Virus record (IMG/VR): IMGVR_UViG_3300027644_000013
Coordinates: 1-59,554 of that record
Length of the DNA stretch: 59,554 bases
Reading direction: 5' to 3' (one strand)
Source: a virus
Lineage: Duplodnaviria; Caudoviricetes
Shown one piece after another: positions 1 to 59,554 of the stretch. Positions within the stretch are counted from its first letter, which is position 1. The number at the start of each line of letters is the position of its first letter. The position numbers and the translations under genes were made by a program. The notes under the pieces are model-generated. The model saw only the letters and a list, made by a program, of their open reading frames with translations, had not been told where the DNA came from and did not search any database.

Positions 1-215
1 ACCCTATACCCCCCCCCTCCCCCTTTTTTCTAACACGCCTCTCTTATAAAATCTAACGTCAGACTCTATTATTAAAAGCCCCACAATCGCTTTGTAATGC
101 CCCTAGAAACGATCCGAGTCGTTAGAATGCGTAATGTTAGCATAGCCTTTCTAATTCGAGTTTAATAAAGAAAAACACGAACGTATGTGGCGACAGCCAC
201 TCCCCTGTATATCTA

Positions 216-243
216 GCTTCTGGCTTCTGGCTTCTGGCTTCTG
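216..243. repeat. Tandem heptamer (GCTTCTG)x4
   Basis: GCTTCTG at 216, 223, 230 and 237 in non-coding DNA. Confidence 0.95.
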
Positions 244-246
244 CCC

Positions 247-379
247 CGTGATTATTTCGTTGCAAGGGCGTGACAGAGCGTGACGTGTCACGACTTGTTT
301 TTGGAATAGGTTAATTATTAGAAACTACCAAGGCGTGACATTTGCGTGACAAAACCGTTATGTCACGATTTCTGTCACA
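247..379. promoter_or_regulatory. Iteron-like array (putative replication origin or resolvase res site)
   Basis: GCGTGAC at 268, 278, 333, 344 and inverted TGTCAC at 286, 361, 373, in two clusters around an AT-rich spacer, just upstream of the resolvase. Confidence 0.6.
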
Positions 380-459
380 GAAACCTTGTCCGAAAGGGTA
401 CCCCCTTTTAATTCGGACACCCTGCCACAAATTTGGGAACAGCAAAGGACTACAGGGAT

Positions 460-1098
460 ATGACTACATCAAATGCTGGTATCTATTTAAGAGTATCTAC
501 AGACGAACAGAACACCGACCTTCAAAAGGATAACCTTACCCAGATCTGCAAGGCTCGGGGCTGGACTCCTGTATTCTATGAGGATCACGGAATATCTGGG
601 TCGGTTACCGAACGCCCAGCCTTGGACAAGATGATGCGGGCGGCGATGGACAAGGAGATCCAAGTTATCTTGGCTTGGAAGCTCGATAGGCTTGGTAGGT
701 CTACCCAACACTTGGCTGGATTGATTAACGACCTTCTTTCGTATGATTGCGGGTTATGTGTCCCCTCCCAAGGTATCGACACGACAGGCGGTACGATGAA
801 CCCCGCCTCCAAGTTACAGCTTAATGTGTTGGCGGCCGTTGCAGAGTTTGAGCGGGATCTGATTCGTGAGCGTACCAAAGCTGGGATGCGTGCCGCTATG
901 GATCGAGGCGTACATTGTGGTCGGCTTACATCCGTTACCCAAGAACAGCTCCAGCTTGCTAGGCTTGTGATTGATTCTGGTGAGGTGGTAAGTGTCCGTC
1001 ATTTGTCCCGAACACTAGGACTTTCACCAGGAACAGCTTGGCGTCTATGGCGAAAGGTATTAAAGGAGAAAGCAACAACGAGAAGCCAAGATGATTAA
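460..1098 (+). CDS. Small serine recombinase (resolvase/invertase family)
   Basis: YLRVSTDEQ catalytic Ser, DHGISG, ERPAL, KLDRLGRS, AVAEFERDLIRERTKAG, C-terminal HTH; ATG 460 preceded by AAGGA. Confidence 0.95.
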   Translation: MTTSNAGIYLRVSTDEQNTDLQKDNLTQICKARGWTPVFYEDHGISGSVTERPALDKMMRAAMDKEIQVILAWKLDRLGRSTQHLAGLINDLLSYDCGLCVPSQGIDTTGGTMNPASKLQLNVLAAVAEFERDLIRERTKAGMRAAMDRGVHCGRLTSVTQEQLQLARLVIDSGEVVSVRHLSRTLGLSPGTAWRLWRKVLKEKATTRSQDD

Positions 1099-1148
1099 AC
1101 TACTTACAGGAATCCCCAAAGCTGGAAGGCCTAGCGTCTTTAATAAAC

Positions 1149-1727
1149 TTACTGGCTGGTCTCGGCTTGTGCTTCTACCGAAGTTTCGATTGGGCGTGGA
1201 TCCGAAGACTCAGTATGAGATGTCGGATAAGAACCAGAAGTGGCCGACGCTGTACCATCAGCCTCCTTGTTATCGGGGGGAGAACTAGCCTTACAATATC
1301 GGTTGTAATACCCCTGCCCCCACCAAGTCAAAATCTCCTCCCCTGCTTTGATATCTTTGATTGCGTAGAAAAGCACCAACCTCTGATTTGCTATTACCTT
1401 GTACGCACAATTTGATAGCTCCTTTGTTTCAGCGGAGTTGTAAATACAACCATTGCCCAAAGGTAAAACAGCTTGCGCTCCGTGCCTTTTACATTCCTCG
1501 CACTCGCAATTAGCCCAGTAAGAGTAGCGACGAAACTCTGGGTCGTGCTGATACTTATTGCGATAGTCCATCACAATGGAATGACAAAACTCAATCGGCC
1601 TTCCCTTCTCAATATCGATATCTGCAAAAACTCCCAGCCCCTTGCTCCCAGCTTCTTTGACTCGTAGGTGTGGCGTGAAGAACCCGTCGGTCTTCAACTT
1701 GTCCCAAGCCTCTTTCACGTCGGCCAT
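1149..1727 (-). CDS. SET-domain protein (lysine methyltransferase-like)
   Basis: KGLGVFADIDIEKG, LGNGCIYNS...NC, FYAIKDIKAGEEIL; start at ATG 1727. Confidence 0.85.
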   Translation of the reverse strand: MADVKEAWDKLKTDGFFTPHLRVKEAGSKGLGVFADIDIEKGRPIEFCHSIVMDYRNKYQHDPEFRRYSYWANCECEECKRHGAQAVLPLGNGCIYNSAETKELSNCAYKVIANQRLVLFYAIKDIKAGEEILTWWGQGYYNRYCKASSPPDNKEADGTASATSGSYPTSHTESSDPRPIETSVEAQAETSQ

Positions 1728-1778
1728 TTCAAAAACAAATATCTGAAATAAAAAGCGATACCACACCCCACGGAGCTA

Positions 1779-1787
1779 TGCGTCGCT
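1779..1787. promoter_or_regulatory. TGCG(T/A)CGCA-type site 1 (divergent)
   Basis: TATGCGTCGC; centre 1783 is 56 nt from both ATG 1839 (+) and ATG 1727 (-). Confidence 0.75.
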
Positions 1788-1838
1788 TGATAACGAAAAG
1801 TGCTTTTGAAAAAATATCGCCGATCCCATTCTCGCCGA

Positions 1839-2102
1839 ATGGGAGACAAATACAAAGGACCAGTTGAAGAATTCGCAATGCCACATGACATCAAAAGCAA
1901 AAGAAAGCCCATGGAGCGGATCTCCAATCAATCCACACTGAAGAAAAAAACAGCTTGGTCGAGCGACGGAAGCGACAGATTCGATACTTATGAGGAAATG
2001 GATTCAGCAAGACGCAATAAAGTCGCCAACACTCCGATGGCTCGCGCCAAGTACGCCGACAAGGCCCCCAAAATTAACATCCGCAAGGCTTATCAAGAGT
2101 AA
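1839..2102 (+). CDS. Small basic protein with C-terminal KINIRKAYQE tag
   Basis: MGDKYKGP...KINIRKAYQE; shares N- and C-terminal motifs with its neighbours. Confidence 0.75.
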   Translation: MGDKYKGPVEEFAMPHDIKSKRKPMERISNQSTLKKKTAWSSDGSDRFDTYEEMDSARRNKVANTPMARAKYADKAPKINIRKAYQE

Positions 2103-2105
2103 TTT

Positions 2106-2303
2106 ATGGCCGATAAATACGCTGGCCCAGAAGATACCTACGGAGCGACTGACGCCGAGAACCAGAATAACGCCCTGCGAATGGGTGCGGATAATTCCAT
2201 CAATGATCCCAACTGGAAACTCAATAAGACTCTTATTAAGAAATTCGTTCCAAAGAAGCTCTCCAAAAAGAAAATCAACGTAGCCAAGTCCTACCAAGAG
2301 TAA
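2106..2303 (+). CDS. Small basic protein with C-terminal KINVAKSYQE tag
   Basis: MADKYAGP...KINVAKSYQE; tightly coupled to neighbours. Confidence 0.75.
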   Translation: MADKYAGPEDTYGATDAENQNNALRMGADNSINDPNWKLNKTLIKKFVPKKLSKKKINVAKSYQE

Positions 2304-2470
2304 TGAAAGGTCTCTACGCCAACATTCACGCCAAGCGGAAACGAATTGCCGCTGGAAGTAACGAGAAAATGCGTAAGCCTGGGTCGGAAGGTGCGCCCAC
2401 GGCAGAAAACTTTAAGCGGTCAGCAAAGACAGCCAAAAAAATAAACATCCGCAAATCCTACGCCGAGTAG
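2303..2470 (+). CDS. 55-aa basic phage protein (not in ORF track)
   Basis: Translated by hand: MKGLYANIHAKRKRIAAGSNEKMRKPGSEGAPTAENFKRSAKTAKKINIRKSYAE; TAATG coupling; GLYANIHAKR resembles a recurrent small phage protein. Confidence 0.85.
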   Translation: MKGLYANIHAKRKRIAAGSNEKMRKPGSEGAPTAENFKRSAKTAKKINIRKSYAE

Positions 2471-2472
2471 TT

Positions 2473-2718
2473 ATGGAATCGGCTGAATACGCTGGCCCTT
2501 TGCCAGAATCAGAATTAGCCAAGAAAAAGAAAAAACAAGAAGCCGAATCTTCAGATATGGGCAACGTGGGTGGGATAGAGGATGGATTTGCCCTATCAAA
2601 AAACAAAGCGTTTGGATTTGGATACGAGGGAGAAGCCAAAAATACATTTACAGCCGATGGATTAGCCGCCGTCAACCAGCACTATGCCCAAGCCCAAGCG
2701 GCGAAAGAGATGCAGTGA
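2473..2718 (+). CDS. Small hypothetical protein (EYAGP N-terminus)
   Basis: Fills the operon; MESAEYAGP. Confidence 0.7.
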   Translation: MESAEYAGPLPESELAKKKKKQEAESSDMGNVGGIEDGFALSKNKAFGFGYEGEAKNTFTADGLAAVNQHYAQAQAAKEMQ

Positions 2719-2984
2719 AAAGTCCCGCTTGGCAACGCAAGCAAGGGAAAAACCCAGACGGAGGCCTCAACGAGGCTGGGAGACGTAGCTACAACAGAGA
2801 AACTGGTGGCACGCTCAAAGCTCCAGTAAGTCGTGAAGAAGCCTCCAATTCAGAAACATCGGCCGCAAGGCGGAGATCTTTCTGCGCCAGAATGCAGGGC
2901 ATGAAACGAAAACTAACTTCAAGCAAAACAGCCAGCAACCCAGACAGCCGAATCAATAAGAGCCTTCGCAAGTGGGACTGCTAG
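2715..2984 (+). CDS. Conserved basic phage protein (DUF6321-like)
   Basis: PAWQRKQGKNPDGGLN...SFCARM...SRINKSLRKWDC pattern recalled from phage head-region proteins. Confidence 0.75.
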   Translation: MKSPAWQRKQGKNPDGGLNEAGRRSYNRETGGTLKAPVSREEASNSETSAARRRSFCARMQGMKRKLTSSKTASNPDSRINKSLRKWDC

Positions 2985-3178
2985 TGAAAAAGAACCTTGG
3001 GCTAATCAAGTTTGGTAAATCTCGGCCAGCTCCAAAAATGGTCGAAGTGGACGTTACCTTTGACGCTGTAGCCGAGAAGAGGCTTTTTCAAAGCGGAATG
3101 AAGTTATTGAAAAAAGACAGACAGGCCGTCATTTCCTACGCAATTCAAGAAGCCTTAAAACAAATAGCAAAGTCTTGA
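2984..3178 (+). CDS. Hypothetical protein
   Basis: TAGTG-coupled ORF between neighbours. Confidence 0.55.
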   Translation: MKKNLGLIKFGKSRPAPKMVEVDVTFDAVAEKRLFQSGMKLLKKDRQAVISYAIQEALKQIAKS

Positions 3179-3444
3179 AAAGGTCGCCCCTCCGCAGGGT
3201 GTCCAAGAAGCGAGCCAAACAGAACAGGCTCTACACAAAGATCCGTAAAGATTACCTAGACAAGAAACCTATGTGCGAAGTCTGCCATTCCAGACTCGCC
3301 GACCAGATCCACCACAAAAGAGGTCGCTTTGGAGACAGGCTAACCGACGCTGGTTACTTCCTGGGGGTTTGCTTCAGTTGCCACGATAAGATCCATAAGA
3401 ACCCAGCTTGGGCATATTCAGAAGCTCACATGATTATGCGATAA
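3175..3444 (+). CDS. HNH endonuclease-like protein
   Basis: CEVC...IHHKRGR...VCFSCHDKIH. Confidence 0.85.
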   Translation: MKRSPLRRVSKKRAKQNRLYTKIRKDYLDKKPMCEVCHSRLADQIHHKRGRFGDRLTDAGYFLGVCFSCHDKIHKNPAWAYSEAHMIMR

Positions 3445-3451
3445 CGACGCA
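3443..3451. promoter_or_regulatory. TGCG(T/A)CGCA-type site 2
   Basis: AACGACGCATA; centre 3447 is 55 nt before GTG 3502. Confidence 0.65.
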
Positions 3452-3501
3452 TACCGCAGATCCTGTTTGCTGGATTGGTAATAGGTTCGAGCGTGTGATT
3501 T

Positions 3502-4926
3502 GTGGCAATACAAATTCCATACACGGACGGCTTCGTTCCCGAGCCAAGCGTCTCAAATGCCGAGTCCAAGGACAACAAGGGCGTTGCTTACGGCTATGCC
3601 CCGCTGGACGCAAACGCTAAAGTTCCTACAGCCAATCTGCCCGATCAAGCCGCACTAGACGCAGAGGTTGACGGGAAAATCACAACGCATAATTCGGCAA
3701 CAACCTCAGTCCACGGAATTGCGAACACGGCCAATCTGGTTTTGACTAACGACGCAAGGCTTTCAGATCCCCGAACACCAACTGCCCATAGTCATGCAAT
3801 TTCCGAAGTAACAAGCCTACAAACAGCTTTAGACGGAAAGGCATTGTCATCCCATACGCACACGATTGATAATGTAACAGGGCTACAAACAGCCCTAGAC
3901 GGCAAGCAGGCCTCTGGTAGCTATGCCCCCGCAACTGGGATTGCCCCTTCTGCCATTACTGGTACTGCGGTTGTCACCAATGATTCAAGGCTTTCAGATT
4001 CCAGAACACCAACCTCTCACACTCACGGAAATATAACAAATGCTGGTGCAGTAGGCTCAACTGCTAACCTTCCTTTAATCACTACAACCTCTGGCGTTGT
4101 AACCACGGGAACTTTTGGCACTACTACTAACAGCTTTTGCCAAGGAAATGATTCAAGGCTGTCTGATTCCAGAACACCAACGACCCACACTCACGCCATT
4201 TCTGATGTCACCAACCTCCAGACAACTTTGGATGGGAAAGCCCCGACCTCTCACACGCACGGGAACATAACCAATGACGGGAAAGTTCTTGTTCCATACG
4301 GAGGCATTATCTCCGCCTCTGCCCTTGACGCATTTTCTGGGGCTGGAACATACCCGATGATCCAAGGCTCGGGGGTAGGTGGCTCAATCCAAGTTGCCTC
4401 AAATGGTGCAATCACCATAGAAAGTGCGGGTACTGGATATGTGGATGGACTTGCGTTAAGAGCGGGTGGAAGCAGATTTATTCTTGTAACTCAATCCACT
4501 CAAAACGCCCCTGCCAATCTTCCAGTTATTACGACAACTGGGGGTGCGATTACCGCTGGATACCTTCCTGACTCAAGACAACTTGTCATCGCTTGCTCTG
4601 ATGAAGTAAGCAATCTCACAGTAGGTACAAACAAAGTTACTTTTCGATCCCCCTATGCTTTTACGCTTACTGGTGTCCGTGCCTCGGTTAATCTCGCCCC
4701 AACAGGCTCTGCAATCATTGTGGACATTAACGAAAACGGAACGAGTGTGCTTTCGACCAAACTATCAATAGATGCAAACGAGAAGACTTCGCTAACCGCA
4801 GCTTCTCCCGCCGTCATTTCAGATTCCTCTATTGCTAACGACGCTGAAATCACCATCGACATCGACCAGATCGGCTCCGCGATCGCTGGCAAGGGGCTTA
4901 AAGTCGTTTTAATCGGACAGGCATGA
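3502..4926 (+). CDS. Tail fibre protein
   Basis: Repeated DSRLSDSRTPTxHTH and LQTALDGK units with HxH motifs, Thr/Gly-rich, globular C-terminal domain. Confidence 0.8.
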   Translation: MAIQIPYTDGFVPEPSVSNAESKDNKGVAYGYAPLDANAKVPTANLPDQAALDAEVDGKITTHNSATTSVHGIANTANLVLTNDARLSDPRTPTAHSHAISEVTSLQTALDGKALSSHTHTIDNVTGLQTALDGKQASGSYAPATGIAPSAITGTAVVTNDSRLSDSRTPTSHTHGNITNAGAVGSTANLPLITTTSGVVTTGTFGTTTNSFCQGNDSRLSDSRTPTTHTHAISDVTNLQTTLDGKAPTSHTHGNITNDGKVLVPYGGIISASALDAFSGAGTYPMIQGSGVGGSIQVASNGAITIESAGTGYVDGLALRAGGSRFILVTQSTQNAPANLPVITTTGGAITAGYLPDSRQLVIACSDEVSNLTVGTNKVTFRSPYAFTLTGVRASVNLAPTGSAIIVDINENGTSVLSTKLSIDANEKTSLTAASPAVISDSSIANDAEITIDIDQIGSAIAGKGLKVVLIGQA

Positions 4927-6266
4927 GCTTCCTAATTAATCCATACATATTTGGGCTTCAGCTTGAGTTCTGGACTAACCTTTTATTTACTTCTGGTAAG
5001 ATTGTTACAGGATTTGTAGCGACTTTCACCAATGCATTGACTGTAAGCTGGGGTGACGGAACAACTACGCCCCTCACAAGCGGGGTGAGTGTAAATAAGA
5101 CTCTGGGGACTACGAATGGTATTGAGCTTGAAAATGACAACGCCGTTGTTACAAAAATTATCTGCGGTACAAGCTCTCCAAGACTTGGTGGAACTATTAA
5201 TTTATCTGCTTTTCCTAATTTACAAGAGTTTAGATGCAATTCCAATGACATTACAGCACTGTCTGGTTATGCTCAAAATAGTAATTTCAAAACTATTCAT
5301 TTTTCTGATAATAAAGTAATTGGATCTATTCCCAGCTTAAGTGCATTGAATAATTTGGAAAATTTTTATTGCTACTCAAACCAACTCACGGGATCAATTC
5401 CAAGTTTGAGTGGATTTATTAGATTACAAAATTTTAATTGTCACTCAAACCAACTCACGGGATCAATTCCAAGTTTAAGCGGATTGAACGATTTGCAAAG
5501 TTTTTCTTGCCTCCAAAACCAACTTACAGGGTCGATTCCAAGTTTAAGTGGATTAAGTAATCTAAGAGAATTTTATTGCTACTCAAACCAACTAACAGGA
5601 TCGATTCCAAGTTTAGCTGGATTGAGTAGTCTGAGAGATTTTGCTTGTTATTCAAACCAGCTCACAGGAACAATTCCAAGTTTGAACGGAATGTGGCTAA
5701 CTAATTTGCGGATATTCCGTTGCAACAATAATCAACTCACAGGAACAATTCCAAGTTTAAGTGGATTGAATTATTTACAAGTATTTTATTGTTATTCAAA
5801 CCAGCTTACAGGATCAATTCCGAACTTAAGCCCAGGGGGTGCAGGTGGGGATTTGAGAGATTTTCGTTGCAACAATAATCAACTCACAGGATCGATTCCC
5901 TCTTTAAAGGATTGTTTTTTTCTAGAAAATTTTGTTTGCTACTCAAATCAACTTACAGGATTAATTCCAAATTTAAGTTTGGTTTATATTCGGTCGTTTT
6001 ACTGCTACTCAAATCGATTAACAGGCTTTGCGGGCGAAAATGTGTCGGGCTATATCTCTAATAGTCTGGGTGATTTTAGGGCGGAAAATAATCTTTTAAC
6101 GGCTAACGCAGTAAACGCAATCTTAGCGGCTTTTGTTACAGCAAACAAAACAACTGGTACTAGAATTTTGAATTTGGGTGGAACAGGAAACGCTTCACCT
6201 ACTGGCCAAGGGATAACAGATAAAGCTACTCTTATTTCCAGAGGGTGGACAGTAACTACAAACTAA
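4923..6266 (+). CDS. Leucine-rich repeat protein (plant-type LRR consensus), probably fibre-associated
   Basis: About 12-13 repeats of LxxLxxLxxFxCxxNQLTGSIPS (mostly 23 aa); ATGA coupling to fibre gene; AT-rich. Confidence 0.9.
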   Translation: MSFLINPYIFGLQLEFWTNLLFTSGKIVTGFVATFTNALTVSWGDGTTTPLTSGVSVNKTLGTTNGIELENDNAVVTKIICGTSSPRLGGTINLSAFPNLQEFRCNSNDITALSGYAQNSNFKTIHFSDNKVIGSIPSLSALNNLENFYCYSNQLTGSIPSLSGFIRLQNFNCHSNQLTGSIPSLSGLNDLQSFSCLQNQLTGSIPSLSGLSNLREFYCYSNQLTGSIPSLAGLSSLRDFACYSNQLTGTIPSLNGMWLTNLRIFRCNNNQLTGTIPSLSGLNYLQVFYCYSNQLTGSIPNLSPGGAGGDLRDFRCNNNQLTGSIPSLKDCFFLENFVCYSNQLTGLIPNLSLVYIRSFYCYSNRLTGFAGENVSGYISNSLGDFRAENNLLTANAVNAILAAFVTANKTTGTRILNLGGTGNASPTGQGITDKATLISRGWTVTTN

Positions 6267-6267
6267 T

Positions 6268-6504
6268 ATGAAAATTTATTCTAATCAAAATGTAAATGCA
6301 GAACAGATTATCCCATTTCCAGATGAAGTTCATACTACGGAATTAGACTGGTGGATGATTTATGATGCTGATACAAAGGTAATTACAATTCAACCAATAC
6401 AATGCTCTGGGTACACATCTAGCCCCTTGACCATGGTTATTGCAGATACTGAAGAAGAATTAGAACAGTATGTTATAGATAATAAATTAGGACTAACCCT
6501 ATGA
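6268..6504 (+). CDS. Small acidic protein (possible fibre chaperone)
   Basis: Directly follows the LRR gene with the same AT-rich composition. Confidence 0.6.
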   Translation: MKIYSNQNVNAEQIIPFPDEVHTTELDWWMIYDADTKVITIQPIQCSGYTSSPLTMVIADTEEELEQYVIDNKLGLTL

Positions 6505-6710
6505 GCTACAACCGAGAAAAAGAAGCCCTAGCGGCGATCTCCTATCTTCACGATGAAGGATTCTTGGAATGCTTCCTAGACAAGGATGGAACTCCTTGCG
6601 TTCGATTAACCATTGGACTTCGTGAAGCCAGAAAAACAATTTCCACGTTAGCAAAGAAAATCAACAAACCGACTGATTCTGCCGATTGGTGGAAGTATGA
6701 AAAAAAATAA
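6501..6710 (+). CDS. Hypothetical protein
   Basis: ATGA-coupled ORF, ends ADWWKYEKK. Confidence 0.6.
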   Translation: MSYNREKEALAAISYLHDEGFLECFLDKDGTPCVRLTIGLREARKTISTLAKKINKPTDSADWWKYEKK

Positions 6711-6806
6711 GCTAAAGAGCCTTTCGGAGAAGCGTCGGGAAAACAAATTCGGAGAGTGGAAAACAGCCACCTTTGGATCTGGTAAAGGCACGGAAGTCTA
6801 CTGGCA

Positions 6807-8552
6807 ATGGCCGAAAAAGAAAAAGCGCAAGTAACCATCGAGACCATCGAAGCGGTTGCACAGGCCGACTTCCTTGCGTGGTGGGAGACCTACACCAAGA
6901 TCCTTACTAAGGACGCAAAGCTGGTAAGCCCAAGGGCTAACTATCTCCAGAAGCACGTTGCCCAAGTCATCCGCTGGCTAAAGAAGAACCAAAAACCTAT
7001 TCGCCTTGTTGTCTTGAAGCCTCGGCAGATGGGATCAAGCACCATTACGGCCGCCGTCATTACTCACTTTATCCGTAGCACAGAAAACGCTACGGCCTGT
7101 GTTCTCGGCGACGAGCTGGATACCTCTCAGAACCTTCTGAATATGGTAAATCGGTATGTAGAAAACGACAATCTCGACTGGGGGCAGACATACAGCGTCT
7201 CCAGAGGCGAATTATCCAACGGAAGCCGAATCGCCAAGGAAACAGCCAACGATCCTGGTGCAGGGCGGTCTATGACCCTCCAAGCCCTTCTCTGTTCTGA
7301 GGTCGCCCACTATCGTCGAGCTGGAGAGCGGTCTGGTGAAAAGATCCTATTGGCTATTCGTAACTGCGTACCCACCTCACCCAACACCATTGTCATCGAG
7401 GAATCCACCCCGAACGGAGCTGGTGGAGCTTTTTACAATACTTGGCAAAGTGCGGTCACATTTGATGAGTACAAGAGCGGGAAAACAGGAAACGGATACA
7501 TCCGAATTTTCGCCGCTTGGCATAACTTCGAGGAAAACCAAGAGCCTGTAACTGAACCTCTTGAGCTGTCTTTTAAGGAGCAATCCCTACAAGAGGAGTT
7601 TTCGCTGACCGATAACCAACTTGCTTGGAGGCGTCGAGTCATCAAGGAGAAGTGCGGTGGAGATGTTAAACAATTCGAGCAAGAGTACCCTTCTGACCCA
7701 ATCAGTTGCTTCTTGGCGTCTGGACGGCCTCGATTTGACCTATCTGGCATATCAGCTCTCGAAAAAACCATAAAAGACCCAATTTATGGCACAATCGACG
7801 TACCTACTAACTTCACAAAACCCATTTTTAGGAGCTGTTCTATGGCCGAAAGCTGGGCGTGGTTATGGGAAAATCCAAAAGAAAACGGCAGATACCTAAT
7901 TTCAGCAGATTGTATGACAGGCAACTCACAAGTCTCTGGATCTGACCCAGATTCCCACTCTGTGGTCGTTTTAAGGGCTGGATACTTCGATTCTGACGGC
8001 TCGTGGATCCGCCCTGCCCTCGTGGCAAGGGTCAGACCTCCCTGCCGAGTCGATATTGACGTATTAGCCGAGTTTATTGAGAGACTTTCCCTGTTTTACG
8101 GAGGGTGTTTGGTAGTCCCAGAAGTCAACGGCCCAGGACTGGCCCTTATCGAGCTACTCAAAGAATCAAGCATTAACCTTTATCAGCGTGAAATCTTCAA
8201 TTTACGAGAATCTAGGCGTAGCAAGGCCTTGGGATGGCAGACCACAGACAAGACCAGACGCATTGTCATTGAGGAACTTGCGTCAGCTATCAGAGATCAC
8301 GACGAAAAAGGGTCTGGAATCGACATACATTGCCGTCACGCCATCGAGGAGTTGAAGACCTTTGTTATCACAGACAGCGGTAGATCTGAGGCGGCCGCTG
8401 GGAGGCACGATGACGATGTTCTGGCAATAGCTATCGGGCTTACCACCATCGCAGGGGCTACCAGATTTAACACCCCATCAGCAGTAAGGACTTTACCCAA
8501 GGATCTTCAGCAAATCTATATGGCAAGAACCCCTGTCGCCAGTTACTCCTAA
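6807..8552 (+). CDS. terL: Terminase large subunit
   Basis: LKPRQMGSST Walker A, LLCSEVAH Walker B, ESTPNG motif III, FEQEYP, nuclease ISADC...EVN...HDDDVLA. Confidence 0.95.
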   Translation: MAEKEKAQVTIETIEAVAQADFLAWWETYTKILTKDAKLVSPRANYLQKHVAQVIRWLKKNQKPIRLVVLKPRQMGSSTITAAVITHFIRSTENATACVLGDELDTSQNLLNMVNRYVENDNLDWGQTYSVSRGELSNGSRIAKETANDPGAGRSMTLQALLCSEVAHYRRAGERSGEKILLAIRNCVPTSPNTIVIEESTPNGAGGAFYNTWQSAVTFDEYKSGKTGNGYIRIFAAWHNFEENQEPVTEPLELSFKEQSLQEEFSLTDNQLAWRRRVIKEKCGGDVKQFEQEYPSDPISCFLASGRPRFDLSGISALEKTIKDPIYGTIDVPTNFTKPIFRSCSMAESWAWLWENPKENGRYLISADCMTGNSQVSGSDPDSHSVVVLRAGYFDSDGSWIRPALVARVRPPCRVDIDVLAEFIERLSLFYGGCLVVPEVNGPGLALIELLKESSINLYQREIFNLRESRRSKALGWQTTDKTRRIVIEELASAIRDHDEKGSGIDIHCRHAIEELKTFVITDSGRSEAAAGRHDDDVLAIAIGLTTIAGATRFNTPSAVRTLPKDLQQIYMARTPVASYS

Positions 8553-8561
8553 TGCGTCGCA
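8553..8561. promoter_or_regulatory. TGCG(T/A)CGCA-type site 3
   Basis: TGCGTCGCA; centre 8557 is 55 nt before ATG 8612. Confidence 0.75.
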
Positions 8562-8611
8562 CCCAACAGAAAATCTGTTGAGGCCTACACTCTGTTGTCC
8601 AGTTGTTGTAG

Positions 8612-10084
8612 ATGGCCCTACAAGATTTAACTGGAAACTATAGGAACAAAGAATTCAAGGGTGGCGTCGGTGGCGGTGCTTCCCCTGCCGTTTACGGCGG
8701 TCCCGAGCCAGTAGATTATGGTGAAAACGTTTCCGCCGAGACCCTACAAGCGGCGGTTATGGGCATTTACGAAAAGTACGGACGCTCGGCCAAGGGAATT
8801 AGAATGGCAAAAGCCAGCCCAGAATATGCGGCACTTCAAGGTGCTGGAATCAGCGTATTTGGAAACCCGACAGCAAAGATCGGAGCTGACGGAAAACTTA
8901 CTGGCGGATCAATGAGCATTTCGGGGGCGTCCGAAGAGATGAAGAAAAAAGCGGGATCTCAGTATGCGGCACTTGAAGGCGGATCTCGAGGAAGGACTGC
9001 TCGCACTCCCTCCACTTCATTAACTGATTCAGTCAACGGAGGAGCAGAAGTAACGCCCCCTGCTCCAGCCCAAAACAAGCCACGAGTCCCAGAGTCCACA
9101 GCTCAAACAGCTCAAAGCACCACAATGGATGCGGTTAACCCTCCCGCAACTCCCGCGAATCCCATAATGGGGCAAGCCTTAATGGGGCCGAACCAACAAA
9201 ACTTCTTAAATACAACGACCGCGACTCCAGCGACGGAGACCCCGAAAGTCAAGCCAACCAAAACTCCAGTAAAGGAAACTTCAAAAGGGCCAAGGCTGGA
9301 CACCTTCCGAGACGTCAACCCAAATCCTACTGGTGGCCCTGCCAGCAAGGGAGTGACCTACCGAGGGCCTACAACTGGATATGGAGATTTCGGGCCAGCC
9401 AATCCGAATGCTGGCTCGTACAAAGGCGGGCAAGAAGCAAGAGCGGCCGCAGACACAAGAGCCAGCTCGTTTATGTCCCCACAAGCGCAGATGCAGAGGG
9501 CTAACGACTACCGCAAACAACAAGGAATGGATAAAGTGGATTTTGCGGGGCAAGAGCCAAATTATGACCAAGCTGGAATTAACGAAACAAATGCAAGACA
9601 GGCTACCGCCAATACCGCAATGTCTCGCACTCGAGATGCGGAAGATCGCATGGCTCTTGCAGGAGAACGAAACAAAGCTCAAGACGACAGGGAAAAGATC
9701 AAAAAAGGCTTTAACGAACAGTCTCAGTTGCTGGCAAGCAATAGGCAGGCAAGCGAAAAGACGTTTGGCAATCCTTACGGCCCAGACGGCGGAGAATCCT
9801 TCCGACAAAAGGAAAAATCACCAGAACTTGCTCCATTGGGAGGCTATGACATGCTTGGCAGAGGCTACAAAGAGGGCATGGCTGTCGGCCCAATGACAAA
9901 TAAGCCAGCAAGCTCGCAAGCCGAGTATGACCAAAGAATGAAGGCTTTTGATGAAGCGGGAGTAAAGCAACGTGAAGACAATAAGAGAAGTGCGGAGGCT
10001 ATTGGGCAAAGAAAGAAGCAAGCAAATTTAGACGAACTGAACAAAAAGTATGCTGGTCCTGGCCCATTCCCTAGGAAAGCGTAG
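8612..10084 (+). CDS. Low-complexity protein, putative internal virion/ejection protein
   Basis: G/A/P/Q-rich, disordered, directly upstream of the giant protein. Confidence 0.6.
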   Translation: MALQDLTGNYRNKEFKGGVGGGASPAVYGGPEPVDYGENVSAETLQAAVMGIYEKYGRSAKGIRMAKASPEYAALQGAGISVFGNPTAKIGADGKLTGGSMSISGASEEMKKKAGSQYAALEGGSRGRTARTPSTSLTDSVNGGAEVTPPAPAQNKPRVPESTAQTAQSTTMDAVNPPATPANPIMGQALMGPNQQNFLNTTTATPATETPKVKPTKTPVKETSKGPRLDTFRDVNPNPTGGPASKGVTYRGPTTGYGDFGPANPNAGSYKGGQEARAAADTRASSFMSPQAQMQRANDYRKQQGMDKVDFAGQEPNYDQAGINETNARQATANTAMSRTRDAEDRMALAGERNKAQDDREKIKKGFNEQSQLLASNRQASEKTFGNPYGPDGGESFRQKEKSPELAPLGGYDMLGRGYKEGMAVGPMTNKPASSQAEYDQRMKAFDEAGVKQREDNKRSAEAIGQRKKQANLDELNKKYAGPGPFPRKA

Positions 10085-10086
10085 CA

Positions 10087-13000
10087 ATGGGATTGCCCAG
10101 CGAGCTGAATCCCTCGGTACGCCCTAACCGCATCCAAGGAACTGCTTTTGCTGGCCCCGAACCAGACGAAGCAGACAAATTGTTGGCTCGGGTTCGCCAG
10201 AAGCGACAAGAGGAACAAGAAGCAAAAAACCAAAAGCCCGCCCCTGCCCCGACATACATTTCAAGAAGCGATGCCAACAAACTCAACCAGATCGCTAAAC
10301 AAGAAGCGAAGGCCTCGGAAGATCGCTCCAACGCCCAGACCGAACGCACCCTAGATACCGCTGGCGTAAGACATCGACAAGTAGCTGGTGGAGGAGTTGA
10401 GCCAAAGGTTACGTCCGATAACAAAGGAATGCCGACTCTGGAATGGGGATCTGGGGAAACTCCAAACGAATTAGGCGGGACGACTAAATACGACGAGTTT
10501 GGAAGCCCAATCAATAAGCCCGAAGTTCCAGTCCAAATTAAGACAGGGAATAAAGATTACGGCGAAGATCCAAACGCAATCTACCGAGTCCCCATGGGCA
10601 AACAAGTGGAGGGAGCAACCCCAGAGCGTGACGCAACCCGCAAATCCAAGAGGATCGGAAGTATCGATGAATTGGTAGACTCGGATGACGAGGCCATTCG
10701 CACGATTGCTAGGGATGAGAGAACAGGCAGAGACAACAAGATTTACGGCGAGGCATTCAGAGGCCTAAAGGCAACCGAGGACGAACTAAGGGCAGGCATT
10801 GGAGATCTTAAAAGCCAGATGGAGACAGCGAAAAACAGCCCGCCGCCTCCCATATCCGAGAAAGCAACCGATGAGGAAAGGGCTGAATACGCCAAAAAAA
10901 TAGCGGATGAAGAACTAGCCCGCACAAAGGAGTTAAATGAAAAAGAATCGCAACTCGCGAAACACAAAATGCTCCAAGCGGAACTTGCGAAGCAAAAAGA
11001 AAAAGAAGCAACCTTCAATGCCCTCATGCAAAGAGGTCAAGACGTTCGCAAGCAAGGCATTGTCAAAGCTGACGGCACCAAGTCAAACGACCCCAAGGAT
11101 GATCCGATATATAGAGAGCTACAAAAGTCAGCATCGTCCCTCAATTTAGGAAATCTCGACCCAGACGCCCCTGCCCTTCCCAAGGCTCTCGAGGGCATGA
11201 TCCCATCCGTAGTTAACGGAATGATGATTGGCCTACCAGAATCCGAAGAAGCAAAAGGAGTACGGAAAGAGGCGGAACAAGCCAAGAAATCAGTCGATGC
11301 AAATCTCGAGAACCGCAAACAGAAGCTTGCCGAATACACCGACGAAATTAAAAAGCCCGCCGTCAACGCTAGGGCTGTATGGACTCTGTTGCGGAAAAAG
11401 ACAGATCTAGCCATCGCCCAGCACAACTCCCTAATCGAGTCGGGTGCTTCACAAGATGAAATTGACGCATCCAGCAGGGCTATTGATGTCCTTGAGGCCG
11501 ACCTCAAAGGAAAATTGCCAAGCGTCATTATGAGCAACCAGTCCCTCGAATCAGCCCAGTCTCTCGAAAAAGATGCTATTGAAAGTGCCAAACAAGAGGC
11601 TGAAAGCCAAAAGGCCAAGGTTGACTATGAGGCCAACAAGACCGCTGGAGCTGTTAATCAGAGGAAATACCTAACTGGCGAAGCAGTAAAGCCAAAGCCA
11701 GCGAATATCAGTCCAGAAGCTCCAACGGACTCGCTGATGGACATGGCAAAGAACAAAGAGATCCCCACTAGAGTTGCCATCGAGGCCAGCAAGGAGATCA
11801 AGGCAAAGCAAAAAGAGGCAAGCAAGTACAAGGACTCCGACTTTTATCCAGATGTATTGAACACCATCAAGCAAGCGATCAAGGGATCTATTCGATTCAA
11901 CCAAGACCAAGCCAGCGGGTTCTACGCATTAGTCGGACGCCAGCTCGGAGGTAGCGGTGGAGAGTTCTTCCTTAACGCATCTCAAGCGGCCAAAGAGAAT
12001 CGGGATTGGTTCGACCAGACATTCCCTACTGATGACGATTTTAACGCAAGCATAGTTGGCGGTGTCATTAAGGGCATTTCAGAGCTTCCAGCCCAGATGA
12101 TGACGTATGCGGCCGCCGCTCCGCTTGGCGGAGTAGGATCTGTGGCCGTTGGGTATCTGGGGAATGTTTCCTCTCTTTATGCCGAGGCACTCGCTGACCA
12201 AGAAGAAGCCCAGAAAAAGACTGGAATAGCATTAACCCCTAGCCAGAGCCACGTCGCCGCCTTGATGTACGCCCTGCCCTCTGCGGGGATTGATACAATT
12301 TCAGACAAATTAACATTGGGCTTGGGCAAGAAGCTCGGCCTAACGAAGCTCCCAGCGGCCCAAGCTAGAAACCTTTTAGCCAAATATACCTTGGCGGGGG
12401 CAAAGTATCTGTGGCCGTCAGTTAAGGGTGGTGCTGTAGAAGGCGTTACCGAAGGACTCCAGCAAAGGTGGCTCAATCAAATAGCCAAGGAGATTGCCGA
12501 CTACGACCCAGCCAGAGATCCAAACGGCGAAGTGGCACGGAGCATTATTATCGCCGCAATTACTGGAGGTTTCGCAGTTCAAGCAACAGCGGGTGGAGAG
12601 AAGGTTGTAAGGTTTGCAGATGAATACATCGCAAAGATCGGTGCAACTGATGAGGCACAAGAAGGGGCATCATTTGAGCTTCAAAAAGCCACGACAGACA
12701 TTGAACCAGGAGGATGGGAGGCTTGGACAAACAGCCAAGGATTTGGATCCCCTTCTGATGTTGTCCTCAACGCAAGGCCATTAGCTGAGAGCGAACCAGA
12801 ACCAGAAGCCCTCAAGCCCGCAAACAGGCTTATCAATATCGGCAACAAGCTGGATTCGCTCAAGGAGAACGCCGACGAGATGGAGTACTTCGCAGTAAGA
12901 GCGCACGTTGCTGAAACAATCTCTGCATTGGCAAAAGCCCAAAACAACACTCGTAATGAGATCAGCCAGCTATCTGACGTCCCTGCATCCAAAAGTGAAT

Positions 13001-16000
13001 TGAGCCAGAGAGAGGCGGCAAAAGCGGCCTCCTACATCATTACTGGAGGCCAGATAACCGAGGAGATGGGGTCTTACAAGATCAAGGGAATGCCGATCTT
13101 CCAGACACGAGAAGACGGAGCGACGATCCTAAATCCAAGTTTTGCCGAAGATTTCTTTAAGAACGTCCCCTCAATCGTCGATTACGAAAACATCAAGAGC
13201 ATAATCCCCGCCATTGAGGCAAGGGTTGAAGCACTTGGGATGCCAGCTACGGAAGGATCCTCAGACGAACCAGAAAAGGTTGAGAAGCCCCTTCTCGAAA
13301 ACACTCCAACTAAGCTACTCCAAAGGGTTGGCAACAAACTGGCTGGCACAACATCAAACGAAAGAATGCAGTCTGCCAAAGAGAAAACCGCTGAACTTGC
13401 TAAAGGCTTATCGGTGGACGGAATTAAGGTCGGGTACGAGGAAGGTGCAATCACAGGGCAAGTATCCGCAATGCAAGTCACCCCCAATGAAGACGGATCT
13501 CTCACACTAAGATTAGATCCAAATCAGTTTGCCCTACAGGATTCCATAGACCCAGAGGTGAACAACAGGGCTTTTGGCGAGGAGATCCTACACGTTGGGG
13601 ACTTCGCCTCTGCCTACATTGAGGCAAAAGCCCTCGGCCTAAAACCAGAGGAATACCAACCCTATCACGCAAAACGAAGGGGCGAACTTTTTAACAAGAT
13701 TTTGGAGGTAGGCAAAAGTGACACAAATGTAGCAACTGCGCTCGTCTCCTCCATTTCCTTATACGACCCAAATATGCCGACCTCTATGAGCATGGAGGAA
13801 ATATCGGACTACGTCGGTGGAAGCACGGCAAGGACTGTGCAAGTGATGGGCGAGATGCTCCGTCAGCTAGGCCAGATCGAAGGCAAGTCTGGGCTTACCG
13901 AAAGCAGAATCGATTTAAGGCTTTCAGCCCAAGGCAAAGACACAACCACGATGGAGAAGGTAACAACTGGAGAGAGCATTCGAGATCTAATCAATTCCAT
14001 CAAGAAGTACATCATGTCGGTGTACAAAGCCTTGAGTCGGATGCGTAAGGCTCTTTCTAGCGCAAACCCCCAAGTCGGAGCAGAGCTGGATGATACCCTA
14101 AACAAGATACAAGATGTTCTTAAAGGCAAGAAGGTGGACTGGACTGGACTTGGAGTTCCATCCGCATCGGTTACAGGGCAAAGGTCTGGTGGCCTAGTTC
14201 AACCCAACCTTCCCTCGACTGGAGCAAATCCTAGACCTACAACAGCCCCTGCCCCAGAGCCTCCCGCACCTCCCGCACCTCCCGCACCTCCCGCACCTCC
14301 AGCTCCCCCAGCTCCGCCCGCTCCGCCAGCTCCGCCCGCTCCGCCTGTCCCCCCAGCCCCAACTACAAATGGACTACCAAAACTCCCAAGCTACCTAGCG
14401 GGAGCAAAACCCCGCTATGGGATCGGATCTAATCTATTTCAACTGAGCTTTAACAACGATATCGACAAGGCTCTTTATATCATCGCCCAGCGTAATCCGA
14501 GCCAAAGAGACGCCGATTATTTGAAGTTCGTTATGGATGCGACAGGCATGAATGAAGCCGAAGCAAGACAAGCTGGACAAGATTTTCGTGGGGTAATCAA
14601 AAGCAACGTAATGGATGTGTTGCTGAATCCAGAAAGTGAACATTTCTTGGACGAAAACGGAGCAGTAATCATAGATCCATCAGAAGTGGCAAAGAAGATG
14701 ATGGGCGAAAACAAGCTCGCACCGACACCCAAGAAGAATACGATCAAGGCATTCACGCAGGGCTTTACTGGGTCAACAGTTATCGGGACGCCCAAAATCA
14801 TCGAGGCCACCGAGGCCAAGGACATGGAAGGCACGGACATCCAGCCAAGAAACCGAAAAGATCGAAAGGCGTACAAAGAACTTATCGAAACAATGGCTCG
14901 CAACTGGGATCCAGACAAAGCGATGCCAGGGACTTCAACTGGAGACGGCGCACCCATCCTTACTGCTGAAAACAAAATCGTAAGCGGTCACGGACGAATC
15001 AAGGCAATGATTGAAATGTTCCGTCGCTACCCAGAGCGGGCGGCCGCCTATCGAGCCAAGCTGATGGAGGTTTTCCCAGAAATGGCAGACCAGATCAGAA
15101 ATATGAAGATGCCGATTGTGATTACGGAGATGGATCTAATGGCGAGCTTTGAAGAGTCCAACAAGACGGCAACTGGGTTGGGCGTCAACAAAACGCCAGA
15201 GCAGTTCTTGAGGCGACTAGCCGTAAGGGCAAACGCTGGAACTTTAGCCACAGAGGAGCTTGCGGTTGCGGATGCTCGTGAAATACAGGACAACCCAGAA
15301 CTCCGAGATATCAAGCAAAACGAAAACGGAGATCTATCGGAAACCCCCGATAATGTGGCGATTCAGCAGAAGTTCTTTGAGATATTCGGATCACCACAGC
15401 AGTACAGGAACAACGACGAGACCTTCACAAAGTCCTTCAAGGATCGAGTAACCTCTGCCCTTCTCGCTGATGCGATTGCCAGCTCCAATAACGGCAAGAT
15501 TACAGACTCCGAAAAGATCATCATTTCCGCCATTACCGACCCAGAGAACAGCAACGCTGGGGTAAAGACTTTGGCCGCCGCCCTAACGAAATCAGTTACC
15601 CGACTTGTTTCATTACGGCAGATAGCCACAGAGGTTCTGGGTGCAGAAAAAGCATCCCAGCTCGACCCGCTTGTTCCGATTGCCAAGTCACTACAGGCCT
15701 ACCTAGAAGCCAAGAGGTCTGGCGGAGAAAACACTCCAAAAGATTGGCAGTCGTTCGTTGAGAACAATCGAAGCCAGATCCCTGGACTTGCGGAAAATAT
15801 CCTCGACCAGACTTCCGCCGATGTCTTCCAGCCTATTTACGATTTCAGAGATTCCAGCGCAAAGCTCTCCAGCTACTTAAACAATCTGGCGGCAGAGCTG
15901 GAAGCCAAGATCCAAGACCTCAAGGACATGGGCGGTACGGACATATTTGGCGAACCTGTACCCATTGCATCAGAAGAAACATTTGGACAAACAATTCAAA

Positions 16001-19000
16001 GTGCCGCCCAGAAGGCAGTCGAGAAGACCCTCGCTAAAACCAGATTAAGCTCCAGAGGCCTCCCTGCCCCAGATCCTCGTGAAGAGCAGATCGACAAAGA
16101 CCAAGAAAAGTCCGATCTACAAGAGAGTTGGAATCCAATAGGAGAAGAAGAATCCAAGAAGATAGATGGCTACTACTCTTTAGGCCTATCATCCCCCGCC
16201 AACCTCGCACCAGAACAGCGTTTTGCGTTTGACGAGCTTGTTAAAGAAGTCGGCCCAATCCCGCAGTACGTCTCAAAGACTTTGGGAATTCCTTTAGACA
16301 AGATTTTCAAACGGGATGACGGCGAGGAACGGCTTTCAGCAGAAGCCTTAGAGACCATCGCCCTTGCCATCAATCAGATTGATAAAGGCAAAAGCGTTAT
16401 TATTGGACACGAGATGGGCGTTGGTAAGGGTCGCCCAGTAGGGGCGCTTATCTTTACTTACGCCGCAAAGAAGGGCCTTATCCCAGTTTTTGTGACTAAA
16501 TCAGAGCCTCTGTATGTAGCAATGATGGACGATATTGAGGACGTCGGATTTGAAGGGCAGATCAAGCCTCTCATCACAAATAACAACTGGAGTTCGATGC
16601 GTAGCAAGGGTCGCCCAGTTACGATGAAGAACCCGATCCAGAAGCTCCGACTTGCCGCACAGAGCGGGAAATTGCCCAGCGAACATAACGCAATCTTTAC
16701 TACCTACGCCCAGATCAGCTCTTCAGCCAAAAAGGATGTTATCCCCGCCCTTAATGCAATCGCAGACAGAGCAATCTTCATTCTCGACGAAAGCCATACT
16801 GCGGCGGGAACAGACAGCTCTATCGGCGAATTCTTTAGAAGTGTAATTCCGAGATCACGAGGAGCGGTGTTCTCTTCGGCAACGGCTATCAAAAGCCCCG
16901 CCAACATCGCCACCTACTTCCCCAAGACCAGCATCCCAATGGCTGTACCTACCGCAAGCGAGTTTGAGAGACTCGCCAAGCGGTTCGGCAATCCATTTAT
17001 GCAGATGACCAGCAGTATGCTGGCTCGGGCTGGGCAGATGTTCCGACTCCAGAGTGGATTTACTTGGAAGGGACAGAAGATCCCCTTCATTCCAACACCA
17101 ATCAAAGCCAAGCAAGAGGTCATTGATGCCCATAACGCCGCAAATGAAATCCTCGGCGAAATGAGGCAGATCGAGATCGGCGAAAAGATGAAGAAGTTGA
17201 CCGAACAGCTTGTAGTAGATGCACAGGAAGAATATGAAGGCACGACAGCAAAAGCTCTTATCTATCCTCTTTCTGGGCAATTCCATAATGTCGCCGCCAA
17301 TATGGTTCTAGGGGCAAAAATCATGGACACAGCAGACCTAGCCGAAGCCGAGATCAAAGCAGGGCGGAAGGCTTTCATATCACTAGATACCACAGGAGAG
17401 ACATTCCTTCGTGATGCCAGAGAGATTATGGAGGGCGGAACCCTTCAAAACTACGACAAGAAATCCAAGGTCACGTTTAAGGACTTCATGGAGCGGTACG
17501 CAAGGAAGCTCAACACAAACAAGGTCAAGATCGAGCCAGCGGATGAAAAGAGCAATGCCCCAGCCCTTGAATTCACGATTGATTGGAACAAGACCAACGG
17601 CAAGTCCAGAATTCCTAGCTGGGTAAGCCAAAAGTCCATCGAGCTTCACGACTCCTTAATGGAGACTGGCTTCAAGGATCTAGCCCTAATCATCAAAGAC
17701 AACGCCGAGACCCTCAATAAGCTCCCGATCAGCCCATTTGATGCCTTGCGTGCAGAACTACAGAGACGGCAAATCTTGAGTGGCGAAATATCGGGTCGAG
17801 ACATTGTAGTCACCCCGTCTGGCGAATTTGCCCAGAGATCTATGACCGACCAAGACAAGCAGAATGCTTTGCTAGGATTTAGGAATAGCGAAAACCTCAG
17901 AGCCTTGGTAGTTGGGCGTCCAGCATCAACAGGGATGTCGGCTCAAGACGATCCCAGAAATAAAGTTGCGGCTCCAAGAACCCACATCGTTATGCAACCA
18001 GCGGCCGACATTACGGATACGCTTCAAATGCTTGGCAGAACAAACCGCAACAGCCAGCAGAGCCTCCCGAAGCTCATCTACATCTATAGCGAAGACATCC
18101 CTGCCGAAGCTCGGATCATGGCGATGACCCAGAAGAAGATGCGCCGTCTTGGTGCGTCCACGACTGGTAAAGACGCAACGGCCGCTGGCGAAAACCTTGG
18201 GCTGGATATGCTCAATACCTACGGAGACAACGCCGTAGCCCTTGTGCTGGCGAACGAGCCAGAGCTACGAACGGCTTATAACACCAGAGCTGGGACGAAC
18301 TTCCCCGAGAAGTTTGAGGATATCCGAAGGATCCTAACTTCTGGTGAGCCAGGGGATGGAATGCGGAGGATGATTCACAAGGCATTGATCTTGGATATCG
18401 AGGATCAGAGGCATTTCTTCGAGGAAATCACAGCCGAGTACGTTGCGATGGTCGACTTCGCCAAGCAGAACGGAACCTACGAGCTGGAATCACAAGAAAA
18501 AGATTACAAGGCCGAGAAGTTGTCCGACGAAAAGGCTTGGGATGCGTATGGAGTGGCGAGTTCGGACAAAACATTGCCACCAAAGAATGCAGACAAGTTT
18601 TACTTCTACTTAAACAAGGGGGACGATTTTGATTTGGGGGAAATCAACTCAGTGGGGCCTGTAACCCTAAGAGAGCTGGCTAAACGACAACTTGAGAGCG
18701 GCGAATCTCTTGAAGGAATAACGAAGGACACGATTGTCTCAAGCAATGAAAACATGGACTCATGGACACCGCTCAACGAGTTTCTTAGGGATAATCCAAG
18801 CGCGAATGAAGAGAAGTCTGGTGAAGACGCATTTGCCAAGCCCGCCCGCATCGCCAAATACCGATTCAATAACCCGACCCCTCCTCCGACCTCGGCAGAG
18901 GTAATCCCGACCCTCGAACAGGCCAAACAACAGGCCGAAACAGCCGTATCAGACTTCTTAAAAGCCAGCGACTCTGTCCTAAAGGACAAGCTGGCCCGTA

Positions 19001-22000
19001 TTTCAAGCAACCCACGGATGGAGCAACTGGCGAAGGTAAGGGCTTTGGAGAAATCTCGGAAGCAGTACGCCCAGACCAAGAACAATGTGGAACGAGCCTT
19101 AGACCTAGTCGGCAAGGGAGCTTGGTTTGGCAAAGATACAAAGCAGATCCCTGCCTATGTCGTAGGTGTTGAGCTAAACAACCGCTTCCCTCACGCCGAA
19201 AGTCGGCAGTACCTAGTCATCCAAACCTCTGGGTTCGAGAACAAGATCCGAATCCCTCTACAGGCATCGGAACTCGCTCACGTCAATCCCTTCAAGATTT
19301 CTTTAGACAAATCACCCATTGGCGAAAACGAAGCCCCTACTCGCGACCCAAGCGTAGACCCACTAAGTTTGCCAGTTGGCATTTATCGCAACACGGACGG
19401 ATCTGGTCTGGTCGTTTTTATGCGCGGGTCTCGCCGTGTAGACGTGGACAATCTTCCCCCAGAACAACTGCGAGAGGTTAATGCAGTTGCATACGAGATG
19501 GCGGTTCAGATGCACGAGAGCGGAATGGAAGAATCTGAGATCGAGAACCGAGTATTCAACGAGGCAATCAACAAGGTGCTTACTACTGGAGATAACGCCT
19601 TAGATCCAGATTCTTGGAATAGATACGTTGAGGAAAAGATGCCTGAAAGCCGTAAGGGTGACGGATTCGGCAAGACCTACGATAGATCAAGGCAGAATGC
19701 GACCCAGAGAGACCAGTTTGTGGTCGAGGGCAATCTCCTCACAGGGGCGAATTTCGTTTCCTCTATGTTCGGGGCTAATGTCCCAGCGGCGGTCACCACC
19801 TTCACAACCAAGGATGGTGGCAAGACAACTGGCGTAGTGATGCCCGCTGGGGTCAACTCCGACAACCTAATAAACCTCAAGGCAGAAGTAGCTAAAGGCC
19901 AAGGATCCCTGCTTGGCCCTGTCGGCAAGGTAATGGACAACATTATCGACGAGGAAGGCAGACCTCGGTCTGTAGTGTTCAGCGATGGGTCAATGATCTC
20001 TGGGCAAAGCCTCTACATCCCAGACAAAGCATTCCTCGATGACAAGAATGAGGGTTACAGGAAAGAGGCATTAGACAACAGCAACGCCATCGCAACGATG
20101 ATCGTGGCTAAAATCAATCAAGGACATGATGCTTGGATGTATCGAGGACCAAAGAATGGGTTCTCGCTACGCTCAAGGGGTCTACGTCGTGAGGCTGGTC
20201 AAGGCCGAGCCAAAGAACAAATAGTCGAAGGATTCTTGACCGACGATAACGCAAAAGACTTCGCACCAGAGGGAGTCATCGGAAGAAACATTCGCTACAA
20301 GGCGATGAAGGCATCGGATGACGGATGGCTTGAGGCTGGAAACTTAGGCGAGGACGAGATCTACGAGAACCTATACGACTACGCAATCGCCCTACAGGCA
20401 CAGATTAACGAGCGTCACGGCCAAAACACCAAGGGCGAACTGATCGAGAACGTCCCTAACTTCATCCTGTCTGCCGTAGATAACCGCATTAAGCAGATGC
20501 AAGAAGAGGCCAAGAGCCGTGAGACAATCTCTAAAGATGCTCCGATAAGCGGGACATTCAACGAAGAGGGCGATGTCGAACAAGAAGAAGCCTCGGTGGG
20601 CGATTACATGGCTCAGAAAGAAGCTCCAGAATCCAACAAGGAACTCTACGACAAGCTCGAAAAGGTACTGGCCTCGCTGGCCGATTCCGACAGGAAGATC
20701 TTTATGATGTATGTCAGCGGGGCGAGCTATCAGCAGATCTCCGAGACCCCCGAAGCCTACAAATCTAGGAACGTGGGCAACCTCATTGGCGAAGTCGCTC
20801 CAGACAGATCTTGGACGTTTAAGCATATCCAAAGCCTCAAAGGCCAGCTCGCCAAGTATGCAAATTTCCTAGGGATCGAAGCTCCCAACGCAAAAGAAGA
20901 GCCTACCGAAGCCAGCCCGATGGAAGGCTTTAAGGCTATTGAAGAAAGCAAGGGTCAGATGACCCTGTTCTCTCGCGGTCTGGTGAGCTACTTGGACAAG
21001 AACGCTGGAAATAGCGTCCTGTTTAGGGATCTCCTCACAGCCGTTGCGAACGAGCCAGACGCACTACCAAGCCAGAGAGCCTTGGCTAAACTGCTTACTA
21101 CGCCAAACACCAAGCAAAGCATGATGACCGCTGGGCTATATGTGCCAGCCGAAATCAATCCAGATCCGAGCTTTGTAAGGTCGTACTACAAGCCAGCTAA
21201 AGAAGGCAACGGAATGGTTGTGTTGAGTCTTAATGGGATCAAAAACAGCGGTGAACCGATTGAAACAACGATTCACGAATACAAGCACGTTCTGACTCAC
21301 AACCTTTTAGTCAAAGAAGGAATCGGCACAGCCACAGGCAAGAAGGAGCTGGATAGACTTGTCGAGTACGCAAACCGCCCAGATATCGAGATGGATGCAG
21401 AAGGTAATCCCCTGCCCTTGGCAAGCGGAAGCAAGGGCGGATACAAACCACTCAAAGCTCTGATTAAGGCCTATTTGGCGGCCGTCAACGCATCCAAAGA
21501 TAACGCTGGCAACCCTGTGGCAGACGCTGTTTTCGGGACTGGATTGGCATCTACCTACGATGTGACCCTGCACATGGCCCCATACGAATGGGCTATTGGA
21601 CAGGATGGGATCCACATGAAAGCCGAGATCACCAGCGAGAACACCTTCCCTCTCCTCAAGTACCTCAAAAATCGAGGGCTGGAAGGAACTCGCCCAATGG
21701 GCAGAAACTCTGGAATGAGCCTTGTCGCCTCGAAGGGATCTCCAGATTTTGTGTTTTTGAACCAGACGGATGAAGAGGCATTGGGCGGAATGGAAACAAG
21801 CGGAGTGCAAAACACGACCCTTGTTCTAACCCCAAGCGGTATTGAGAAACTCCGCCAGCAAGACCTAGAACCCCTCTTCTACGCATCCTACAAGGTTCGT
21901 GCGACAGCCCCGATGTTCCGAACAAAGGTCACAGACATCCAGACTGACCCGCAGAAGGTTCGCTCGATCTACTACGGCCTTGGAAACATTCACGAATTCG

Positions 22001-25000
22001 TTACCGAAATGTACAGCGACAATCGTTTCCAAACCGAGATGGCATCGATACCAGGGCAAGCTGGAATTGAGATCAACGGAAACCTCAAAGAGTACATGCA
22101 AGCCTTGGCCGCCGAGCTTCCGCAAGAAGCTAGGAACGCAATGATGCAGAACTCGGCAATCAAGCCGACCATTCTGACCCAAGGGCAATCGGCCGCCTTG
22201 GAACTATCCAGCCAGCCATTCGACTTTATGAAGATGGTTGAGAATCTCCGCCAAGGGAACGTCGAGAAAAAGCTCGAACAGGCCACTCTGTTCTCTCGTG
22301 GAATCAAGATTCAAGACAAAGACAGGAACAACATTGATGTCCTAAAGAGCAAGCTCCTCCAGCTCCACAGAAAGAAGCACGGATCCTACCAGAAGGAGGA
22401 CGATGGTTATTATCGGCCAATTCCCCCACAGCAGTTATCCTCTCAAGAAGAGACTCTTTACACAATGCTGATGGACAAGGCTCGTGCGGAAAAGTGGCCT
22501 GGAATCGCTTTCCAATCAGACCTTATGGATGTTGAGACAACCACAAGGCCAGAGAATCTTGTCCTAGAACAGCAGTCGGCAGTCCCAGAAGTGGAAGCTC
22601 CAAAAATGGAGCAACTCTCCTTGTTCTCACGAGGGCTAATGGAATCTGTGTCTACCGCTCTGAATGAAAATTACCCCGCATCCGCGGCTATGGGCGTTAT
22701 GGATCGCAGGCCTTCGAATCCTAGGAACGAGATAAAGGCGCAAGCCTTAAAGGACTTTATTGAGAACGCAATGCTCCCAGAGTCATTTGAAATTAAATAC
22801 AAAGGCAAAGGATTAAATCCAACTCAGCTTCGCATTGAGTACCTCAAGCAAAATCCAGAAGCATTAAGGCGAATGCTTTATAAGGAGAGAGGCAAAAACC
22901 CTAGCAGTAAGCTCTTTTCACGAGGCCTACCAGCAGACCCAGCAGACCCGATGAACAACGGAGACCAACAAGCCCCGCTGAATGACCTACTGGCTTCATT
23001 CTTGGGTGCGTCTGGGAACATCATTACCGACGAAGAAATTGACGCCACCTACCAAAGGGCATCCGAAGAGAACGCCCCTTTTGAAGTCGGCGCACCCTAT
23101 GTAGGCCAAGATGTCCGTAGTGCTGGCCCATTCGCAAACGATCAGTTCCGTGATGTGCAAAGGGTAGCCAGAGAACTACGCAGACCCATTGATACAGTTG
23201 AGACTGACGCATCTGTTTTGGCGGCCGCCCGAGCCTTGGTCGCTACTCATAAGGCACAACTTTACGAGGATCTCCTTGAAGGGACTCTTGAGACATCGGC
23301 AACGAATCAAGCGGCGGTCTACCTAGCCCTTGCCGAGGATGCAAAGAACGCCAAGACACCAGAGGAACTCCGTGAAATTGCGATTCTCACAATGGCTAAC
23401 GATATCCAGAGGACAAATCTGGCTCGTGCAATGCGGATCGGGCGTGACAGCCAGATGACCCCAGAAGAGCGGAATCGGTCATTCTTCAATGCGGAACTCT
23501 ACAGAAGAAGCCCAGATTCTAACGAGCTGTACAGGAACGCCATCTCAAGAACGCTCAAAACGAGGTCGATTGCTTCCAACGAAGAGCAGATCCGCCTCCT
23601 CCAAGCCGAGCTAGACTTAGCAAGAAGCCAAGCTGGAGAAGCCTTTGAAGCAAACGAACAATGGCAGAAGTGGGGAGCGTATATGGAGGGACGGATTAAA
23701 GAGTTCCAAGACGCCAATCAGCTCTGGGCAGATCAGTTGGATAAATACCAAGTCCTAGAACAGGAATCCGCAAGGAAGATCGAGGCCTTACAGGCAGAGC
23801 TGGCAAAGGCAAATACCAGCCTCGAGCAGATGGATTGGGAGACAGCCCAGCTCAAGATCCGTGAGAGTAAATCAGCTCAAGACGTGCTGGATACTGTCCA
23901 AATGTCTGCAAATGATGCCGAAGCGATCCGACTCGTTATGGCTGGGATGGTTCCGATGGCGGCCGCTAAACAAGCTGGGATCAAGCCAGCCAGAGTGATG
24001 CAGTTGATGAAATCTCTTGAGACAAACACAAAGCAGAGGTTTGACCAAGTAGCTGGAGAGCTTGCGACCCAAGGGATCACACGAAGCCAGCTAAAAGCGA
24101 AGTTGACCGCATTTGCCAACGGAGCATCCCTGCGGTCTAGGGGTATCGAAGCCAACCAAGAAGAGGCTCCCCTCACCAAGGAAGAGATTTTGGCAGAGAT
24201 CGTGTCAGCTATGGGATTCGACTACGCAGGGCAGTCCGATACTTCTGGTAAGGCCGATTGGCACAATGTTGACGGCAAAAGCTCTCTGTTTGATTGGAGA
24301 AAGCCAAGCAACATCGGAGTTGCAATGCAGATGGTTCGTAGGTCGCAGGGCAAACAGGCCAGCGTTGGAGACGCAGTATTTGAAGCTCACGTTGCCCTTC
24401 TGGTATCCAGCACCTCGACCCAGCTCGCCAACATCGTAAAGACCCCCTTTGTTGCCACCAACCCCTTCTATCGAATGGTAGAGGCTGGGATGTCCTACCT
24501 TATGGGCAAGGCTGGGCTAAATGTAAGGCTTCCAGATGGCACGATTGGCAATCCATACGCCAGCGTGTCTGATGTAGTCAACGGAGCTACCGAGGAAGCG
24601 AAACTCGGATTTAAGGCGATGATGCCCTCAATTATGAACGGACTGCAGTACGCACGCTTGGCATTCAACACCGAAAAGCCTTTCTATAATATCGACCATA
24701 CCGATGCGACCCTTCTGGATGAAGGCGATCAGAAGTTCTATGAGAACGATCCCAAGATCCCTGGACCCCTTGGAAAGAAGATCCGCTTGCCCCTGCGAGC
24801 CTTGTTGGCCGCCGACGAGTTTGCCAAATCATTCACAGCTCAAACCCTTGTAGGATCTATCGCATTCAGAATGGCAAGGGCGAAGGGCCTCAAAGGCCAA
24901 GAGATTGTCGACTACGTGACAAACCAAGTGAACGAGTTTGGGTCTGACTCTTGGAAGATTGCGGTTGAGCGGTCTTCTCGTGAAACTCTTAACGAGGATG

Positions 25001-26409
25001 TAGCGGATAACAAGGATGAGCCATTTACATTCAAGAGACTCGGTAAGGCCGCCCCTCGAGCATTGAACAAGCTTAGCAAAGGCATCTCTGATCTTACCCA
25101 AAGCATCGAGAGCTGGGGCTATGACCCTAATAATGGAGCAAGGGCTGTCACCGCTCCTGTGGCCTTTACTGGGTCAATGGGTCTCCAAGTTCTTCGAGGC
25201 CTTACCCTGTTCGCCAGAATCTCCTACAATGTGCTGGCTCGTGGACTTGCCTTCACCCCTATCGGCCTCGCCGACTCAGCAATCGGAGCAATGAATTCCA
25301 TTAAGAAAAACAGAGAAGGCCAGAGGTTTATGGATCTGAGCAACTACGAGAACTCCGTAGCTGGGCTTACCGAGGGAGCGATTGGAACAGCAATTCTGAT
25401 GGCTCTGTTCAGAAGCATGGAAGGTGACAAGGATGACGATAAGAAGTTCCTGTTGATTACTGGCCCAGCCAAGGATGCTGATACTGCTGGAAGGACAACT
25501 AGGTACGGAAACAGATCCTATATGATCCGAGTTGGCGACAATGAGTTCGATATCAGCAGAATCGAGCCTCTTACATCGACCATGGCATTTGGAGTTGCCC
25601 TTTCAACCGCAGTAAAAGACGCAGTTAATCGTGGAGGTGGAATTGATGTATCCAAGAACCTATTCCTAGATTTTGGAAGAATCCTATCCCAGAAGACATT
25701 CGGAGGACAGCTACGGACAGGAAAGACCTTATTGAAGGGCGATTTGGCAGATCCATTGATTGATTTTGCGTCTGTGTTTACAGCCCCTCCATTAGCCAGA
25801 GGACTAGCGGAATCGTCGAAGGACTATGTATCCAGAACTAAATCGGAAGAGGCCACTATATTCAACAAGGACAGAATGCTGTCGAAGTTCGCCCCTGCTG
25901 TCGGAGCATACCCTTCAGCTACTGGTTACAGGACTCCATACGCTTACGACTATGAAGGCAAGAAGGTTGTTAAGCCGTTCACAGAGATCTTGCCCAACAA
26001 CACGGCTGGCAAGGTTGCAAAGTTCGCACTTAGGAATCTCTCCCCTGTCGCCGTCTACAAAAAGAAGCCAGCCTCCAAGCTCAATAGGTTTGTCGAATCG
26101 TACAACAGGCAACAGATCTCAACAGATGGGAAGACTTGGGTTCTTAACTCACCCAGAGCCGAGATCACAGATCCCTACAGCAAAAAGAAGGTTAGGTTGA
26201 CCCTGCGGGAACAGGAGACACTCAACTCCATCGTCCAGCCCCAGCTCCAAGCCTTGTTTGAGGTCAACATAACAGAGGCCGATATCGCCAACCCAACCGA
26301 CAAAAAGAAGCAAAGAATCCAGAATCTAGCTTCCCAGCTACGCAATAAATACGAGGAACAGATTATCAGACAGCGATATGCGATGGGCGACGCAAAGCAG
26401 ACAAAGTAG
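10087..26409 (+). CDS. 5440-aa large polyvalent (DarB-like) internal virion protein: ParB-like, strawberry-notch SF2 helicase, sigma-like and HExxH peptidase modules
   Basis: IQPRNR...GAPIL...VSGHGR (ParB-like); GHEMGVGKGR, ILDESH, FSSAT, QMLGRTNR (SBNO helicase); LASLADSDRKIFMMYVSGASYQQIS (sigma region 4-like); HEYKH plus HEFVTE (zincin). Confidence 0.85.
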   Translation: MGLPSELNPSVRPNRIQGTAFAGPEPDEADKLLARVRQKRQEEQEAKNQKPAPAPTYISRSDANKLNQIAKQEAKASEDRSNAQTERTLDTAGVRHRQVAGGGVEPKVTSDNKGMPTLEWGSGETPNELGGTTKYDEFGSPINKPEVPVQIKTGNKDYGEDPNAIYRVPMGKQVEGATPERDATRKSKRIGSIDELVDSDDEAIRTIARDERTGRDNKIYGEAFRGLKATEDELRAGIGDLKSQMETAKNSPPPPISEKATDEERAEYAKKIADEELARTKELNEKESQLAKHKMLQAELAKQKEKEATFNALMQRGQDVRKQGIVKADGTKSNDPKDDPIYRELQKSASSLNLGNLDPDAPALPKALEGMIPSVVNGMMIGLPESEEAKGVRKEAEQAKKSVDANLENRKQKLAEYTDEIKKPAVNARAVWTLLRKKTDLAIAQHNSLIESGASQDEIDASSRAIDVLEADLKGKLPSVIMSNQSLESAQSLEKDAIESAKQEAESQKAKVDYEANKTAGAVNQRKYLTGEAVKPKPANISPEAPTDSLMDMAKNKEIPTRVAIEASKEIKAKQKEASKYKDSDFYPDVLNTIKQAIKGSIRFNQDQASGFYALVGRQLGGSGGEFFLNASQAAKENRDWFDQTFPTDDDFNASIVGGVIKGISELPAQMMTYAAAAPLGGVGSVAVGYLGNVSSLYAEALADQEEAQKKTGIALTPSQSHVAALMYALPSAGIDTISDKLTLGLGKKLGLTKLPAAQARNLLAKYTLAGAKYLWPSVKGGAVEGVTEGLQQRWLNQIAKEIADYDPARDPNGEVARSIIIAAITGGFAVQATAGGEKVVRFADEYIAKIGATDEAQEGASFELQKATTDIEPGGWEAWTNSQGFGSPSDVVLNARPLAESEPEPEALKPANRLINIGNKLDSLKENADEMEYFAVRAHVAETISALAKAQNNTRNEISQLSDVPASKSELSQREAAKAASYIITGGQITEEMGSYKIKGMPIFQTREDGATILNPSFAEDFFKNVPSIVDYENIKSIIPAIEARVEALGMPATEGSSDEPEKVEKPLLENTPTKLLQRVGNKLAGTTSNERMQSAKEKTAELAKGLSVDGIKVGYEEGAITGQVSAMQVTPNEDGSLTLRLDPNQFALQDSIDPEVNNRAFGEEILHVGDFASAYIEAKALGLKPEEYQPYHAKRRGELFNKILEVGKSDTNVATALVSSISLYDPNMPTSMSMEEISDYVGGSTARTVQVMGEMLRQLGQIEGKSGLTESRIDLRLSAQGKDTTTMEKVTTGESIRDLINSIKKYIMSVYKALSRMRKALSSANPQVGAELDDTLNKIQDVLKGKKVDWTGLGVPSASVTGQRSGGLVQPNLPSTGANPRPTTAPAPEPPAPPAPPAPPAPPAPPAPPAPPAPPAPPVPPAPTTNGLPKLPSYLAGAKPRYGIGSNLFQLSFNNDIDKALYIIAQRNPSQRDADYLKFVMDATGMNEAEARQAGQDFRGVIKSNVMDVLLNPESEHFLDENGAVIIDPSEVAKKMMGENKLAPTPKKNTIKAFTQGFTGSTVIGTPKIIEATEAKDMEGTDIQPRNRKDRKAYKELIETMARNWDPDKAMPGTSTGDGAPILTAENKIVSGHGRIKAMIEMFRRYPERAAAYRAKLMEVFPEMADQIRNMKMPIVITEMDLMASFEESNKTATGLGVNKTPEQFLRRLAVRANAGTLATEELAVADAREIQDNPELRDIKQNENGDLSETPDNVAIQQKFFEIFGSPQQYRNNDETFTKSFKDRVTSALLADAIASSNNGKITDSEKIIISAITDPENSNAGVKTLAAALTKSVTRLVSLRQIATEVLGAEKASQLDPLVPIAKSLQAYLEAKRSGGENTPKDWQSFVENNRSQIPGLAENILDQTSADVFQPIYDFRDSSAKLSSYLNNLAAELEAKIQDLKDMGGTDIFGEPVPIASEETFGQTIQSAAQKAVEKTLAKTRLSSRGLPAPDPREEQIDKDQEKSDLQESWNPIGEEESKKIDGYYSLGLSSPANLAPEQRFAFDELVKEVGPIPQYVSKTLGIPLDKIFKRDDGEERLSAEALETIALAINQIDKGKSVIIGHEMGVGKGRPVGALIFTYAAKKGLIPVFVTKSEPLYVAMMDDIEDVGFEGQIKPLITNNNWSSMRSKGRPVTMKNPIQKLRLAAQSGKLPSEHNAIFTTYAQISSSAKKDVIPALNAIADRAIFILDESHTAAGTDSSIGEFFRSVIPRSRGAVFSSATAIKSPANIATYFPKTSIPMAVPTASEFERLAKRFGNPFMQMTSSMLARAGQMFRLQSGFTWKGQKIPFIPTPIKAKQEVIDAHNAANEILGEMRQIEIGEKMKKLTEQLVVDAQEEYEGTTAKALIYPLSGQFHNVAANMVLGAKIMDTADLAEAEIKAGRKAFISLDTTGETFLRDAREIMEGGTLQNYDKKSKVTFKDFMERYARKLNTNKVKIEPADEKSNAPALEFTIDWNKTNGKSRIPSWVSQKSIELHDSLMETGFKDLALIIKDNAETLNKLPISPFDALRAELQRRQILSGEISGRDIVVTPSGEFAQRSMTDQDKQNALLGFRNSENLRALVVGRPASTGMSAQDDPRNKVAAPRTHIVMQPAADITDTLQMLGRTNRNSQQSLPKLIYIYSEDIPAEARIMAMTQKKMRRLGASTTGKDATAAGENLGLDMLNTYGDNAVALVLANEPELRTAYNTRAGTNFPEKFEDIRRILTSGEPGDGMRRMIHKALILDIEDQRHFFEEITAEYVAMVDFAKQNGTYELESQEKDYKAEKLSDEKAWDAYGVASSDKTLPPKNADKFYFYLNKGDDFDLGEINSVGPVTLRELAKRQLESGESLEGITKDTIVSSNENMDSWTPLNEFLRDNPSANEEKSGEDAFAKPARIAKYRFNNPTPPPTSAEVIPTLEQAKQQAETAVSDFLKASDSVLKDKLARISSNPRMEQLAKVRALEKSRKQYAQTKNNVERALDLVGKGAWFGKDTKQIPAYVVGVELNNRFPHAESRQYLVIQTSGFENKIRIPLQASELAHVNPFKISLDKSPIGENEAPTRDPSVDPLSLPVGIYRNTDGSGLVVFMRGSRRVDVDNLPPEQLREVNAVAYEMAVQMHESGMEESEIENRVFNEAINKVLTTGDNALDPDSWNRYVEEKMPESRKGDGFGKTYDRSRQNATQRDQFVVEGNLLTGANFVSSMFGANVPAAVTTFTTKDGGKTTGVVMPAGVNSDNLINLKAEVAKGQGSLLGPVGKVMDNIIDEEGRPRSVVFSDGSMISGQSLYIPDKAFLDDKNEGYRKEALDNSNAIATMIVAKINQGHDAWMYRGPKNGFSLRSRGLRREAGQGRAKEQIVEGFLTDDNAKDFAPEGVIGRNIRYKAMKASDDGWLEAGNLGEDEIYENLYDYAIALQAQINERHGQNTKGELIENVPNFILSAVDNRIKQMQEEAKSRETISKDAPISGTFNEEGDVEQEEASVGDYMAQKEAPESNKELYDKLEKVLASLADSDRKIFMMYVSGASYQQISETPEAYKSRNVGNLIGEVAPDRSWTFKHIQSLKGQLAKYANFLGIEAPNAKEEPTEASPMEGFKAIEESKGQMTLFSRGLVSYLDKNAGNSVLFRDLLTAVANEPDALPSQRALAKLLTTPNTKQSMMTAGLYVPAEINPDPSFVRSYYKPAKEGNGMVVLSLNGIKNSGEPIETTIHEYKHVLTHNLLVKEGIGTATGKKELDRLVEYANRPDIEMDAEGNPLPLASGSKGGYKPLKALIKAYLAAVNASKDNAGNPVADAVFGTGLASTYDVTLHMAPYEWAIGQDGIHMKAEITSENTFPLLKYLKNRGLEGTRPMGRNSGMSLVASKGSPDFVFLNQTDEEALGGMETSGVQNTTLVLTPSGIEKLRQQDLEPLFYASYKVRATAPMFRTKVTDIQTDPQKVRSIYYGLGNIHEFVTEMYSDNRFQTEMASIPGQAGIEINGNLKEYMQALAAELPQEARNAMMQNSAIKPTILTQGQSAALELSSQPFDFMKMVENLRQGNVEKKLEQATLFSRGIKIQDKDRNNIDVLKSKLLQLHRKKHGSYQKEDDGYYRPIPPQQLSSQEETLYTMLMDKARAEKWPGIAFQSDLMDVETTTRPENLVLEQQSAVPEVEAPKMEQLSLFSRGLMESVSTALNENYPASAAMGVMDRRPSNPRNEIKAQALKDFIENAMLPESFEIKYKGKGLNPTQLRIEYLKQNPEALRRMLYKERGKNPSSKLFSRGLPADPADPMNNGDQQAPLNDLLASFLGASGNIITDEEIDATYQRASEENAPFEVGAPYVGQDVRSAGPFANDQFRDVQRVARELRRPIDTVETDASVLAAARALVATHKAQLYEDLLEGTLETSATNQAAVYLALAEDAKNAKTPEELREIAILTMANDIQRTNLARAMRIGRDSQMTPEERNRSFFNAELYRRSPDSNELYRNAISRTLKTRSIASNEEQIRLLQAELDLARSQAGEAFEANEQWQKWGAYMEGRIKEFQDANQLWADQLDKYQVLEQESARKIEALQAELAKANTSLEQMDWETAQLKIRESKSAQDVLDTVQMSANDAEAIRLVMAGMVPMAAAKQAGIKPARVMQLMKSLETNTKQRFDQVAGELATQGITRSQLKAKLTAFANGASLRSRGIEANQEEAPLTKEEILAEIVSAMGFDYAGQSDTSGKADWHNVDGKSSLFDWRKPSNIGVAMQMVRRSQGKQASVGDAVFEAHVALLVSSTSTQLANIVKTPFVATNPFYRMVEAGMSYLMGKAGLNVRLPDGTIGNPYASVSDVVNGATEEAKLGFKAMMPSIMNGLQYARLAFNTEKPFYNIDHTDATLLDEGDQKFYENDPKIPGPLGKKIRLPLRALLAADEFAKSFTAQTLVGSIAFRMARAKGLKGQEIVDYVTNQVNEFGSDSWKIAVERSSRETLNEDVADNKDEPFTFKRLGKAAPRALNKLSKGISDLTQSIESWGYDPNNGARAVTAPVAFTGSMGLQVLRGLTLFARISYNVLARGLAFTPIGLADSAIGAMNSIKKNREGQRFMDLSNYENSVAGLTEGAIGTAILMALFRSMEGDKDDDKKFLLITGPAKDADTAGRTTRYGNRSYMIRVGDNEFDISRIEPLTSTMAFGVALSTAVKDAVNRGGGIDVSKNLFLDFGRILSQKTFGGQLRTGKTLLKGDLADPLIDFASVFTAPPLARGLAESSKDYVSRTKSEEATIFNKDRMLSKFAPAVGAYPSATGYRTPYAYDYEGKKVVKPFTEILPNNTAGKVAKFALRNLSPVAVYKKKPASKLNRFVESYNRQQISTDGKTWVLNSPRAEITDPYSKKKVRLTLREQETLNSIVQPQLQALFEVNITEADIANPTDKKKQRIQNLASQLRNKYEEQIIRQRYAMGDAKQTK
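14248..14360 (+). repeat. (PPA)n proline-rich linker within the giant protein
   Basis: CCTCCCGCA tandem repeats encoding PAPEPPAPPAPP...PVPPAP. Confidence 0.9.
26386..26394. promoter_or_regulatory. TGCG(T/A)CGCA-type site 4
   Basis: GGCGACGCA; centre 26390 is 54 nt before portal ATG 26444. Confidence 0.65.
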
Positions 26410-26443
26410 TCGCACACCTCGCCATTGATGGTTGAAATCGAAT

Positions 26444-28669
26444 ATGGCTGAGAATCAAGTAGATAACCTCGTAAAGAAGGCCGAAGAACTCGAGAAGGCT
26501 CTTGATTCTGCTCGTAGTGGGCCAAACGCTCGGGCTTTGGGTGGCGGAAGCCCGACGGCGGTTGCCTTCCCAACAGCCTATAAGCTGACCGAGGAGCAGG
26601 AAAAGGAGCTGGTTCGCCACGCATCCGAACGCCTCCGCAAGCTCGAGGTTGAGATGGGGCGAAGCATCGTCCGTAATACTGCTTACAACACAAACCCAAC
26701 TTCCTTGATGGCCTTTGAGACTTTCTTGGGTCGCCGTCAGATCTACGAGTGGGTCTATGAGAACAATGTCTCGTGGCGTCCAGCGGTCATGGGCGGGATA
26801 TTTGAGCAGAGCAATCTTATCGTGCCTGTCACCCGCCGTATCGTTCGGCAAATGATCGCAAAGGCACAGAAATACTTCCTTGGAACAGATCCTTGGTTCT
26901 CTGCCCTGCCCGAAGGGGCGGCCGACAGGGACATCGCAGACAAGGTTGAGCGATATGCCCGCTACAAGTTCAACAGGCTTGGGGTTAAGGATGCGATGGC
27001 AATGGCTTTGCAACTGGCCTTTGTCCGTGGTGAATGCGTGGTCAAGACAACCCACGTTAAGAAAGAGCAAGTTTACCAGCGAAACGCCAAGGTTCTGGTG
27101 GATCTAAACGGCCAGCCAATCCTCGCAACGGACGGAGATTTCATCACCGACAAGGACAGCTTTGTCCCAGCCCAGAACGAAATCGGTGAGCCAATTATGA
27201 TCTTGAGGCGGGATATGGCGACGATTCAGCCCCCTGTTCCTGTGTTCATCGAACAAACGATCAGCCGAAAGGCAATTATCTCCGAAGGGCCAACTGCCGA
27301 GGCCGTCTACTACCAAGACTTTATCTGCCCTCTAAACGCAACATCGGTGGATGATGCCGACTTCGTGGCTCATCTTTATGATGCCCCTATTATGGAGCTG
27401 GCCGACCTCTACAATAAGAAAGGGTCGAAAAGCGAGGAGACCCCCGAAGAGGAGATGCTCCGAATCCAAGCGGCGATTGACCAGATCCGTATGTCTGCAA
27501 CCGAGTCTGGGATCCCCAAGACTGGTGCTAAACAGGCCAGAACAGAGCGTGGCGAGGCTTACGAGCCAAACAATACCTTCAATAACCCGACGATGGAGAT
27601 TGCGGAATGCTACTTGCGGTATGATGCGAACGGAGACGGAATCACCGAGGAAATTATGCTTCTGTTAGATGTTCGCAATCAGCGGGCAATCTTCTACGAG
27701 TATGTGGCTAATGTGACCTCCGATGGCCGTAGGCCTTTCACAGTAGTCCGAGTGAACCCTGTGGACGGACGCTGGTACGGAATGGGCGGAGTGGAGCAGT
27801 TCAAGACCTCACAAGACTTCATGGATCTGACCATTAACCGCCTCAATTTCAGCCAAAGCTCAAGCGGGCGAGTCACCTTCTGGCGACCAGATGCGACCTT
27901 TGAAGGGTCGGCAAATCCCAATCTGATTCTGAATTCTGGAGGCACTTATACGCTTCGCCCAGGCTTTGCGGCCGCCGATGCTTTGACCTATGTGGCTCTC
28001 CCAGAGTCCAAGGAAAAGGATCTCAATTTCATGCTCCAATACTTTACCCAGCTCGTCCAACTCGAGTCGGGTGTGATGACTGGTGGAGACCAAGAGTTCT
28101 CTGGTTTGCCATCGAGCAAACTCGCTACTGGCATCCGAAGCATTGACCAAGCGGGCAACGAAATGTTCTCGCAGTACCTAATGTCGCTAGAGCCAGCCCT
28201 GTCTCAAGTGGTCAATCGGCTTGTGTTGATCTTGCTGGACAACATGAACAAAAAGGAAATGTTCAACTACTTGGAAGGCGATGCACTCCAACTTGTGACG
28301 ATCACCCCAGAAGAAATTGCTGATATTAACATCAATATCCGCCTTCTACTGACCCGCTATCACGGAGAGCAACAGCTACAAAGCAACGCTCAAGCGGCGG
28401 GTCTTGTCACCCAGTTCTATGGATTGCCCCCAGAAGTTCAGCAGAAGGTCGCCCTGTTCTACAACCAGAGCCTCAAAGCCCTTGGGATCGTGGATGCAGA
28501 GTCGATCATTCAGCCCTTTGCCCCGCCTCCCACACAGAATGGGATGACTCCAGACGGACGAGTATTCGGCCAAGCTGGATCCCCTGGCTCACCTCCGCCT
28601 AGCGTTGGTGGAACGAAAAGTGTCCCTGTTGACGCTGGCCTAGCTGGCGGTAATCCGACACCCGCATGA
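26444..28669 (+). CDS. Portal protein
   Basis: ~740 aa; FICPLNATSVDDADFVAH, IAECYLRYDANGDGITEE, RPFTVVRVNPVDGRWYGMG typical of P22/N4-like portals; Pro/Gly-rich tail. Confidence 0.85.
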   Translation: MAENQVDNLVKKAEELEKALDSARSGPNARALGGGSPTAVAFPTAYKLTEEQEKELVRHASERLRKLEVEMGRSIVRNTAYNTNPTSLMAFETFLGRRQIYEWVYENNVSWRPAVMGGIFEQSNLIVPVTRRIVRQMIAKAQKYFLGTDPWFSALPEGAADRDIADKVERYARYKFNRLGVKDAMAMALQLAFVRGECVVKTTHVKKEQVYQRNAKVLVDLNGQPILATDGDFITDKDSFVPAQNEIGEPIMILRRDMATIQPPVPVFIEQTISRKAIISEGPTAEAVYYQDFICPLNATSVDDADFVAHLYDAPIMELADLYNKKGSKSEETPEEEMLRIQAAIDQIRMSATESGIPKTGAKQARTERGEAYEPNNTFNNPTMEIAECYLRYDANGDGITEEIMLLLDVRNQRAIFYEYVANVTSDGRRPFTVVRVNPVDGRWYGMGGVEQFKTSQDFMDLTINRLNFSQSSSGRVTFWRPDATFEGSANPNLILNSGGTYTLRPGFAAADALTYVALPESKEKDLNFMLQYFTQLVQLESGVMTGGDQEFSGLPSSKLATGIRSIDQAGNEMFSQYLMSLEPALSQVVNRLVLILLDNMNKKEMFNYLEGDALQLVTITPEEIADININIRLLLTRYHGEQQLQSNAQAAGLVTQFYGLPPEVQQKVALFYNQSLKALGIVDAESIIQPFAPPPTQNGMTPDGRVFGQAGSPGSPPPSVGGTKSVPVDAGLAGGNPTPA

Positions 28670-28935
28670 GCGATCCAGCCAGCCAACTGGCACTCATAGA
28701 GCGGTTAAAAGACAATTCTGGTTATAACGAGTGGTATCTCCCTGCCCTCTCAAGGCATCTGGAAGGTCTTAAAGAAGCGGTTTTAGAGGCTGGAATTACC
28801 CCAGAAGAGCGTCAAAACAGGCACTCAGCCTATATGGCAGTTAAGGAAGTGCTGGCTCTGGTTCCGTCACAGGAGGCCGCACTTTATAGGATTCTGCAAG
28901 GCCACGAATCACGGCCAGAGCCTCGTCGTAAGTAA
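28666..28935 (+). CDS. Small helical protein following the portal
   Basis: ATGA coupling; usual position after such portals. Confidence 0.7.
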   Translation: MSDPASQLALIERLKDNSGYNEWYLPALSRHLEGLKEAVLEAGITPEERQNRHSAYMAVKEVLALVPSQEAALYRILQGHESRPEPRRK

Positions 28936-30193
28936 AGAATTTATCCACGAACTTAACTAGACGAACCTTGTCGTCGGCCAAAACCTTATGGGCGGTGCAT
29001 TTGTCTGAGTGTTGGTTCTGGAGGCAAACTTCCTCATAAGAAGCTGTCCCTGCAATTCTTACTCCGACAAGGAACGTCATAAGCCTAGACCCCTTCTTAT
29101 CCGCAAAAGAGGCCTCCTTAATGAGCGCCTCCGCCAACTCGTCAGATAGCGGATCTTTCATCATAAAGAATATCTGGGAGTGATCGAAAGACGTGGAAAC
29201 AACGGAGGCATCGCAATCCTCGATCCGCCGATCAACATCAAGAACAACCATGGCTACCCCATTTTCGTCAATCGGCTTGCAATTCATAATTCTATGGGAA
29301 AACACTCCAGTTCTAATCACTTTATTTGCCGAGGCTATATCCGTGTAGGCAGGGGAAGAGTGTTTTAGCACCCCATCAGATTCCAAGAAGTTACCGATAT
29401 AGCTTCGATTATTAGGGTCGTACTTTTGAGAGATTGATATGCCAGAAGGCCCCCATATTCTGCTTACAAAATCAGTAGCAATCGAAAGCCCTATTTCTTC
29501 TGGTGAAGATGCAATAATCTCTCCACGAAGCTCGGATTTGTCTAGTCGCATTAACTGGGACTTCAGATCATCCTTAAAAACACTTTTAATCGGAGGGTGG
29601 GTTATGAAGTTGCGTAGCTCTGGAGAGTCGTAATGCTTGATCTTTAGCTTGTTGCAAACCAAGGCTAACGGCCAAGAGTGTGCGCCTTGCCCATTTCTAG
29701 CCACAAACCTTTTTCTTTTGAGCTGAAATTGCTTGTCTGGATTCAAGATAGAAGGACTTAGCAATATCCCCTCGTCCACAATCCTTCGTGCCGTAGCCCG
29801 ATCTAATCCAAAGTACCCCTGCTTGGTCTCCACGGAGTCCGCAGAACCAAGAACATTATGATATCCGTGAATGCCCGCTGGCATGTTTAGCAGAGTCTCC
29901 TCAAGGTTTTCGGCTGGAACACCAAATATGCAATCTGGCTCTACTTTCAGAATATATGTCCCACTCATCCTTAATCCAAGAACCAGCAATTCGTGAAGCG
30001 CAATTCCTCCAGCCAAGTGTAGGTCTTCTTTAGTTTTATGGATAAGGTCTACATACTGCTCAATGTCTTTTGGATGCTGGCAAGCATTCGCAAGAATACC
30101 TATTTTAGAGTTTGGCAGTTTTTCCCTTATTGTCCTAGCTGTCTCGACAGCCAGATCTTTGTCGCCTTCCCATATTTGCATTACAACGATCAT
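28841..30193 (-). CDS. Glycosyltransferase-like (GT-A) N-terminus fused to a RepB-primase-like C-terminus
   Basis: MIVVMQIWEGD...YILKVEPDCIF (DxD-like); C-terminal VVLDVD...VVSTSFDHSQIFF...D...VRIAGT; ATGA coupling at 30193. Confidence 0.5.
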   Translation of the reverse strand: MIVVMQIWEGDKDLAVETARTIREKLPNSKIGILANACQHPKDIEQYVDLIHKTKEDLHLAGGIALHELLVLGLRMSGTYILKVEPDCIFGVPAENLEETLLNMPAGIHGYHNVLGSADSVETKQGYFGLDRATARRIVDEGILLSPSILNPDKQFQLKRKRFVARNGQGAHSWPLALVCNKLKIKHYDSPELRNFITHPPIKSVFKDDLKSQLMRLDKSELRGEIIASSPEEIGLSIATDFVSRIWGPSGISISQKYDPNNRSYIGNFLESDGVLKHSSPAYTDIASANKVIRTGVFSHRIMNCKPIDENGVAMVVLDVDRRIEDCDASVVSTSFDHSQIFFMMKDPLSDELAEALIKEASFADKKGSRLMTFLVGVRIAGTASYEEVCLQNQHSDKCTAHKVLADDKVRLVKFVDKFFTYDEALAVIRGLAESYKVRPPVTEPEPALP

Positions 30194-30786
30194 TCCACGC
30201 CCCACTTTTCCTTTGGACAACTCTGCGATGGCATTCGTAGTTTCGCCTCACCGCATCCACACACACGACACCGCCCAGTTCCTAGAAAAGCCGTCGGATC
30301 GTAGTATTCACACGACATACAAATAGATTTTCTCGCTGAGAAGGTTTCGGGCTTCACATGAGTTGTCAGCGTATTCGTGTTAATTGCTTTCACGAAAGCC
30401 GCCGACAAAGTCTTGAGCTGTTGAACTGGCGAAGGTGGCTTAAAGAACAGGGCCAAAACTTCTCTGGGAGATGGCAAGATTTCGCTATCAACTGCACAAA
30501 CCCAGCCATCACCTACACATCGCTGAATGTTAATGGCATTATTCTGATAACACTTCCCAATCATTCCCCTTCTAACGAATGGAGACAGATTCTTCCAGTC
30601 ATCCTCCGAGATGGTTTTGTAGAAATAGACGCTCCGAGTATCGCTTTCGTATCGAAGTGTCTTGCTGTGGGCAAGCTCGTGCAATAATGGGTCATTCGCT
30701 TCTGAATCTATCTTATAGATCCGCCTGTCTATCTCAATAGACATAAGGCCTGCTTCCAAAACGATTCCATCGTTAGTTATATTCAT
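30190..30786 (-). CDS. Protein with C-terminal Cys cluster (CxxC...CxxCGC...CPxxKW)
   Basis: ICMSCEYY...CRVCGCGEAKLRMPSQSCPKEKWG. Confidence 0.75.
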   Translation of the reverse strand: MNITNDGIVLEAGLMSIEIDRRIYKIDSEANDPLLHELAHSKTLRYESDTRSVYFYKTISEDDWKNLSPFVRRGMIGKCYQNNAINIQRCVGDGWVCAVDSEILPSPREVLALFFKPPSPVQQLKTLSAAFVKAINTNTLTTHVKPETFSARKSICMSCEYYDPTAFLGTGRCRVCGCGEAKLRMPSQSCPKEKWGVE

Positions 30787-33455
30787 TTTTGTTTAACACC
30801 TCCAAGCTCTGTGAAAGGAAGAAATTCGAGCGTAACATCAAAGCTTGTTTTAATAATTTGCTCCTCTTGGGCAGAGCCGTAGCATCCCATTTTTCCTGCA
30901 CCAGAATAAGTTGTAGGAGGTGTTGGCTGCCTTTCGTCGCATGGGTTTTCATGCCCTTCTGGACCAGGATCGCAGTCGCAGTTACACCCGCAACACGCAC
31001 AGAGATCACAATTACCAGAACAACTTTTGCAATCTTCGCATCCGTTACAATTAGCAGATTGTGGGCAATCTTCTGTTCCAGTAAAAGAGCTTGAATAGGA
31101 GTAGGCGCAGATTAACGGCTCGCAAGGTACTGGTAAATTACAAGGATCTTCCTTAATCATTGTTCCGCAACCATTTTCGAGCGGGACAAAAGCATTATAA
31201 ACCGCACAGCAATCGCAATCATCAGTACATTGGGCTCTAGTGGTTCTTGTGCAGCCAAATACCCAATTCCGATGCTCGCCGATTCCACTAACGGTCTCGC
31301 CTTCGCATGACGTAGCATTTCTAGAATAATTTGTAGTCCAAAGCGGAATAGCAGTAGACCAATCGCCAGATTTAAGCGTTAGCGTTCCGACTTGGTCTAC
31401 GGATTTCTTGTATCCATTCGCTGCATCTAGGTTCTCGTGCCATGTCTTGCACGTCGATATTGGGCTTAGATTTGCAGGATCCGTAATTCGGTATCCAAGT
31501 CCAGCTTGCGGAAATTGTGGTGTGGTTCCGCTATGCCAGCTTGACGAGTAAGGACTTTCATCCCCCGACCCCATAAATATGAAGGAAATGCAGAGATCTT
31601 GAGCGTCTGTATTTTTTATGTTAACATCAAGCGGAATTGGAGATTCCTCTAGATACCTTAACCCTTGGAAAGTAAACGGAGCTTTCGCCGTCTGAGCATA
31701 TCTCCCGATCGTGAGAGCATAATAAAAAGGACTACTGCATTTACTTGTTACATCCGATAAGTCAGATCCGCTTGGATGCGGAATTGGGGGACATTTGGTT
31801 AGGTCGCTTACGTCACTGCAATCTTCTTTTTCGTAGCATTGCTTCTCAGCAATACAAGTCAGCTTGTACGTTCCTTGATCTCCGTACACAGAGCAAGGAG
31901 CGCAACCTGTTTCATCTTGATCCACCCATTGAAGGATTGCCCTCTGGCGATCCGTTGCGTCATATAGTCTTATTCCGTCAGAATCGGCTGTACCAAAATT
32001 CGCAAGACCATTGGGGCAACCCCCAGTCATGGTTACATTCAGCCCTGTTGGGATCGGACCGCCTTTTGGGCGTCTAAATGACTCTAACTGAGTATTTGAG
32101 CAACTTTTCGGCTCAAATAGTAGTTCATCTGATTCAACCCCAACGTATTCCGCTAACCCTGCGCTATATCTAGCGATAAGAGCAGGCCCAGAAGTGAAAT
32201 TACTTGTTTTTGACAAGAGAGGAGGCTTTTCACCAAAAAAGTTGGGTAAAAATAAATTGGGGGGGGCTTGTATTAAATCCTTTACAATAAATCCGCCCTC
32301 GTCACACAAATCGTTCCCAAGCTTCTTAAGTAGCAAGTTTTCCTCTTGATCCCGTCTTATAATATCAAGATCAAGAGGGGTCGTTACTGCACATCCAGCC
32401 TCAAGCTTTGTTACTTTTTCTCTTTCGCCAAGCATCTTAGCCTTTAAGTAATCGAGTGGATCTGGGCATAGTCCGCTATCTTCGCAACCGCATTCAAGCC
32501 CTGTTCGCACAAAGAAGTTGTTTGCTTTTTGTGCATTGCTCCCTTGATAAAAGTTTGGCGACAAGTCTAGTTTGACTGGCTCTTCTTCCCAAAGTGAAGT
32601 CAATAGATTATATCGACTCATTGTCCCACCAACAGAACCCTTAAGACGAATTGTCGTCTTTTCTGACGATGAAGTACAAGTGTAAGAAGCTGTTCTAGTT
32701 TTCTTAACAGGCGAGCCGCCTGGACAGTAAAGTGGAAGGTAGTATGTCTGCTTTACTGTCTGCGATGTTTCTCCAGAACACTTTTTGTTTTGAGCTTCTA
32801 TGGAATGATCTAAAGCGCCAGTAAACTTTATTTCCTTTGTGCAGTTTATTATCTTGTGAGCTACGTCTGCTGGAATTGATACGCTTGATGCTGGACTATG
32901 ATTAAGGATGCAGTCTTCCTTGATGATGGAAGGAGTAAAACCAGACGGGAACTTCTTTGGCCTGTAAACAAACGGCCCCGAGAACCCCGCGCTAGGGGGA
33001 ACATCAATCTTTGTAACTATGCGTTCATCGTCTTCATCAACAGCATCGATGGAGAACTTTATCGGATATTTCGAGATTACATTTAATGGAATACTCTCTT
33101 GCGGTACAAGCGAGCTGTCTTCATGGCTCTTTTTATTTTTGTCCTCCCATTCTCTCAAAATAGAACCCTCTGATCCAATGACATACTGCTTCACATCCTT
33201 TCTCGTCTTTCTTTCCTTGGTCATGTCATCATAGTCATACTCAAGGTGACCTTGTGTGTTGATTCCTTTGGCAAGGCATCCATAGACTTCTTCGCCTAGA
33301 TCGGGTTCGTCGCCCCTATGGCCATCGGCAGTCTTTTCGTATATGTTGTTTTTTCTTACAGTATCTTCGGTAAGAAAGTATTTGTTTAGTACAGACCCAA
33401 ACGGATTGTGGCTACCGCTACCAAATCTCTGAAAAGCTGTGTGCCTACCCTTCAT
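30783..33455 (-). CDS. Large cysteine-rich protein (~890 aa), possibly tail tip/receptor-binding
   Basis: Dozens of Cys, e.g. CNGCEDCKSCSGNCDLCACCGCNCDC; ATGA coupling at 33455. Confidence 0.75.
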   Translation of the reverse strand: MKGRHTAFQRFGSGSHNPFGSVLNKYFLTEDTVRKNNIYEKTADGHRGDEPDLGEEVYGCLAKGINTQGHLEYDYDDMTKERKTRKDVKQYVIGSEGSILREWEDKNKKSHEDSSLVPQESIPLNVISKYPIKFSIDAVDEDDERIVTKIDVPPSAGFSGPFVYRPKKFPSGFTPSIIKEDCILNHSPASSVSIPADVAHKIINCTKEIKFTGALDHSIEAQNKKCSGETSQTVKQTYYLPLYCPGGSPVKKTRTASYTCTSSSEKTTIRLKGSVGGTMSRYNLLTSLWEEEPVKLDLSPNFYQGSNAQKANNFFVRTGLECGCEDSGLCPDPLDYLKAKMLGEREKVTKLEAGCAVTTPLDLDIIRRDQEENLLLKKLGNDLCDEGGFIVKDLIQAPPNLFLPNFFGEKPPLLSKTSNFTSGPALIARYSAGLAEYVGVESDELLFEPKSCSNTQLESFRRPKGGPIPTGLNVTMTGGCPNGLANFGTADSDGIRLYDATDRQRAILQWVDQDETGCAPCSVYGDQGTYKLTCIAEKQCYEKEDCSDVSDLTKCPPIPHPSGSDLSDVTSKCSSPFYYALTIGRYAQTAKAPFTFQGLRYLEESPIPLDVNIKNTDAQDLCISFIFMGSGDESPYSSSWHSGTTPQFPQAGLGYRITDPANLSPISTCKTWHENLDAANGYKKSVDQVGTLTLKSGDWSTAIPLWTTNYSRNATSCEGETVSGIGEHRNWVFGCTRTTRAQCTDDCDCCAVYNAFVPLENGCGTMIKEDPCNLPVPCEPLICAYSYSSSFTGTEDCPQSANCNGCEDCKSCSGNCDLCACCGCNCDCDPGPEGHENPCDERQPTPPTTYSGAGKMGCYGSAQEEQIIKTSFDVTLEFLPFTELGGVKQK

Positions 33456-33997
33456 GTCGTAGTGATGAGGACGCCACGGAAGCCATTCACACAAGCAGGG
33501 ACAACAATCGGAACAGAGAATGAGCTTTGAACAATGGGGTATGTTAGATTACGACCAAACTTCGGGAATGGCCTCTGCTTTACGACAAGGCCAAGGAAAT
33601 GGCGAACCTTAGTCTGCTTTGCCAGTTCTTCCTCTGGCTCAAACAATGGCTTAACTGTGCTATATCCCTTTATTTCGGCGGAATCTATAACGCCATCGGT
33701 TACTTCACACTCAATATACACAAAAGTCTTGGCTCCTGCGGGTGTTAGCTCCTCGTCAAGTCCCTCTACCTCTACTGTAGTTCCGTGAATAAATGATCCT
33801 ACTGGGCCGACGTAGTATTTTGACATTACTCCATTGGAGAAACGTCCTGGTCTGATCTGGAAAAAGGCGTGCCAAGCATAGGACTTGGGGTTGATAATCC
33901 CCTCACCAAAGAATCTTGCCCCACCCGAACCCATAACGAATCCGTACCCAGACGCTGGACTAACCCCAAGAGGGCCAAGGGATTTGGGTTTGCTCAT
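33452..33997 (-). CDS. Hypothetical beta-rich protein, first gene of the inverted module
   Basis: ORF coupled to the Cys-rich gene; start 54 nt from site 5. Confidence 0.7.
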   Translation of the reverse strand: MSKPKSLGPLGVSPASGYGFVMGSGGARFFGEGIINPKSYAWHAFFQIRPGRFSNGVMSKYYVGPVGSFIHGTTVEVEGLDEELTPAGAKTFVYIECEVTDGVIDSAEIKGYSTVKPLFEPEEELAKQTKVRHFLGLVVKQRPFPKFGRNLTYPIVQSSFSVPIVVPACVNGFRGVLITTT

Positions 33998-34046
33998 CCT
34001 CAACTAATCCGCCAAGGATCCTATTCAGCAACCTCCTCTATCACTA

Positions 34047-34055
34047 TGCGTCGCA
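34047..34055. promoter_or_regulatory. TGCG(T/A)CGCA-type site 5 (divergent)
   Basis: ATGCGTCGCAT perfect dyad; centre 34051 is 55 nt from ATG 34106 (+) and 54 nt from ATG 33997 (-). Confidence 0.8.
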
Positions 34056-34105
34056 TCCACTAACAAATCTCTTCCGTTCTCGCTCTGAGTCTTTTGGCTT
34101 ATCTA

Positions 34106-35074
34106 ATGAGCGAAAATAATACTCTGGCGCAAGCCGAGCAAACCCCTCAAACAACGGGTGCAGAACCACAAGTTACTGCACGGACGGAAACTGGTGTGGC
34201 GACACTTGATGAGCGTGCTTATCACGAACTCGTCCAAGGTCTAAAAGAATCGGCAGAACCCGCCCCGACTCCAGAGGCTCCCAAGGAAGAGCCTGCGGCT
34301 GAACAAGCCCCTGCGGTCGAGGAAGTTGCAACCGAAACTAAGGCCGAGGACGAGACTCAAGAATCAGAAGCCGAACTCCCCGAAAGGGTGCGGATCGGAA
34401 GCTGGTCTGAGACTGAACGCAAAGCTCTCAAGATTCGGGCTAGGAATCCAGACCTCACCCTTGAACAGGCTATGGCTATGGTCAAAGGTGAGGCGGAACC
34501 CGCCAAGGCACAAGAGGAGCAGTTTGTTGCTCCCGCCGACATCGAAACCAAGATCGACGAAGTAGCGCAGGCGAAAGCCGCCGCTTTTAAGAATCTTGAA
34601 TTCGACAAGGTTGCCGAGCTTGAAGTCGAAATGCTGAAACTGAACAAAGAACTTCGGAAGTCTGAAAAAATGGCTACCGAACGCGAATCTGTTCAGCAGA
34701 CGCAACGTGCCAAGGGAATCGAAGAAGCAAAGGCTCGTGCCGTGGAGTTTTATCCCGATGCGGGCAAAGCCGATTCAGCCCTTGTTAAGAAGATGAATGA
34801 GATCTTCGACACGATGGTCGATACAGGGAATCCCCTAGTAAAAGACCCTTCGATGCCCTTCAAGCTGACACAGATGGCCGCTAATGAGCTTGGGATTGCA
34901 CCTCGCAACCCTAGTGCAAAAGCACCCTCGCCAAGTGTCGCCCGCAAGGCTCCGTCTATTCAACCCGCGAGCGGTAACGCCCGCACAACTCCACAAGCCC
35001 CGCTTAATGCTAGAGATTTAGCCGACAAACTGGACGACCTAGAGGCGTATCAGCTCTTGATGGCAAAACTTTAG
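34106..35074 (+). CDS. Capsid scaffolding protein
   Basis: Acidic E/A/P-rich N-terminus, coiled coil, directly upstream of the capsid gene. Confidence 0.75.
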   Translation: MSENNTLAQAEQTPQTTGAEPQVTARTETGVATLDERAYHELVQGLKESAEPAPTPEAPKEEPAAEQAPAVEEVATETKAEDETQESEAELPERVRIGSWSETERKALKIRARNPDLTLEQAMAMVKGEAEPAKAQEEQFVAPADIETKIDEVAQAKAAAFKNLEFDKVAELEVEMLKLNKELRKSEKMATERESVQQTQRAKGIEEAKARAVEFYPDAGKADSALVKKMNEIFDTMVDTGNPLVKDPSMPFKLTQMAANELGIAPRNPSAKAPSPSVARKAPSIQPASGNARTTPQAPLNARDLADKLDDLEAYQLLMAKL

Positions 35075-35114
35075 GGCGAGGCTTACAAACCCAACAGAAT
35101 AGGAGGATATTAAA

Positions 35115-36671
35115 ATGGCTACCCTTTTAATTCCTGAAAACAATTCGACGAGTGCAATCTCGTCACAAGCTTCCAATTTTCTACCCGAACTTTGGAAGAA
35201 AGGGGTTCAACTTTCGGAGGCTGCGGAGAATTTCTTCCAGCAATTCGAAGGCCCCTCAGAAAGCTACCCAGTCATGTCGGTCCGTGACTTGAGCAAGGGG
35301 GCGGGGACGAAAATTACGTTCCGCACCATGGCTCAACTCTACGGCGAAGGCGTGCAGGGTGAAACCTTAATCCAAGACAACACGGAAGACTTCCGAGTCG
35401 GATCTTATAATCTGACTGTGGATTTCTTGCGTCACGCTGTCTCTTACAATCGTCGGCTCGAGGAGAAAACTGCTCTCGCCAGCGAATTGAAGAGCAATGT
35501 TCCTGTGATGCTCGGCAACTGGCTCGGACGGATGAAAACCGAACGACTCCAGAAGCTGTTCCTCCACAGGGGTACTGCGAAAAACTACTACCAGGCTAAC
35601 GGAAAGGCCTCGATCAATGCGCTGTCGCATACCGATACCCTCTCCTATGACGGCTTGATCGCCGCTGGTCAGCAACTCCGCACTCGTGGGGCTCGCCCTG
35701 CGACCATCGGCCAAGTTGGCAAGAACAAGATCCAGAAGTTCGTTATCGTTTCCACAGGCGAAGGCTTGCTTTCCCTCAAGAGCGAATCGAAATATCTGGC
35801 CGCCTTGAACGCCGCCGCCGCCGCTGAAGGTGAAGGTGCGAAGCAGTTCACTGGTGGATACGTTGATCTCGATGGTCACGTCATCCGTCAGTTTGACCCT
35901 GCCGACCACGATGGTTTCGGTGCGATCGGATCTCCGATCAATGCCAAAGCCAGCTTGGGCGTCGCCATCACCTCAGCTAGTGTCTTGGCCGCAAGCGCGA
36001 CTTCCTTCACCCTCAAGGGTGGTGGATCTGCTACCGCCGCCGCCAAAACCGCTCCGAAGTACTTCAAGTTCTTCAGCGGGTACACCTATCCGACTGGTCT
36101 CGACCAGAGCGAAACCGCCATTAACTTCTCGAATCCTACTGGCACAGCCAGCGGGACGAGCTACACGGCTGGATACGTTCTGATCCTGTCGAGCGGTAAG
36201 TATGGCTTGTACAAATACACCACAAACGACGGAAACACGCTGAACATCACCAAGGCATTGGTTCCTTCCGACGCAACTATCGGCGGAAGCAACACCCTTG
36301 CAGTCAAAAAGGCTACGGCCACGACTGGATGGGATGCGTCCGAAGCCACCCTCAATGCAAACGCATTTGCTGATTCAAAGATCACCAACTCTCACAGCGT
36401 TGGGGATTTGATTATCGAGTGCAACTCGTCGGGCGTACCGATTGGTCGCACGATGGTTCTCGGAGCAATGGCCGCAGTTCGTGGATACGGATCCTTGGAC
36501 GGCGAGCGTTCTGAAGAGACCTTTGACGGCCAGTTCATTCGTAAGACCTACATCACGAGCATATTCGGCCAAAGCCCTTATGTCCGTGTTGACGGCGAAC
36601 AACCCAACTACCTCGTACTGAACCACGCTGTTCGTTACGCAGGCTTGGTGTTGCCCGTAGACAACGTCTAA
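35115..36671 (+). CDS. Major capsid protein (N4 gp56/DUF4043-like)
   Basis: RDLSKGAGTKITF...GEGVQGE...DFLRHAV; AGGAGG RBS; biased codon use; followed by a terminator. Confidence 0.9.
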   Translation: MATLLIPENNSTSAISSQASNFLPELWKKGVQLSEAAENFFQQFEGPSESYPVMSVRDLSKGAGTKITFRTMAQLYGEGVQGETLIQDNTEDFRVGSYNLTVDFLRHAVSYNRRLEEKTALASELKSNVPVMLGNWLGRMKTERLQKLFLHRGTAKNYYQANGKASINALSHTDTLSYDGLIAAGQQLRTRGARPATIGQVGKNKIQKFVIVSTGEGLLSLKSESKYLAALNAAAAAEGEGAKQFTGGYVDLDGHVIRQFDPADHDGFGAIGSPINAKASLGVAITSASVLAASATSFTLKGGGSATAAAKTAPKYFKFFSGYTYPTGLDQSETAINFSNPTGTASGTSYTAGYVLILSSGKYGLYKYTTNDGNTLNITKALVPSDATIGGSNTLAVKKATATTGWDASEATLNANAFADSKITNSHSVGDLIIECNSSGVPIGRTMVLGAMAAVRGYGSLDGERSEETFDGQFIRKTYITSIFGQSPYVRVDGEQPNYLVLNHAVRYAGLVLPVDNV

Positions 36672-36683
36672 GTCTATTGGAGA

Positions 36684-36724
36684 GCGGGGTCGGGGGGAAA
36701 CCCTCGGCCCCGCCTTTCCTTTTT
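36684..36724 (+). terminator. Rho-independent terminator after the capsid gene
   Basis: GCGGGGTCGGGGG-GAAA-CCCTCGGCCCCGC stem-loop followed by CTTTCCTTTTT. Confidence 0.85.
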
Positions 36725-37015
36725 ATGAAGCTCGTCATCACAATTACTGGTTCTTCACGCTACAACCCAGCCATCAGACTCTCTGGTGGCTCTGGTCGGT
36801 ACTATACTTTTATCTGGAACAACGAATTTAATGCCCATGTCTGGAATCGAGGCGTTATTAGCCAAGAGGATTCCTCATCGGTGGATGATATTTTCGCTAC
36901 GAAAGATGCTTTTTACAGGCCAGCGGTTAAGATTCTTAAAGATGAGCCTGTTATTGATGAAACCCCTGCCCCTGTTGCAAAGACTAGGAGGCCTCGCAAG
37001 GCGGTGGCTGTATGA
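36725..37015 (+). CDS. Small virion-associated hypothetical protein
   Basis: MKLVITITG... after the terminator; basic tail. Confidence 0.65.
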   Translation: MKLVITITGSSRYNPAIRLSGGSGRYYTFIWNNEFNAHVWNRGVISQEDSSSVDDIFATKDAFYRPAVKILKDEPVIDETPAPVAKTRRPRKAVAV

Positions 37016-37695
37016 ACGTCACCCAAGCCATAGATGCAATTTATGAAGTGTTCGGCATACCAAATAATGCGTCTGCCCCCGAAATCATGCGAAGGCGGAT
37101 ATTCAACGACCTTAATTCGGCATTGCAACTCATCTGGTCAAAAGGGCATAGGCTTTTGGATTACTACACTCGTCAGACGATTACTGCGACCATCACGGCC
37201 AACTCAAATAATGTTGTCCTCAGTGACTCGGTGTCGGCGGTTCTAGGGCCTGTAAAGCGTGTTTCTGACGGACTAGGTCTTCGCCCGATCCGCACAAGGG
37301 GCGAGTACGATTCATTTGCTTCTATCTATGCTGGATCTCTGACAGCTCTTACTGGTGCGCCACCTCAAGCCTATTTTATTGATGAAAAACGACCAGACCC
37401 AGACGCATCTGATTCAACAAAGATCACGATGTTTGTAGTGCCGTCGCCAACCATAAACACATCTCTCTCGATAGAGGTTTCGCTTAAATCCCCAGCATTT
37501 ACGGTAAGCGACTACGGCACAAATCCCGCAATCGTAATCCCTATCCCCCACAACTACGCTGAGACCCTGCTGTTGCCTATCGCACGCTACCTATCCAGCA
37601 GTTCCCTGTTCTTTGCCGATAAATCCAAACAGAGAGAGCCTTTGCTAAAGGCAGAGTATGACAGGGCATTAAAAACCCTAGAGGAGGCCAAATGA
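37012..37695 (+). CDS. Putative head-tail adaptor
   Basis: Helix-beta-helix adaptor layout, G-x-P-x-x-Y, VVPSP, PIPHNY; position after capsid. Confidence 0.65.
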   Translation: MNVTQAIDAIYEVFGIPNNASAPEIMRRRIFNDLNSALQLIWSKGHRLLDYYTRQTITATITANSNNVVLSDSVSAVLGPVKRVSDGLGLRPIRTRGEYDSFASIYAGSLTALTGAPPQAYFIDEKRPDPDASDSTKITMFVVPSPTINTSLSIEVSLKSPAFTVSDYGTNPAIVIPIPHNYAETLLLPIARYLSSSSLFFADKSKQREPLLKAEYDRALKTLEEAK

Positions 37696-38561
37696 CATCA
37701 TTACAGCTCGCCCAAAGGGTCATTTCATTTACTAATCTTCCGAGCGATCCAATCTCTATACCAGCCGATCTGGCCGCTACGTTGATTGGTGCGATCAATG
37801 CTGGGTTTGCGAAATACTACTTTTCAGCTCCTTCTGGCCGTAAGACAACTCCTGTCACATCGTTCCAGCTTGCCCCTGTAAGCGTGTCCGTTGGCCTTAC
37901 CCAAGGATCTAGGAATGTGACAGGCCTTACCCTGTCCTCTGATACTGACAGGATCGGCGATACGCTTGAGATCGGTGACCGCAAGTGTCCTCTTGGTATT
38001 GGATCTACCCTTCGTGATCCGTGGTCTTTGGCTACTGGGACATATACTGGTCTGCTTTATGACGATGCGATCCCCCTGTGGGCGCCAATCCGTCGTATTG
38101 AAGGATCTGTAATCTGGGACGAAGACCATCGCCTAACCTTTCTTTCCGAAGCTCCGTTACGCCAAGACACCCTCACCTATTACAGGCAGAGCGGGCTTCC
38201 CGCTTACTACACAGCCGAATACCTCGGGGACACTATTGGCGGTGGAGCTAGGGCTTTAGTTCGTGTCATCCCCTTGCCCACAAAGGCTTCCTCGATCCGC
38301 TTCTCGGCCTCGCTAGAACCACAGCAGTTGGTTCTAACAGATCTACAGACACCTATCGGCATTTACACCCCAAGCTCTGATATCGAGGCTTTTTTAGTTC
38401 CCTTAATCGTTGGGGAGCTGGCGACAACTTCCCTGCTCAAACCAGAACTAGACAAAAACCTTATCGTAAAGAAGGCGGCGGAGTCCTTGGCCTTCTTGAA
38501 GTCGTACCACGAGCCTATCAGCGGTGCGATGAACAAGATGATGACTCCTGTGGGGTTCTAG
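37692..38561 (+). CDS. Second adaptor-like protein
   Basis: Similar layout (AINAG, SGLPAYY, RVIPLP) to the upstream adaptor. Confidence 0.6.
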   Translation: MTSLQLAQRVISFTNLPSDPISIPADLAATLIGAINAGFAKYYFSAPSGRKTTPVTSFQLAPVSVSVGLTQGSRNVTGLTLSSDTDRIGDTLEIGDRKCPLGIGSTLRDPWSLATGTYTGLLYDDAIPLWAPIRRIEGSVIWDEDHRLTFLSEAPLRQDTLTYYRQSGLPAYYTAEYLGDTIGGGARALVRVIPLPTKASSIRFSASLEPQQLVLTDLQTPIGIYTPSSDIEAFLVPLIVGELATTSLLKPELDKNLIVKKAAESLAFLKSYHEPISGAMNKMMTPVGF

Positions 38562-38562
38562 C

Positions 38563-39153
38563 ATGGCCCTTGTCGTACCACTCGCCTCTTCTGCCAGCGT
38601 CATCGAGAACATCCTCTTCAAGGTGCGGAGAGGGATTGCGTTGTCTCGGAACGCTTCACAGGCCAATCCAAACACAGGAGTAATGGTGGATCTCCCAGAG
38701 AAGATTGATTTTGAGATGACTCTCCTCAAAACCCACCAGTCCTCGGCCTTCCAGAGGATCGTTGGGACTACGGCCTCTGAGGGCGCAAGTGAGTCTAGGG
38801 TTACCATCTCCAATGAGGCCTCTGCCACAAACAAGGTCTCTGTTGATACGGAGTCGACAGATTCCAGAGAGCAGACTCGTGGTCAAGACTCTGAACAGAC
38901 AATCCGCACAGGCGGAGGAAGTGAAGGCGGAACCCAAGGATCTCAAGAGTCTGGTAGAGGCTTAGAAGGCGAAGCCAGCAACGAAAAAGAAAATGGGAAG
39001 TCTCAGTCTAGCTCAACCGAAGGAAGCCAAGGCAATGGGCAAAGTAGCGACGGAGAGGTCGAAAACAGATGCACATACCAAGATCACATAGCCTACAGGG
39101 AATATGACAAATTCGACACCGACACAGGCAAAATTGAAGGAATTTCTATTTAA
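38563..39153 (+). CDS. Trypco2-like N-terminal head plus long dyad-periodic beta-strand (paralog A)
   Basis: Shares VRRGIAxSRNAxQANPxxGVMVDLPEKIDFE with 39845; acidic residues on one parity. Confidence 0.8.
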   Translation: MALVVPLASSASVIENILFKVRRGIALSRNASQANPNTGVMVDLPEKIDFEMTLLKTHQSSAFQRIVGTTASEGASESRVTISNEASATNKVSVDTESTDSREQTRGQDSEQTIRTGGGSEGGTQGSQESGRGLEGEASNEKENGKSQSSSTEGSQGNGQSSDGEVENRCTYQDHIAYREYDKFDTDTGKIEGISI

Positions 39154-39162
39154 GGAGGCTTT

Positions 39163-39600
39163 ATGGGATACCAATTAGTCGACACGCAGAACAGCTCGCT
39201 TGCCAACAATTCGGCCAGCGTATCGTCATCGAACTCCTCGTCCTCGAGTAATTCGTCGAGCGGGTCTTCCAGTTCGTCGAGTAGCAATAGCTCCAGCCGT
39301 TCCTCCTCGAACAGCTCCAGCAGTAGTCGTTCATCATCCTCAAGCAGTAGCAGTAGCCGATCTACCTCGAATAGCTCAAGTTCTTCAACAAGCCGAAGCA
39401 GCTCCTCAAGCTCCTCGACTTCTGGAAGCTCAAGCTCGAGTCAGTCCTCTAGCGAATCTTCGTCCACCAGTTCATCCCAATCCTCCAGCACGAGTCGCTC
39501 TGGAATCTCGAGCAGAACTGAAACTCAAAAGGATGATATCGGTTGTGTGATTCGGTTCAGCGTGCCGATCGTTGTCCAATACCCAGGAGACGTTACATGA
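39163..39600 (+). CDS. Poly-serine protein with Trypco2-like C-terminal strand
   Basis: AGGAGG RBS; every odd residue 17-113 is Ser; ends IGCVIRFSVPIVV. Confidence 0.85.
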   Translation: MGYQLVDTQNSSLANNSASVSSSNSSSSSNSSSGSSSSSSSNSSSRSSSNSSSSSRSSSSSSSSSRSTSNSSSSSTSRSSSSSSSTSGSSSSSQSSSESSSTSSSQSSSTSRSGISSRTETQKDDIGCVIRFSVPIVVQYPGDVT

Positions 39601-39848
39601 GCCGATCCGAGCATCGTGAGTTTATGTCGGAACGTATGGCGAGAATGGAAGAGCGTATGATCTCCATGTCCAACGATGTATCCGAAATAAAGGCGGTTAT
39701 GGAGAAAAGCTTCGCGAGCTTCGGGGATCTAGCCAACCGAGTTTCGGCACTTGAGGGCTTTAAGAAGTTTTTTATTTTAGTCGCATCCGCCGTAGGAACG
39801 ATTGTTGGGCTTGCTGTAGAGGCGGCGATTAACTGGAGGGGCAAATGA
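39597..39848 (+). CDS. Small coiled-coil protein with C-terminal TM (XhlA/holin-like)
   Basis: MARMEERM...RVSALEGFKKFFILVASAVGTIVGLAV. Confidence 0.65.
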   Translation: MSRSEHREFMSERMARMEERMISMSNDVSEIKAVMEKSFASFGDLANRVSALEGFKKFFILVASAVGTIVGLAVEAAINWRGK

Positions 39849-40468
39849 CCATCGTTGATCTTTCTGATCTCGATACATTTATCCGTGATTCCCTGTTTGA
39901 AGTAAGAAGAGGGATTGCCAACTCACGAAATGCAACACAGGCAAACCCCTTAAATGGCGTGATGGTCGATCTGCCAGAAAAGATAGATTTTGAGATTATG
40001 GTCACATCGGCTCACCAAGGCCTCACAAGAAATGTTGTCTCAAGCGATTCAGATAATTCTTCCGAGGTTACTTCGGAGTCTCAGAAGAGCCTAAACGCGT
40101 CCATCGAATCCTCTAGTGCAGTCTCTCGCACATCGAGCGTCAACTTGTCTCAAAACACCGAAACATCAAAAGAAGGTCAAGCGGAACTCACTAAAGAAGT
40201 CAGTCAAGAATCCCAAAAGAGCCAAGACGGAGACAATCGGAAAGGCACGGCGGGTTCCGCTGAGTCTTCTCAAGAGAGTGACAAAAAACAGCAACAGAGC
40301 GGGCAATCGCAATCCGACACGAAGAAAAGTCAATCTAGGCAACTCGAGAGACACGCAGAGGCGAATGACCGAGGTTCTAGGACATTTGATGAGGAGGAGG
40401 GAACTTGGGGAGGCCAAGGACAGCTCAATACCCCACGGCTTCCATCAATACCATGCACATGTACTTAA
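39845..40468 (+). CDS. Trypco2-like N-terminal head plus long dyad-periodic beta-strand (paralog B)
   Basis: DLDTFIRDSLFEVRRGI...IDFEIMV; acidic residues all on even positions 68-172. Confidence 0.8.
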   Translation: MTIVDLSDLDTFIRDSLFEVRRGIANSRNATQANPLNGVMVDLPEKIDFEIMVTSAHQGLTRNVVSSDSDNSSEVTSESQKSLNASIESSSAVSRTSSVNLSQNTETSKEGQAELTKEVSQESQKSQDGDNRKGTAGSAESSQESDKKQQQSGQSQSDTKKSQSRQLERHAEANDRGSRTFDEEEGTWGGQGQLNTPRLPSIPCTCT

Positions 40469-40848
40469 TCCCATTTTTAGCACTCTTGCTTTGTGGGTGT
40501 TCAACACCTAGGCAGTCGGCTGACTTCTCTGTAGCGGAAGCTCGTATCGACGAGGCTATCGCTGTCGCCAATCCAGAGGCCAAGAAGCACCTAGTAGTAG
40601 CCAAAGCCCAATTAGAAAGTGCCGTACAGGCCTGTAAGCAGACCTCCGTGGATCTGGACGAGGCCGTTAAAGAGAAGAACGAGGCAATTAGGGACGCTGG
40701 AGTCTGGAAGGACAAACAGCGGAAGGCCTTAAAAGAGCTTTGGATCTATCGAGGTGCGCTTATCGCTTTAGGGCTATGGATGTTTAGAGGGGTCATATTT
40801 GGGGGCATTATGTTTGTGGCTAGAAAGTTCGTGGGGATCCCTTGGTGA
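40459..40848 (+). CDS. Lipoprotein with C-terminal TM (unimolecular spanin-like)
   Basis: MYLIPFLALLLCGC lipobox, coiled coil, C-terminal hydrophobic helix; in lysis cluster. Confidence 0.65.
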   Translation: MYLIPFLALLLCGCSTPRQSADFSVAEARIDEAIAVANPEAKKHLVVAKAQLESAVQACKQTSVDLDEAVKEKNEAIRDAGVWKDKQRKALKELWIYRGALIALGLWMFRGVIFGGIMFVARKFVGIPW

Positions 40849-41192
40849 AGAAGTTTCTCTCAAAGTTCCAAGGTCTTGGCTCGTTTTGTATAGCCATCAT
40901 TGTGTTCTGGTCGGCGGCCCCGCTGATCCAGCAGTTTGATCCATCGGCTGGGACGTATGACCGAGGATCCCTGCATGGCCTAATCCTTGGGGCTTCTGCC
41001 TATCTATTAGCGGTATGGCTGGCGTGGTTTGTTGTGCAAATGGAGTGGCCTTCGATCAACGAGTATATCGATACCTTGAGCTGGCTACAGGACTGGAGAT
41101 CTACAACCAGAACTGTTCGCCTCGTCATTGTGCTTTGCCTATGGTGCGTCCTTTTTATAGGAGCCGTGGTATGCCTTCTTGGCTGGCGTTAA
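40845..41192 (+). CDS. Putative holin (3 TM)
   Basis: Three hydrophobic segments; adjacent to the endolysin. Confidence 0.6.
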   Translation: MKKFLSKFQGLGSFCIAIIVFWSAAPLIQQFDPSAGTYDRGSLHGLILGASAYLLAVWLAWFVVQMEWPSINEYIDTLSWLQDWRSTTRTVRLVIVLCLWCVLFIGAVVCLLGWR

Positions 41193-41662
41193 TACTATTC
41201 CCCTTTTTGTCTTTTGCTGATGACCGAGGATGCGTCCTTGTCCAAGCAAGAAAGCTTGTTGGCGTAAAGGAGTGGGGTGTAAATACAGGCCCAGAGGTGG
41301 ATCTGTTCTTGTCCTCGGTTGAACTCGAACCAGGGAATCCGTGGTGTGCCGCTTTTAACTACTATGTGTTCCGTGAGGCTGGGTATGGCGACCTAGTACC
41401 CAAAACAGGCTGGAGTCCTTCTTGGGTAGTTGGTGGCAAGAGGGTCAGCTACTCACCCCCTGCCTCCGTGTTTGGGATCTACTTTAGTTCCCTTGGTCGG
41501 ATAGCCCATACAGGACTGATTGAGCGAACCGAGAATGGGTTTGCCACCACAATCGAGGGCAATACCAACTCGGCTGGGGATCGGGGTGCTGGCGGGGGTG
41601 ACGGCGTATACCGAAGGAAAAGGTCGATGAGGACGCTTGTGTGCCGAGATTGGCTAAAGTGA
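41171..41662 (+). CDS. CHAP-family endolysin with N-terminal signal-like segment
   Basis: PWCAAF, HTGLI, TIEGNT; MPSWLALILFPFLSFA N-terminus. Confidence 0.85.
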   Translation: MPSWLALILFPFLSFADDRGCVLVQARKLVGVKEWGVNTGPEVDLFLSSVELEPGNPWCAAFNYYVFREAGYGDLVPKTGWSPSWVVGGKRVSYSPPASVFGIYFSSLGRIAHTGLIERTENGFATTIEGNTNSAGDRGAGGGDGVYRRKRSMRTLVCRDWLK

Positions 41663-41856
41663 TAATCACCCAATTCATCAAGGGTTTAATTGAGTTTTGG
41701 GTTGAAAGAAAACCCGAACAGGAAAGGTCATCCTTCTCTCGTTGGCTGTGGAGCAAGCGTCCTGGTACTCGGACTCCGTGGGATTTTAAGGACAAAGACA
41801 AAGACGGATACGACGACAGATTTGAACCTCAAAAGGATGACAGCTACTACCAATGA
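41641..41856 (+). CDS. Hypothetical protein
   Basis: Fills the gap between endolysin and phosphoesterase. Confidence 0.4.
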   Translation: MPRLAKVIITQFIKGLIEFWVERKPEQERSSFSRWLWSKRPGTRTPWDFKDKDKDGYDDRFEPQKDDSYYQ

Positions 41857-42599
41857 AAAAATACCAAAAGTTCATGGCAGGGTTCGACCTCCACGGAGAT
41901 ATGCAAGATAGAGCTGTGACAAAGAAGTTCTTCCAATTTTCTGAGGCATTTAAGCCCGATATTAAGATAATGGGCGGAGACCTATTTGATTTTCGTGGGT
42001 TAAGGAAGAAGGCTGACAAGGCAGAACAGGCAGAAAGCCTTTCAGATGACGTAGCCTGTGGGATCGAGTTCTTGAGTAAATGGATGGATGGCAAAGGCAC
42101 AAAGGTCTGGCTTCGTGGGAATCATTGTCAGCGCCTTTGGGATGTTGCCGAAAGCGAATCAGACGGACTAAAGCGAGATGCGGCGATCAAAGGAGTCGAG
42201 GAGCTGGATGAACTATGTAAGACACTTGGGATTAAAACCTATCCTTACTCAAAGAGACTTGGGATCCATCGGGAGGGTCGCCTTTGCTTCCTTCACGGAT
42301 ATGCCGCTGGGGTCTATGCCCTCCGCAAAACCCTCCAGAGCTATGGGGAGAATGTCATTATGGGACATACCCACACCATCCAATCTGTGTCTGTAGAAGG
42401 CCTTGTTCCAAAACAGGGCTGGGTGGCTGGATGCTTGTGTCAGTTAGACTATGAGTACAACCGCTCAATGCTTGGCACTCTGAACCACGAGAATGGCTGG
42501 GTGTACGGACTTATCTTTGACGATGGTAGCTTTGCCGTCTACCAAGCCAGACAGATCGCTGGCAAGTGGATCTTGCCGACAGAGTTTAAGGAGATTTAG
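41853..42599 (+). CDS. Calcineurin-like metallophosphoesterase
   Basis: DLH, GGDLFD, GNH, HG, GHTH. Confidence 0.9.
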   Translation: MKKYQKFMAGFDLHGDMQDRAVTKKFFQFSEAFKPDIKIMGGDLFDFRGLRKKADKAEQAESLSDDVACGIEFLSKWMDGKGTKVWLRGNHCQRLWDVAESESDGLKRDAAIKGVEELDELCKTLGIKTYPYSKRLGIHREGRLCFLHGYAAGVYALRKTLQSYGENVIMGHTHTIQSVSVEGLVPKQGWVAGCLCQLDYEYNRSMLGTLNHENGWVYGLIFDDGSFAVYQARQIAGKWILPTEFKEI

Positions 42600-42837
42600 C
42601 TTTTGGTAGCAGTCGGTAGTGGGGAATCATTCTGCCACTACCATTAGAGATCAGTACTCGGAATGACTTCCTTTCGGCAAGCCCTAGATTCATCAATCTT
42701 GTAACAGCCTTGGATGCGTGGCCGTGGGTCTTGCCTAGCTCCTTGGAGATTTGTTTTATTGTTTTCCAGCCATCTGGGATTGGGCTCACTTTCTCTAATA
42801 AGTGCTTTTGCAGGGCTACTGCCCATTCGCTTTTCAT
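42586..42837 (-). CDS. Small winged-HTH protein
   Basis: GWKTIKQISKELGKTHGHASKAVTRL. Confidence 0.7.
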   Translation of the reverse strand: MKSEWAVALQKHLLEKVSPIPDGWKTIKQISKELGKTHGHASKAVTRLMNLGLAERKSFRVLISNGSGRMIPHYRLLPKAKSP

Positions 42838-43892
42838 CGGAACTCCGCACTAAACCTAGCAAAGGCACACTTCGGGCATCCAATCCCCTTCTTTAGATTG
42901 TCGTAGGCATTTTCAGCCATTCGCCGTGATTTGCTTGGGTTAAAGGCAAGCTGGGAGAGCCTGTGAGAGGCCTCATCATTGCTTGAGACCAGAAAACCAG
43001 TCTCTTGGTCTCTAACGAACTCTGGGACTCCGCCTTGATTCGCCCCGACCACTACAGCTCCGCTGGCGACGGCCTCAAACAGAACTCGCGGGGCATTTTC
43101 ATGTACTGGATACCACATCAAAATGGCGTGGGCGTCTCGGAAGTAGTTAGACAAAGTCGCTGGGCTGTAGATATGAGGGATAAGCTCGGCGTTGATTCTG
43201 CCGTGATATGGATGCCCTTCTTTGCCTACATCACCTAAGAGAGCCTCACCCTCCCTGCCCCATCCAATGACATTCAGTCTTGTCGTGACCCCGACAGGAG
43301 CTGTCACCTTGTAGAACAGATCCCACATATCCCTTGGGTATTTGAAGGGTTCATCGTCTCTGCCAATTCTTAATACATTGAGAGTATCTAGGGACTTATC
43401 GGAAAACCTTAACCTTCCCCATCTGCTATCAATGTTGAAGAAGGGGAAAACGTGCTGGAGATCCGCAGAAAGCCCGACTTCGGTTAGGCGTTTAGCAAGC
43501 TCCCCAAGCTGATAGTTCGACTGGCAAAGGATCTTTAGGTTCTTTGTCTTGGCTATGCCTACCAGCTCCCTGTCCCGAAGAACATTCATACAAGGCCAGT
43601 ACACAACTTGCCGAGGGGTCTCTTCGTGCCTAGCCAGATACTCAAAAATGCTGTCCTCACACCAGCACCAGACATTCTGGTCGTTGAACATACCAGGACT
43701 ATAGGCTTCCGTGGCTACCCCAAGAGAATCCAGATACCGCCTTCTCGGCTCGGAGGCAGAGAGAACATCTGTTCCCTGTGGAACAACGCAAGTGACCTCG
43801 ACTCCGTTATCTCGGAACAACTCAATGGCGTGGCCTGTTTCGGGTCCCGCCCCACCGCATTGGTGCAGATAGCCCCAGATATAAACCTTCAT
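42834..43892 (-). CDS. GT-B (GT4-like) glycosyltransferase
   Basis: GGAGPE, ENAPRVLFEAVASGAVVV...GGVPEFV...TGFLV. Confidence 0.9.
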   Translation of the reverse strand: MKVYIWGYLHQCGGAGPETGHAIELFRDNGVEVTCVVPQGTDVLSASEPRRRYLDSLGVATEAYSPGMFNDQNVWCWCEDSIFEYLARHEETPRQVVYWPCMNVLRDRELVGIAKTKNLKILCQSNYQLGELAKRLTEVGLSADLQHVFPFFNIDSRWGRLRFSDKSLDTLNVLRIGRDDEPFKYPRDMWDLFYKVTAPVGVTTRLNVIGWGREGEALLGDVGKEGHPYHGRINAELIPHIYSPATLSNYFRDAHAILMWYPVHENAPRVLFEAVASGAVVVGANQGGVPEFVRDQETGFLVSSNDEASHRLSQLAFNPSKSRRMAENAYDNLKKGIGCPKCAFARFSAEFR

Positions 43893-44200
43893 AGTCTTGG
43901 GAGTTTCCTCTTGAGCTGAAACCACGCAAAGAGACCACGAACGATAGTCCTCTCTAGGTGGTCGATGGCCGTCTCACCATTATTGTCGGGCTGGGGTTCA
44001 TTGAGGTGGATCTGTTGCTGGGCTGTGACAGCGTGCTTAATCGCCCTGCAAATATGGTAGTCGTAGGTAGGCTTGTCCTTATAAAGCCATTCTCCAAAGG
44101 CCGACTTGGCTGATCCGTTGCTCATAATTCTACGAGTTATCTCGGCGGCGGCGTTAGCCAGCTCTGCAATAGACGGAACGTGCTTTGGGTCTTCGGTCAT
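43889..44200 (-). CDS. dATP/dGTP diphosphohydrolase-like (DUF5664-like) protein
   Basis: GSAKSAFGEW...AIKH...DHLERTIVRGLFA resembles the G-x-x-K...W...RH...HL pattern. Confidence 0.45.
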   Translation of the reverse strand: MTEDPKHVPSIAELANAAAEITRRIMSNGSAKSAFGEWLYKDKPTYDYHICRAIKHAVTAQQQIHLNEPQPDNNGETAIDHLERTIVRGLFAWFQLKRKLPRL

Positions 44201-44826
44201 AATGAATCTCCTCTCTTTTGGATGTCGTAGTAAAACGAGTCGGTATCTTCTGTGACCCACTTGTCGGACTGGTTCTCAACCGACGGAAGCTCAGTATCCA
44301 CACGAAACTGCTTTAGGTTGTCGGGTAGCTTCTTGGTCACCCAGTTGGAGTCCCGCCAGAAAATGCGGTTATTAGGCATACAAAGTAAGTATCCATCGTC
44401 ACCCGCAAAGACGTGGCCGCACTTGTAGTCGGACGGCTCATCGGAATAAGGGTTATTGTACCAATCAATCGTGAACATATACGTTCCCCAGACCTTGGAT
44501 CCGTCACGCAAGACAATCTGCGCTCGGTGATACGCAAGAAAGTTGTACTCGGTAACCGCTACGTTCTCGGAGAAACAATCCCAGAGCTGTTTGTAATTGA
44601 AGGGAATGTCGTTAGTTGGCTCGTGCGTGTAAATCTCAGAAAGAGGAACTCGACTCCGAAGCATTCCCGAATCAGTCATCACATGGAAGGTGGTGATGGT
44701 TCCCGAACAGGACTGCAACCCAAACACATAGACTGCGTAGAACTCCTTGTCCGATTCGTTCTTGGTAAAGAAAGACTTTCTGACCATTGCCTTAAAGCTG
44801 GGAATGTTTTCGTTGAGCGTTGCCAT
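44197..44826 (-). CDS. Conserved phage hypothetical protein
   Basis: LNENIP...VRK, QLWDCFS, YMFTIDW, KCGH, PNNRIFW. Confidence 0.75.
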   Translation of the reverse strand: MATLNENIPSFKAMVRKSFFTKNESDKEFYAVYVFGLQSCSGTITTFHVMTDSGMLRSRVPLSEIYTHEPTNDIPFNYKQLWDCFSENVAVTEYNFLAYHRAQIVLRDGSKVWGTYMFTIDWYNNPYSDEPSDYKCGHVFAGDDGYLLCMPNNRIFWRDSNWVTKKLPDNLKQFRVDTELPSVENQSDKWVTEDTDSFYYDIQKRGDSL

Positions 44827-44834
44827 TACTTCTT

Positions 44835-44999
44835 TCAGGGCAAATCGTTCTTAACCTTCTTCCAAACTGACTCGTCTTTGTCGAATTCAAGAGACCAGTT
44901 CATGACCTTGCTGTAGATCGAATATCCCCATCCAAACCGCATGAACGTCCTTGAGATCAAGTCCCCGATCCAATAGAGAGTCCAAGCCAAAGCCCTCAT
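44835..44999 (-). CDS. 54-aa hypothetical protein (not in ORF track)
   Basis: MRALAWTLYWIGDLISR...KNDLP; ATGA coupling fills the gap. Confidence 0.6.
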   Translation of the reverse strand: MRALAWTLYWIGDLISRTFMRFGWGYSIYSKVMNWSLEFDKDESVWKKVKNDLP

Positions 45000-45517
45000 T
45001 TAACCTCACAGGGCGGAGACGCTTGCCTTGCGTCAAATGCCCTCCTCCAAAGAGTTTTCTTTAGTCCGTCAAAGTCCTTCCGCTTAACTCTGTCAGTAAT
45101 AAACCAGAGTTTAGATCCGCTCATTTCACAGGGAGCAGAAGCCTTTTTCACCTCCTCCGTAAAGCAGTAGGCCTCAATCGTGTAGGTGGGCATCACGCCC
45201 TTAACAAGGATCAGCTCTCCTTCGTCCTTGTCCTTCACCTTCCACTTGCCGTCTTGGGAATGCTTAACATCGACATTTGTATAAGGCAGATCCCCGCTAC
45301 CAGATCGGTAGGTGTCCACAGATCCGTCCCAGTAAAGGCCTAGATACTTTGCCACCGCCATTTCAGCCCCAGCGGCCTCAACGTGCTGACCCCAAGACAT
45401 CACAGGGTTGCAGGGGTAAATATCCCTAGACTCTTTTTTAAGAGCAGACTTGTTCCTAGAGGATCCGACCAGAACAGCCACCTCGGCCTCGTACCCTTCA
45501 AGTCTGACAACTATCAT
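44996..45517 (-). CDS. PD-(D/E)XK-like protein
   Basis: GAEMAVAKYL...GDL...VDVKHS. Confidence 0.55.
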   Translation of the reverse strand: MIVVRLEGYEAEVAVLVGSSRNKSALKKESRDIYPCNPVMSWGQHVEAAGAEMAVAKYLGLYWDGSVDTYRSGSGDLPYTNVDVKHSQDGKWKVKDKDEGELILVKGVMPTYTIEAYCFTEEVKKASAPCEMSGSKLWFITDRVKRKDFDGLKKTLWRRAFDARQASPPCEVK

Positions 45518-45720
45518 AGCCGATTCTCCACAGCCTTGGCCTTGTGCTTCTTGGCAAGCTGAAGGGACTCTTTAGCCATTAGGGTTACGGCTTCGTAATG
45601 GGTTAGGCATTGCTGGATCGAGTAAACCATCGGCGTAGGAGCTGTCTTGGAGATTGAGCGAAGTAACTTGTTGCCGTATTCAAGGCTATCCAAGAGTCTT
45701 GAGAATCGCTTTACGCTCAT
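45514..45720 (-). CDS. Hypothetical protein
   Basis: ATGA-coupled on both sides. Confidence 0.55.
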   Translation of the reverse strand: MSVKRFSRLLDSLEYGNKLLRSISKTAPTPMVYSIQQCLTHYEAVTLMAKESLQLAKKHKAKAVENRL

Positions 45721-46043
45721 AGCCTCATCTCCGCCCGCTTTGAGGACTCGAACGAACGCCAGACCTCGATCTTGGCTTGCGCTCCGATCATCAGCCAACG
45801 CAGACGCTCCTCTTCTTGAACGGCTTCCTTCAATCCAAGCAACAGCTTCTGGTACTCATCGTGGGAGTAGGCCTCTCGCTCCTGGGCGGCGATTGTGACC
45901 ATCCCGTCATCGCTGGCGTCCCGCATCAAGATGGCCTTCTTGGTCTTTCTGAATTCCTCCAGATAGATGCGGTTGGCCTTGGCCTGTGCCAATGGCAAGG
46001 CGTTATCTCGGATAAAGTCTAAGGCTTGAAGTGGTTCAGTCAT
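45717..46043 (-). CDS. Conserved helical phage protein
   Basis: AQAKANRIYLEEFRKTKKA...AAQEREAY...IEVWRS. Confidence 0.7.
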   Translation of the reverse strand: MTEPLQALDFIRDNALPLAQAKANRIYLEEFRKTKKAILMRDASDDGMVTIAAQEREAYSHDEYQKLLLGLKEAVQEEERLRWLMIGAQAKIEVWRSFESSKRAEMRL

Positions 46044-46211
46044 TTACAGCCTTTGCCATGCACTTTGAAACCTCGTTATGCACGTTGAGGTGCATAGCCC
46101 TTGCATCTGCAAGGCTATGATCCCAACTGCGGGCTTCTTTAATAAACACTCTCCGCACGGTCTCGTTTTCCAGAACGAATAAAAGAATGTCTAGTTCACA
46201 CATGCTGAGAT

Positions 46212-46526
46212 TCATATCATCCTCTGGATTGAGCGAACTGAACGCCGAAGAACCCTAGAGATCCTTCGAGTGTCCCAGCCCAGCTTGCTAAGATTGCGAG
46301 CGACTTGGTATCGGGCATCAGCTCCAACGCCATATCGGTCGTGGCGTAGGACGATGTCCATCGAAACGCCAACATTCTGACATTCCTTCTCAAGTTGATC
46401 GTCATCGGTTTCGGTGGGCTTCATGAGACGCTTGCCCTCTAGGACTTCGACTCGTTCTTCCACCTTCTTTACTCGCAACCCGAGGGCCGCGACCATTCCT
46501 GTAGTTAGATCTTGTTGGCTTATCAT
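46212..46526 (-). CDS. HTH protein
   Basis: LGWDTRRISRVLRRSVRSIQRM. Confidence 0.6.
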   Translation of the reverse strand: MISQQDLTTGMVAALGLRVKKVEERVEVLEGKRLMKPTETDDDQLEKECQNVGVSMDIVLRHDRYGVGADARYQVARNLSKLGWDTRRISRVLRRSVRSIQRMI

Positions 46527-46927
46527 TGTTTTGTGACCTCTTTTACGTTTTGTGACTTTATGGTGTGGGTTTCTTCTTTCTCATCGAGTAACTCTCGAAG
46601 TGCTTCTTTGAGTGCTGGCGATCCTTTCACCAGCTCTGCGGGATCCTTGATCTGTTGATGGGCGACCATAATCTGCTGGCGTTCCATCGGGCGTCCGATG
46701 GCGTAGGCCAATGCCAGTTCGCAAGACTTGAGGCGGGTTGGGAAATCCACGACCTCGTCGGCCTGTTGCCTTTGTCCGTCCCATTGAAACTTGGTTGCCC
46801 CCAGACCCTCCTTTAACACAGACAGAATGGTCTTCTGCATCTCTGGTGAATTTAGCTCGTTTTCGAGCCACTCGGTCTTCTTCTTGGATAGTTCGGATAC
46901 TTTTTCTCTGGTGGTTAGGGTTGGCAT
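46523..46927 (-). CDS. Hypothetical protein, possibly terminase small subunit-like
   Basis: LKEGLGATK...DFPTRLKSCELALAY; GGAGG RBS. Confidence 0.4.
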   Translation of the reverse strand: MPTLTTREKVSELSKKKTEWLENELNSPEMQKTILSVLKEGLGATKFQWDGQRQQADEVVDFPTRLKSCELALAYAIGRPMERQQIMVAHQQIKDPAELVKGSPALKEALRELLDEKEETHTIKSQNVKEVTKQ

Positions 46928-47715
46928 ACGACCTCCTTATTTGCGTTCGCCATTTGGAATGCTCTTTCCCACACAGCCTTCGGCGTTGACGCTTGGAGCA
47001 TCGCCAAACTAAGTCTTTCTCTTACGGCAGTTCCGATTAGACCAACGACCACATCCACGGAGTTGTAGTCAATAGGGGTTGGCCGAGGGCTGTCGCACGA
47101 TGACTTTGTTGGCTTGGCTTGGATCTTCGGCCTTATGTCATTTGAATCCGAACGGCGGGCGCAGTTCCTAGCACAGGCTTTCCAGTCTACGACAGCGGTA
47201 CGGCCACCGACCTTCCAGCCGTTGGCTTCGTAGTAGTCAAAAGCCTTCTCCGCATCCCCAGCATTCCAGCCCTTGATGGTATTGGCGTACTCAAGCCACT
47301 CTTCACGAGTAGGCTTCTTGCTCTTTGGGGCTATATACCTTTTGGGACATTCCTTTTTAGGCTCTGGGGTCTTGGATCTGTGGCGGATCTGGCGTTCCCG
47401 ATCTGACTCCCTTACAGCCTCGTCCCTCCGCATTCTTCTTGAAAACACGACATTCTTTTCATCCCTGCTGAAAACTCCGTTGGCCTCCAACTCCTCTAAC
47501 AATTTCCTAGTGGTCTGGGAATCCTCTCCAATGATCCTAGAGATCTGCTCAACTGATGCAGGGCTACCGCCTATCAGCAGGAATCCGTGAGTATTGGACT
47601 TTGCCATCATTGCCAGTAGATCCATCCAGAGACCCCTTGCTCCAATCGAGCATGAGCGAAGGCTTTCGTCTGAGAGCCAGTCGGATGGGAAGAATTTAAT
47701 CCAAGGTAATTTCAT
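46915..47715 (-). CDS. Phage replication initiator (YdaU/DUF1376-like N-terminus)
   Basis: PWIKFFPSDWLSD...SIGARGLWMDLL; C-terminal PTREE...FDYYEANGWKVG...DWKA. Confidence 0.8.
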   Translation of the reverse strand: MKLPWIKFFPSDWLSDESLRSCSIGARGLWMDLLAMMAKSNTHGFLLIGGSPASVEQISRIIGEDSQTTRKLLEELEANGVFSRDEKNVVFSRRMRRDEAVRESDRERQIRHRSKTPEPKKECPKRYIAPKSKKPTREEWLEYANTIKGWNAGDAEKAFDYYEANGWKVGGRTAVVDWKACARNCARRSDSNDIRPKIQAKPTKSSCDSPRPTPIDYNSVDVVVGLIGTAVRERLSLAMLQASTPKAVWERAFQMANANKEVVCQP

Positions 47716-48110
47716 AGTTTTGTAATCTTTACTTCGATGCAGGGTTTTTCTGTCTTCCCCGCATATAACTTTAAGGTTTCGCCAGCAACGATCTGGCTGT
47801 CATCCACCCAGAACATCGCTTGTGTAAGAGCGTCCTGTAGTGGCTTTAATAGGTTGTCCCTGTCTGGACGGACTGGAGCTGGCTGACGGCCATTGGCTTT
47901 AAGCCTTTGGGGTCGCCTTAGTACAAAAGTAACATCGCAACGGAGTGGCCCTTGGATCTGTTCCTTGGCATACCGCTTTGAGGCAAAAATAAGCTCACGC
48001 ACATAAGCCTTGGAAGAAGAGTCACGGAACACCCTTGGCCTACCGCCCTTGCTAGAGAAGCGAAGACCAGACTGAATCGTCTTGGGTTCGATGTTTAGTT
48101 TGAATTCCAT
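47712..48110 (-). CDS. rusA: RusA family Holliday junction resolvase
   Basis: RPDRDNLLKPLQDAL...WVDDSQIV. Confidence 0.9.
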   Translation of the reverse strand: MEFKLNIEPKTIQSGLRFSSKGGRPRVFRDSSSKAYVRELIFASKRYAKEQIQGPLRCDVTFVLRRPQRLKANGRQPAPVRPDRDNLLKPLQDALTQAMFWVDDSQIVAGETLKLYAGKTEKPCIEVKITKL

Positions 48111-48367
48111 GTTTGCCAGCACGCTTTCAGTTTCTGCAAGACGCTTCGTTTTTTACCCCGAAGAGTCACCACAAGGTTCTCCCCTGTCCTGTCCAGATCC
48201 ACGACGGCTTGCTCAGTGCTTTTTAGCACTTCAAAAGCACATTCCTCGGTGATCTCCATCGCCCCATATCGGAAGGCGTACAGGGCAACCACGTTCTGCC
48301 AGAAGTTCGTCTGCTTCCGTGCAGATCCAATTACATCCTCGGGTTTAGTTTTTTGAGGCCTATTCAT
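48095..48367 (-). CDS. Hypothetical protein
   Basis: GGAG RBS before ATG 48367; operon continuity. Confidence 0.55.
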   Translation of the reverse strand: MNRPQKTKPEDVIGSARKQTNFWQNVVALYAFRYGAMEITEECAFEVLKSTEQAVVDLDRTGENLVVTLRGKKRSVLQKLKACWQTWNSN

Positions 48368-48569
48368 CGTCTTTCTCCTTTGTTTTGGGTTGCCCAGCCC
48401 AATGGTGGTACAGGGCTTGCATAAACTTACTTCGCTGTCCTTTGGTCTGGTCTCCACGGCTGTCGACAAACACATCGGGGCTTTCTTGGAACTCGACCAA
48501 CACCAGATACGTGGCGTTGGATTCCTTTAGGCTCGAAAGAGCCTTGATTGCCTTATCGTCTGCCTTCAC
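48360..48569 (-). CDS. Hypothetical protein
   Basis: GTGA coupling. Confidence 0.55.
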   Translation of the reverse strand: MKADDKAIKALSSLKESNATYLVLVEFQESPDVFVDSRGDQTKGQRSKFMQALYHHWAGQPKTKEKDDE

Positions 48570-49057
48570 GCCACCATCCTCAGTAGATCTTTCTGTCTGC
48601 GGGGGCCTTTGCGGGTTGGAGGGAGGGCAACAAGCTTGTGGCCGATAAGGCTCTGCGGAATGGAGCTTTTGGTTTTATGCGGGACAACGGTGTACCCTTT
48701 TCGCTTTGCGTATGTAACAGTTGCCTTGTCCACCTTGTAGCGTTTGGCGATCTGAATTGCTGGCATACCTCCATCTGACAAGGCCTTCCATTCTGCCCAT
48801 CGCTTTGCGACCTCTTCTGGCGACCTTCCGTATCTCTTTCTTGGGGTAGTTCTCATTCCTTCAAGGGTGATCTGAAAGCGAACCTCTTTTGCCAGATCCA
48901 TTGTGACCTTCGTGTAGGCATGGATGAGCCTCTCAAAGCCAGTCACACGCTCCTCAAGGAACATGATTGTTTTGTGCTGTTGCCAGATCTGCTCGTTCAA
49001 GAGGCTGACCTCCGAGTTGGCTACTAACTTCTTAATTTTTTCGTATGTGGTTTCCAT
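48566..49057 (-). CDS. Coiled-coil plus HTH protein
   Basis: GMPAIQIAKRYKVDKATVTY; AGGAG RBS. Confidence 0.65.
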   Translation of the reverse strand: METTYEKIKKLVANSEVSLLNEQIWQQHKTIMFLEERVTGFERLIHAYTKVTMDLAKEVRFQITLEGMRTTPRKRYGRSPEEVAKRWAEWKALSDGGMPAIQIAKRYKVDKATVTYAKRKGYTVVPHKTKSSIPQSLIGHKLVALPPTRKGPRRQKDLLRMVA

Positions 49058-49065
49058 ATTTCTCC

Positions 49066-50151
49066 TTATGACCTCATCAGTCGTTGTGAATTTTTCATTT
49101 CAATGATGTCGGCAAGCACCGACTCGATTTTCGCCTTTGCTTCCTTCTCCTTGAGACCCGCCTTCGAAGCCAAGCTCCTAGTCGCATCGGTCAACGAAAC
49201 AGAGGAAGCACCCATCGCCACATCTTCGCCGAACGCCTCTTTGATGAGGTGATAGGCAGAGGCAGAGCTGGTGATGGATCTCCGCTTGCTGTTGATTAAC
49301 TTCCAACCAGGAATCTCACCTCCAGCGTCGAGGATCTCCCTCGCCCGCTTGCGAACATTCTCAATCACGCTCTCGGCAAGGGTGCAGACCTCCAGAAGCC
49401 TTGGGAGCTGGCTGGGATCGATAACCGCTGTCGAGCTTGTGGTCGTGAGGGTCTTTGTGGCTTCCTGTGCTTCTGGGCAGATCCCTGTGGCTTTGCAGTA
49501 CTGACACCAAGGACCAACTTGTCGGTAGGCAGACTTATCGGCGATCCGATCCAAGGACAACAGGGTGCGTTCCCGCTCTAGTCGGATCTCTGACCGAGTC
49601 ATCTTCTGTAAGACGATTGGGTTGTTGGGCTGGAGAATGGTCACATAGACCTCCTCAAGTCCGTATTCGTCGGCCGCCAAGAAGGCCAACACCCGAAGCT
49701 GGTGGCTCTTCTCGGTGGGAACAATCCCCATTCCTGTCTTGTAGTCTACGATCAGACCACGCTTAACGATGGTGTCCGTCCACAGAACAAGGTCGGGTTT
49801 CCCTGTCATCAGCGGGGTTTCCCCACGCTTCAGAACAAGTCGCTGTTCCCTGCTGGCCGTCAGCTTACCATTGAAGGTTTCGTCTACGGCTTTGACCTCA
49901 AGGCGGAAGGCCTCTACGGCTTGCTTTTCCATCTCTTGCAAAAGCTCGGCACATTCCACCTCGTCGGCGTTGGGTAGGTCATTGACCTTTCCGTCAGCCA
50001 AGGCGAAGTGAATCCGATCCCCTCTTTTTGCTTCTGGGCCAGTTTCTGTGTCTGGGATCAGCTCCTCTAGTTGCACCGAGCCAACGCAGTTTGTCCACCG
50101 CTCCGCCTTTGATGCACTAGGAAGTCCCATCCGTCCGTCATCAAATGTCAT
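49066..50151 (-). CDS. Cas4-like PD-(D/E)XK nuclease (DUF2800-like)
   Basis: PSASKAERWTNC, GKPDL, IVDYKTG, QL, GPWCQYCK...CP. Confidence 0.85.
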   Translation of the reverse strand: MTFDDGRMGLPSASKAERWTNCVGSVQLEELIPDTETGPEAKRGDRIHFALADGKVNDLPNADEVECAELLQEMEKQAVEAFRLEVKAVDETFNGKLTASREQRLVLKRGETPLMTGKPDLVLWTDTIVKRGLIVDYKTGMGIVPTEKSHQLRVLAFLAADEYGLEEVYVTILQPNNPIVLQKMTRSEIRLERERTLLSLDRIADKSAYRQVGPWCQYCKATGICPEAQEATKTLTTTSSTAVIDPSQLPRLLEVCTLAESVIENVRKRAREILDAGGEIPGWKLINSKRRSITSSASAYHLIKEAFGEDVAMGASSVSLTDATRSLASKAGLKEKEAKAKIESVLADIIEMKNSQRLMRS

Positions 50152-50330
50152 ATTGCTCCCTCCGAGGCTCTAGCCTGTATTTCAAATTGCAGATGTTTGT
50201 AGTAGAGGCTTCCAGTCTCCCGACCTTTCGGGAATTCAGTCCAAGTCTTCTTGTCCTGTTCAGCCGTCCACTTTCCGCTTCGCATTGCCTCAAGCCTGTC
50301 GATGGCCTCCTTGATGGAGGCGGTCTTCAT
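50148..50330 (-). CDS. Hypothetical protein
   Basis: MKTASIKEAIDRL; ATGA coupling to the nuclease. Confidence 0.55.
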   Translation of the reverse strand: MKTASIKEAIDRLEAMRSGKWTAEQDKKTWTEFPKGRETGSLYYKHLQFEIQARASEGAI

Positions 50331-50341
50331 TTTATTGATTT

Positions 50342-50512
50342 TCAATTCAGCTCCTTCCGCACCCAGTCGATTAGGACGCAAAAGCAAGCCACCAAGAAGA
50401 CCAGACCCGACACCCCCATCCCTAAGCCTATTAGGACAAAGACGATGGTGTGGATCCATTCGGCTATCTCTTTCCAAAGCGAGAATTCAGAAGGGGAGAT
50501 CATCAGATTCAT
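50342..50512 (-). CDS. Small single-TM membrane protein (not in ORF track)
   Basis: ...WIHTIVFVLIGLGMGVSGLVFLVACFCVLIDW...; AGGAGG upstream. Confidence 0.5.
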   Translation of the reverse strand: MNLMISPSEFSLWKEIAEWIHTIVFVLIGLGMGVSGLVFLVACFCVLIDWVRKELN

Positions 50513-51344
50513 CGCCTCCTCCTTGCGGTTTCTCGGGGTTTTCTAAAAGCACTTCGGCAATGATCTCGTTCCGCTCGATGTCCTTTTTGAAGGGCTTGCC
50601 GTCGTTGGCGAGTTTCAGCTCCTGTCGTGCCAGCCACTCTAGGTAGCGGAGACCTTCCTCATCCTTGGCAACTTGGCGAATGGTCAGACCCTTATATTTT
50701 CCAAAGGTCATAGCCATGTCACGAGTCGGGGCGTTGGGATCACGTTTCGGCAAGGCCTTCGCTTCACGCACGATTGCCTCTGCAAAGTCCTTCTTCAACG
50801 CCTTCTCTTCCACGATCTCGAGCTTGGGAGCTGGAGAGGAGATGATCTTCACAGGGGCTGTGGTTGCGTAGGAAGAAGAGAAGCCACCTTCTGGAACTTC
50901 TTCGGCTGGGGTGACAGAGAGGTTCTTTACTCCCATCAAAGGCACGCAAGAGGCCAAGGCCATCTTACAAACTTTTGAGGCCGCACGAGTCTGGGCCATA
51001 CTGCGTACTGCGTACTCGGGGGCTGACTTCCAGCGTGCTTCTGTGCGGTCACAGAATCCCTCCGCCTCTGCTACCACAACTCCGTTATCGACACGCTTTA
51101 GGTAGGCCTTGGCAACAAACCCTTCTCCCTCCTTCTTTACCTCGCCTCCGCTGACCACAAATCCAAATGCGTTCGCCATCATCGCCCAACCTGGACTTTG
51201 AATATATTTCTTTCCTTGGATTTCGATGGTTTGACCAAGCACGCCCTCACGGACGGCGTTGGCTATTTCAATGGAACGGCGATGAAGAGCAGTCGGGTCA
51301 GTCAACTGATTGTATCGCTCCTGTGTCATTAATTCTTGGCTCAT
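50487..51344 (-). CDS. Putative single-strand annealing protein with C-terminal FGKYKG domain
   Basis: IQGKKYI..GW, SMAQTRAASK, TPAEE; MTFGKYKG...YLEWL; next to the exonuclease. Confidence 0.7.
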   Translation of the reverse strand: MSQELMTQERYNQLTDPTALHRRSIEIANAVREGVLGQTIEIQGKKYIQSPGWAMMANAFGFVVSGGEVKKEGEGFVAKAYLKRVDNGVVVAEAEGFCDRTEARWKSAPEYAVRSMAQTRAASKVCKMALASCVPLMGVKNLSVTPAEEVPEGGFSSSYATTAPVKIISSPAPKLEIVEEKALKKDFAEAIVREAKALPKRDPNAPTRDMAMTFGKYKGLTIRQVAKDEEGLRYLEWLARQELKLANDGKPFKKDIERNEIIAEVLLENPEKPQGGGDESDDLPF

Positions 51345-51658
51345 GGTTCTCCTATACTTTTTCTATTTTGGGTTGGAGAAGGCGTTCGGCCTCCTCCTCG
51401 GGGATAAGTCCGTTACGGCAAATAATTGAGCCAGCTTCGATCAACTCGAAAACTTGGCAGAGAGAAAAGCCCAGTCGTTTTGCGAGGACTGAGGAGGAGA
51501 TTCCTTTTAAGGAGTTGCGATTACCAACCGATACATTTGACCAAAAATTTTTAAGAGGTTCGGATTTTGTTTCGCTTGCTACTCGTAATTCGCTCTCGGA
51601 GATGACGCAGTCGATACCAAGCAGATTCTTCTGCTTGCCATAAATATTGTATCGAATT

Positions 51659-52288
51659 TCATTCTGATCGCTTGGTAGCCCACCTTTTGAGGATGTTTCT
51701 TTTTGCGGCGAGACGCTTCTTTTCACTGCGAGATCTCCCACCTTTTGCACCGAGAATTTTCATCAGACTGGAAACTTTTTCTGAAGTGCATCTCCCAGAC
51801 ATTGCTACACCGACCTCAGTTGTCACCAAAAATCTTTCAATTCTTTTTCGAGCCCTCTGGGAGGCCACGACAGCTGGCGACATTAGGGCTTCACGCCTCG
51901 CTTTGACTGCGGGATCGATGTCTGGACAGGCTCTGGAGCAGTCCGCACAGCCCTTCCTAGAGCCTCGCCAGCAAGAGAGGACAGGCTGGAACTCCGACTC
52001 TATCTGCGCCTCGTGGTGGATGGGATATGTGTTAGTCCCCCTCTCCGACTTGGCATACCAACCGCCATCTACATGCGTAATGATACAATCTGCTCCAGCT
52101 TTGAAGCCGACGGCTATTTGCCCCCACGACTCCCCCGCTACGCTCCGAGATGGACAATACCTTAATTTCTTCATACAATCGGGTACTATCCCGTGCGCTA
52201 TCCTCATAAACCCATGACTTATAGGACTTAAACACCACCCCCGTGTCTCCTCGTGGCTATAAGATGGATGCACCGAAATTAACCTCAT
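51659..52288 (-). CDS. Hypothetical protein (start uncertain)
   Basis: CADC and LGAKGGRSRSEKKRLAAKRN basic motif. Confidence 0.4.
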   Translation of the reverse strand: MRLISVHPSYSHEETRGWCLSPISHGFMRIAHGIVPDCMKKLRYCPSRSVAGESWGQIAVGFKAGADCIITHVDGGWYAKSERGTNTYPIHHEAQIESEFQPVLSCWRGSRKGCADCSRACPDIDPAVKARREALMSPAVVASQRARKRIERFLVTTEVGVAMSGRCTSEKVSSLMKILGAKGGRSRSEKKRLAAKRNILKRWATKRSE

Positions 52289-52352
52289 AACTGAGGAATA
52301 AAACCAAGGAGTAGTTAATTTATCAAATGCTCAAATAGGTAGTAATTAAAAA

Positions 52353-52396
52353 GGTGTAAAACACCGCAAGGTGTTGAACACCATCATATTGGTGTT
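52353..52396. promoter_or_regulatory. Operator-like alternating GGTGTT/AACACC half-sites at the divergence point
   Basis: GGTGT 52353, AACACC 52360, GGTGTT 52370, AACACC 52377, GGTGTT 52391. Confidence 0.65.
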
Positions 52397-52429
52397 GCCC
52401 TGCATGCCCAAGATTGGGTACTCGTAGAA

Positions 52430-52648
52430 ATGCCGAATAAGCGTCATCCAGCCCGAAAGTTCATGGGATTCTGGGCTACAACTCTCCTCAAGGAGAGGCT
52501 GCGGGAACACGCAATTAAAAAACGGACTACCCTATCTGTCTTGATGCACGACATATTAAATGATTACTTATTGAAGTTGCGAAACAGAAAAGGACGCTTA
52601 CGCAATGAGAGCAATTTTAATAGATCCAAAGGCGACGCCAGCAATTAG
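52430..52648 (+). CDS. Ribbon-helix-helix-like regulator
   Basis: RKFMGFWATTLLKERLREHAIKKRTTLSVLMHDIL. Confidence 0.6.
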   Translation: MPNKRHPARKFMGFWATTLLKERLREHAIKKRTTLSVLMHDILNDYLLKLRNRKGRLRNESNFNRSKGDASN

Positions 52649-52904
52649 CGAAATTAAGATTAAGGGTGATCTGGCTGGGATCCAGAATCTGGTCGGCGGC
52701 TACATCGAGGCTATTGGAATTGGTAGCGATGTTTTGTTTGTGGACGAAGACTGGAGCGTCAAAGAACCATCGAAACGGCACAAGGGCGAGTTCCTTGTCG
52801 GCAAAACCAAGGTAGGTGGTCGTGGCCTTATCCTTGGCCCAAAAGGCGAGAAGAGTACGAAGCTCAAACTACTGGAAGCCTCCCAGTTGATTACGATTCT
52901 TTAA
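52605..52904 (+). CDS. DUF3846-like protein
   Basis: AILIDP...IQNLVGGYIE...LFVDED. Confidence 0.75.
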   Translation: MRAILIDPKATPAISEIKIKGDLAGIQNLVGGYIEAIGIGSDVLFVDEDWSVKEPSKRHKGEFLVGKTKVGGRGLILGPKGEKSTKLKLLEASQLITIL

Positions 52905-53356
52905 TTAAGACTGACTCGGCTTGCTTGGAGTCTGACGGCCTCTGCTTTTAAGTGAGCCATAGCCAAACGAGTCCCCTGTTTGCATTTGGTGATGCTCGTA
53001 AGGGTCTTGTCTAAAGCGTCTGTCATGTCCCCTGCACTCTCCTCGATCTGCCATTCCAGTCCGTGTCCTGGTGCCTGTTTCATTTTCCCCCATTGGAACG
53101 GCGGCTCGACATCAGCTCCCCACTTCTCGTAAAGGATCCCCATTGGATCTAGGTGACACCACAGGAAGGCTCTGGTTGACCAAGTATCTGTATTCTTCTT
53201 AATCGAGATCATCGCCGTCCAAGTCTGGCTTTCTACATTCGGCCCGACTAAAGCCACAAGGCTCTCATCCTCGGTAAGTATTCCAGAAATGGTGAAGGGA
53301 TGTTCCTTCTTCAACTGCTCAAGTGAGGGAATTCCCTCTATCTGATATAATTTCAC
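52901..53356 (-). CDS. Hypothetical protein
   Basis: 151-aa ORF. Confidence 0.55.
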   Translation of the reverse strand: MKLYQIEGIPSLEQLKKEHPFTISGILTEDESLVALVGPNVESQTWTAMISIKKNTDTWSTRAFLWCHLDPMGILYEKWGADVEPPFQWGKMKQAPGHGLEWQIEESAGDMTDALDKTLTSITKCKQGTRLAMAHLKAEAVRLQASRVSLN

Positions 53357-53407
53357 ACCTTTTCTTGTACCCTCACGAAAAGCGAGGTCAAGCGTAAGGT
53401 GGAAAAA

Positions 53408-53761
53408 TTAAGCGGATTCAGTAGTTACATCCAGCCCACTAGCGGCCAGAACAAACTGAATGGTGTAACTGGTGGTGATTAGTCCAGTTGTGGAATCCAC
53501 GTTAGAGCTTTTGCTTAAAGACAGCCTGTTGGGTCTGTCTGCTGTGGCCTTGGCCAAGTAGGCTTGGAAAAGCTTTTCAACTATTCCGTAGTAAATCTTT
53601 CGGATGTCGCCAGTCGTTGCGTTGGCTTCCGCAGCTGTAATCTCGGGAAGTGTTTCGTTTGTATTCCCACTGATCCCAAAATTGATTGCCGCTGTAGTTC
53701 CGCTACCCGAGAGGGTGTAACCCGCTCCCAGCCAGCCCGATGGTGTTGCGCTAAATGCCAT
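53408..53761 (-). CDS. Isolated structural-type protein (MAFSATPS...)
   Basis: T/A/S/G-rich virion-like composition; start 56 nt from site 6. Confidence 0.65.
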   Translation of the reverse strand: MAFSATPSGWLGAGYTLSGSGTTAAINFGISGNTNETLPEITAAEANATTGDIRKIYYGIVEKLFQAYLAKATADRPNRLSLSKSSNVDSTTGLITTSYTIQFVLAASGLDVTTESA

Positions 53762-53812
53762 GAGTTGAAAATTGGCTACTCCCTCAAATAAGCCAAAAGG
53801 TTTCTGCGTATA

Positions 53813-53821
53813 GGCGACGCA
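53813..53821. promoter_or_regulatory. TGCG(T/A)CGCA-type site 6
   Basis: GGCGACGCATAGCT (reverse strand AGCTATGCGTCGC, the same 13-mer as site 1); centre 53817 is 56 nt from ATG 53761. Confidence 0.75.
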
Positions 53822-53852
53822 TAGCTTTTGGAACAGATGCGTACTCCAACCC

Positions 53853-54134
53853 ATGACCCAAGTTGGAATACTGAAATACATCGCTGACAAGTGGCACGTC
53901 TCCATTGACGGCTACTGCATCCCCTTCCCCGACTTAAAGCTGGCACAGGCCTACTTGGACTACATCCGACTCTGGGAGGGTGCTGGCGAGATCATCTCCT
54001 ACGACCACGCAAACAAGACCCTGTTCTGGGCGAAGAAGGATGCCCCACAAGTGCGCCGACGGCACAGGGGTACGCACCGAAACAAGCAATCCAGCCAATT
54101 CAAATCGGCAACACGAGAGGACTCTGACTTATGA
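53853..54134 (+). CDS. Hypothetical protein
   Basis: First ORF of the rightward early block. Confidence 0.45.
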   Translation: MTQVGILKYIADKWHVSIDGYCIPFPDLKLAQAYLDYIRLWEGAGEIISYDHANKTLFWAKKDAPQVRRRHRGTHRNKQSSQFKSATREDSDL

Positions 54135-54469
54135 AAACACAACTAACCATAATCGGAACTAACCACGGCAAGGGAACGAGCCGTATCTGGCTGGAAGGCA
54201 AACGCCTCGTGGAGGCGGGGTTCGAGGTCGGCACTCGGTATGACCGATACACGGATTTTAATCCAAGGGGTGCCATTCAGCTCATCCTTAACCCGAACGG
54301 CAATTTCAAGGTCTCTGGCAAGGGCGAGAAGCCAATCATCGACATCAGCGGTGGAGCTGTAACTGAAACCTTTGCGGATCATATCTCCAAGTCTTCCCCG
54401 AAGACTCCTGTTGTTGAGGTCGAGTACTCCAAGGGCGAAATCTTTATCAAAGAGGCGGGGTGTCGGTGA
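54131..54469 (+). CDS. AbrB/SymE-like beta protein
   Basis: RIWLEGKRLVEAGFEVG...KVSGKGEKPIIDI. Confidence 0.6.
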   Translation: MKTQLTIIGTNHGKGTSRIWLEGKRLVEAGFEVGTRYDRYTDFNPRGAIQLILNPNGNFKVSGKGEKPIIDISGGAVTETFADHISKSSPKTPVVEVEYSKGEIFIKEAGCR

Positions 54470-55065
54470 CGATCCTGTCACTATTCGACTACTCTGGTGC
54501 GTGGTCACGGCCTTATCACGAGGCTGGCTACAAAACGATCCAAGTAGACATCAAGCACGGCGACGATGTTTTAGACATCACCGAGGCTCGGCTCGCCAAG
54601 TGGGGAAAGATCCACGGCATCTTGGCCGCCCCGCCCTGCACTCACTTCTGCGTCTCTGGGGCTAGGCACTTTTCCGCCAAGGATAAAGACGGACGCACCT
54701 CCGAGGGGTTAAAGCTACTCCACAAGACAATGTGGATTATCCAGAAGACAGATCCCAAGTGGTGGGTCATCGAGAATCCTGTGGGTCGCATCAACAGCCT
54801 CTTCCCCGAAATGGAATACTTCGGCCCGACCTATTTCCAGCCTTGGCAGTACGGCGATCCTTACACCAAGAAAACTGGTCTGTGGGGCAAGTTCAAGATG
54901 CCTCCTGTACGCAATCCCGTACGTCCGATTATGTATACCAACTCCAAGGGTCAGAAGGGTTCGTGGATGTGGGCGAAGCTGGGTGGCAACAGCGAGAAGA
55001 CCAAGGAACTGAGATCCCTCACCCCTGCTGGGTTTGCTCAAGCGTTCTTCGAGGCCAATCCGTGA
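54466..55065 (+). CDS. Compact DNA cytosine-C5 methyltransferase
   Basis: ILSLFDYSG (motif I), APPCTHF (catalytic PC), IENPVGR, KKTGLWG, RSLTPAGFA. Confidence 0.85.
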   Translation: MTILSLFDYSGAWSRPYHEAGYKTIQVDIKHGDDVLDITEARLAKWGKIHGILAAPPCTHFCVSGARHFSAKDKDGRTSEGLKLLHKTMWIIQKTDPKWWVIENPVGRINSLFPEMEYFGPTYFQPWQYGDPYTKKTGLWGKFKMPPVRNPVRPIMYTNSKGQKGSWMWAKLGGNSEKTKELRSLTPAGFAQAFFEANP

Positions 55066-55100
55066 AATGCAATTTTAGGAACACGAAAGGACTCCACTAT

Positions 55101-55370
55101 ATGAAAACAAAAAACCGAACCAAACTAAAACCCACCCCGAAACACACCACCGACCTCGTCTGGGTCGATATCGCCCAAACCTCATCCCCATCGGATGCCT
55201 TGGCCTATGGCTTTATGTCCCCAGACCTTGTTCCCATCATTAACCGACTAATCCACGGAGGCTGGCAAGGATCCGCACATTCAATCGTTATCGGTGGGAC
55301 TTGCTACGAGCATCAATACAAAGAAGAGCTTCTTGGCAATACCACCAAGTGGGAAGAGGTCTCCAAATGA
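55101..55370 (+). CDS. Early hypothetical protein
   Basis: Leader motif plus MKTK start. Confidence 0.6.
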   Translation: MKTKNRTKLKPTPKHTTDLVWVDIAQTSSPSDALAYGFMSPDLVPIINRLIHGGWQGSAHSIVIGGTCYEHQYKEELLGNTTKWEEVSK

Positions 55371-55618
55371 CCAGCATCAAGTTTGAAATCACTTGGGAAG
55401 ATGTCCAAGACATCGCCAAACAGCGGAGGGATGAATCCCTAACCAAGAAACAGGCTTGCGAATTGCTGGCAGATATTAAGGACGGAGTCCGTAGCTGGTT
55501 TGACGAAACCAAGGGAGACGCAATCTGCGATTCGTTTCCGCTCGACAGGGATGAGGGCGGTTTTGCCAGAAACCCATCCCTCAACAAGGCCTTAGACAAG
55601 GCTTTTGGCAAAAAATAA
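55367..55618 (+). CDS. Early hypothetical protein
   Basis: ITWEDVQD...LTKKQACELL; ATGA coupling. Confidence 0.6.
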   Translation: MTSIKFEITWEDVQDIAKQRRDESLTKKQACELLADIKDGVRSWFDETKGDAICDSFPLDRDEGGFARNPSLNKALDKAFGKK

Positions 55619-55914
55619 TGAAACAAGAAGTAAGACTCCAAATAGATGTAAGCCTAACCATTGACGCCAAGCACGACAGGGAGGCTGTTCGCCAAATCCT
55701 TGAGCGTGGCATCCGTCAAATGTTCCCCAACAACCACAAGAAATATCATTACGCCTACTTTGCCGAGGAGAGCGACATTTACTCCACGGAAACAGGCGAG
55801 GAAGGCGACGGCGTCAGATGGGAGTACCTGTTCAAACAGCGGGTCAATGATCCCCACGAGCCTCGTGACTACAACGATGCCGAGGGCGTAATGACAATGA
55901 GGGATCTGGCGTGA
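55618..55914 (+). CDS. Early hypothetical protein
   Basis: TAATG coupling. Confidence 0.55.
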   Translation: MKQEVRLQIDVSLTIDAKHDREAVRQILERGIRQMFPNNHKKYHYAYFAEESDIYSTETGEEGDGVRWEYLFKQRVNDPHEPRDYNDAEGVMTMRDLA

Positions 55915-56135
55915 AGGACTGGCAAATCAAAGCCATCGAGCTTTACAAAAGAGGCTACCACGCAGGGGAAATCTCTATGCTTCTGATGGTCGATTACCAC
56001 ACGGCCTACGGCTTCCTTCGCAAGTATGCAGACTACAAGCCTCCACTAAAGAACCCAGATAATCTGTTAAGGCACTTCTCCTTTTCCGATAAGGTTCATT
56101 ACTGGAACAAGCGAGATGGGCTGGTGGAAGTATGA
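55911..56135 (+). CDS. Small HTH-like protein
   Basis: AIELYKRGYHAGEISMLLMVDYHTAY. Confidence 0.55.
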   Translation: MKDWQIKAIELYKRGYHAGEISMLLMVDYHTAYGFLRKYADYKPPLKNPDNLLRHFSFSDKVHYWNKRDGLVEV

Positions 56136-56461
56136 ACCGCCTATTCCCCTTGTTCCTAGCCATCATCCTTGCCATCGGTGGCGAGTATAAGATCACCCAC
56201 ACTTCTGGGCGGTCTACCTTCTGCAAGGTCGATGCAGTCACCCCAGACGGAGACTATGTCGTTCGTCGCCCAAAAAAGATAGTCGGGTATAACAGCGGGC
56301 GTATTCCCATCATCGTTTGGAATAAGGAACAGATCCTTATGTCTGCCCTCGACATATCCGAGGCCAAGCTCATCCGTCCACCAAAGGCCGCCGAGGACAC
56401 TTCTTGGAACAGGCTTAACAAGACTTGGATCCCGCAATCCGAGATGGAGGAGATTCAATGA
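56132..56461 (+). CDS. Signal-anchored small protein (paralog 1)
   Basis: Hydrophobic N-terminus; GGEYKIT...KVDAVTPDGDYV. Confidence 0.65.
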   Translation: MNRLFPLFLAIILAIGGEYKITHTSGRSTFCKVDAVTPDGDYVVRRPKKIVGYNSGRIPIIVWNKEQILMSALDISEAKLIRPPKAAEDTSWNRLNKTWIPQSEMEEIQ

Positions 56462-56727
56462 AGCTACTCCTCCAGACGCTTCTCCTGGGCTTGATCCTAA
56501 AATGCGGGGTCGAATACAGGATCACAGACGATAAGGGTGCGGTCTTTTTCTACAAGATCGAGGAGGCCTTGCCCAACGGAGACTATGTAGCCTATTCCCC
56601 TGCCCGCTGGCTGGGACTCAAAGGCCACGGCCAAACCCTCCGCCCCTGTTACGAATACAAAAAAGACCCCCGCTGGAAGGTCATCCTCACGCCATCCAAA
56701 ATCTTGGAAGCAGAGGAAATCCTTTAG
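56458..56727 (+). CDS. Signal-anchored small protein (paralog 2)
   Basis: MKLLLQTLLLGLIL; GVEYRIT...KIEEALPNGDYV. Confidence 0.65.
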   Translation: MKLLLQTLLLGLILKCGVEYRITDDKGAVFFYKIEEALPNGDYVAYSPARWLGLKGHGQTLRPCYEYKKDPRWKVILTPSKILEAEEIL

Positions 56728-56749
56728 CCACACCAAAGGACTCCCAGAT

Positions 56750-57157
56750 ATGAAAACAATCATAAAAACAAAAACCTCCTTTGAAGTTACTATTCCCGCT
56801 GGTCGCTATTACTTGGGCGATCCTTGCTATGTCATCCGTGATGATGATTGGATTCCCCTGCTCGAAAACTGCGACTACTTCCGCAACCCTGTGGGCGAGG
56901 TCGGCGGATACCAGATCCTTGCCTTTGGCACAAAACACGGAGACGGAGTCTATTTCGACAAGGGTGGGAGAAAATATGGGGTCGATGCTGGGTTGATCGG
57001 GCTTGTCCCTGTGGCCTACGGAGGCAGGGAACACGAAAACAGGGAGGTTGAGTTCAAGTCCCCAACCCTGTGCTGGAACAATGACGGCGTTCTCCACTTT
57101 GGAAGCATCAAAATCAATACAGACGATTCGGGCTGGGATTCTGAGGACGACGAATAA
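56750..57157 (+). CDS. Conserved viral GDPCY-motif protein
   Basis: AGRYYLGDPCYV, TKHGDGVY, VDAGLIGLVP. Confidence 0.75.
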   Translation: MKTIIKTKTSFEVTIPAGRYYLGDPCYVIRDDDWIPLLENCDYFRNPVGEVGGYQILAFGTKHGDGVYFDKGGRKYGVDAGLIGLVPVAYGGREHENREVEFKSPTLCWNNDGVLHFGSIKINTDDSGWDSEDDE

Positions 57158-57182
57158 TCGAAACACCAAAGGACTACACCTT

Positions 57183-57773
57183 ATGAACATCAACCTAACT
57201 GGATTCACAACGACGACGGAAAAGAAGAAGAAAACCGAGAAGCCTATCATCCCCTGCCCTGCGGAGGCGGTGACTAGCTTCGTGGAAGCCAAGGCCTCCT
57301 TTGAGAGTGCCGAGGGAGTCCTCAAGGCAACCAAGGGTATTCTCCTTGAACACGCTTCCCAAGAGTTCTGGAAGCTCAACAATCAGCGGGCTTCGCAAGG
57401 CCAAGAACCCGCATCCACGGCAGAGATGCTCGGCGACAATGTTATCGCCCGAATCACCTGTGCGAGGATTTATCCTGTGGTGACGGATACTGCTCCCCTC
57501 GTTGCCATCGTTGGCGAGAAGGTTGCCTTGTCGGGCTTCCGTCAGACCTTCGATTTCAAAGTCGAGGGTGCAAAGCTCCCCGCTGGCTCGGCTCAAGCAT
57601 TCGTCGATGGGCTTCGGGACTTGGTCGCCAAGTGCGGTGGTGGCGAGGCTGTCACGATCAAGGCTGGCATCCAACCCACCGAGCAGTTCCACACCGAGCG
57701 TCACAAGCTCCTCACCCCCGAACAGAATATGGCGTTACAGGCCGTATGCCCTGCGAGGATCTATGTTGCTTGA
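57183..57773 (+). CDS. Early hypothetical protein
   Basis: Leader motif; biased codon use. Confidence 0.7.
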   Translation: MNINLTGFTTTTEKKKKTEKPIIPCPAEAVTSFVEAKASFESAEGVLKATKGILLEHASQEFWKLNNQRASQGQEPASTAEMLGDNVIARITCARIYPVVTDTAPLVAIVGEKVALSGFRQTFDFKVEGAKLPAGSAQAFVDGLRDLVAKCGGGEAVTIKAGIQPTEQFHTERHKLLTPEQNMALQAVCPARIYVA

Positions 57774-58347
57774 ACGGCGTATGCCCTTTTTGACTTACCC
57801 CCTGCGACCATTTAGTTGCAGAGGGGCGAGTCAGAACAAAGCCTTTTCAAATTGGGCTTTCGAGCCAAAGGCAAACGGCTGGCGTTGCTTGGTAGATCTT
57901 CAAGATGGGGTCGTGTGGTCAAGACACGGCAAACCTTTCTCGATGGCCTCCCAAGTGATGTCAGTCGTGCGGGGCGACGGATACAACTTCGGAGCTGTGC
58001 GTTGGCTGGATTGCGAGTTGCTTGGCCGACGCACCAAGACAGGAGCTGGGTCAGTCCTCTTGTTAGATGTCGTGGGCGATGGGACTTACGCCGAACGCAG
58101 AGACTGGCTCTCTGTGCTTCTGGAGTGTCCTTGGGATGACATTCCCAAAGGTCGTTTCCTCCGCCTACCCAGCTTCACGCAGTCCGAGGCCGTCCAAGCG
58201 ATTGAGACGATGAAGGCCGTCAATGCTTTGAGAAAAGAAGTGGTATGGGAGGGAGTGGTCTGCAAACACCCCCTTTCCAAATATGAAACACAAACCCGCT
58301 CGCCCGATGCGGAATGCAGATTTTGGGCAAAGGATAGGTTTATCTAA
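57763..58347 (+). CDS. ATP-dependent ligase-type nucleotidyltransferase domain without OB fold
   Basis: FEPKANGWR (motif I), WSRHGK, LDCEL (III), LLDV (IIIa), EGVVCK (IV), WAK (V), then stop. Confidence 0.8.
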   Translation: MLLERRMPFLTYPLRPFSCRGASQNKAFSNWAFEPKANGWRCLVDLQDGVVWSRHGKPFSMASQVMSVVRGDGYNFGAVRWLDCELLGRRTKTGAGSVLLLDVVGDGTYAERRDWLSVLLECPWDDIPKGRFLRLPSFTQSEAVQAIETMKAVNALRKEVVWEGVVCKHPLSKYETQTRSPDAECRFWAKDRFI

Positions 58348-58348
58348 T

Positions 58349-58696
58349 ATGGAATACACCAACACCAAAGTTCAGAAAAACGATGACGGCTCGATTGCTA
58401 TCTGGTTTTCCCCAGACGGCAATCCAAGGGTCAGATATTATGCCACAGGATATGTGCCAAAAAGCTACGAGGGACACATCGAACTTCATTTGTTACAAAA
58501 GGGAGAGGCTTGGCCTGTTAAAGGCAAGGACAGGCTTTGCTGGGGAATCGCATCTTGGTTCGGCGGGAGTTTTTATCCCTATCAACCCCTTGGAGATAAG
58601 CCAAACAAGAAAACTGGAGTTTGCCCAACCAAGCACGAACACGCCCTACTCCACGCCATCGACCAGATCCCCAAGCTCAAGGAGTTGCTCAAATGA
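58349..58696 (+). CDS. Early hypothetical protein
   Basis: ATG two bases after the ligase stop. Confidence 0.55.
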   Translation: MEYTNTKVQKNDDGSIAIWFSPDGNPRVRYYATGYVPKSYEGHIELHLLQKGEAWPVKGKDRLCWGIASWFGGSFYPYQPLGDKPNKKTGVCPTKHEHALLHAIDQIPKLKELLK

Positions 58697-58788
58697 TCGC
58701 AACCCTAACCCCCAACGAAGAATGGCTCTTTATAACCCTATCCCTCCTCATCCTTGTGTTTGTCGGATGGGTCGTTTGGAAAAGTTAG
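58693..58788 (+). CDS. 31-aa single-TM peptide (not in ORF track)
   Basis: MIATLTPNEEWLFITLSLLILVFVGWVVWKS; ATGA coupling. Confidence 0.5.
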   Translation: MIATLTPNEEWLFITLSLLILVFVGWVVWKS

Positions 58789-58831
58789 CAACAGCAGAGG
58801 ACTCCATAACAAAGAAAGGAAACTAAAAAAT

Positions 58832-59239
58832 ATGGGATATGAATTATATATGAAGGTCGGGAAAGTTCCCGAAACTGACATTCTCAAAAATAAGAGAGGC
58901 CAGCGTTGGTTCAACGAGGAGTGCGTCATTGATCTGTGCAAGTGCGGTGAATCAAATGTCGGCAGACTGGCTGGAGATTATATGACAAAAGGCAAGGCTC
59001 TCCTGTACTGGTATGAGAACGACAAAGAAGTGACAGAAGATGTCTGCGGAGACAAGCCTACGCCTATTCCCACAAGGTTAGTCATCGAAGCCCTTCGCAA
59101 GGATGTGAAGGTGCTAGACTACGGCGACAACGACCGCCCATACAGACGCTTTGAGTGGGCGTTATCCCTGCTTGAAGCCATCGAGAAGCGGGACAACGGC
59201 AAAAAGAAAGAGTTCTGCGTCATCTTCAACGGACACTAG
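58832..59239 (+). CDS. Early hypothetical protein
   Basis: MGYELYMKVG...IDLCKCG; AAGGA RBS. Confidence 0.65.
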   Translation: MGYELYMKVGKVPETDILKNKRGQRWFNEECVIDLCKCGESNVGRLAGDYMTKGKALLYWYENDKEVTEDVCGDKPTPIPTRLVIEALRKDVKVLDYGDNDRPYRRFEWALSLLEAIEKRDNGKKKEFCVIFNGH

Positions 59240-59261
59240 CAACACCAGAGGACTCCATAAT

Positions 59262-59554
59262 ATGAAAACAATAAGTTTGAAAACAATAAATTACTACGGA
59301 ACAAGGGACAACTACATACACCTCAAGTTTGGAGATTGCAGGAAGCGTTACAACTTCACCAAGAAGTTTATTAAAGAACATTCAGACTTTGCGAAGAAGT
59401 ATCAGCGATATTTTGAAACTGGCGAACGAGATTGGGATGGATTCAGGTCGCCCTTCGAGGTGGTGGCCTATGCCTTTAAGAAAAAGACACCAGTTCATTT
59501 CTATTACAACTTCACGGACACACCCGCAACAGACTACAACGAAATCATATCTTA
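59262..59554 (+). CDS. 97-aa early protein reaching the window end
   Basis: Leader motif plus ATG; open to the end, last codon TA completed by base 1 (A). Confidence 0.7.
   Translation, partial: MKTISLKTINYYGTRDNYIHLKFGDCRKRYNFTKKFIKEHSDFAKKYQRYFETGERDWDGFRSPFEVVAYAFKKKTPVHFYYNFTDTPATDYNEIIS

Follow-up and report, generated by a model that had tools for sequence, protein, structure and literature searches.

The 59.5-kb phage record analysed here (the window) contains one giant open reading frame of 5,440 aa (P0001; nt 10087-26409, forward strand) in which the six-residue motif L-x-S-R-G-[LI] recurs seven times in a single frame. The question that this locus raises is whether these copies mark the points at which one protein would be divided into several. 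P0001 has the candidate role of a polyvalent virion or ejection-type protein, and its gene lies in a late/structural context, with the large terminase gene upstream (TerL, 6807-8552) and an SU10-type portal gene downstream (26432-28669). No cultured relative was found among 50,697 phage records by DNA and protein searches, and a tblastn search of the phage collection with aa 3361-5440 gave zero matches. We consider it about an even bet (probability near 0.5) that P0001 is an ejected polyvalent polyprotein processed at its module junctions, possibly by an embedded HExxH module.

Occurrence of the Motif in the Giant Protein

All seven motifs of the original prediction were located in the one reading frame, on the forward strand: LSSRGL at aa 1987 (site 1, nt 16045-16062), LRSRGL at aa 3361 (site 2, nt 20167-20184), LFSRGL at aa 3627 (site 3, nt 20965-20982), LFSRGI at aa 4068 (site 4, nt 22288-22305), LFSRGL at aa 4179 (site 5, nt 22621-22638), LFSRGL at aa 4276 (site 6, nt 22912-22929), and LRSRGI at aa 4682 (site 7, nt 24130-24147). 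Shuffled sequences contained the strict motif 0.014 times on average in 5,000 shuffles and 0.011 times in 2,000 shuffles, with a maximum of 1 in both. The slightly wider pattern L.[SA]RG[LI] occurred nowhere else in the window (50,894 aa of stop-to-stop frames, minimum length 60 aa, over all six frames), and the strict motif was absent from the capsid, scaffold, and portal frames of the phage. The motif is thus real and non-random, and it is found in no other frame of the phage. Since the Leu, Ser, Arg, and Gly codons differ between the 18-nt copies, the repeat exists at the peptide level, as had been proposed. With the relaxed pattern L.[SA]R.[LIVM], eight matches were observed in P0001 against 0.84 expected; the sole addition, L-N-A-R-P-L at aa 894-899 (nt 12766-12783, forward strand), is a candidate, degenerate eighth junction site.

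Position of the Sites Relative to Protein Modules

The module calls made earlier proved mostly right. The ddrB-like ParB domain (aa 1568-1681, nt 14788-15129; PF18763, E 8e-16, 58.7 bits against a cut-off of 27.6) and the SBNO (Strawberry-notch-type) helicase core (AAA_34, aa 2080-2316, and Helicase_C_4, aa 2605-2800; nt 16324-18486) passed the Pfam thresholds, the latter with PF13872 (E 1e-7) and PF13871 (E 1.7e-18). Site 1 separates the ParB-containing part from the helicase module, which spans aa 1993-3360 between its sites. The Sigma-70/ECF-like module (aa 3367-3626, nt 20185-20964), bracketed by sites 2 and 3, gave sub-threshold matches in three libraries: TIGR02937 at aa 3451-3553 (E 9.5e-7, 28.6 bits, cut-off 42.9), Sigma70_r4_2 (E 0.0013), and a PHROG sigma factor (E 0.0029). 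Sites 3 and 4 form the upstream and downstream borders of the HExxH module (aa 3633-4067, nt 20983-22287), and beyond two small cassettes lies a long-helix, coiled-coil-like module (aa 4282-4681, nt 22930-24129; modelled helices at aa 4501-4678, pLDDT 60-77). All of these modules are encoded on the forward strand.

The motifs had been predicted to fall at domain borders. In agreement with this, the ddrB-ParB domain, the helicase core (aa 2080-2800), and the sigma-70-like stretch, as delimited by Pfam and NCBIfam, each lie between two consecutive sites, cassettes of relatives are inserted inside the motifs at aa 4179 and 4276, and gaps between clades are denser around sites (P about 0.03). The prediction was borne out in part only. 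The sites at aa 4068 and 4682 lie within gap-poor, well-aligned stretches. The AlphaFold models were of low quality (mean pLDDT 35.5 and 42.2); of six sites modelled, four were in coil, among them site 7 between two helices, and two were in low-confidence helices; in the first model, two of five sites were inside modelled helices with pLDDT below 35.

The C-terminal module (aa 4688-5440, nt 24148-26406, forward strand) contains one TM-like segment (aa 5090-5108) and is related to ORFs in the ejection-protein position of T7-like phages. BLASTP matched aa 4895-5168 (E 7e-8) to a 1,826-aa ORF located after gp14-like and gp15-like genes and before TerL in a T7-like metagenomic phage. The Pfam gp16 family had no match in P0001. 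Language-model features of the module were nearest to viral proteins, with LPD38 as the closest named cluster, which we take as a lead only.

Conservation of the Motif in Close Relatives

In the clade of P0001 (clade A), where the signal takes the form L-x-[SA]-R-G-[LI], the motif was retained in 13/13 relatives at site 1, in 15/15 at each of sites 2 to 6, and in all 14 relatives reaching site 7. By hand count among 5-8 strains, 22 of the 42 motif codon positions varied, and the residue changed at only four of them (S/A, L/I, L/M, and F/Y). The candidate site at aa 894 read LNAR[PS][LI] in the 12 of 12 close relatives covering that region, and the counterpart of site 7 in the 68%-identical P0026 was L-R-S-R-S-L. 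A look-alike, VLARGL at aa 5049, drifted, matching only 6 of 15 rows, one of them empty. These results indicated that purifying selection maintains the motif at the peptide level.

Self-cleavage through a Ser nucleophile was ruled out by natural S-to-A changes at position 3; at site 4, this position was Ser in nine and Ala in six of 15 relatives. Since these changes exclude such a nucleophile, a catalytic centre outside the motif would be needed.

Variants of the Motif in Distant Orthologues

When 1.84 billion representatives were searched exhaustively with aa 3361-4281 as query, just two other clusters were recovered, represented by P0016 (clade B) and P0017 (clade C), which are orthologous giants with 27-30% identity. 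They provided the strongest evidence of the analysis. The strict motif was absent from both, but at aligned junctions each repeats a variant of its own. P0016 contained [LIM]-x-A-Q-R-[ILM] in eight copies against 0.05 expected (exact AQRI seven times), the recurrent form of its clade being h-x-A-Q-R-[ILM]. P0017 contained [ST]-L-x-A-R in seven copies against 0.37 expected, with L-x-A-R-x-[LIM] as the clade form; this motif is less strict and has less statistical support (7 vs 0.37-0.69 expected, shuffle maxima 4-5). The variants were kept within clade B (five loci) and in a second clade-C member.

Site 1 lined up with sites 1835/1842 of P0016 and site 2046 of P0017, and the comparison of the three clades also took in site 3. 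Site 2 shared its column with P0017 site 3492, P0016 site 3339 being 28 columns off. Site 4 shared its column with sites of both; at site 7, the P0017 site was in the same column and the P0016 site within three columns, and the aa 894 site was in the column of P0017 site 878. Sites of both other clades lay at most 10 columns away for three of the eight window sites (random mean 0.005, maximum 1, n = 20,000) and at most 45 columns away for five (random mean 0.08, maximum 2). These comparisons indicated that the motif changes in concert at aligned junctions. Since clade-specific variants occupy aligned junctions, the pattern suggests that all sites share one reader and that reader and sites co-evolve. 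Overall, retention, synonymous drift, cassette shuffling, and these clade-specific variants support the core of the original protease-site reading, in which the motifs work as junction signals and a common factor reads them. The further step, that the junction sites are cut, is slightly favoured over its opposite.

A common reader is not necessarily a protease, and the motifs could instead be docking signals that stay uncut. The short linear motif of each module would then be the binding site of one partner, for example a component of packaging or ejection or, for a subset of sites, the host sliding clamp. At three of the seven sites, the strings QMTLF, QATLF, and QLSLF resemble the beta-clamp-binding consensus QL[SD]LF, and similar Q-x-x-L-F strings occur at some clade B and C sites. 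The other four sites lack the Gln, however, and the small residue, Arg, and hydrophobic residue common to all sites fall outside the clamp motif. One packaging signal would be enough for a single polypeptide, but each cassette has a C-terminal copy of its own, and the sites lie between modules, not at a free end. Delivery without cutting has precedents: according to Iyer et al. (2017, PMC5512222), N4 vRNAP, ArdC, and TraC1 are transferred in unprocessed form although they contain zincin-like peptidase domains. On balance we consider docking unlikely, although it is the strongest of the alternatives to our reading.

The Embedded HExxH Module

The HEYKH sequence predicted at nt 21274 was found there, at aa 3730-3734 (nt 21274-21288), followed by a conserved H-E-F at aa 3969-3971. 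The H, E, and H of HExxH and the later E-F were invariant across the three clades, and in all three the module was bracketed by a site 103-139 aa upstream and another 323-338 aa downstream. Even loose thresholds gave this candidate zincin no match to a peptidase family in Pfam, the annotated PHROGs, or NCBIfam, and no PDB sequence relative was found; the AlphaFold model containing it had a mean pLDDT of 35.5, too low to speak for or against a zincin fold. Its second helix is homologous to the 1,826-aa gp16-position ORF of the T7-like phage, and the module is also present in remote giants of 4,700-6,050 aa. A second HExxH ORF is present in the window at 30190-30786, with HELAH at aa 36; it was 54-60% identical among strains with identical junction motifs, and the clade-B flanks examined did not contain it.

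We counted the S-to-A tolerance, the invariant HExxH and E-F, and the lack of any other named protease among 30 neighbouring ORFs in favour of the preferred reading, with the embedded module as the enzyme at the sites; this assignment is tentative, rather less likely than not, and less probable than cleavage itself. No recurrent motif was found in the 1,826-aa gp16-position ORFs or in the remote giants, and since the module occurs in these motif-less proteins, it may have a job other than junction processing. The enzyme cutting the sites might then come from the host or be another protein of the phage, and the HExxH module would help to penetrate the cell envelope, for instance through cleavage of wall peptides at ejection. 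A wall-degrading role has been assigned to the peptidase of phi24B gp47 (bioRxiv 10.64898/2026.04.10.717836), the HELAH ORF would be a candidate for the separate enzyme, and the clade-specific variants could track different hosts. Against this stand the neighbouring ORFs without a named protease, the divergence of the HELAH ORF while junction motifs stay the same together with its absence from those clade-B flanks, the confinement of the strict motif to P0001, unlike prohead protease substrates, and the bracketing of the HExxH module itself in every clade. Cutting by another enzyme is considered unlikely, a little more so than docking.

Exchange of Small Cassettes at the Motif

Between sites 4 and 6, P0001 contains two cassettes, on the forward strand: one of family 1 (nt 22306-22620; about 111 aa when its C-terminal site is counted), found in 15/15 clade-A proteins, and one of family 2 (nt 22639-22911; 94-103 aa). 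Cassettes are 72-112 aa long, each with the motif at its C-terminal end, and are inserted, duplicated, and reordered among relatives (orders 1-2, 1-3-2, 1-2-2-3, and 1-3-5). P0012 has family 2 in tandem duplicate, and P0014 lacks it, carrying families 3 and 5 instead. In P0011, P0012, and P0014, extra cassettes are inserted exactly at site 5, with the motif on both sides, and P0009 and P0012 have extra units at site 6. The alignment breaks of these changes fall inside the motif, which indicated that it marks cassette borders.

Such gain and loss at the motif, and the polar residues flanking several sites, would also suit a passive linker or a cassette-exchange scar with no specific reader, but this is improbable, since codons that differ at every copy and drift synonymously show that the motif is not a DNA recombination signal, and a passive linker would be expected neither to hold six positions in 13-15 relatives nor to adopt, in each distant clade, a new consensus common to all junctions.

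Proposed Processing and Comparison with Known Systems

In the reading that we prefer, the giant gene would encode a virion-packaged polyvalent polyprotein that is ejected into the cell, its presence in the virion and its entry being presumed. The modules would follow in the order N-terminal part, ddrB-ParB part, SBNO helicase, sigma-like factor, HExxH module, two small cassettes, long-helix module, and C-terminal ejection-protein-like anchor. The junction signal consists of six residues (hydrophobic, any, small, Arg at position 4 or 5, and hydrophobic at position 6), and endoproteolysis at the junctions would release the modules as some nine pieces, the shortest 97 aa and the longest 1,374 aa. 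As the likeliest protease, the HExxH module would cut its two bracketing sites first and the other sites later. Because zincins usually prefer a hydrophobic P1', our guess is that the cut would fall directly before the position-6 Leu/Ile. In this way, one giant injected protein would be split into separate working parts.

P0001 belongs with the polyvalent proteins of phages and conjugative elements, including P1 DdrB, described by Iyer et al. (2017, PMC5512222): it combines many unrelated effector domains in one polypeptide, has the hub domains ddrB-ParB and SBNO-type SWI2/SNF2 ATPase, and pairs a late/structural gene context with an HExxH module. The general idea of peptidase-processed polyvalent proteins is not new, since those authors proposed that zincin-like peptidase domains cut such proteins into functional units and cited P1 DdrB as processed. 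What sets P0001 apart from the proteins treated there is an explicit junction motif co-evolving by clade; in the main text of that article, "cleavage site" appears in a reference title only, and "recognition site" and "linker" are absent. P0001 further differs in its HExxH module without a Pfam family match and in its size of 5,440 aa, fused to an ejection-protein-like C-terminus. A further giant among polyvalent proteins is the 2,811-aa gp47 of phi24B, an Stx phage (bioRxiv 10.64898/2026.04.10.717836). It has a metallopeptidase domain, read as wall-degrading; it was detected in virions, and a role as an ejection protein has been proposed for it. The LPD38 domain, the cluster nearest to the P0001 C-terminal module by the language-model lead, is also named in that preprint. 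Unlike P0001, gp47 is presented in the available part of that preprint without processing or a junction motif, and the tblastn search with aa 3361-5440 gave no sequence match between the two.

P0001 resembles the internal core/ejection proteins of T7-like podoviruses (gp14, gp15, and gp16) through the homology of its C-terminal module and second HExxH-module helix to the 1,826-aa ORF. That ORF is only a third as long as P0001, lacks the ParB, helicase, and sigma modules, and shows no motif series. Prohead proteases such as T4 gp21, phiKZ gp175, and SPN3US gp245 act in head maturation at short consensus sites. P0001 shares with their substrates a short recurring consensus in a presumably packaged and cut protein, whereas in those systems the protease is separate and capsid and scaffold are also cut; no such protease gene was found among the 30 ORFs near the P0001 gene, and its motif is confined to one protein. 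Polyproteins with an embedded protease are known from eukaryotic viruses (picornavirus-like polyproteins, ASFV pp220/pp62, and the adenovirus protease consensus). P0001 differs from these in having no sequence or fold relationship to them, a bacterial host, and an enzyme that would be a metallopeptidase acting in a putative cleavage. It is like them in being one translation product with many sites of one consensus, and in its candidate protease lying inside the substrate, bracketed by its own sites, with apparent site-enzyme co-evolution.

Results

Location and Domains of the Giant ORF

The window spans an entire viral record (59,554 bp, estimated completeness 92%), 27% of which is occupied by the giant ORF (10087-26409, + strand; 5,440 aa). 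A low-complexity ORF of 490 aa (8612-10084, + strand) separates it from the large terminase gene (TerL, 6807-8552) on its upstream side, and an SU10-type portal gene (26432-28669) is located on its downstream side. Tail genes precede the ORF and the major capsid gene follows it, a late or structural neighbourhood characteristic of polyvalent proteins, a class defined by Iyer et al. (2017; PMC5512222), whose main text describes ddrB-ParB and SWI2/SNF2 as hub domains. Both phage-type hubs (DdrB-ParB and SWI2/SNF2 ATPase) are present in the giant protein. Above the Pfam cut-offs we identified a ddrB-like ParB domain at aa 1568-1681 (PF18763, E 8e-16) and two parts of a Strawberry-notch helicase, AAA_34 at aa 2080-2316 (PF13872, E 1e-7) and Helicase_C_4 at aa 2605-2800 (PF13871, E 1.7e-18). 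A sigma-70/ECF-like stretch at aa 3451-3553 was matched by three libraries, in each case below threshold (TIGR02937, E 9.5e-7; Sigma70_r4_2, E 0.0013; PHROG sigma factor, E 0.0029). Together with an HExxH module (aa 3633-4067), all these elements are found in one 5,440-aa ORF, as in polyvalent proteins. Elsewhere the window contains a serine recombinase or invertase gene (433-1098, + strand; phrog_125, E 3.5e-48), a leucine-rich-repeat protein gene adjoining a tail gene (4923-6266, + strand), a weak radical-SAM-like ORF (42834-43925, - strand), and a phrog_3704 'ferredoxin' gene (44197-44826, - strand).

The Junction Motif and Its Conservation in Close Relatives

The motif L-x-S-R-G-[LI] occurs seven times in the giant protein, at sites starting at aa 1987, 3361, 3627, 4068, 4179, 4276, and 4682, exactly at the nucleotide positions of the original prediction. 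It had also been claimed that the repeat exists at the peptide level; indeed, the codons of the copies differ, and this ruled out a DNA-level repeat as the explanation. In shuffled proteins the motif averaged 0.01 copies and never exceeded one, and L.[SA]RG[LI] had no match outside this ORF among the window's frames of 60 aa or longer (50,894 aa scanned). The relaxed pattern L.[SA]R.[LIVM] gave eight matches in the giant protein vs. 0.84 expected, the sole added place being a degenerate site, L-N-A-R-P-L, at aa 894. Among the other proteins it gave one match, which is about chance level: L-N-A-R-D-L at aa 304-309 (nt 35003-35020) of an acidic scaffold-like ORF (34094-35074, + strand) just upstream of the capsid gene. 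This string lies 22 aa before the C-terminus and has LNAR in common with site 894. A further string, VLARGL (25231-25248, aa 5049-5054), was rejected as a ninth site: it reads VLQRGL or VLARGT in relatives and is modelled as helix within the C-terminal module, and since it drifts in this way it is not under the same constraint as the sites.

Sites of one consensus (seven strict and one degenerate) are thus found between functional modules, as expected of a self-processing viral polyprotein. The proposal that they mark domain borders held in that Pfam domains fall between sites and the borders of small cassettes coincide with them, but the structural models were too poor to bear on it either way.

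Fourteen close relatives were found (76-98% identity), and site conservation was read in an alignment of 15 proteins. Every site was retained in the relatives covering it: sites 3361, 3627, 4068 (nine Ser, six Ala), 4179, and 4276 in 15/15, site 1987 in 13/13, site 4682 in 14/14 of the rows reaching it, and site 894 in 12/12 as LNAR[PS][LI]. The rows for sites 4179 and 4276 include three and two proteins, respectively, in which a cassette is inserted between two motif copies. Because position 3 varies naturally from Ser to Ala, self-cleavage by a Ser nucleophile at this position was ruled out; likewise Gly at position 5 is not essential, since a 68%-identical relative reads L-R-S-R-S-L at the last site. 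In a hand count over 5-8 strains, 22 of the 42 motif codon positions were variable, with only four residue changes (S/A, L/I, L/M, and F/Y). Judged from these codons, selection on the motif acts at the peptide level.

Small Cassettes Between the HExxH and Long-Helix Modules

The region separating the HExxH module from the long-helix module contains small cassettes, each with the motif at its end. Family 1 (111 aa) is present in 15/15 proteins; family 2 (94-103 aa) is a tandem duplicate in P0012 and missing from P0014, both close relatives; three proteins carry family 3 (72-73 aa), at differing positions; and family 5 is found in P0014 only. The resulting orders are 1-2, 1-3-2, 1-2-2-3, and 1-3-5. 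In the alignment, the breaks for inserted cassettes (after aa 4180 and aa 4278) interrupt copies of the motif. Such breaks, with each cassette ending in a motif, indicate that the unit of exchange is the cassette with its site. In another relative, P0019 (1,878 aa, on a 64-kb contig), the protein as called begins at the position corresponding to aa 3636, nine residues past the first residue of site 3627. The gene may be naturally split at this junction, or the start may be an artefact of gene calling.

Distant Orthologues Carry Other Versions of the Motif

With aa 3361-4281 as query, an exhaustive HMMER search against 1.84 billion representatives returned only the protein's own cluster (clade A) and two further clusters, P0016 (clade B, 5,528 aa) and P0017 (clade C, 5,655 aa), which align with the giant protein over 4,700-4,900 positions at 27-30% identity. 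L-x-S-R-G-[LI] is absent from both. When analogous motifs were sought, as had been suggested, unsupervised k-mer counts gave a different recurrent string in each. P0016 contains seven exact copies of AQRI (the top 4-mer reached six copies in one of 2,000 shuffles and seven in none) and eight of [LIM]-x-A-Q-R-[ILM] vs. 0.05 expected; P0017 contains [ST]-L-x-A-R seven times vs. 0.37 expected (at most 4 in shuffles). Each clade keeps its own variant, in five P0016-clade loci and in a second protein of the P0017 clade. When written ungapped, the three versions read hydrophobic, any, small, R/R/Q, G/x/R, hydrophobic. In the site alignment, sites of both other clades fall within 10 columns of three of the eight window sites (random mean 0.005) and within 45 columns of five of the eight (random mean 0.08). 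In every clade the HExxH motif is bracketed by a site 103-139 aa upstream and another 323-338 aa downstream. The consensus therefore varies with the lineage of the embedded enzyme candidate (three clades, three variants, aligned junctions), again as in a self-processing viral polyprotein. That the sites keep their places while their wording shifts at all places in each lineage points to a single reader, which would have co-evolved with them.

Other features are also shared. A proline linker with about ten P-A-P/P-P-A repeats (14248-14361, aa 1388-1425), inside the second module, corresponds in position to a poly-Pro run in P0017. An N-terminal G-P-E-P string is common to the 490-aa ORF (8612-10084) and the giant protein (10087-10180), as YGGPEPV and FAGPEPD, and is found in P0016 (FGGPEPE) and P0017 (YRGPEPE); it may be a packaging signal. 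The sole TM-like window of the giant protein (25354-25410, aa 5090-5108) is followed by an acidic EGDKDDDKK, which reads EGDDDDDKK in P0016 and P0017.

The HExxH Module as Candidate Reader

Residues H3730, E3731, H3734, and E3970 (the last in H-E-F and a candidate third ligand) are invariant in the three clades, and in sequence the local context of HExxH resembles a zincin active-site helix. The module had no Pfam match at E up to 1 and no NCBIfam match at E up to 0.1; its PHROG matches were to unknown-function families only, and a PDB profile search gave no sequence relative (best E 0.15, to designed helical repeats). AlphaFold models had a mean pLDDT of 35.5 (aa 3300-4499) and 42.2 (second model), probably owing to shallow alignments of only 12 rows. 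HExxH and H-E-F were both placed in modelled helices at pLDDT <50. In these low-confidence models, sites 3361, 4068, 4276, and 4682 are in coil, site 4682 being between helices of moderate modelling confidence, and sites 3627 and 4179 are in helices of very low modelling confidence. A complex prediction for the module and a junction peptide of 32 aa (aa 4167-4198) returned 'no answer' with a score of 0.00, uninformative either way.

The sites could instead be cut by a separate protease. A second HExxH ORF of 198 aa, with HELAH at aa 36, a Cys-rich C-terminus, and no Pfam family, is present in the window (30190-30786, - strand). However, it is only 54-60% identical among clade-A strains with identical junction motifs, and was not found in the clade-B flanks examined; in addition, none of the 30 neighbouring ORFs matched a protease PHROG (0/30). 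By these comparisons, protease candidates other than the embedded HExxH module fare worse. The arrangement also differs from that of prohead-protease substrates, which have a dedicated protease gene and sites in capsid or scaffold proteins: here no protease gene was found among the 30 neighbouring ORFs, and the strict motif is confined to the giant protein, the relaxed LNARDL in the scaffold-like ORF being at about chance level.

Relation to T7-Like Phages and Remoter Giants

A metagenome scan with the peptidase alignment led to a 1,826-aa ORF in T7-like phages, located after the tubular tail, nozzle, gp14-like, and gp15-like (glucosaminidase) genes and before TerL, that is, at the gp16 position. 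Two of its regions match the giant protein: the second peptidase helix (hhalign E 7e-6) and, in the C-terminal module, a stretch of about 300 aa (BLASTP E 7e-8). An hhalign comparison of alignments A5 and A6 was discounted as circular, A5 including two T7-like rows. The C-terminal module matched neither Pfam nor a curated gp16 family, and the unannotated gp16-position ORF is its sole homology. Because of this homology, the giant protein looks like an ejection protein that accreted effector modules; from it and from the gene position, we infer delivery into the host with the DNA.

No motif series above the null was found in four remoter giants (L018, L019, L030, and L031) or in the T7-like ORFs (L020-L029) using exact and gapped k-mers, a reduced alphabet with a shuffle null, and generic patterns. 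An [IL]-[NDH]-K-[LIVM]-[FY]-[ST] series in L030 was ruled out, as it equals the composition null, and no conserved islands were found between L018 and L031. Since the HExxH module also occurs in these proteins, it may have a different primary job. The T7-like gp16-position ORF of L021 (8435-13912) carries G-A-R-S-L-D near its N-terminus, at aa 15-20 (ARSLD is also found at site 878 of P0017) and A-N-A-R-K-Y-L at aa 104-110, too few copies for statistics. Among 50,697 phage records, no cultured relative was found by megablast with nt 8000-30000 and tblastn with aa 3361-5440, and a scan of genome contigs with the peptidase alignment gave no match.

Discussion

With its two counterparts, the motif amounts to a concrete junction code in three co-evolving versions, the first for a polyvalent ejection protein that can be put to the test. 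Polyvalent proteins are widespread among phages and conjugative elements, and the puzzle they pose is how one giant polypeptide serves many targets. In the main text of Iyer et al. (2017; PMC5512222), zincin-like peptidases are proposed to process polyvalent proteins, and a processed P1 DdrB is cited, but also unprocessed N4 vRNAP, ArdC, and TraC1. No site motif is given in that main text (supplements aside), and because none came with the proposal it was not directly testable. The giant family supplies a junction code along with naturally occurring site variants (Ser/Ala, Gly/Ser) and cassette swaps, and predicts about nine fragments, which makes the proposal approachable by expression and mass spectrometry. 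A literature search turned up no closer case of a phage polyprotein that has junction sites; a 2026 preprint (bioRxiv 10.64898/2026.04.10.717836) describes polyvalent gp47 of phi24B (2,811 aa), found in virions and read there as an ejection protein with a wall-degrading peptidase.

The best-supported reading is that the junction motifs are sites of putative cleavage, to which we give a probability of about 0.55. Alternatively, the motif could be an uncut docking signal; such a signal at every module border would itself be new. A passive linker is a further, less likely alternative. Amino-acid composition around the sites gave a mixed picture. If the motifs are processing sites, the embedded HExxH module is a tentative candidate for the enzyme, as originally proposed. 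The full scenario, slightly more doubtful still, would be a tailed phage with a eukaryotic-virus polyprotein strategy: an ejected protein of ~600 kDa cut by its own metallopeptidase at eight co-evolving sites, with its modules freed. Self-cutting would release a nuclease-like ParB part, the helicase, interchangeable small effector cassettes, and a membrane anchor. A sigma-like factor would then be delivered inside the virion as part of a polyprotein and, once freed, would redirect the host RNA polymerase. Small cassettes carrying their own cut site would be a ready-made route to evolve or engineer injected effector sets.

A further extension appears very improbable, namely that a cut after Leu-Phe leaves Q-x-x-L-F at the end of some fragments, as a clamp-binding-like tail directed at the host replisome. 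The beta-clamp-binding consensus is QL[SD]LF, which we take the Q-x-x-L-F sites to resemble. Only three of the seven sites have this string (aa 3627 QMTLF, aa 4068 QATLF, and aa 4179 QLSLF; 20965-22638), whereas a clamp motif common to the junctions would be expected at every copy. Several sites of clades B and C also read Q-x-x-L-F.

Follow-up and report, generated by a model that had tools for sequence, protein, structure and literature searches.

What do three small phage proteins build when their low-complexity middles follow a two-residue period? We analysed a 59,554-nt stretch of DNA (IMG/VR record IMGVR_UViG_3300027644_000013; hereafter the window) from what we describe as an uncultured, short-tailed, podovirus-type phage. 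Three such proteins, termed A, S and B, are encoded in one cluster. The first-pass annotation had read them as a Trypco2-like hairpin split over separate genes and extended into a long β-barrel for DNA delivery.

Gene order and genomic setting

The cluster runs in the order MCP, a 112-aa open reading frame (ORF), adaptor, adaptor-like protein (adaptor-2), A, S, T, B and lysis genes, with start and stop codons that overlap or abut (Table 1). The adaptor-2 stop lies 1 nt ahead of the A start, the T start overlaps the S stop, and the T stop overlaps the B start. The placement of the set behind adaptors, claimed at first pass, was borne out by a Pfam match of the first gene and by structural comparison of the second. 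Adaptor-2 has no match in Pfam or PHROG, and its AlphaFold2 model (pLDDT 78.6) resembles the podophage adaptor chains of GP4 (8jov_G, E 5.6e-5) and SU10 (7z47_A, E 5.1e-4), with further adaptor matches in B2 (9d83_B), DEV (9bgm_B), Pa223 (9nwi_A) and N4 (9lc0_H), all at low TM-scores of 0.25–0.38. Adaptor-2 measures 287–289 aa in each related locus read, and the length of the 116-aa hydrophobic protein is unchanged among related loci.

Table 1 Features of the cluster and its surroundings, in window coordinates
Feature	Position	Strand	Basis or description
Head-to-tail adaptor, 227 aa	37012..37695	+	Pfam PF24175 SU10_adaptor, E 3.4e-7, 31.3 bits (cut-off 27)
Second adaptor-like protein, 289 aa	37692..38561	+	AlphaFold2 model and Foldseek against the PDB
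Protein A, 196 aa	38563..39153	+	Head 1–51; period-2 core 52–183 (nt 38716–39111)
Protein S, 145 aa	39163..39600	+	Period-2 core 8–121 (nt 39184–39525), one face Ser/Thr
Protein T, 83 aa from ATG (listed from TTG at 39543)	39597..39848	+	ORF and hydrophobicity
Protein B, 207 aa, paralogue of A	39845..40468	+	Head 1–50; period-2 core 51–180 (nt 39995–40384)
Spanin-like protein, lipobox (..LLLCGCS..) and C-terminal hydrophobic segment	40405..40848	+	PHROG 456 Rz-like spanin, E 0.015, weak
Hydrophobic protein, 116 aa	40842–41192		Precedes the CHAP endolysin
CHAP-type endolysin	41015..41662	+	PHROG 9589 endolysin, E 1.5e-13; Pfam CHAP, E 0.0019, below cut-off
Group-1 glycosyltransferase	42834..43925	−	Pfam PF00534, E 1.3e-11, 44.8 bits (cut-off 26.4)

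Protein T consists of a coiled-coil-like N-terminal part and a C-terminal hydrophobic segment (Kyte–Doolittle 19-residue maximum of 2.16 at residues 60–78). It matches PHROG 35984 (annotated as unknown function, E 4.4e-4). Four phage clades contain the gene set; T lies between S and B in three of them and upstream of adaptor-2 in the fourth. In this fourth clade the set is still found downstream of the adaptors, as it is in a distant metagenome contig (L181), where an A–S pair follows the same two genes. The glycosyltransferase gene lies ~4.3 kb downstream, on the opposite strand; tblastn located it at the corresponding position in 12 loci, and the remaining 10 loci end before reaching that position.

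Neither a known family nor a solved structure matched A, S or B in the searches made. Pfam and PHROG hold no family for them, and Pfam, PHROG, PDB-profile and NCBIfam searches gave no tail tube, nozzle, needle or ejection homologue. A PDB profile search with the heads returned noise only (E 1.7), and the two adaptor-like proteins had no match by sequence. The ESM Atlas gave no usable match to the A head, and a word-based search for homologues of the S tail produced one candidate and no scored match. No relative of the heads was found in the bacterial and archaeal genome collection, and no match to MCP, A or adaptor-2, and no cultured phage with these genes, in the GenBank phage collection. Scans of IMG/VR with the distant matches P0060 and P0039 yielded nothing, and literature searches brought up no description of a comparable gene set. 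A conventional nozzle could be among the unannotated ORFs of the window, namely those of 903 aa (30783–33494, minus strand), 459 aa (28841–30220, minus strand) and 490 aa (8612–10084).

Alternating cores between conserved ends

The alternation reported at first pass stood up to recounting and proved stronger than first described. In S, Ser occupies 49 of 49 odd positions from 17 to 113, and the Ser codons are of six kinds (AGC 22, TCG 16, TCC 15, AGT 11, TCA 9 and TCT 7). In A, 18 of the 19 Asp/Glu among residues 73–167 are on odd positions; in B, all 18 among residues 68–172 are on even positions, with all nine V/L/I on odd ones. Pro is absent from residues 60–170 of both proteins. The odd/even contrast between A and B is merely a one-residue offset of their heads: counted from the common ..IDFE motif, their acids are in the same phase. 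In A, Asp/Glu divide 18:1 in favour of the phase of the head's D/E, while hydrophobic residues divide 3:11, favouring the other phase. For a composite statistic of parity, 2000 shuffles per core yielded p ~0.006 (A), ≤0.0005 (S) and 0.043 (B); a two-sided binomial calculation of our own for Asp/Glu alone gave ~8e-5 (A) and 8e-6 (B). Tandem Repeats Finder detected a single 15-bp array between 38500 and 40500, and on this ground we rejected a DNA-repeat artefact as the origin of the pattern.

In all 17 loci tabulated, the phase of the head motif runs on through the entire core; Asp/Glu divide, for example, 33:1 in A of L008 and 39:0 in B of L013. Across 19 loci, Ser or Thr fills 1241 of 1328 positions (93%) on one face of S. 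D, E, R, H and P never occur on this face, where the residues other than Ser/Thr are uncharged (N, I, A, V, L, F and C); all charges and nearly all Gly are on the opposite face. A Ser/Thr face of this kind would suit burial or modification better than the lining of a broad, water-filled lumen. The acidic face of A and B, which the first-pass annotation had taken as a plausible lumen lining, is not universal. B of L184–L186 has 15–16 K/R/H in that phase, and A of L013 and L010 has Gly there, giving (G-X)n cores.

In all three proteins, both ends are conserved and the middles vary. The common head of the outer genes (..GVMVDLPEKIDFE..) and the S tail (..VIRFSVPIVV..), both noted at first pass, are present and conserved, and exactly two genes in the window bear the head. 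The A head is a helix followed by ..VMVDLPEKIDFE, and the tip motif FDTDTG starts at residue 184. The B head is 55% identical to it, and the B tip reads FDEEEG..PCTCT. S begins with the motif MGYQLVD and ends in a C-terminal strand (..QKDDIGCVIRFSVPIVVQYPGDV).

Over 102 codons, the S core differs from that of the related locus L001 by 27 synonymous and 2 non-synonymous changes. This excess identifies the S frame as the coding frame under purifying selection, and we rejected the overlapping +2 frame (39200–39550) as a real gene. For the heads, the synonymous to non-synonymous ratios are 16:2 and 7:0. The cores of A and B evolve rapidly (17:24 and 9:17) yet retain their phase.

Such cores might be intrinsically disordered and act as spacers, for instance in internal proteins of the capsid or in proteins that buffer charge; their dipeptides would then have arisen by hexanucleotide slippage, and they would share no defined joint structure. 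Their composition (S, G, N, D, E, K, T and Q, with few hydrophobics) does resemble that of disordered regions. The AlphaFold2 monomer of B has a mean pLDDT of 48.6, with residues 66–163 below 50 and moderate confidence only for the N-terminal helix (6–33), and some relatives contain tandem DNA repeats. A complex prediction of A, B and S with alignments, run without controls, gave ipSAE values of 0.03 and 0.13 (mark 0.32) and weighs neither for nor against a joint structure. We know of no example of a continuous β-strand of 100–190 residues. Against disorder stand the strong purifying selection on the S core, the near-absence of repeats in the window cluster and the continuity of the core phase with the head strand. 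The strongest objection comes from the lengths of the cores.

Coupled lengths across four clades

We measured strand length as the distance between the conserved end motifs (anchors). B minus S is exactly 16 residues in 22 of 22 loci, spanning four clades, and in 23 of 23 loci A is longer than S by either 16 residues (11 loci) or 18 residues (12 loci). The comparison includes 14 distinct length triples, with S ranging from 66 to 194. S and B anchor distances correlate with r = 1.000; whole-protein lengths give r of 0.96–0.995 (18 loci). Among 72 distinct proteins of the A/B type, 69 have an even distance from head to tip, eight further proteins lacking the tip anchor having been dropped; the three odd distances belong to the most divergent matches (P0037, P0039 and P0044). 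All S anchor distances are even. Both expectations set at first pass, that homologues would differ by even-numbered indels and that strand lengths would co-vary, thus agree with the data, the second of them exactly.

A constant 16-residue offset with even-only changes is impossible by independent slippage, and the disordered-spacer explanation is largely refuted; we regard it as highly improbable. The length lock needs a structural explanation even if the idea of a tube fails. Two 15-nt rows in S genes aside, every tandem-repeat period found in the three genes is a multiple of 6 nt. One of these two rows was also scored as period 30.

The repeats bear on the direction of S, which the first-pass annotation had drawn as a strand returning towards the heads. 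L008 carries a separate 30-nt array in each gene (5.6 copies in A, 6.0 in S and 5.6 in B). With S positions counted back from the C-terminal end, the arrays of the three genes match in position in L008 (A 109–164, B 110–166 and S 95–154), L013 and L010. Counted from the N-terminus, they hardly coincide (S 20–79 in L008; ~10 residues of overlap with A in L010). Three of four informative loci favour antiparallel S and L009 is ambiguous, so that the placement of recent repeat expansions agrees with a returning strand.

Candidate assemblies and known systems

Taken together, the sequence comparisons point to three length-locked proteins that would form a rod or tube, not described before, in the DNA-delivery apparatus. 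We consider it very probable that A, S and B co-assemble in register, and fairly probable that S runs antiparallel to A and B. Our overall reading, held tentatively, is that the three are parts of one tail or ejection-apparatus assembly, perhaps with the form of a hollow barrel; that this assembly is a hollow tube for DNA delivery seems possible but rather unlikely. We infer the β conformation of the cores, their antiparallel pairing, the closure into a tube and the delivery role.

In the proposed model, A, S and B would be subunits of one structure in the virion tail or ejection apparatus, and their low-complexity middles would be single, very long β-strands (66–194 residues between anchors) paired in exact register. 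A and B would lead out of a conserved base made of the N-terminal helix and the ..DLPEKIDFE strand. S would return antiparallel, placing its conserved C-terminal strand (..GCVIRFSVPIVV) at the base and its N-terminal motif, M-x-[YF]-x-L-[VA]-D, at the distal tip beside [FL]-D-x-x-T-G of A and B. The sheets would most likely close into a thin, polar, hollow β-barrel below the dodecameric adaptor ring, giving a tube or needle whose length is fixed by the genes, ~20–60 nm by our own arithmetic at ~3.3 Å per residue. The small membrane protein T may be the partner at the membrane end in genome delivery. Owing to in-register pairing, length would be encoded three times and could change only by equal, even steps in all three proteins.

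A precedent for a helix and strands forming a barrel may be seen in Pepco. Pepco proteins (Trypco1/2; Trypco2 is PF19631) are protease-activated β-barrel pore-formers of bacterial defence, combining an N-terminal amphipathic helix with a hairpin and forming SDS-resistant 9–10-mer β-barrels with a charged lumen and a predominantly hydrophobic exterior (bioRxiv 10.1101/2025.11.14.688446). Reading 12 genuine Trypco2 proteins, we saw two likenesses. A helix precedes an outgoing acidic/hydrophobic strand (..VELEL.. in Trypco2, ..IDFEM.. in A/B), and the returning strand ends in h-[KR]-h-x-h-x-P (..HRIKIPLKP in Trypco2, ..VIRFSVPIV in S).

The Trypco2-like label itself gained no statistical support. 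PF19631 had no match to the proteins, the isolated heads, the S tail or the six-frame window (E ≤ 10), with a model that recovers genuine members in 10/251, 9/401 and 1/301 genomes, and NCBIfam and PADLOC found no Trypco2 in A, S or B. Aligning a profile of 81 heads with the 12 genuine proteins by hhalign gave a probability of 0.46% and P 0.13 (reversed-profile control, P 0.64); this non-significant alignment spans 37 columns and has the register anticipated, pairing helix with helix and KIDFE with VELEL. A smaller first test gave 0.2%, and the S tails aligned over only 1 column (P 0.33). Judged by length, there is no fused A+S form among the 65 head-profile matches listed from 1.84 billion representatives, 24 of which were read; the real matches among those listed reach at most 318 aa, and P0045 (349 aa) is a repeat protein. 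Pepco genes neighbour a trypsin-like or caspase-like peptidase; a Pfam scan of 41 of the window's ORF translations revealed no peptidase family.

A Pepco-like pore-former outside the virion, acting on membranes in lysis, superinfection exclusion or counter-defence, is nevertheless suggested by the adjoining lysis genes (spanin-like protein, 116-aa hydrophobic protein and CHAP endolysin), by the transmembrane-like segment of T and by the resemblance of the helix and two strands. We consider it improbable. Neither strand face is hydrophobic enough for a bilayer, the strands far exceed membrane thickness, and signal peptides are absent, as are significant homology and a peptidase partner in the scanned translations. 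Unlike Pepco, in which one chain of ~100–150 aa carries helix, hairpin and returning strand, the A/S hairpin is split over two polypeptides and is 5–15 times longer, there are two outgoing paralogues and the exterior is polar. The set also belongs to a phage structural module rather than a defence locus, keeping its place downstream of adaptors in clade 4 and L181.

For an assembly in the virion, podophage ejection proteins (T7 gp14/15/16, P22 gp7/16/20 and N4) offer a comparable setting: their genes too lie downstream of the tail adaptors within the structural module, and one member is membrane-active. With tails too short for the task, podophages require a trans-envelope channel. Neither Pfam nor PHROGs revealed homology of A, S or B to these proteins. 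The known podophage ejection channels are mainly α-helical, and we know of none made of low-complexity period-2 strands or encoded by length-locked genes.

The main rival to a hollow tube is a solid, possibly glycosylated, heteromeric β fibre, whisker or tail needle at the adaptor ring, serving adhesion, spacing or plugging rather than DNA conduction. The Ser/Thr face of S would then be packed in a tight polar core, or possibly be O-glycosylated by the conserved phage glycosyltransferase, which we name as a candidate modifier by inference only. Any in-register fibre fits the length lock and conserved ends equally well, and the uncharged Ser/Thr face and the retention of the glycosyltransferase wherever the locus extends far enough point the same way. 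Five long contigs of 64.0–64.9 kb differ in their cores by up to ~70 residues; similar-sized genomes carrying very different cores indicate that core length is not tied to the amount of DNA, and we rejected that link. Virion glycosylation by phage-encoded glycosyltransferases is a topic cited for actinobacteriophages. By contrast, the distal tips are conserved, which is unusual for receptor-binding fibres, as these vary, and in three clades a gene for a membrane protein (T) is co-transcribed with the others, inside the set. To our knowledge, trimeric phage fibres contain no antiparallel chain. On balance, we consider the solid fibre a serious but rather unlikely alternative.

Long (S-X)n stretches are the hallmark of serine-rich-repeat glycoproteins, which belong to Gram-positive bacteria, and silk forms (G/S-X)n β sheets. 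S likewise has a long (S-X)n period, written in mixed codons, and the glycosyltransferase conserved nearby is a candidate counterpart of the enzymes dedicated to serine-rich repeats; the (G-X)n cores of A in L013 and L010 are silk-like. S has no N-terminal hydrophobic segment (its Kyte–Doolittle maximum, 1.17, is in the C-terminal strand) and no LPXTG in its sequence. Unlike serine-rich-repeat glycoproteins, the set lacks a signal peptide, cell-wall anchor and accessory-Sec context, which also counts against a glycosylated fibre, and it comprises three length-locked chains with conserved, structured ends in a phage virion module.

In tape-measure proteins, heterotrimeric collagen and coiled-coil fibres, polypeptide length encodes rod length and partners match. 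A, S and B differ from collagen and coiled coils in having a period of 2 (β) rather than 3 or 3.5, and one antiparallel chain; they differ from tape-measure proteins in that the structure seems to be made of the ruler chains themselves. The most specific form of the tube reading, a delivery tube or needle of a podovirus lineage built as a 20–60-nm polar β-barrel from three polypeptides, with Pepco-like architecture and matched two-residue length tuning, is doubtful.

If in-register pairing over 66–194 residues is true, it would be the longest regular β pairing known to us, in a natural structure whose length is set by matched polypeptides and needs no separate ruler. For protein design, the set offers a minimal, highly polar period-2 code with built-in base and tip caps, and nature supplies length variants in two-residue increments. 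Rapid and concerted shifts in length between phages that are otherwise nearly identical suggest a host trait, such as the thickness of the envelope or capsule, as the source of selection. If our reading holds, short-tailed phages would have a β-type way to bridge the cell envelope, or else a new kind of tail fibre; as a tube, the assembly would represent a new way of making and measuring a phage tail.

Period-2 segments in a tail-proximal operon

Three genes of a tail-proximal operon, A, S and B, encode period-2 polar segments that are locked in length and phase and have conserved ends. The three ORFs were present as the first-pass annotation had described them, in an IMG/VR virus record of 59,554 bp with an estimated completeness of 92%, and its residue counts were reproduced. 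In the serine-rich protein S, all 49 odd positions from 17 to 113 are Ser, drawn from six codons. In A, 18 of 19 Asp/Glu within residues 73–167 occupy odd positions; in its paralogue B, Asp/Glu within residues 68–172 are even in 18/18 cases and V/L/I odd in 9/9. Pro is absent from the cores of A and B, the middle segments between an N-terminal head and a C-terminal tip motif. The odd versus even parity of A and B reflects a head offset by one residue: counted from the common ..IDFE motif, the acids of both fall in the same phase. Shuffling each core 2,000 times gave P values, for a composite parity statistic, of ~0.006 (A), ≤0.0005 (S) and 0.043 (B). The region contains no DNA tandem repeats except a single 15-bp array.

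As also annotated, the genes follow the adaptors, an SU10-type adaptor and an adaptor-like gene (adaptor-2), the latter recognized by Foldseek. The AlphaFold2 model of adaptor-2 (pLDDT 78.6) matched podophage adaptor chains (GP4, B2, DEV, Pa223, SU10 and N4) at E = 5.6e-5 to 6e-4; the TM-scores were low (0.25–0.38). A, S, the small protein T and B come next, their start and stop codons abutting or overlapping. The lipobox protein downstream has the layout of a one-piece spanin; its annotated start, a TTG, falls within the last part of B, so that translation probably begins at an internal Met preceding ..YLIPFLALLLCGC. No nozzle, tube or needle was recognized in the window, in which ORFs of 903, 459, 490 and 326 aa match no family, and no tRNA genes were found in its whole length.

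Features of the window, with cysteine motifs of A, S and B
Feature	Position	Strand	Remarks
Serine recombinase	433-1098	+	Resolvase, E 8.5e-41
SET-domain protein	1149-1766	-	E 8e-10
5440-aa ORF	10087-26409	+	between terminase region and portal; ddrB-like ParB domain (E 9e-16), Strawberry-notch-type helicase parts (AAA_34, Helicase_C_4); second half without Pfam match
SU10-type portal	26432-28669		upstream; Pfam E 2.7e-26
Major head protein	35115-36671		upstream; PHROG 334, E 2.3e-20
SU10-type adaptor	37012-37695		upstream
Adaptor-2	37692-38561	+	289 aa
A	38563-39153	+	196 aa
A, inferred-tip motif	39070-39090		Cys170, His
S	39163-39600	+	145 aa
S, inferred-base Cys	39544-39546		Cys128
T	39597-39848	+	83 aa, coiled-coil-like, C-terminal hydrophobic segment
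B	39845-40468	+	207 aa
B, inferred-tip motif	40454-40465		..PCTCT
Lipobox protein	40405-40848	+	downstream; N-terminal lipobox, C-terminal hydrophobic segment
Hydrophobic protein			116 aa, follows lipobox protein
CHAP endolysin			follows hydrophobic protein
Group-1 glycosyltransferase	42834-43925	-	
DUF2800/PD-(D/E)XK nuclease	49066-50151	-	E 1.5e-29

Relatives and the length lock

Successive IMG/VR scans returned 18, 21 and 4 loci, many contigs of the second set being identical to those of the first; all loci are metagenomic and several are near-duplicates. The order A-S-T-B occurs in three clades. In clade 4 (loci L184–L187), T (about 3884–4141) lies upstream of adaptor-2 and S abuts B. When a head profile was run against 1.84 billion representative proteins, 65 matches reached E ≤ 1e-3, 43 of them ≤ 1e-10; the match P0045, a repeat protein, was spurious. 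In the distant matches (98–163 aa), which belong to no Pfam family, the tail after the shared head is polar (T/S/E/G). One of this type is carried by the metagenome contig L181, ordered adaptor-like gene, 287-aa adaptor-2 homologue, 190-aa gene (1759–2331), A-like and S-like; the A-like protein is (N-S)n and the S-like protein (S-X)n, with the C-terminal end ..VACRISFSVPILGRFP. Bacterial and archaeal contigs (one genome per species) and 50,697 GenBank phage records held no relatives. The sole host hint is the public label of P0077, an adaptor-2 homologue, as an Actinobacteria metagenome-assembled genome, possibly a binning artefact. Our searches returned no family, solved structure or paper describing such a gene set.

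Strand lengths had been proposed to co-vary, and they do. The anchors were motifs defined within this analysis. In A and B, the measured stretch follows ..[DE][FY]E and stops where the conserved tip motif [FLYWI][DEN]xx[TGSED]G begins; in S, it follows the N-terminal [LA][VA]D and stops where x[KR]DD[IV]GC begins. B exceeds S by 16 in 22/22 loci, which, given near-duplicates, represent 14 distinct, independent length triples; A minus S is 16 in 11/23 loci and 18 in 12/23. L173 lacks B, its contig ending there. S distances are 66, 114, 128, 134, 140, 144, 146, 156, 174, 178, 182, 188 and 194. The window cores are locked at 132 (A) and 130 (B), although they are unlike in sequence. Neighbouring genes are constant in length across loci, and core length is independent of genome size, since contigs of 64.0–64.9 kb carry core lengths far apart.

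Even-numbered indels, likewise anticipated, were borne out among 80 distinct A/B-type proteins (those of the loci plus P0001–P0044), 8 of which, several fragment-like, lack the tip anchor: the head-to-tip distance is even in 69 of the 72 measured and odd in P0037, P0039 and P0044, the most divergent matches. These distances take 27 and 19 distinct values and span 82–242. Plain disorder, in which the cores would adopt no defined structure, is an unlikely reading of them.

Faces, repeat arrays and strand orientation

Positions of A and B in phase with the D/E of the head hold Asp/Glu (33:1 and 39:0, for example) or Gly, or Lys/Arg in B of L184–L186; the other phase carries hydrophobic residues, Ser/Thr, Asn/Gln and many basic residues. 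In S, the phase of R and S in [RK]F[SR]VP is Ser/Thr at 1,241 of 1,328 positions. Exceptions are N, I, A, V, L, F, Q, C, K (3), G (3) and Y; D, E, R, H and P never occur among the 1,328. The opposite phase holds every acid and almost every base and Gly. Net charge is partly compensating: an S that accompanies acidic A and B carries +5 to +15, and clade 4 combines an S of ~0 with an acidic A and a basic B. A and B are frequently opposite in charge. Alternative cores across relatives include (G-N/K/H)n in A of L013, L010 and L012, (S-D/E)n or (S-K/R)n in B of L184–L186, and (T-G/N)n replacing (S-X)n in S of L186. Core chemistry is free provided that the phase is kept.

Comparing codons of the window with those of locus L001, we counted 27 synonymous and 2 non-synonymous differences in the S core (102 codons), 16 and 2 in the A head, and 7 and 0 in the B head. 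The A core has 17 and 24 and the B core 9 and 17; these two cores diverge fast with their phase retained.

Locus L008 has a separate 30-nt array in each gene (6377–6647, 6855–7033 and 8009–8288), with 5.6 (A), 6.0 (S) and 5.6 (B) copies, and a second array of 2.6–2.7 copies in both A and B. L009 and L013 likewise have their own arrays in A, S and B. Repeat periods in L013 are 18, 24, 30, 54, 36 and 72 nt, and TRF found 15-nt rows in two S genes (L007 and L014), that of L014 also scored as period 30. By eye, the A and B units of L008 encode similar peptides (G-S-[DG]-T-E-T..), a likeness hinting that the paralogues have exchanged some sequence, perhaps by gene conversion; the S unit is unrelated.

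If S is numbered from its C-terminal anchor, its arrays line up with those of A and B in L008 (A 109–164, B 110–166, S 95–154), L013 (A 73–152, B 111–141, S 95–142) and L010 (A 78–187, B 113–180, S 100–132). Counted from the N terminus, those of S fall at 20–79 and 14–61 and do not overlap A/B, except in L010 (56–88), where ~10 residues are common with A. The L009 arrays are ambiguous as to orientation. Both ends of A, S and B are conserved. Taken together, array placement and conserved ends fit the returning, antiparallel S first envisaged, its C-terminal strand lying by the heads and its N terminus by the A/B tips.

Conserved Cys/His occur at the inferred tip, in A (RCTxQxH or ECSDKC) and at the B C terminus (C-x-C or KCS); the inferred base has one conserved Cys in S (GC[VI]), and clade 2 A heads carry Cys too (GVMCDLPE). 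These residues could possibly form disulfides or a metal site.

A candidate conduit and its rivals

The label 'Trypco2-like', given in the first-pass annotation, was not supported. Family HMMs gave no match, and hhalign of 81 heads against 12 genuine Trypco2 proteins, from genomes of cyanobacteria, pseudomonadota and one other phylum, gave Prob 0.46% and P = 0.13; the alignment covers 37 columns in the expected register (helix/helix, KIDFE/VELEL; reversed control, P = 0.64). S tails yielded no hhalign alignment. Since none of this is significant, the likeness to Trypco2/Pepco is architectural only. The Trypco domains were named in an eLife 2020 paper. According to a preprint (bioRxiv 10.1101/2025.11.14.688446), Pepco (Trypco1/2) proteins of ~117 aa form SDS-resistant 9–10-mer beta-barrels that have amphipathic helices at their base, a charged lumen and a hydrophobic outer surface.

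The cores of A, S and B are probably beta-strands paired in register, S antiparallel, which together build a single assembly that has a base and a tip. The Pepco analogy and the instability of free sheet edges suggest that the sheets may close into a barrel. The main rival is a solid fibre or needle, possibly glycosylated, and the uncharged face of S, almost exclusively Ser/Thr, speaks for it. So does the conserved group-1 glycosyltransferase, found at the same relative place in 12 related loci (44–95% identity; the other 10 end short of this position); this enzyme could modify the Ser/Thr face. A membrane pore is unlikely; A, S and B contain no signal or transmembrane-like segments.

A barrel of A, S and B may take part in DNA delivery, a role suggested by where the genes lie, by the membrane protein T, by the absence of any recognized nozzle or tube and by the trans-envelope channel that podophages are generally described as needing. 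As arithmetical speculation, a barrel built from twelve hairpins seated on a dodecameric adaptor would have 24 strands and a lumen of about 3 nm. The 5440-aa ORF resembles the giant 'polyvalent' proteins, which are presumably injected along with phage DNA; if so, the delivery channel would have to pass a protein of this size.
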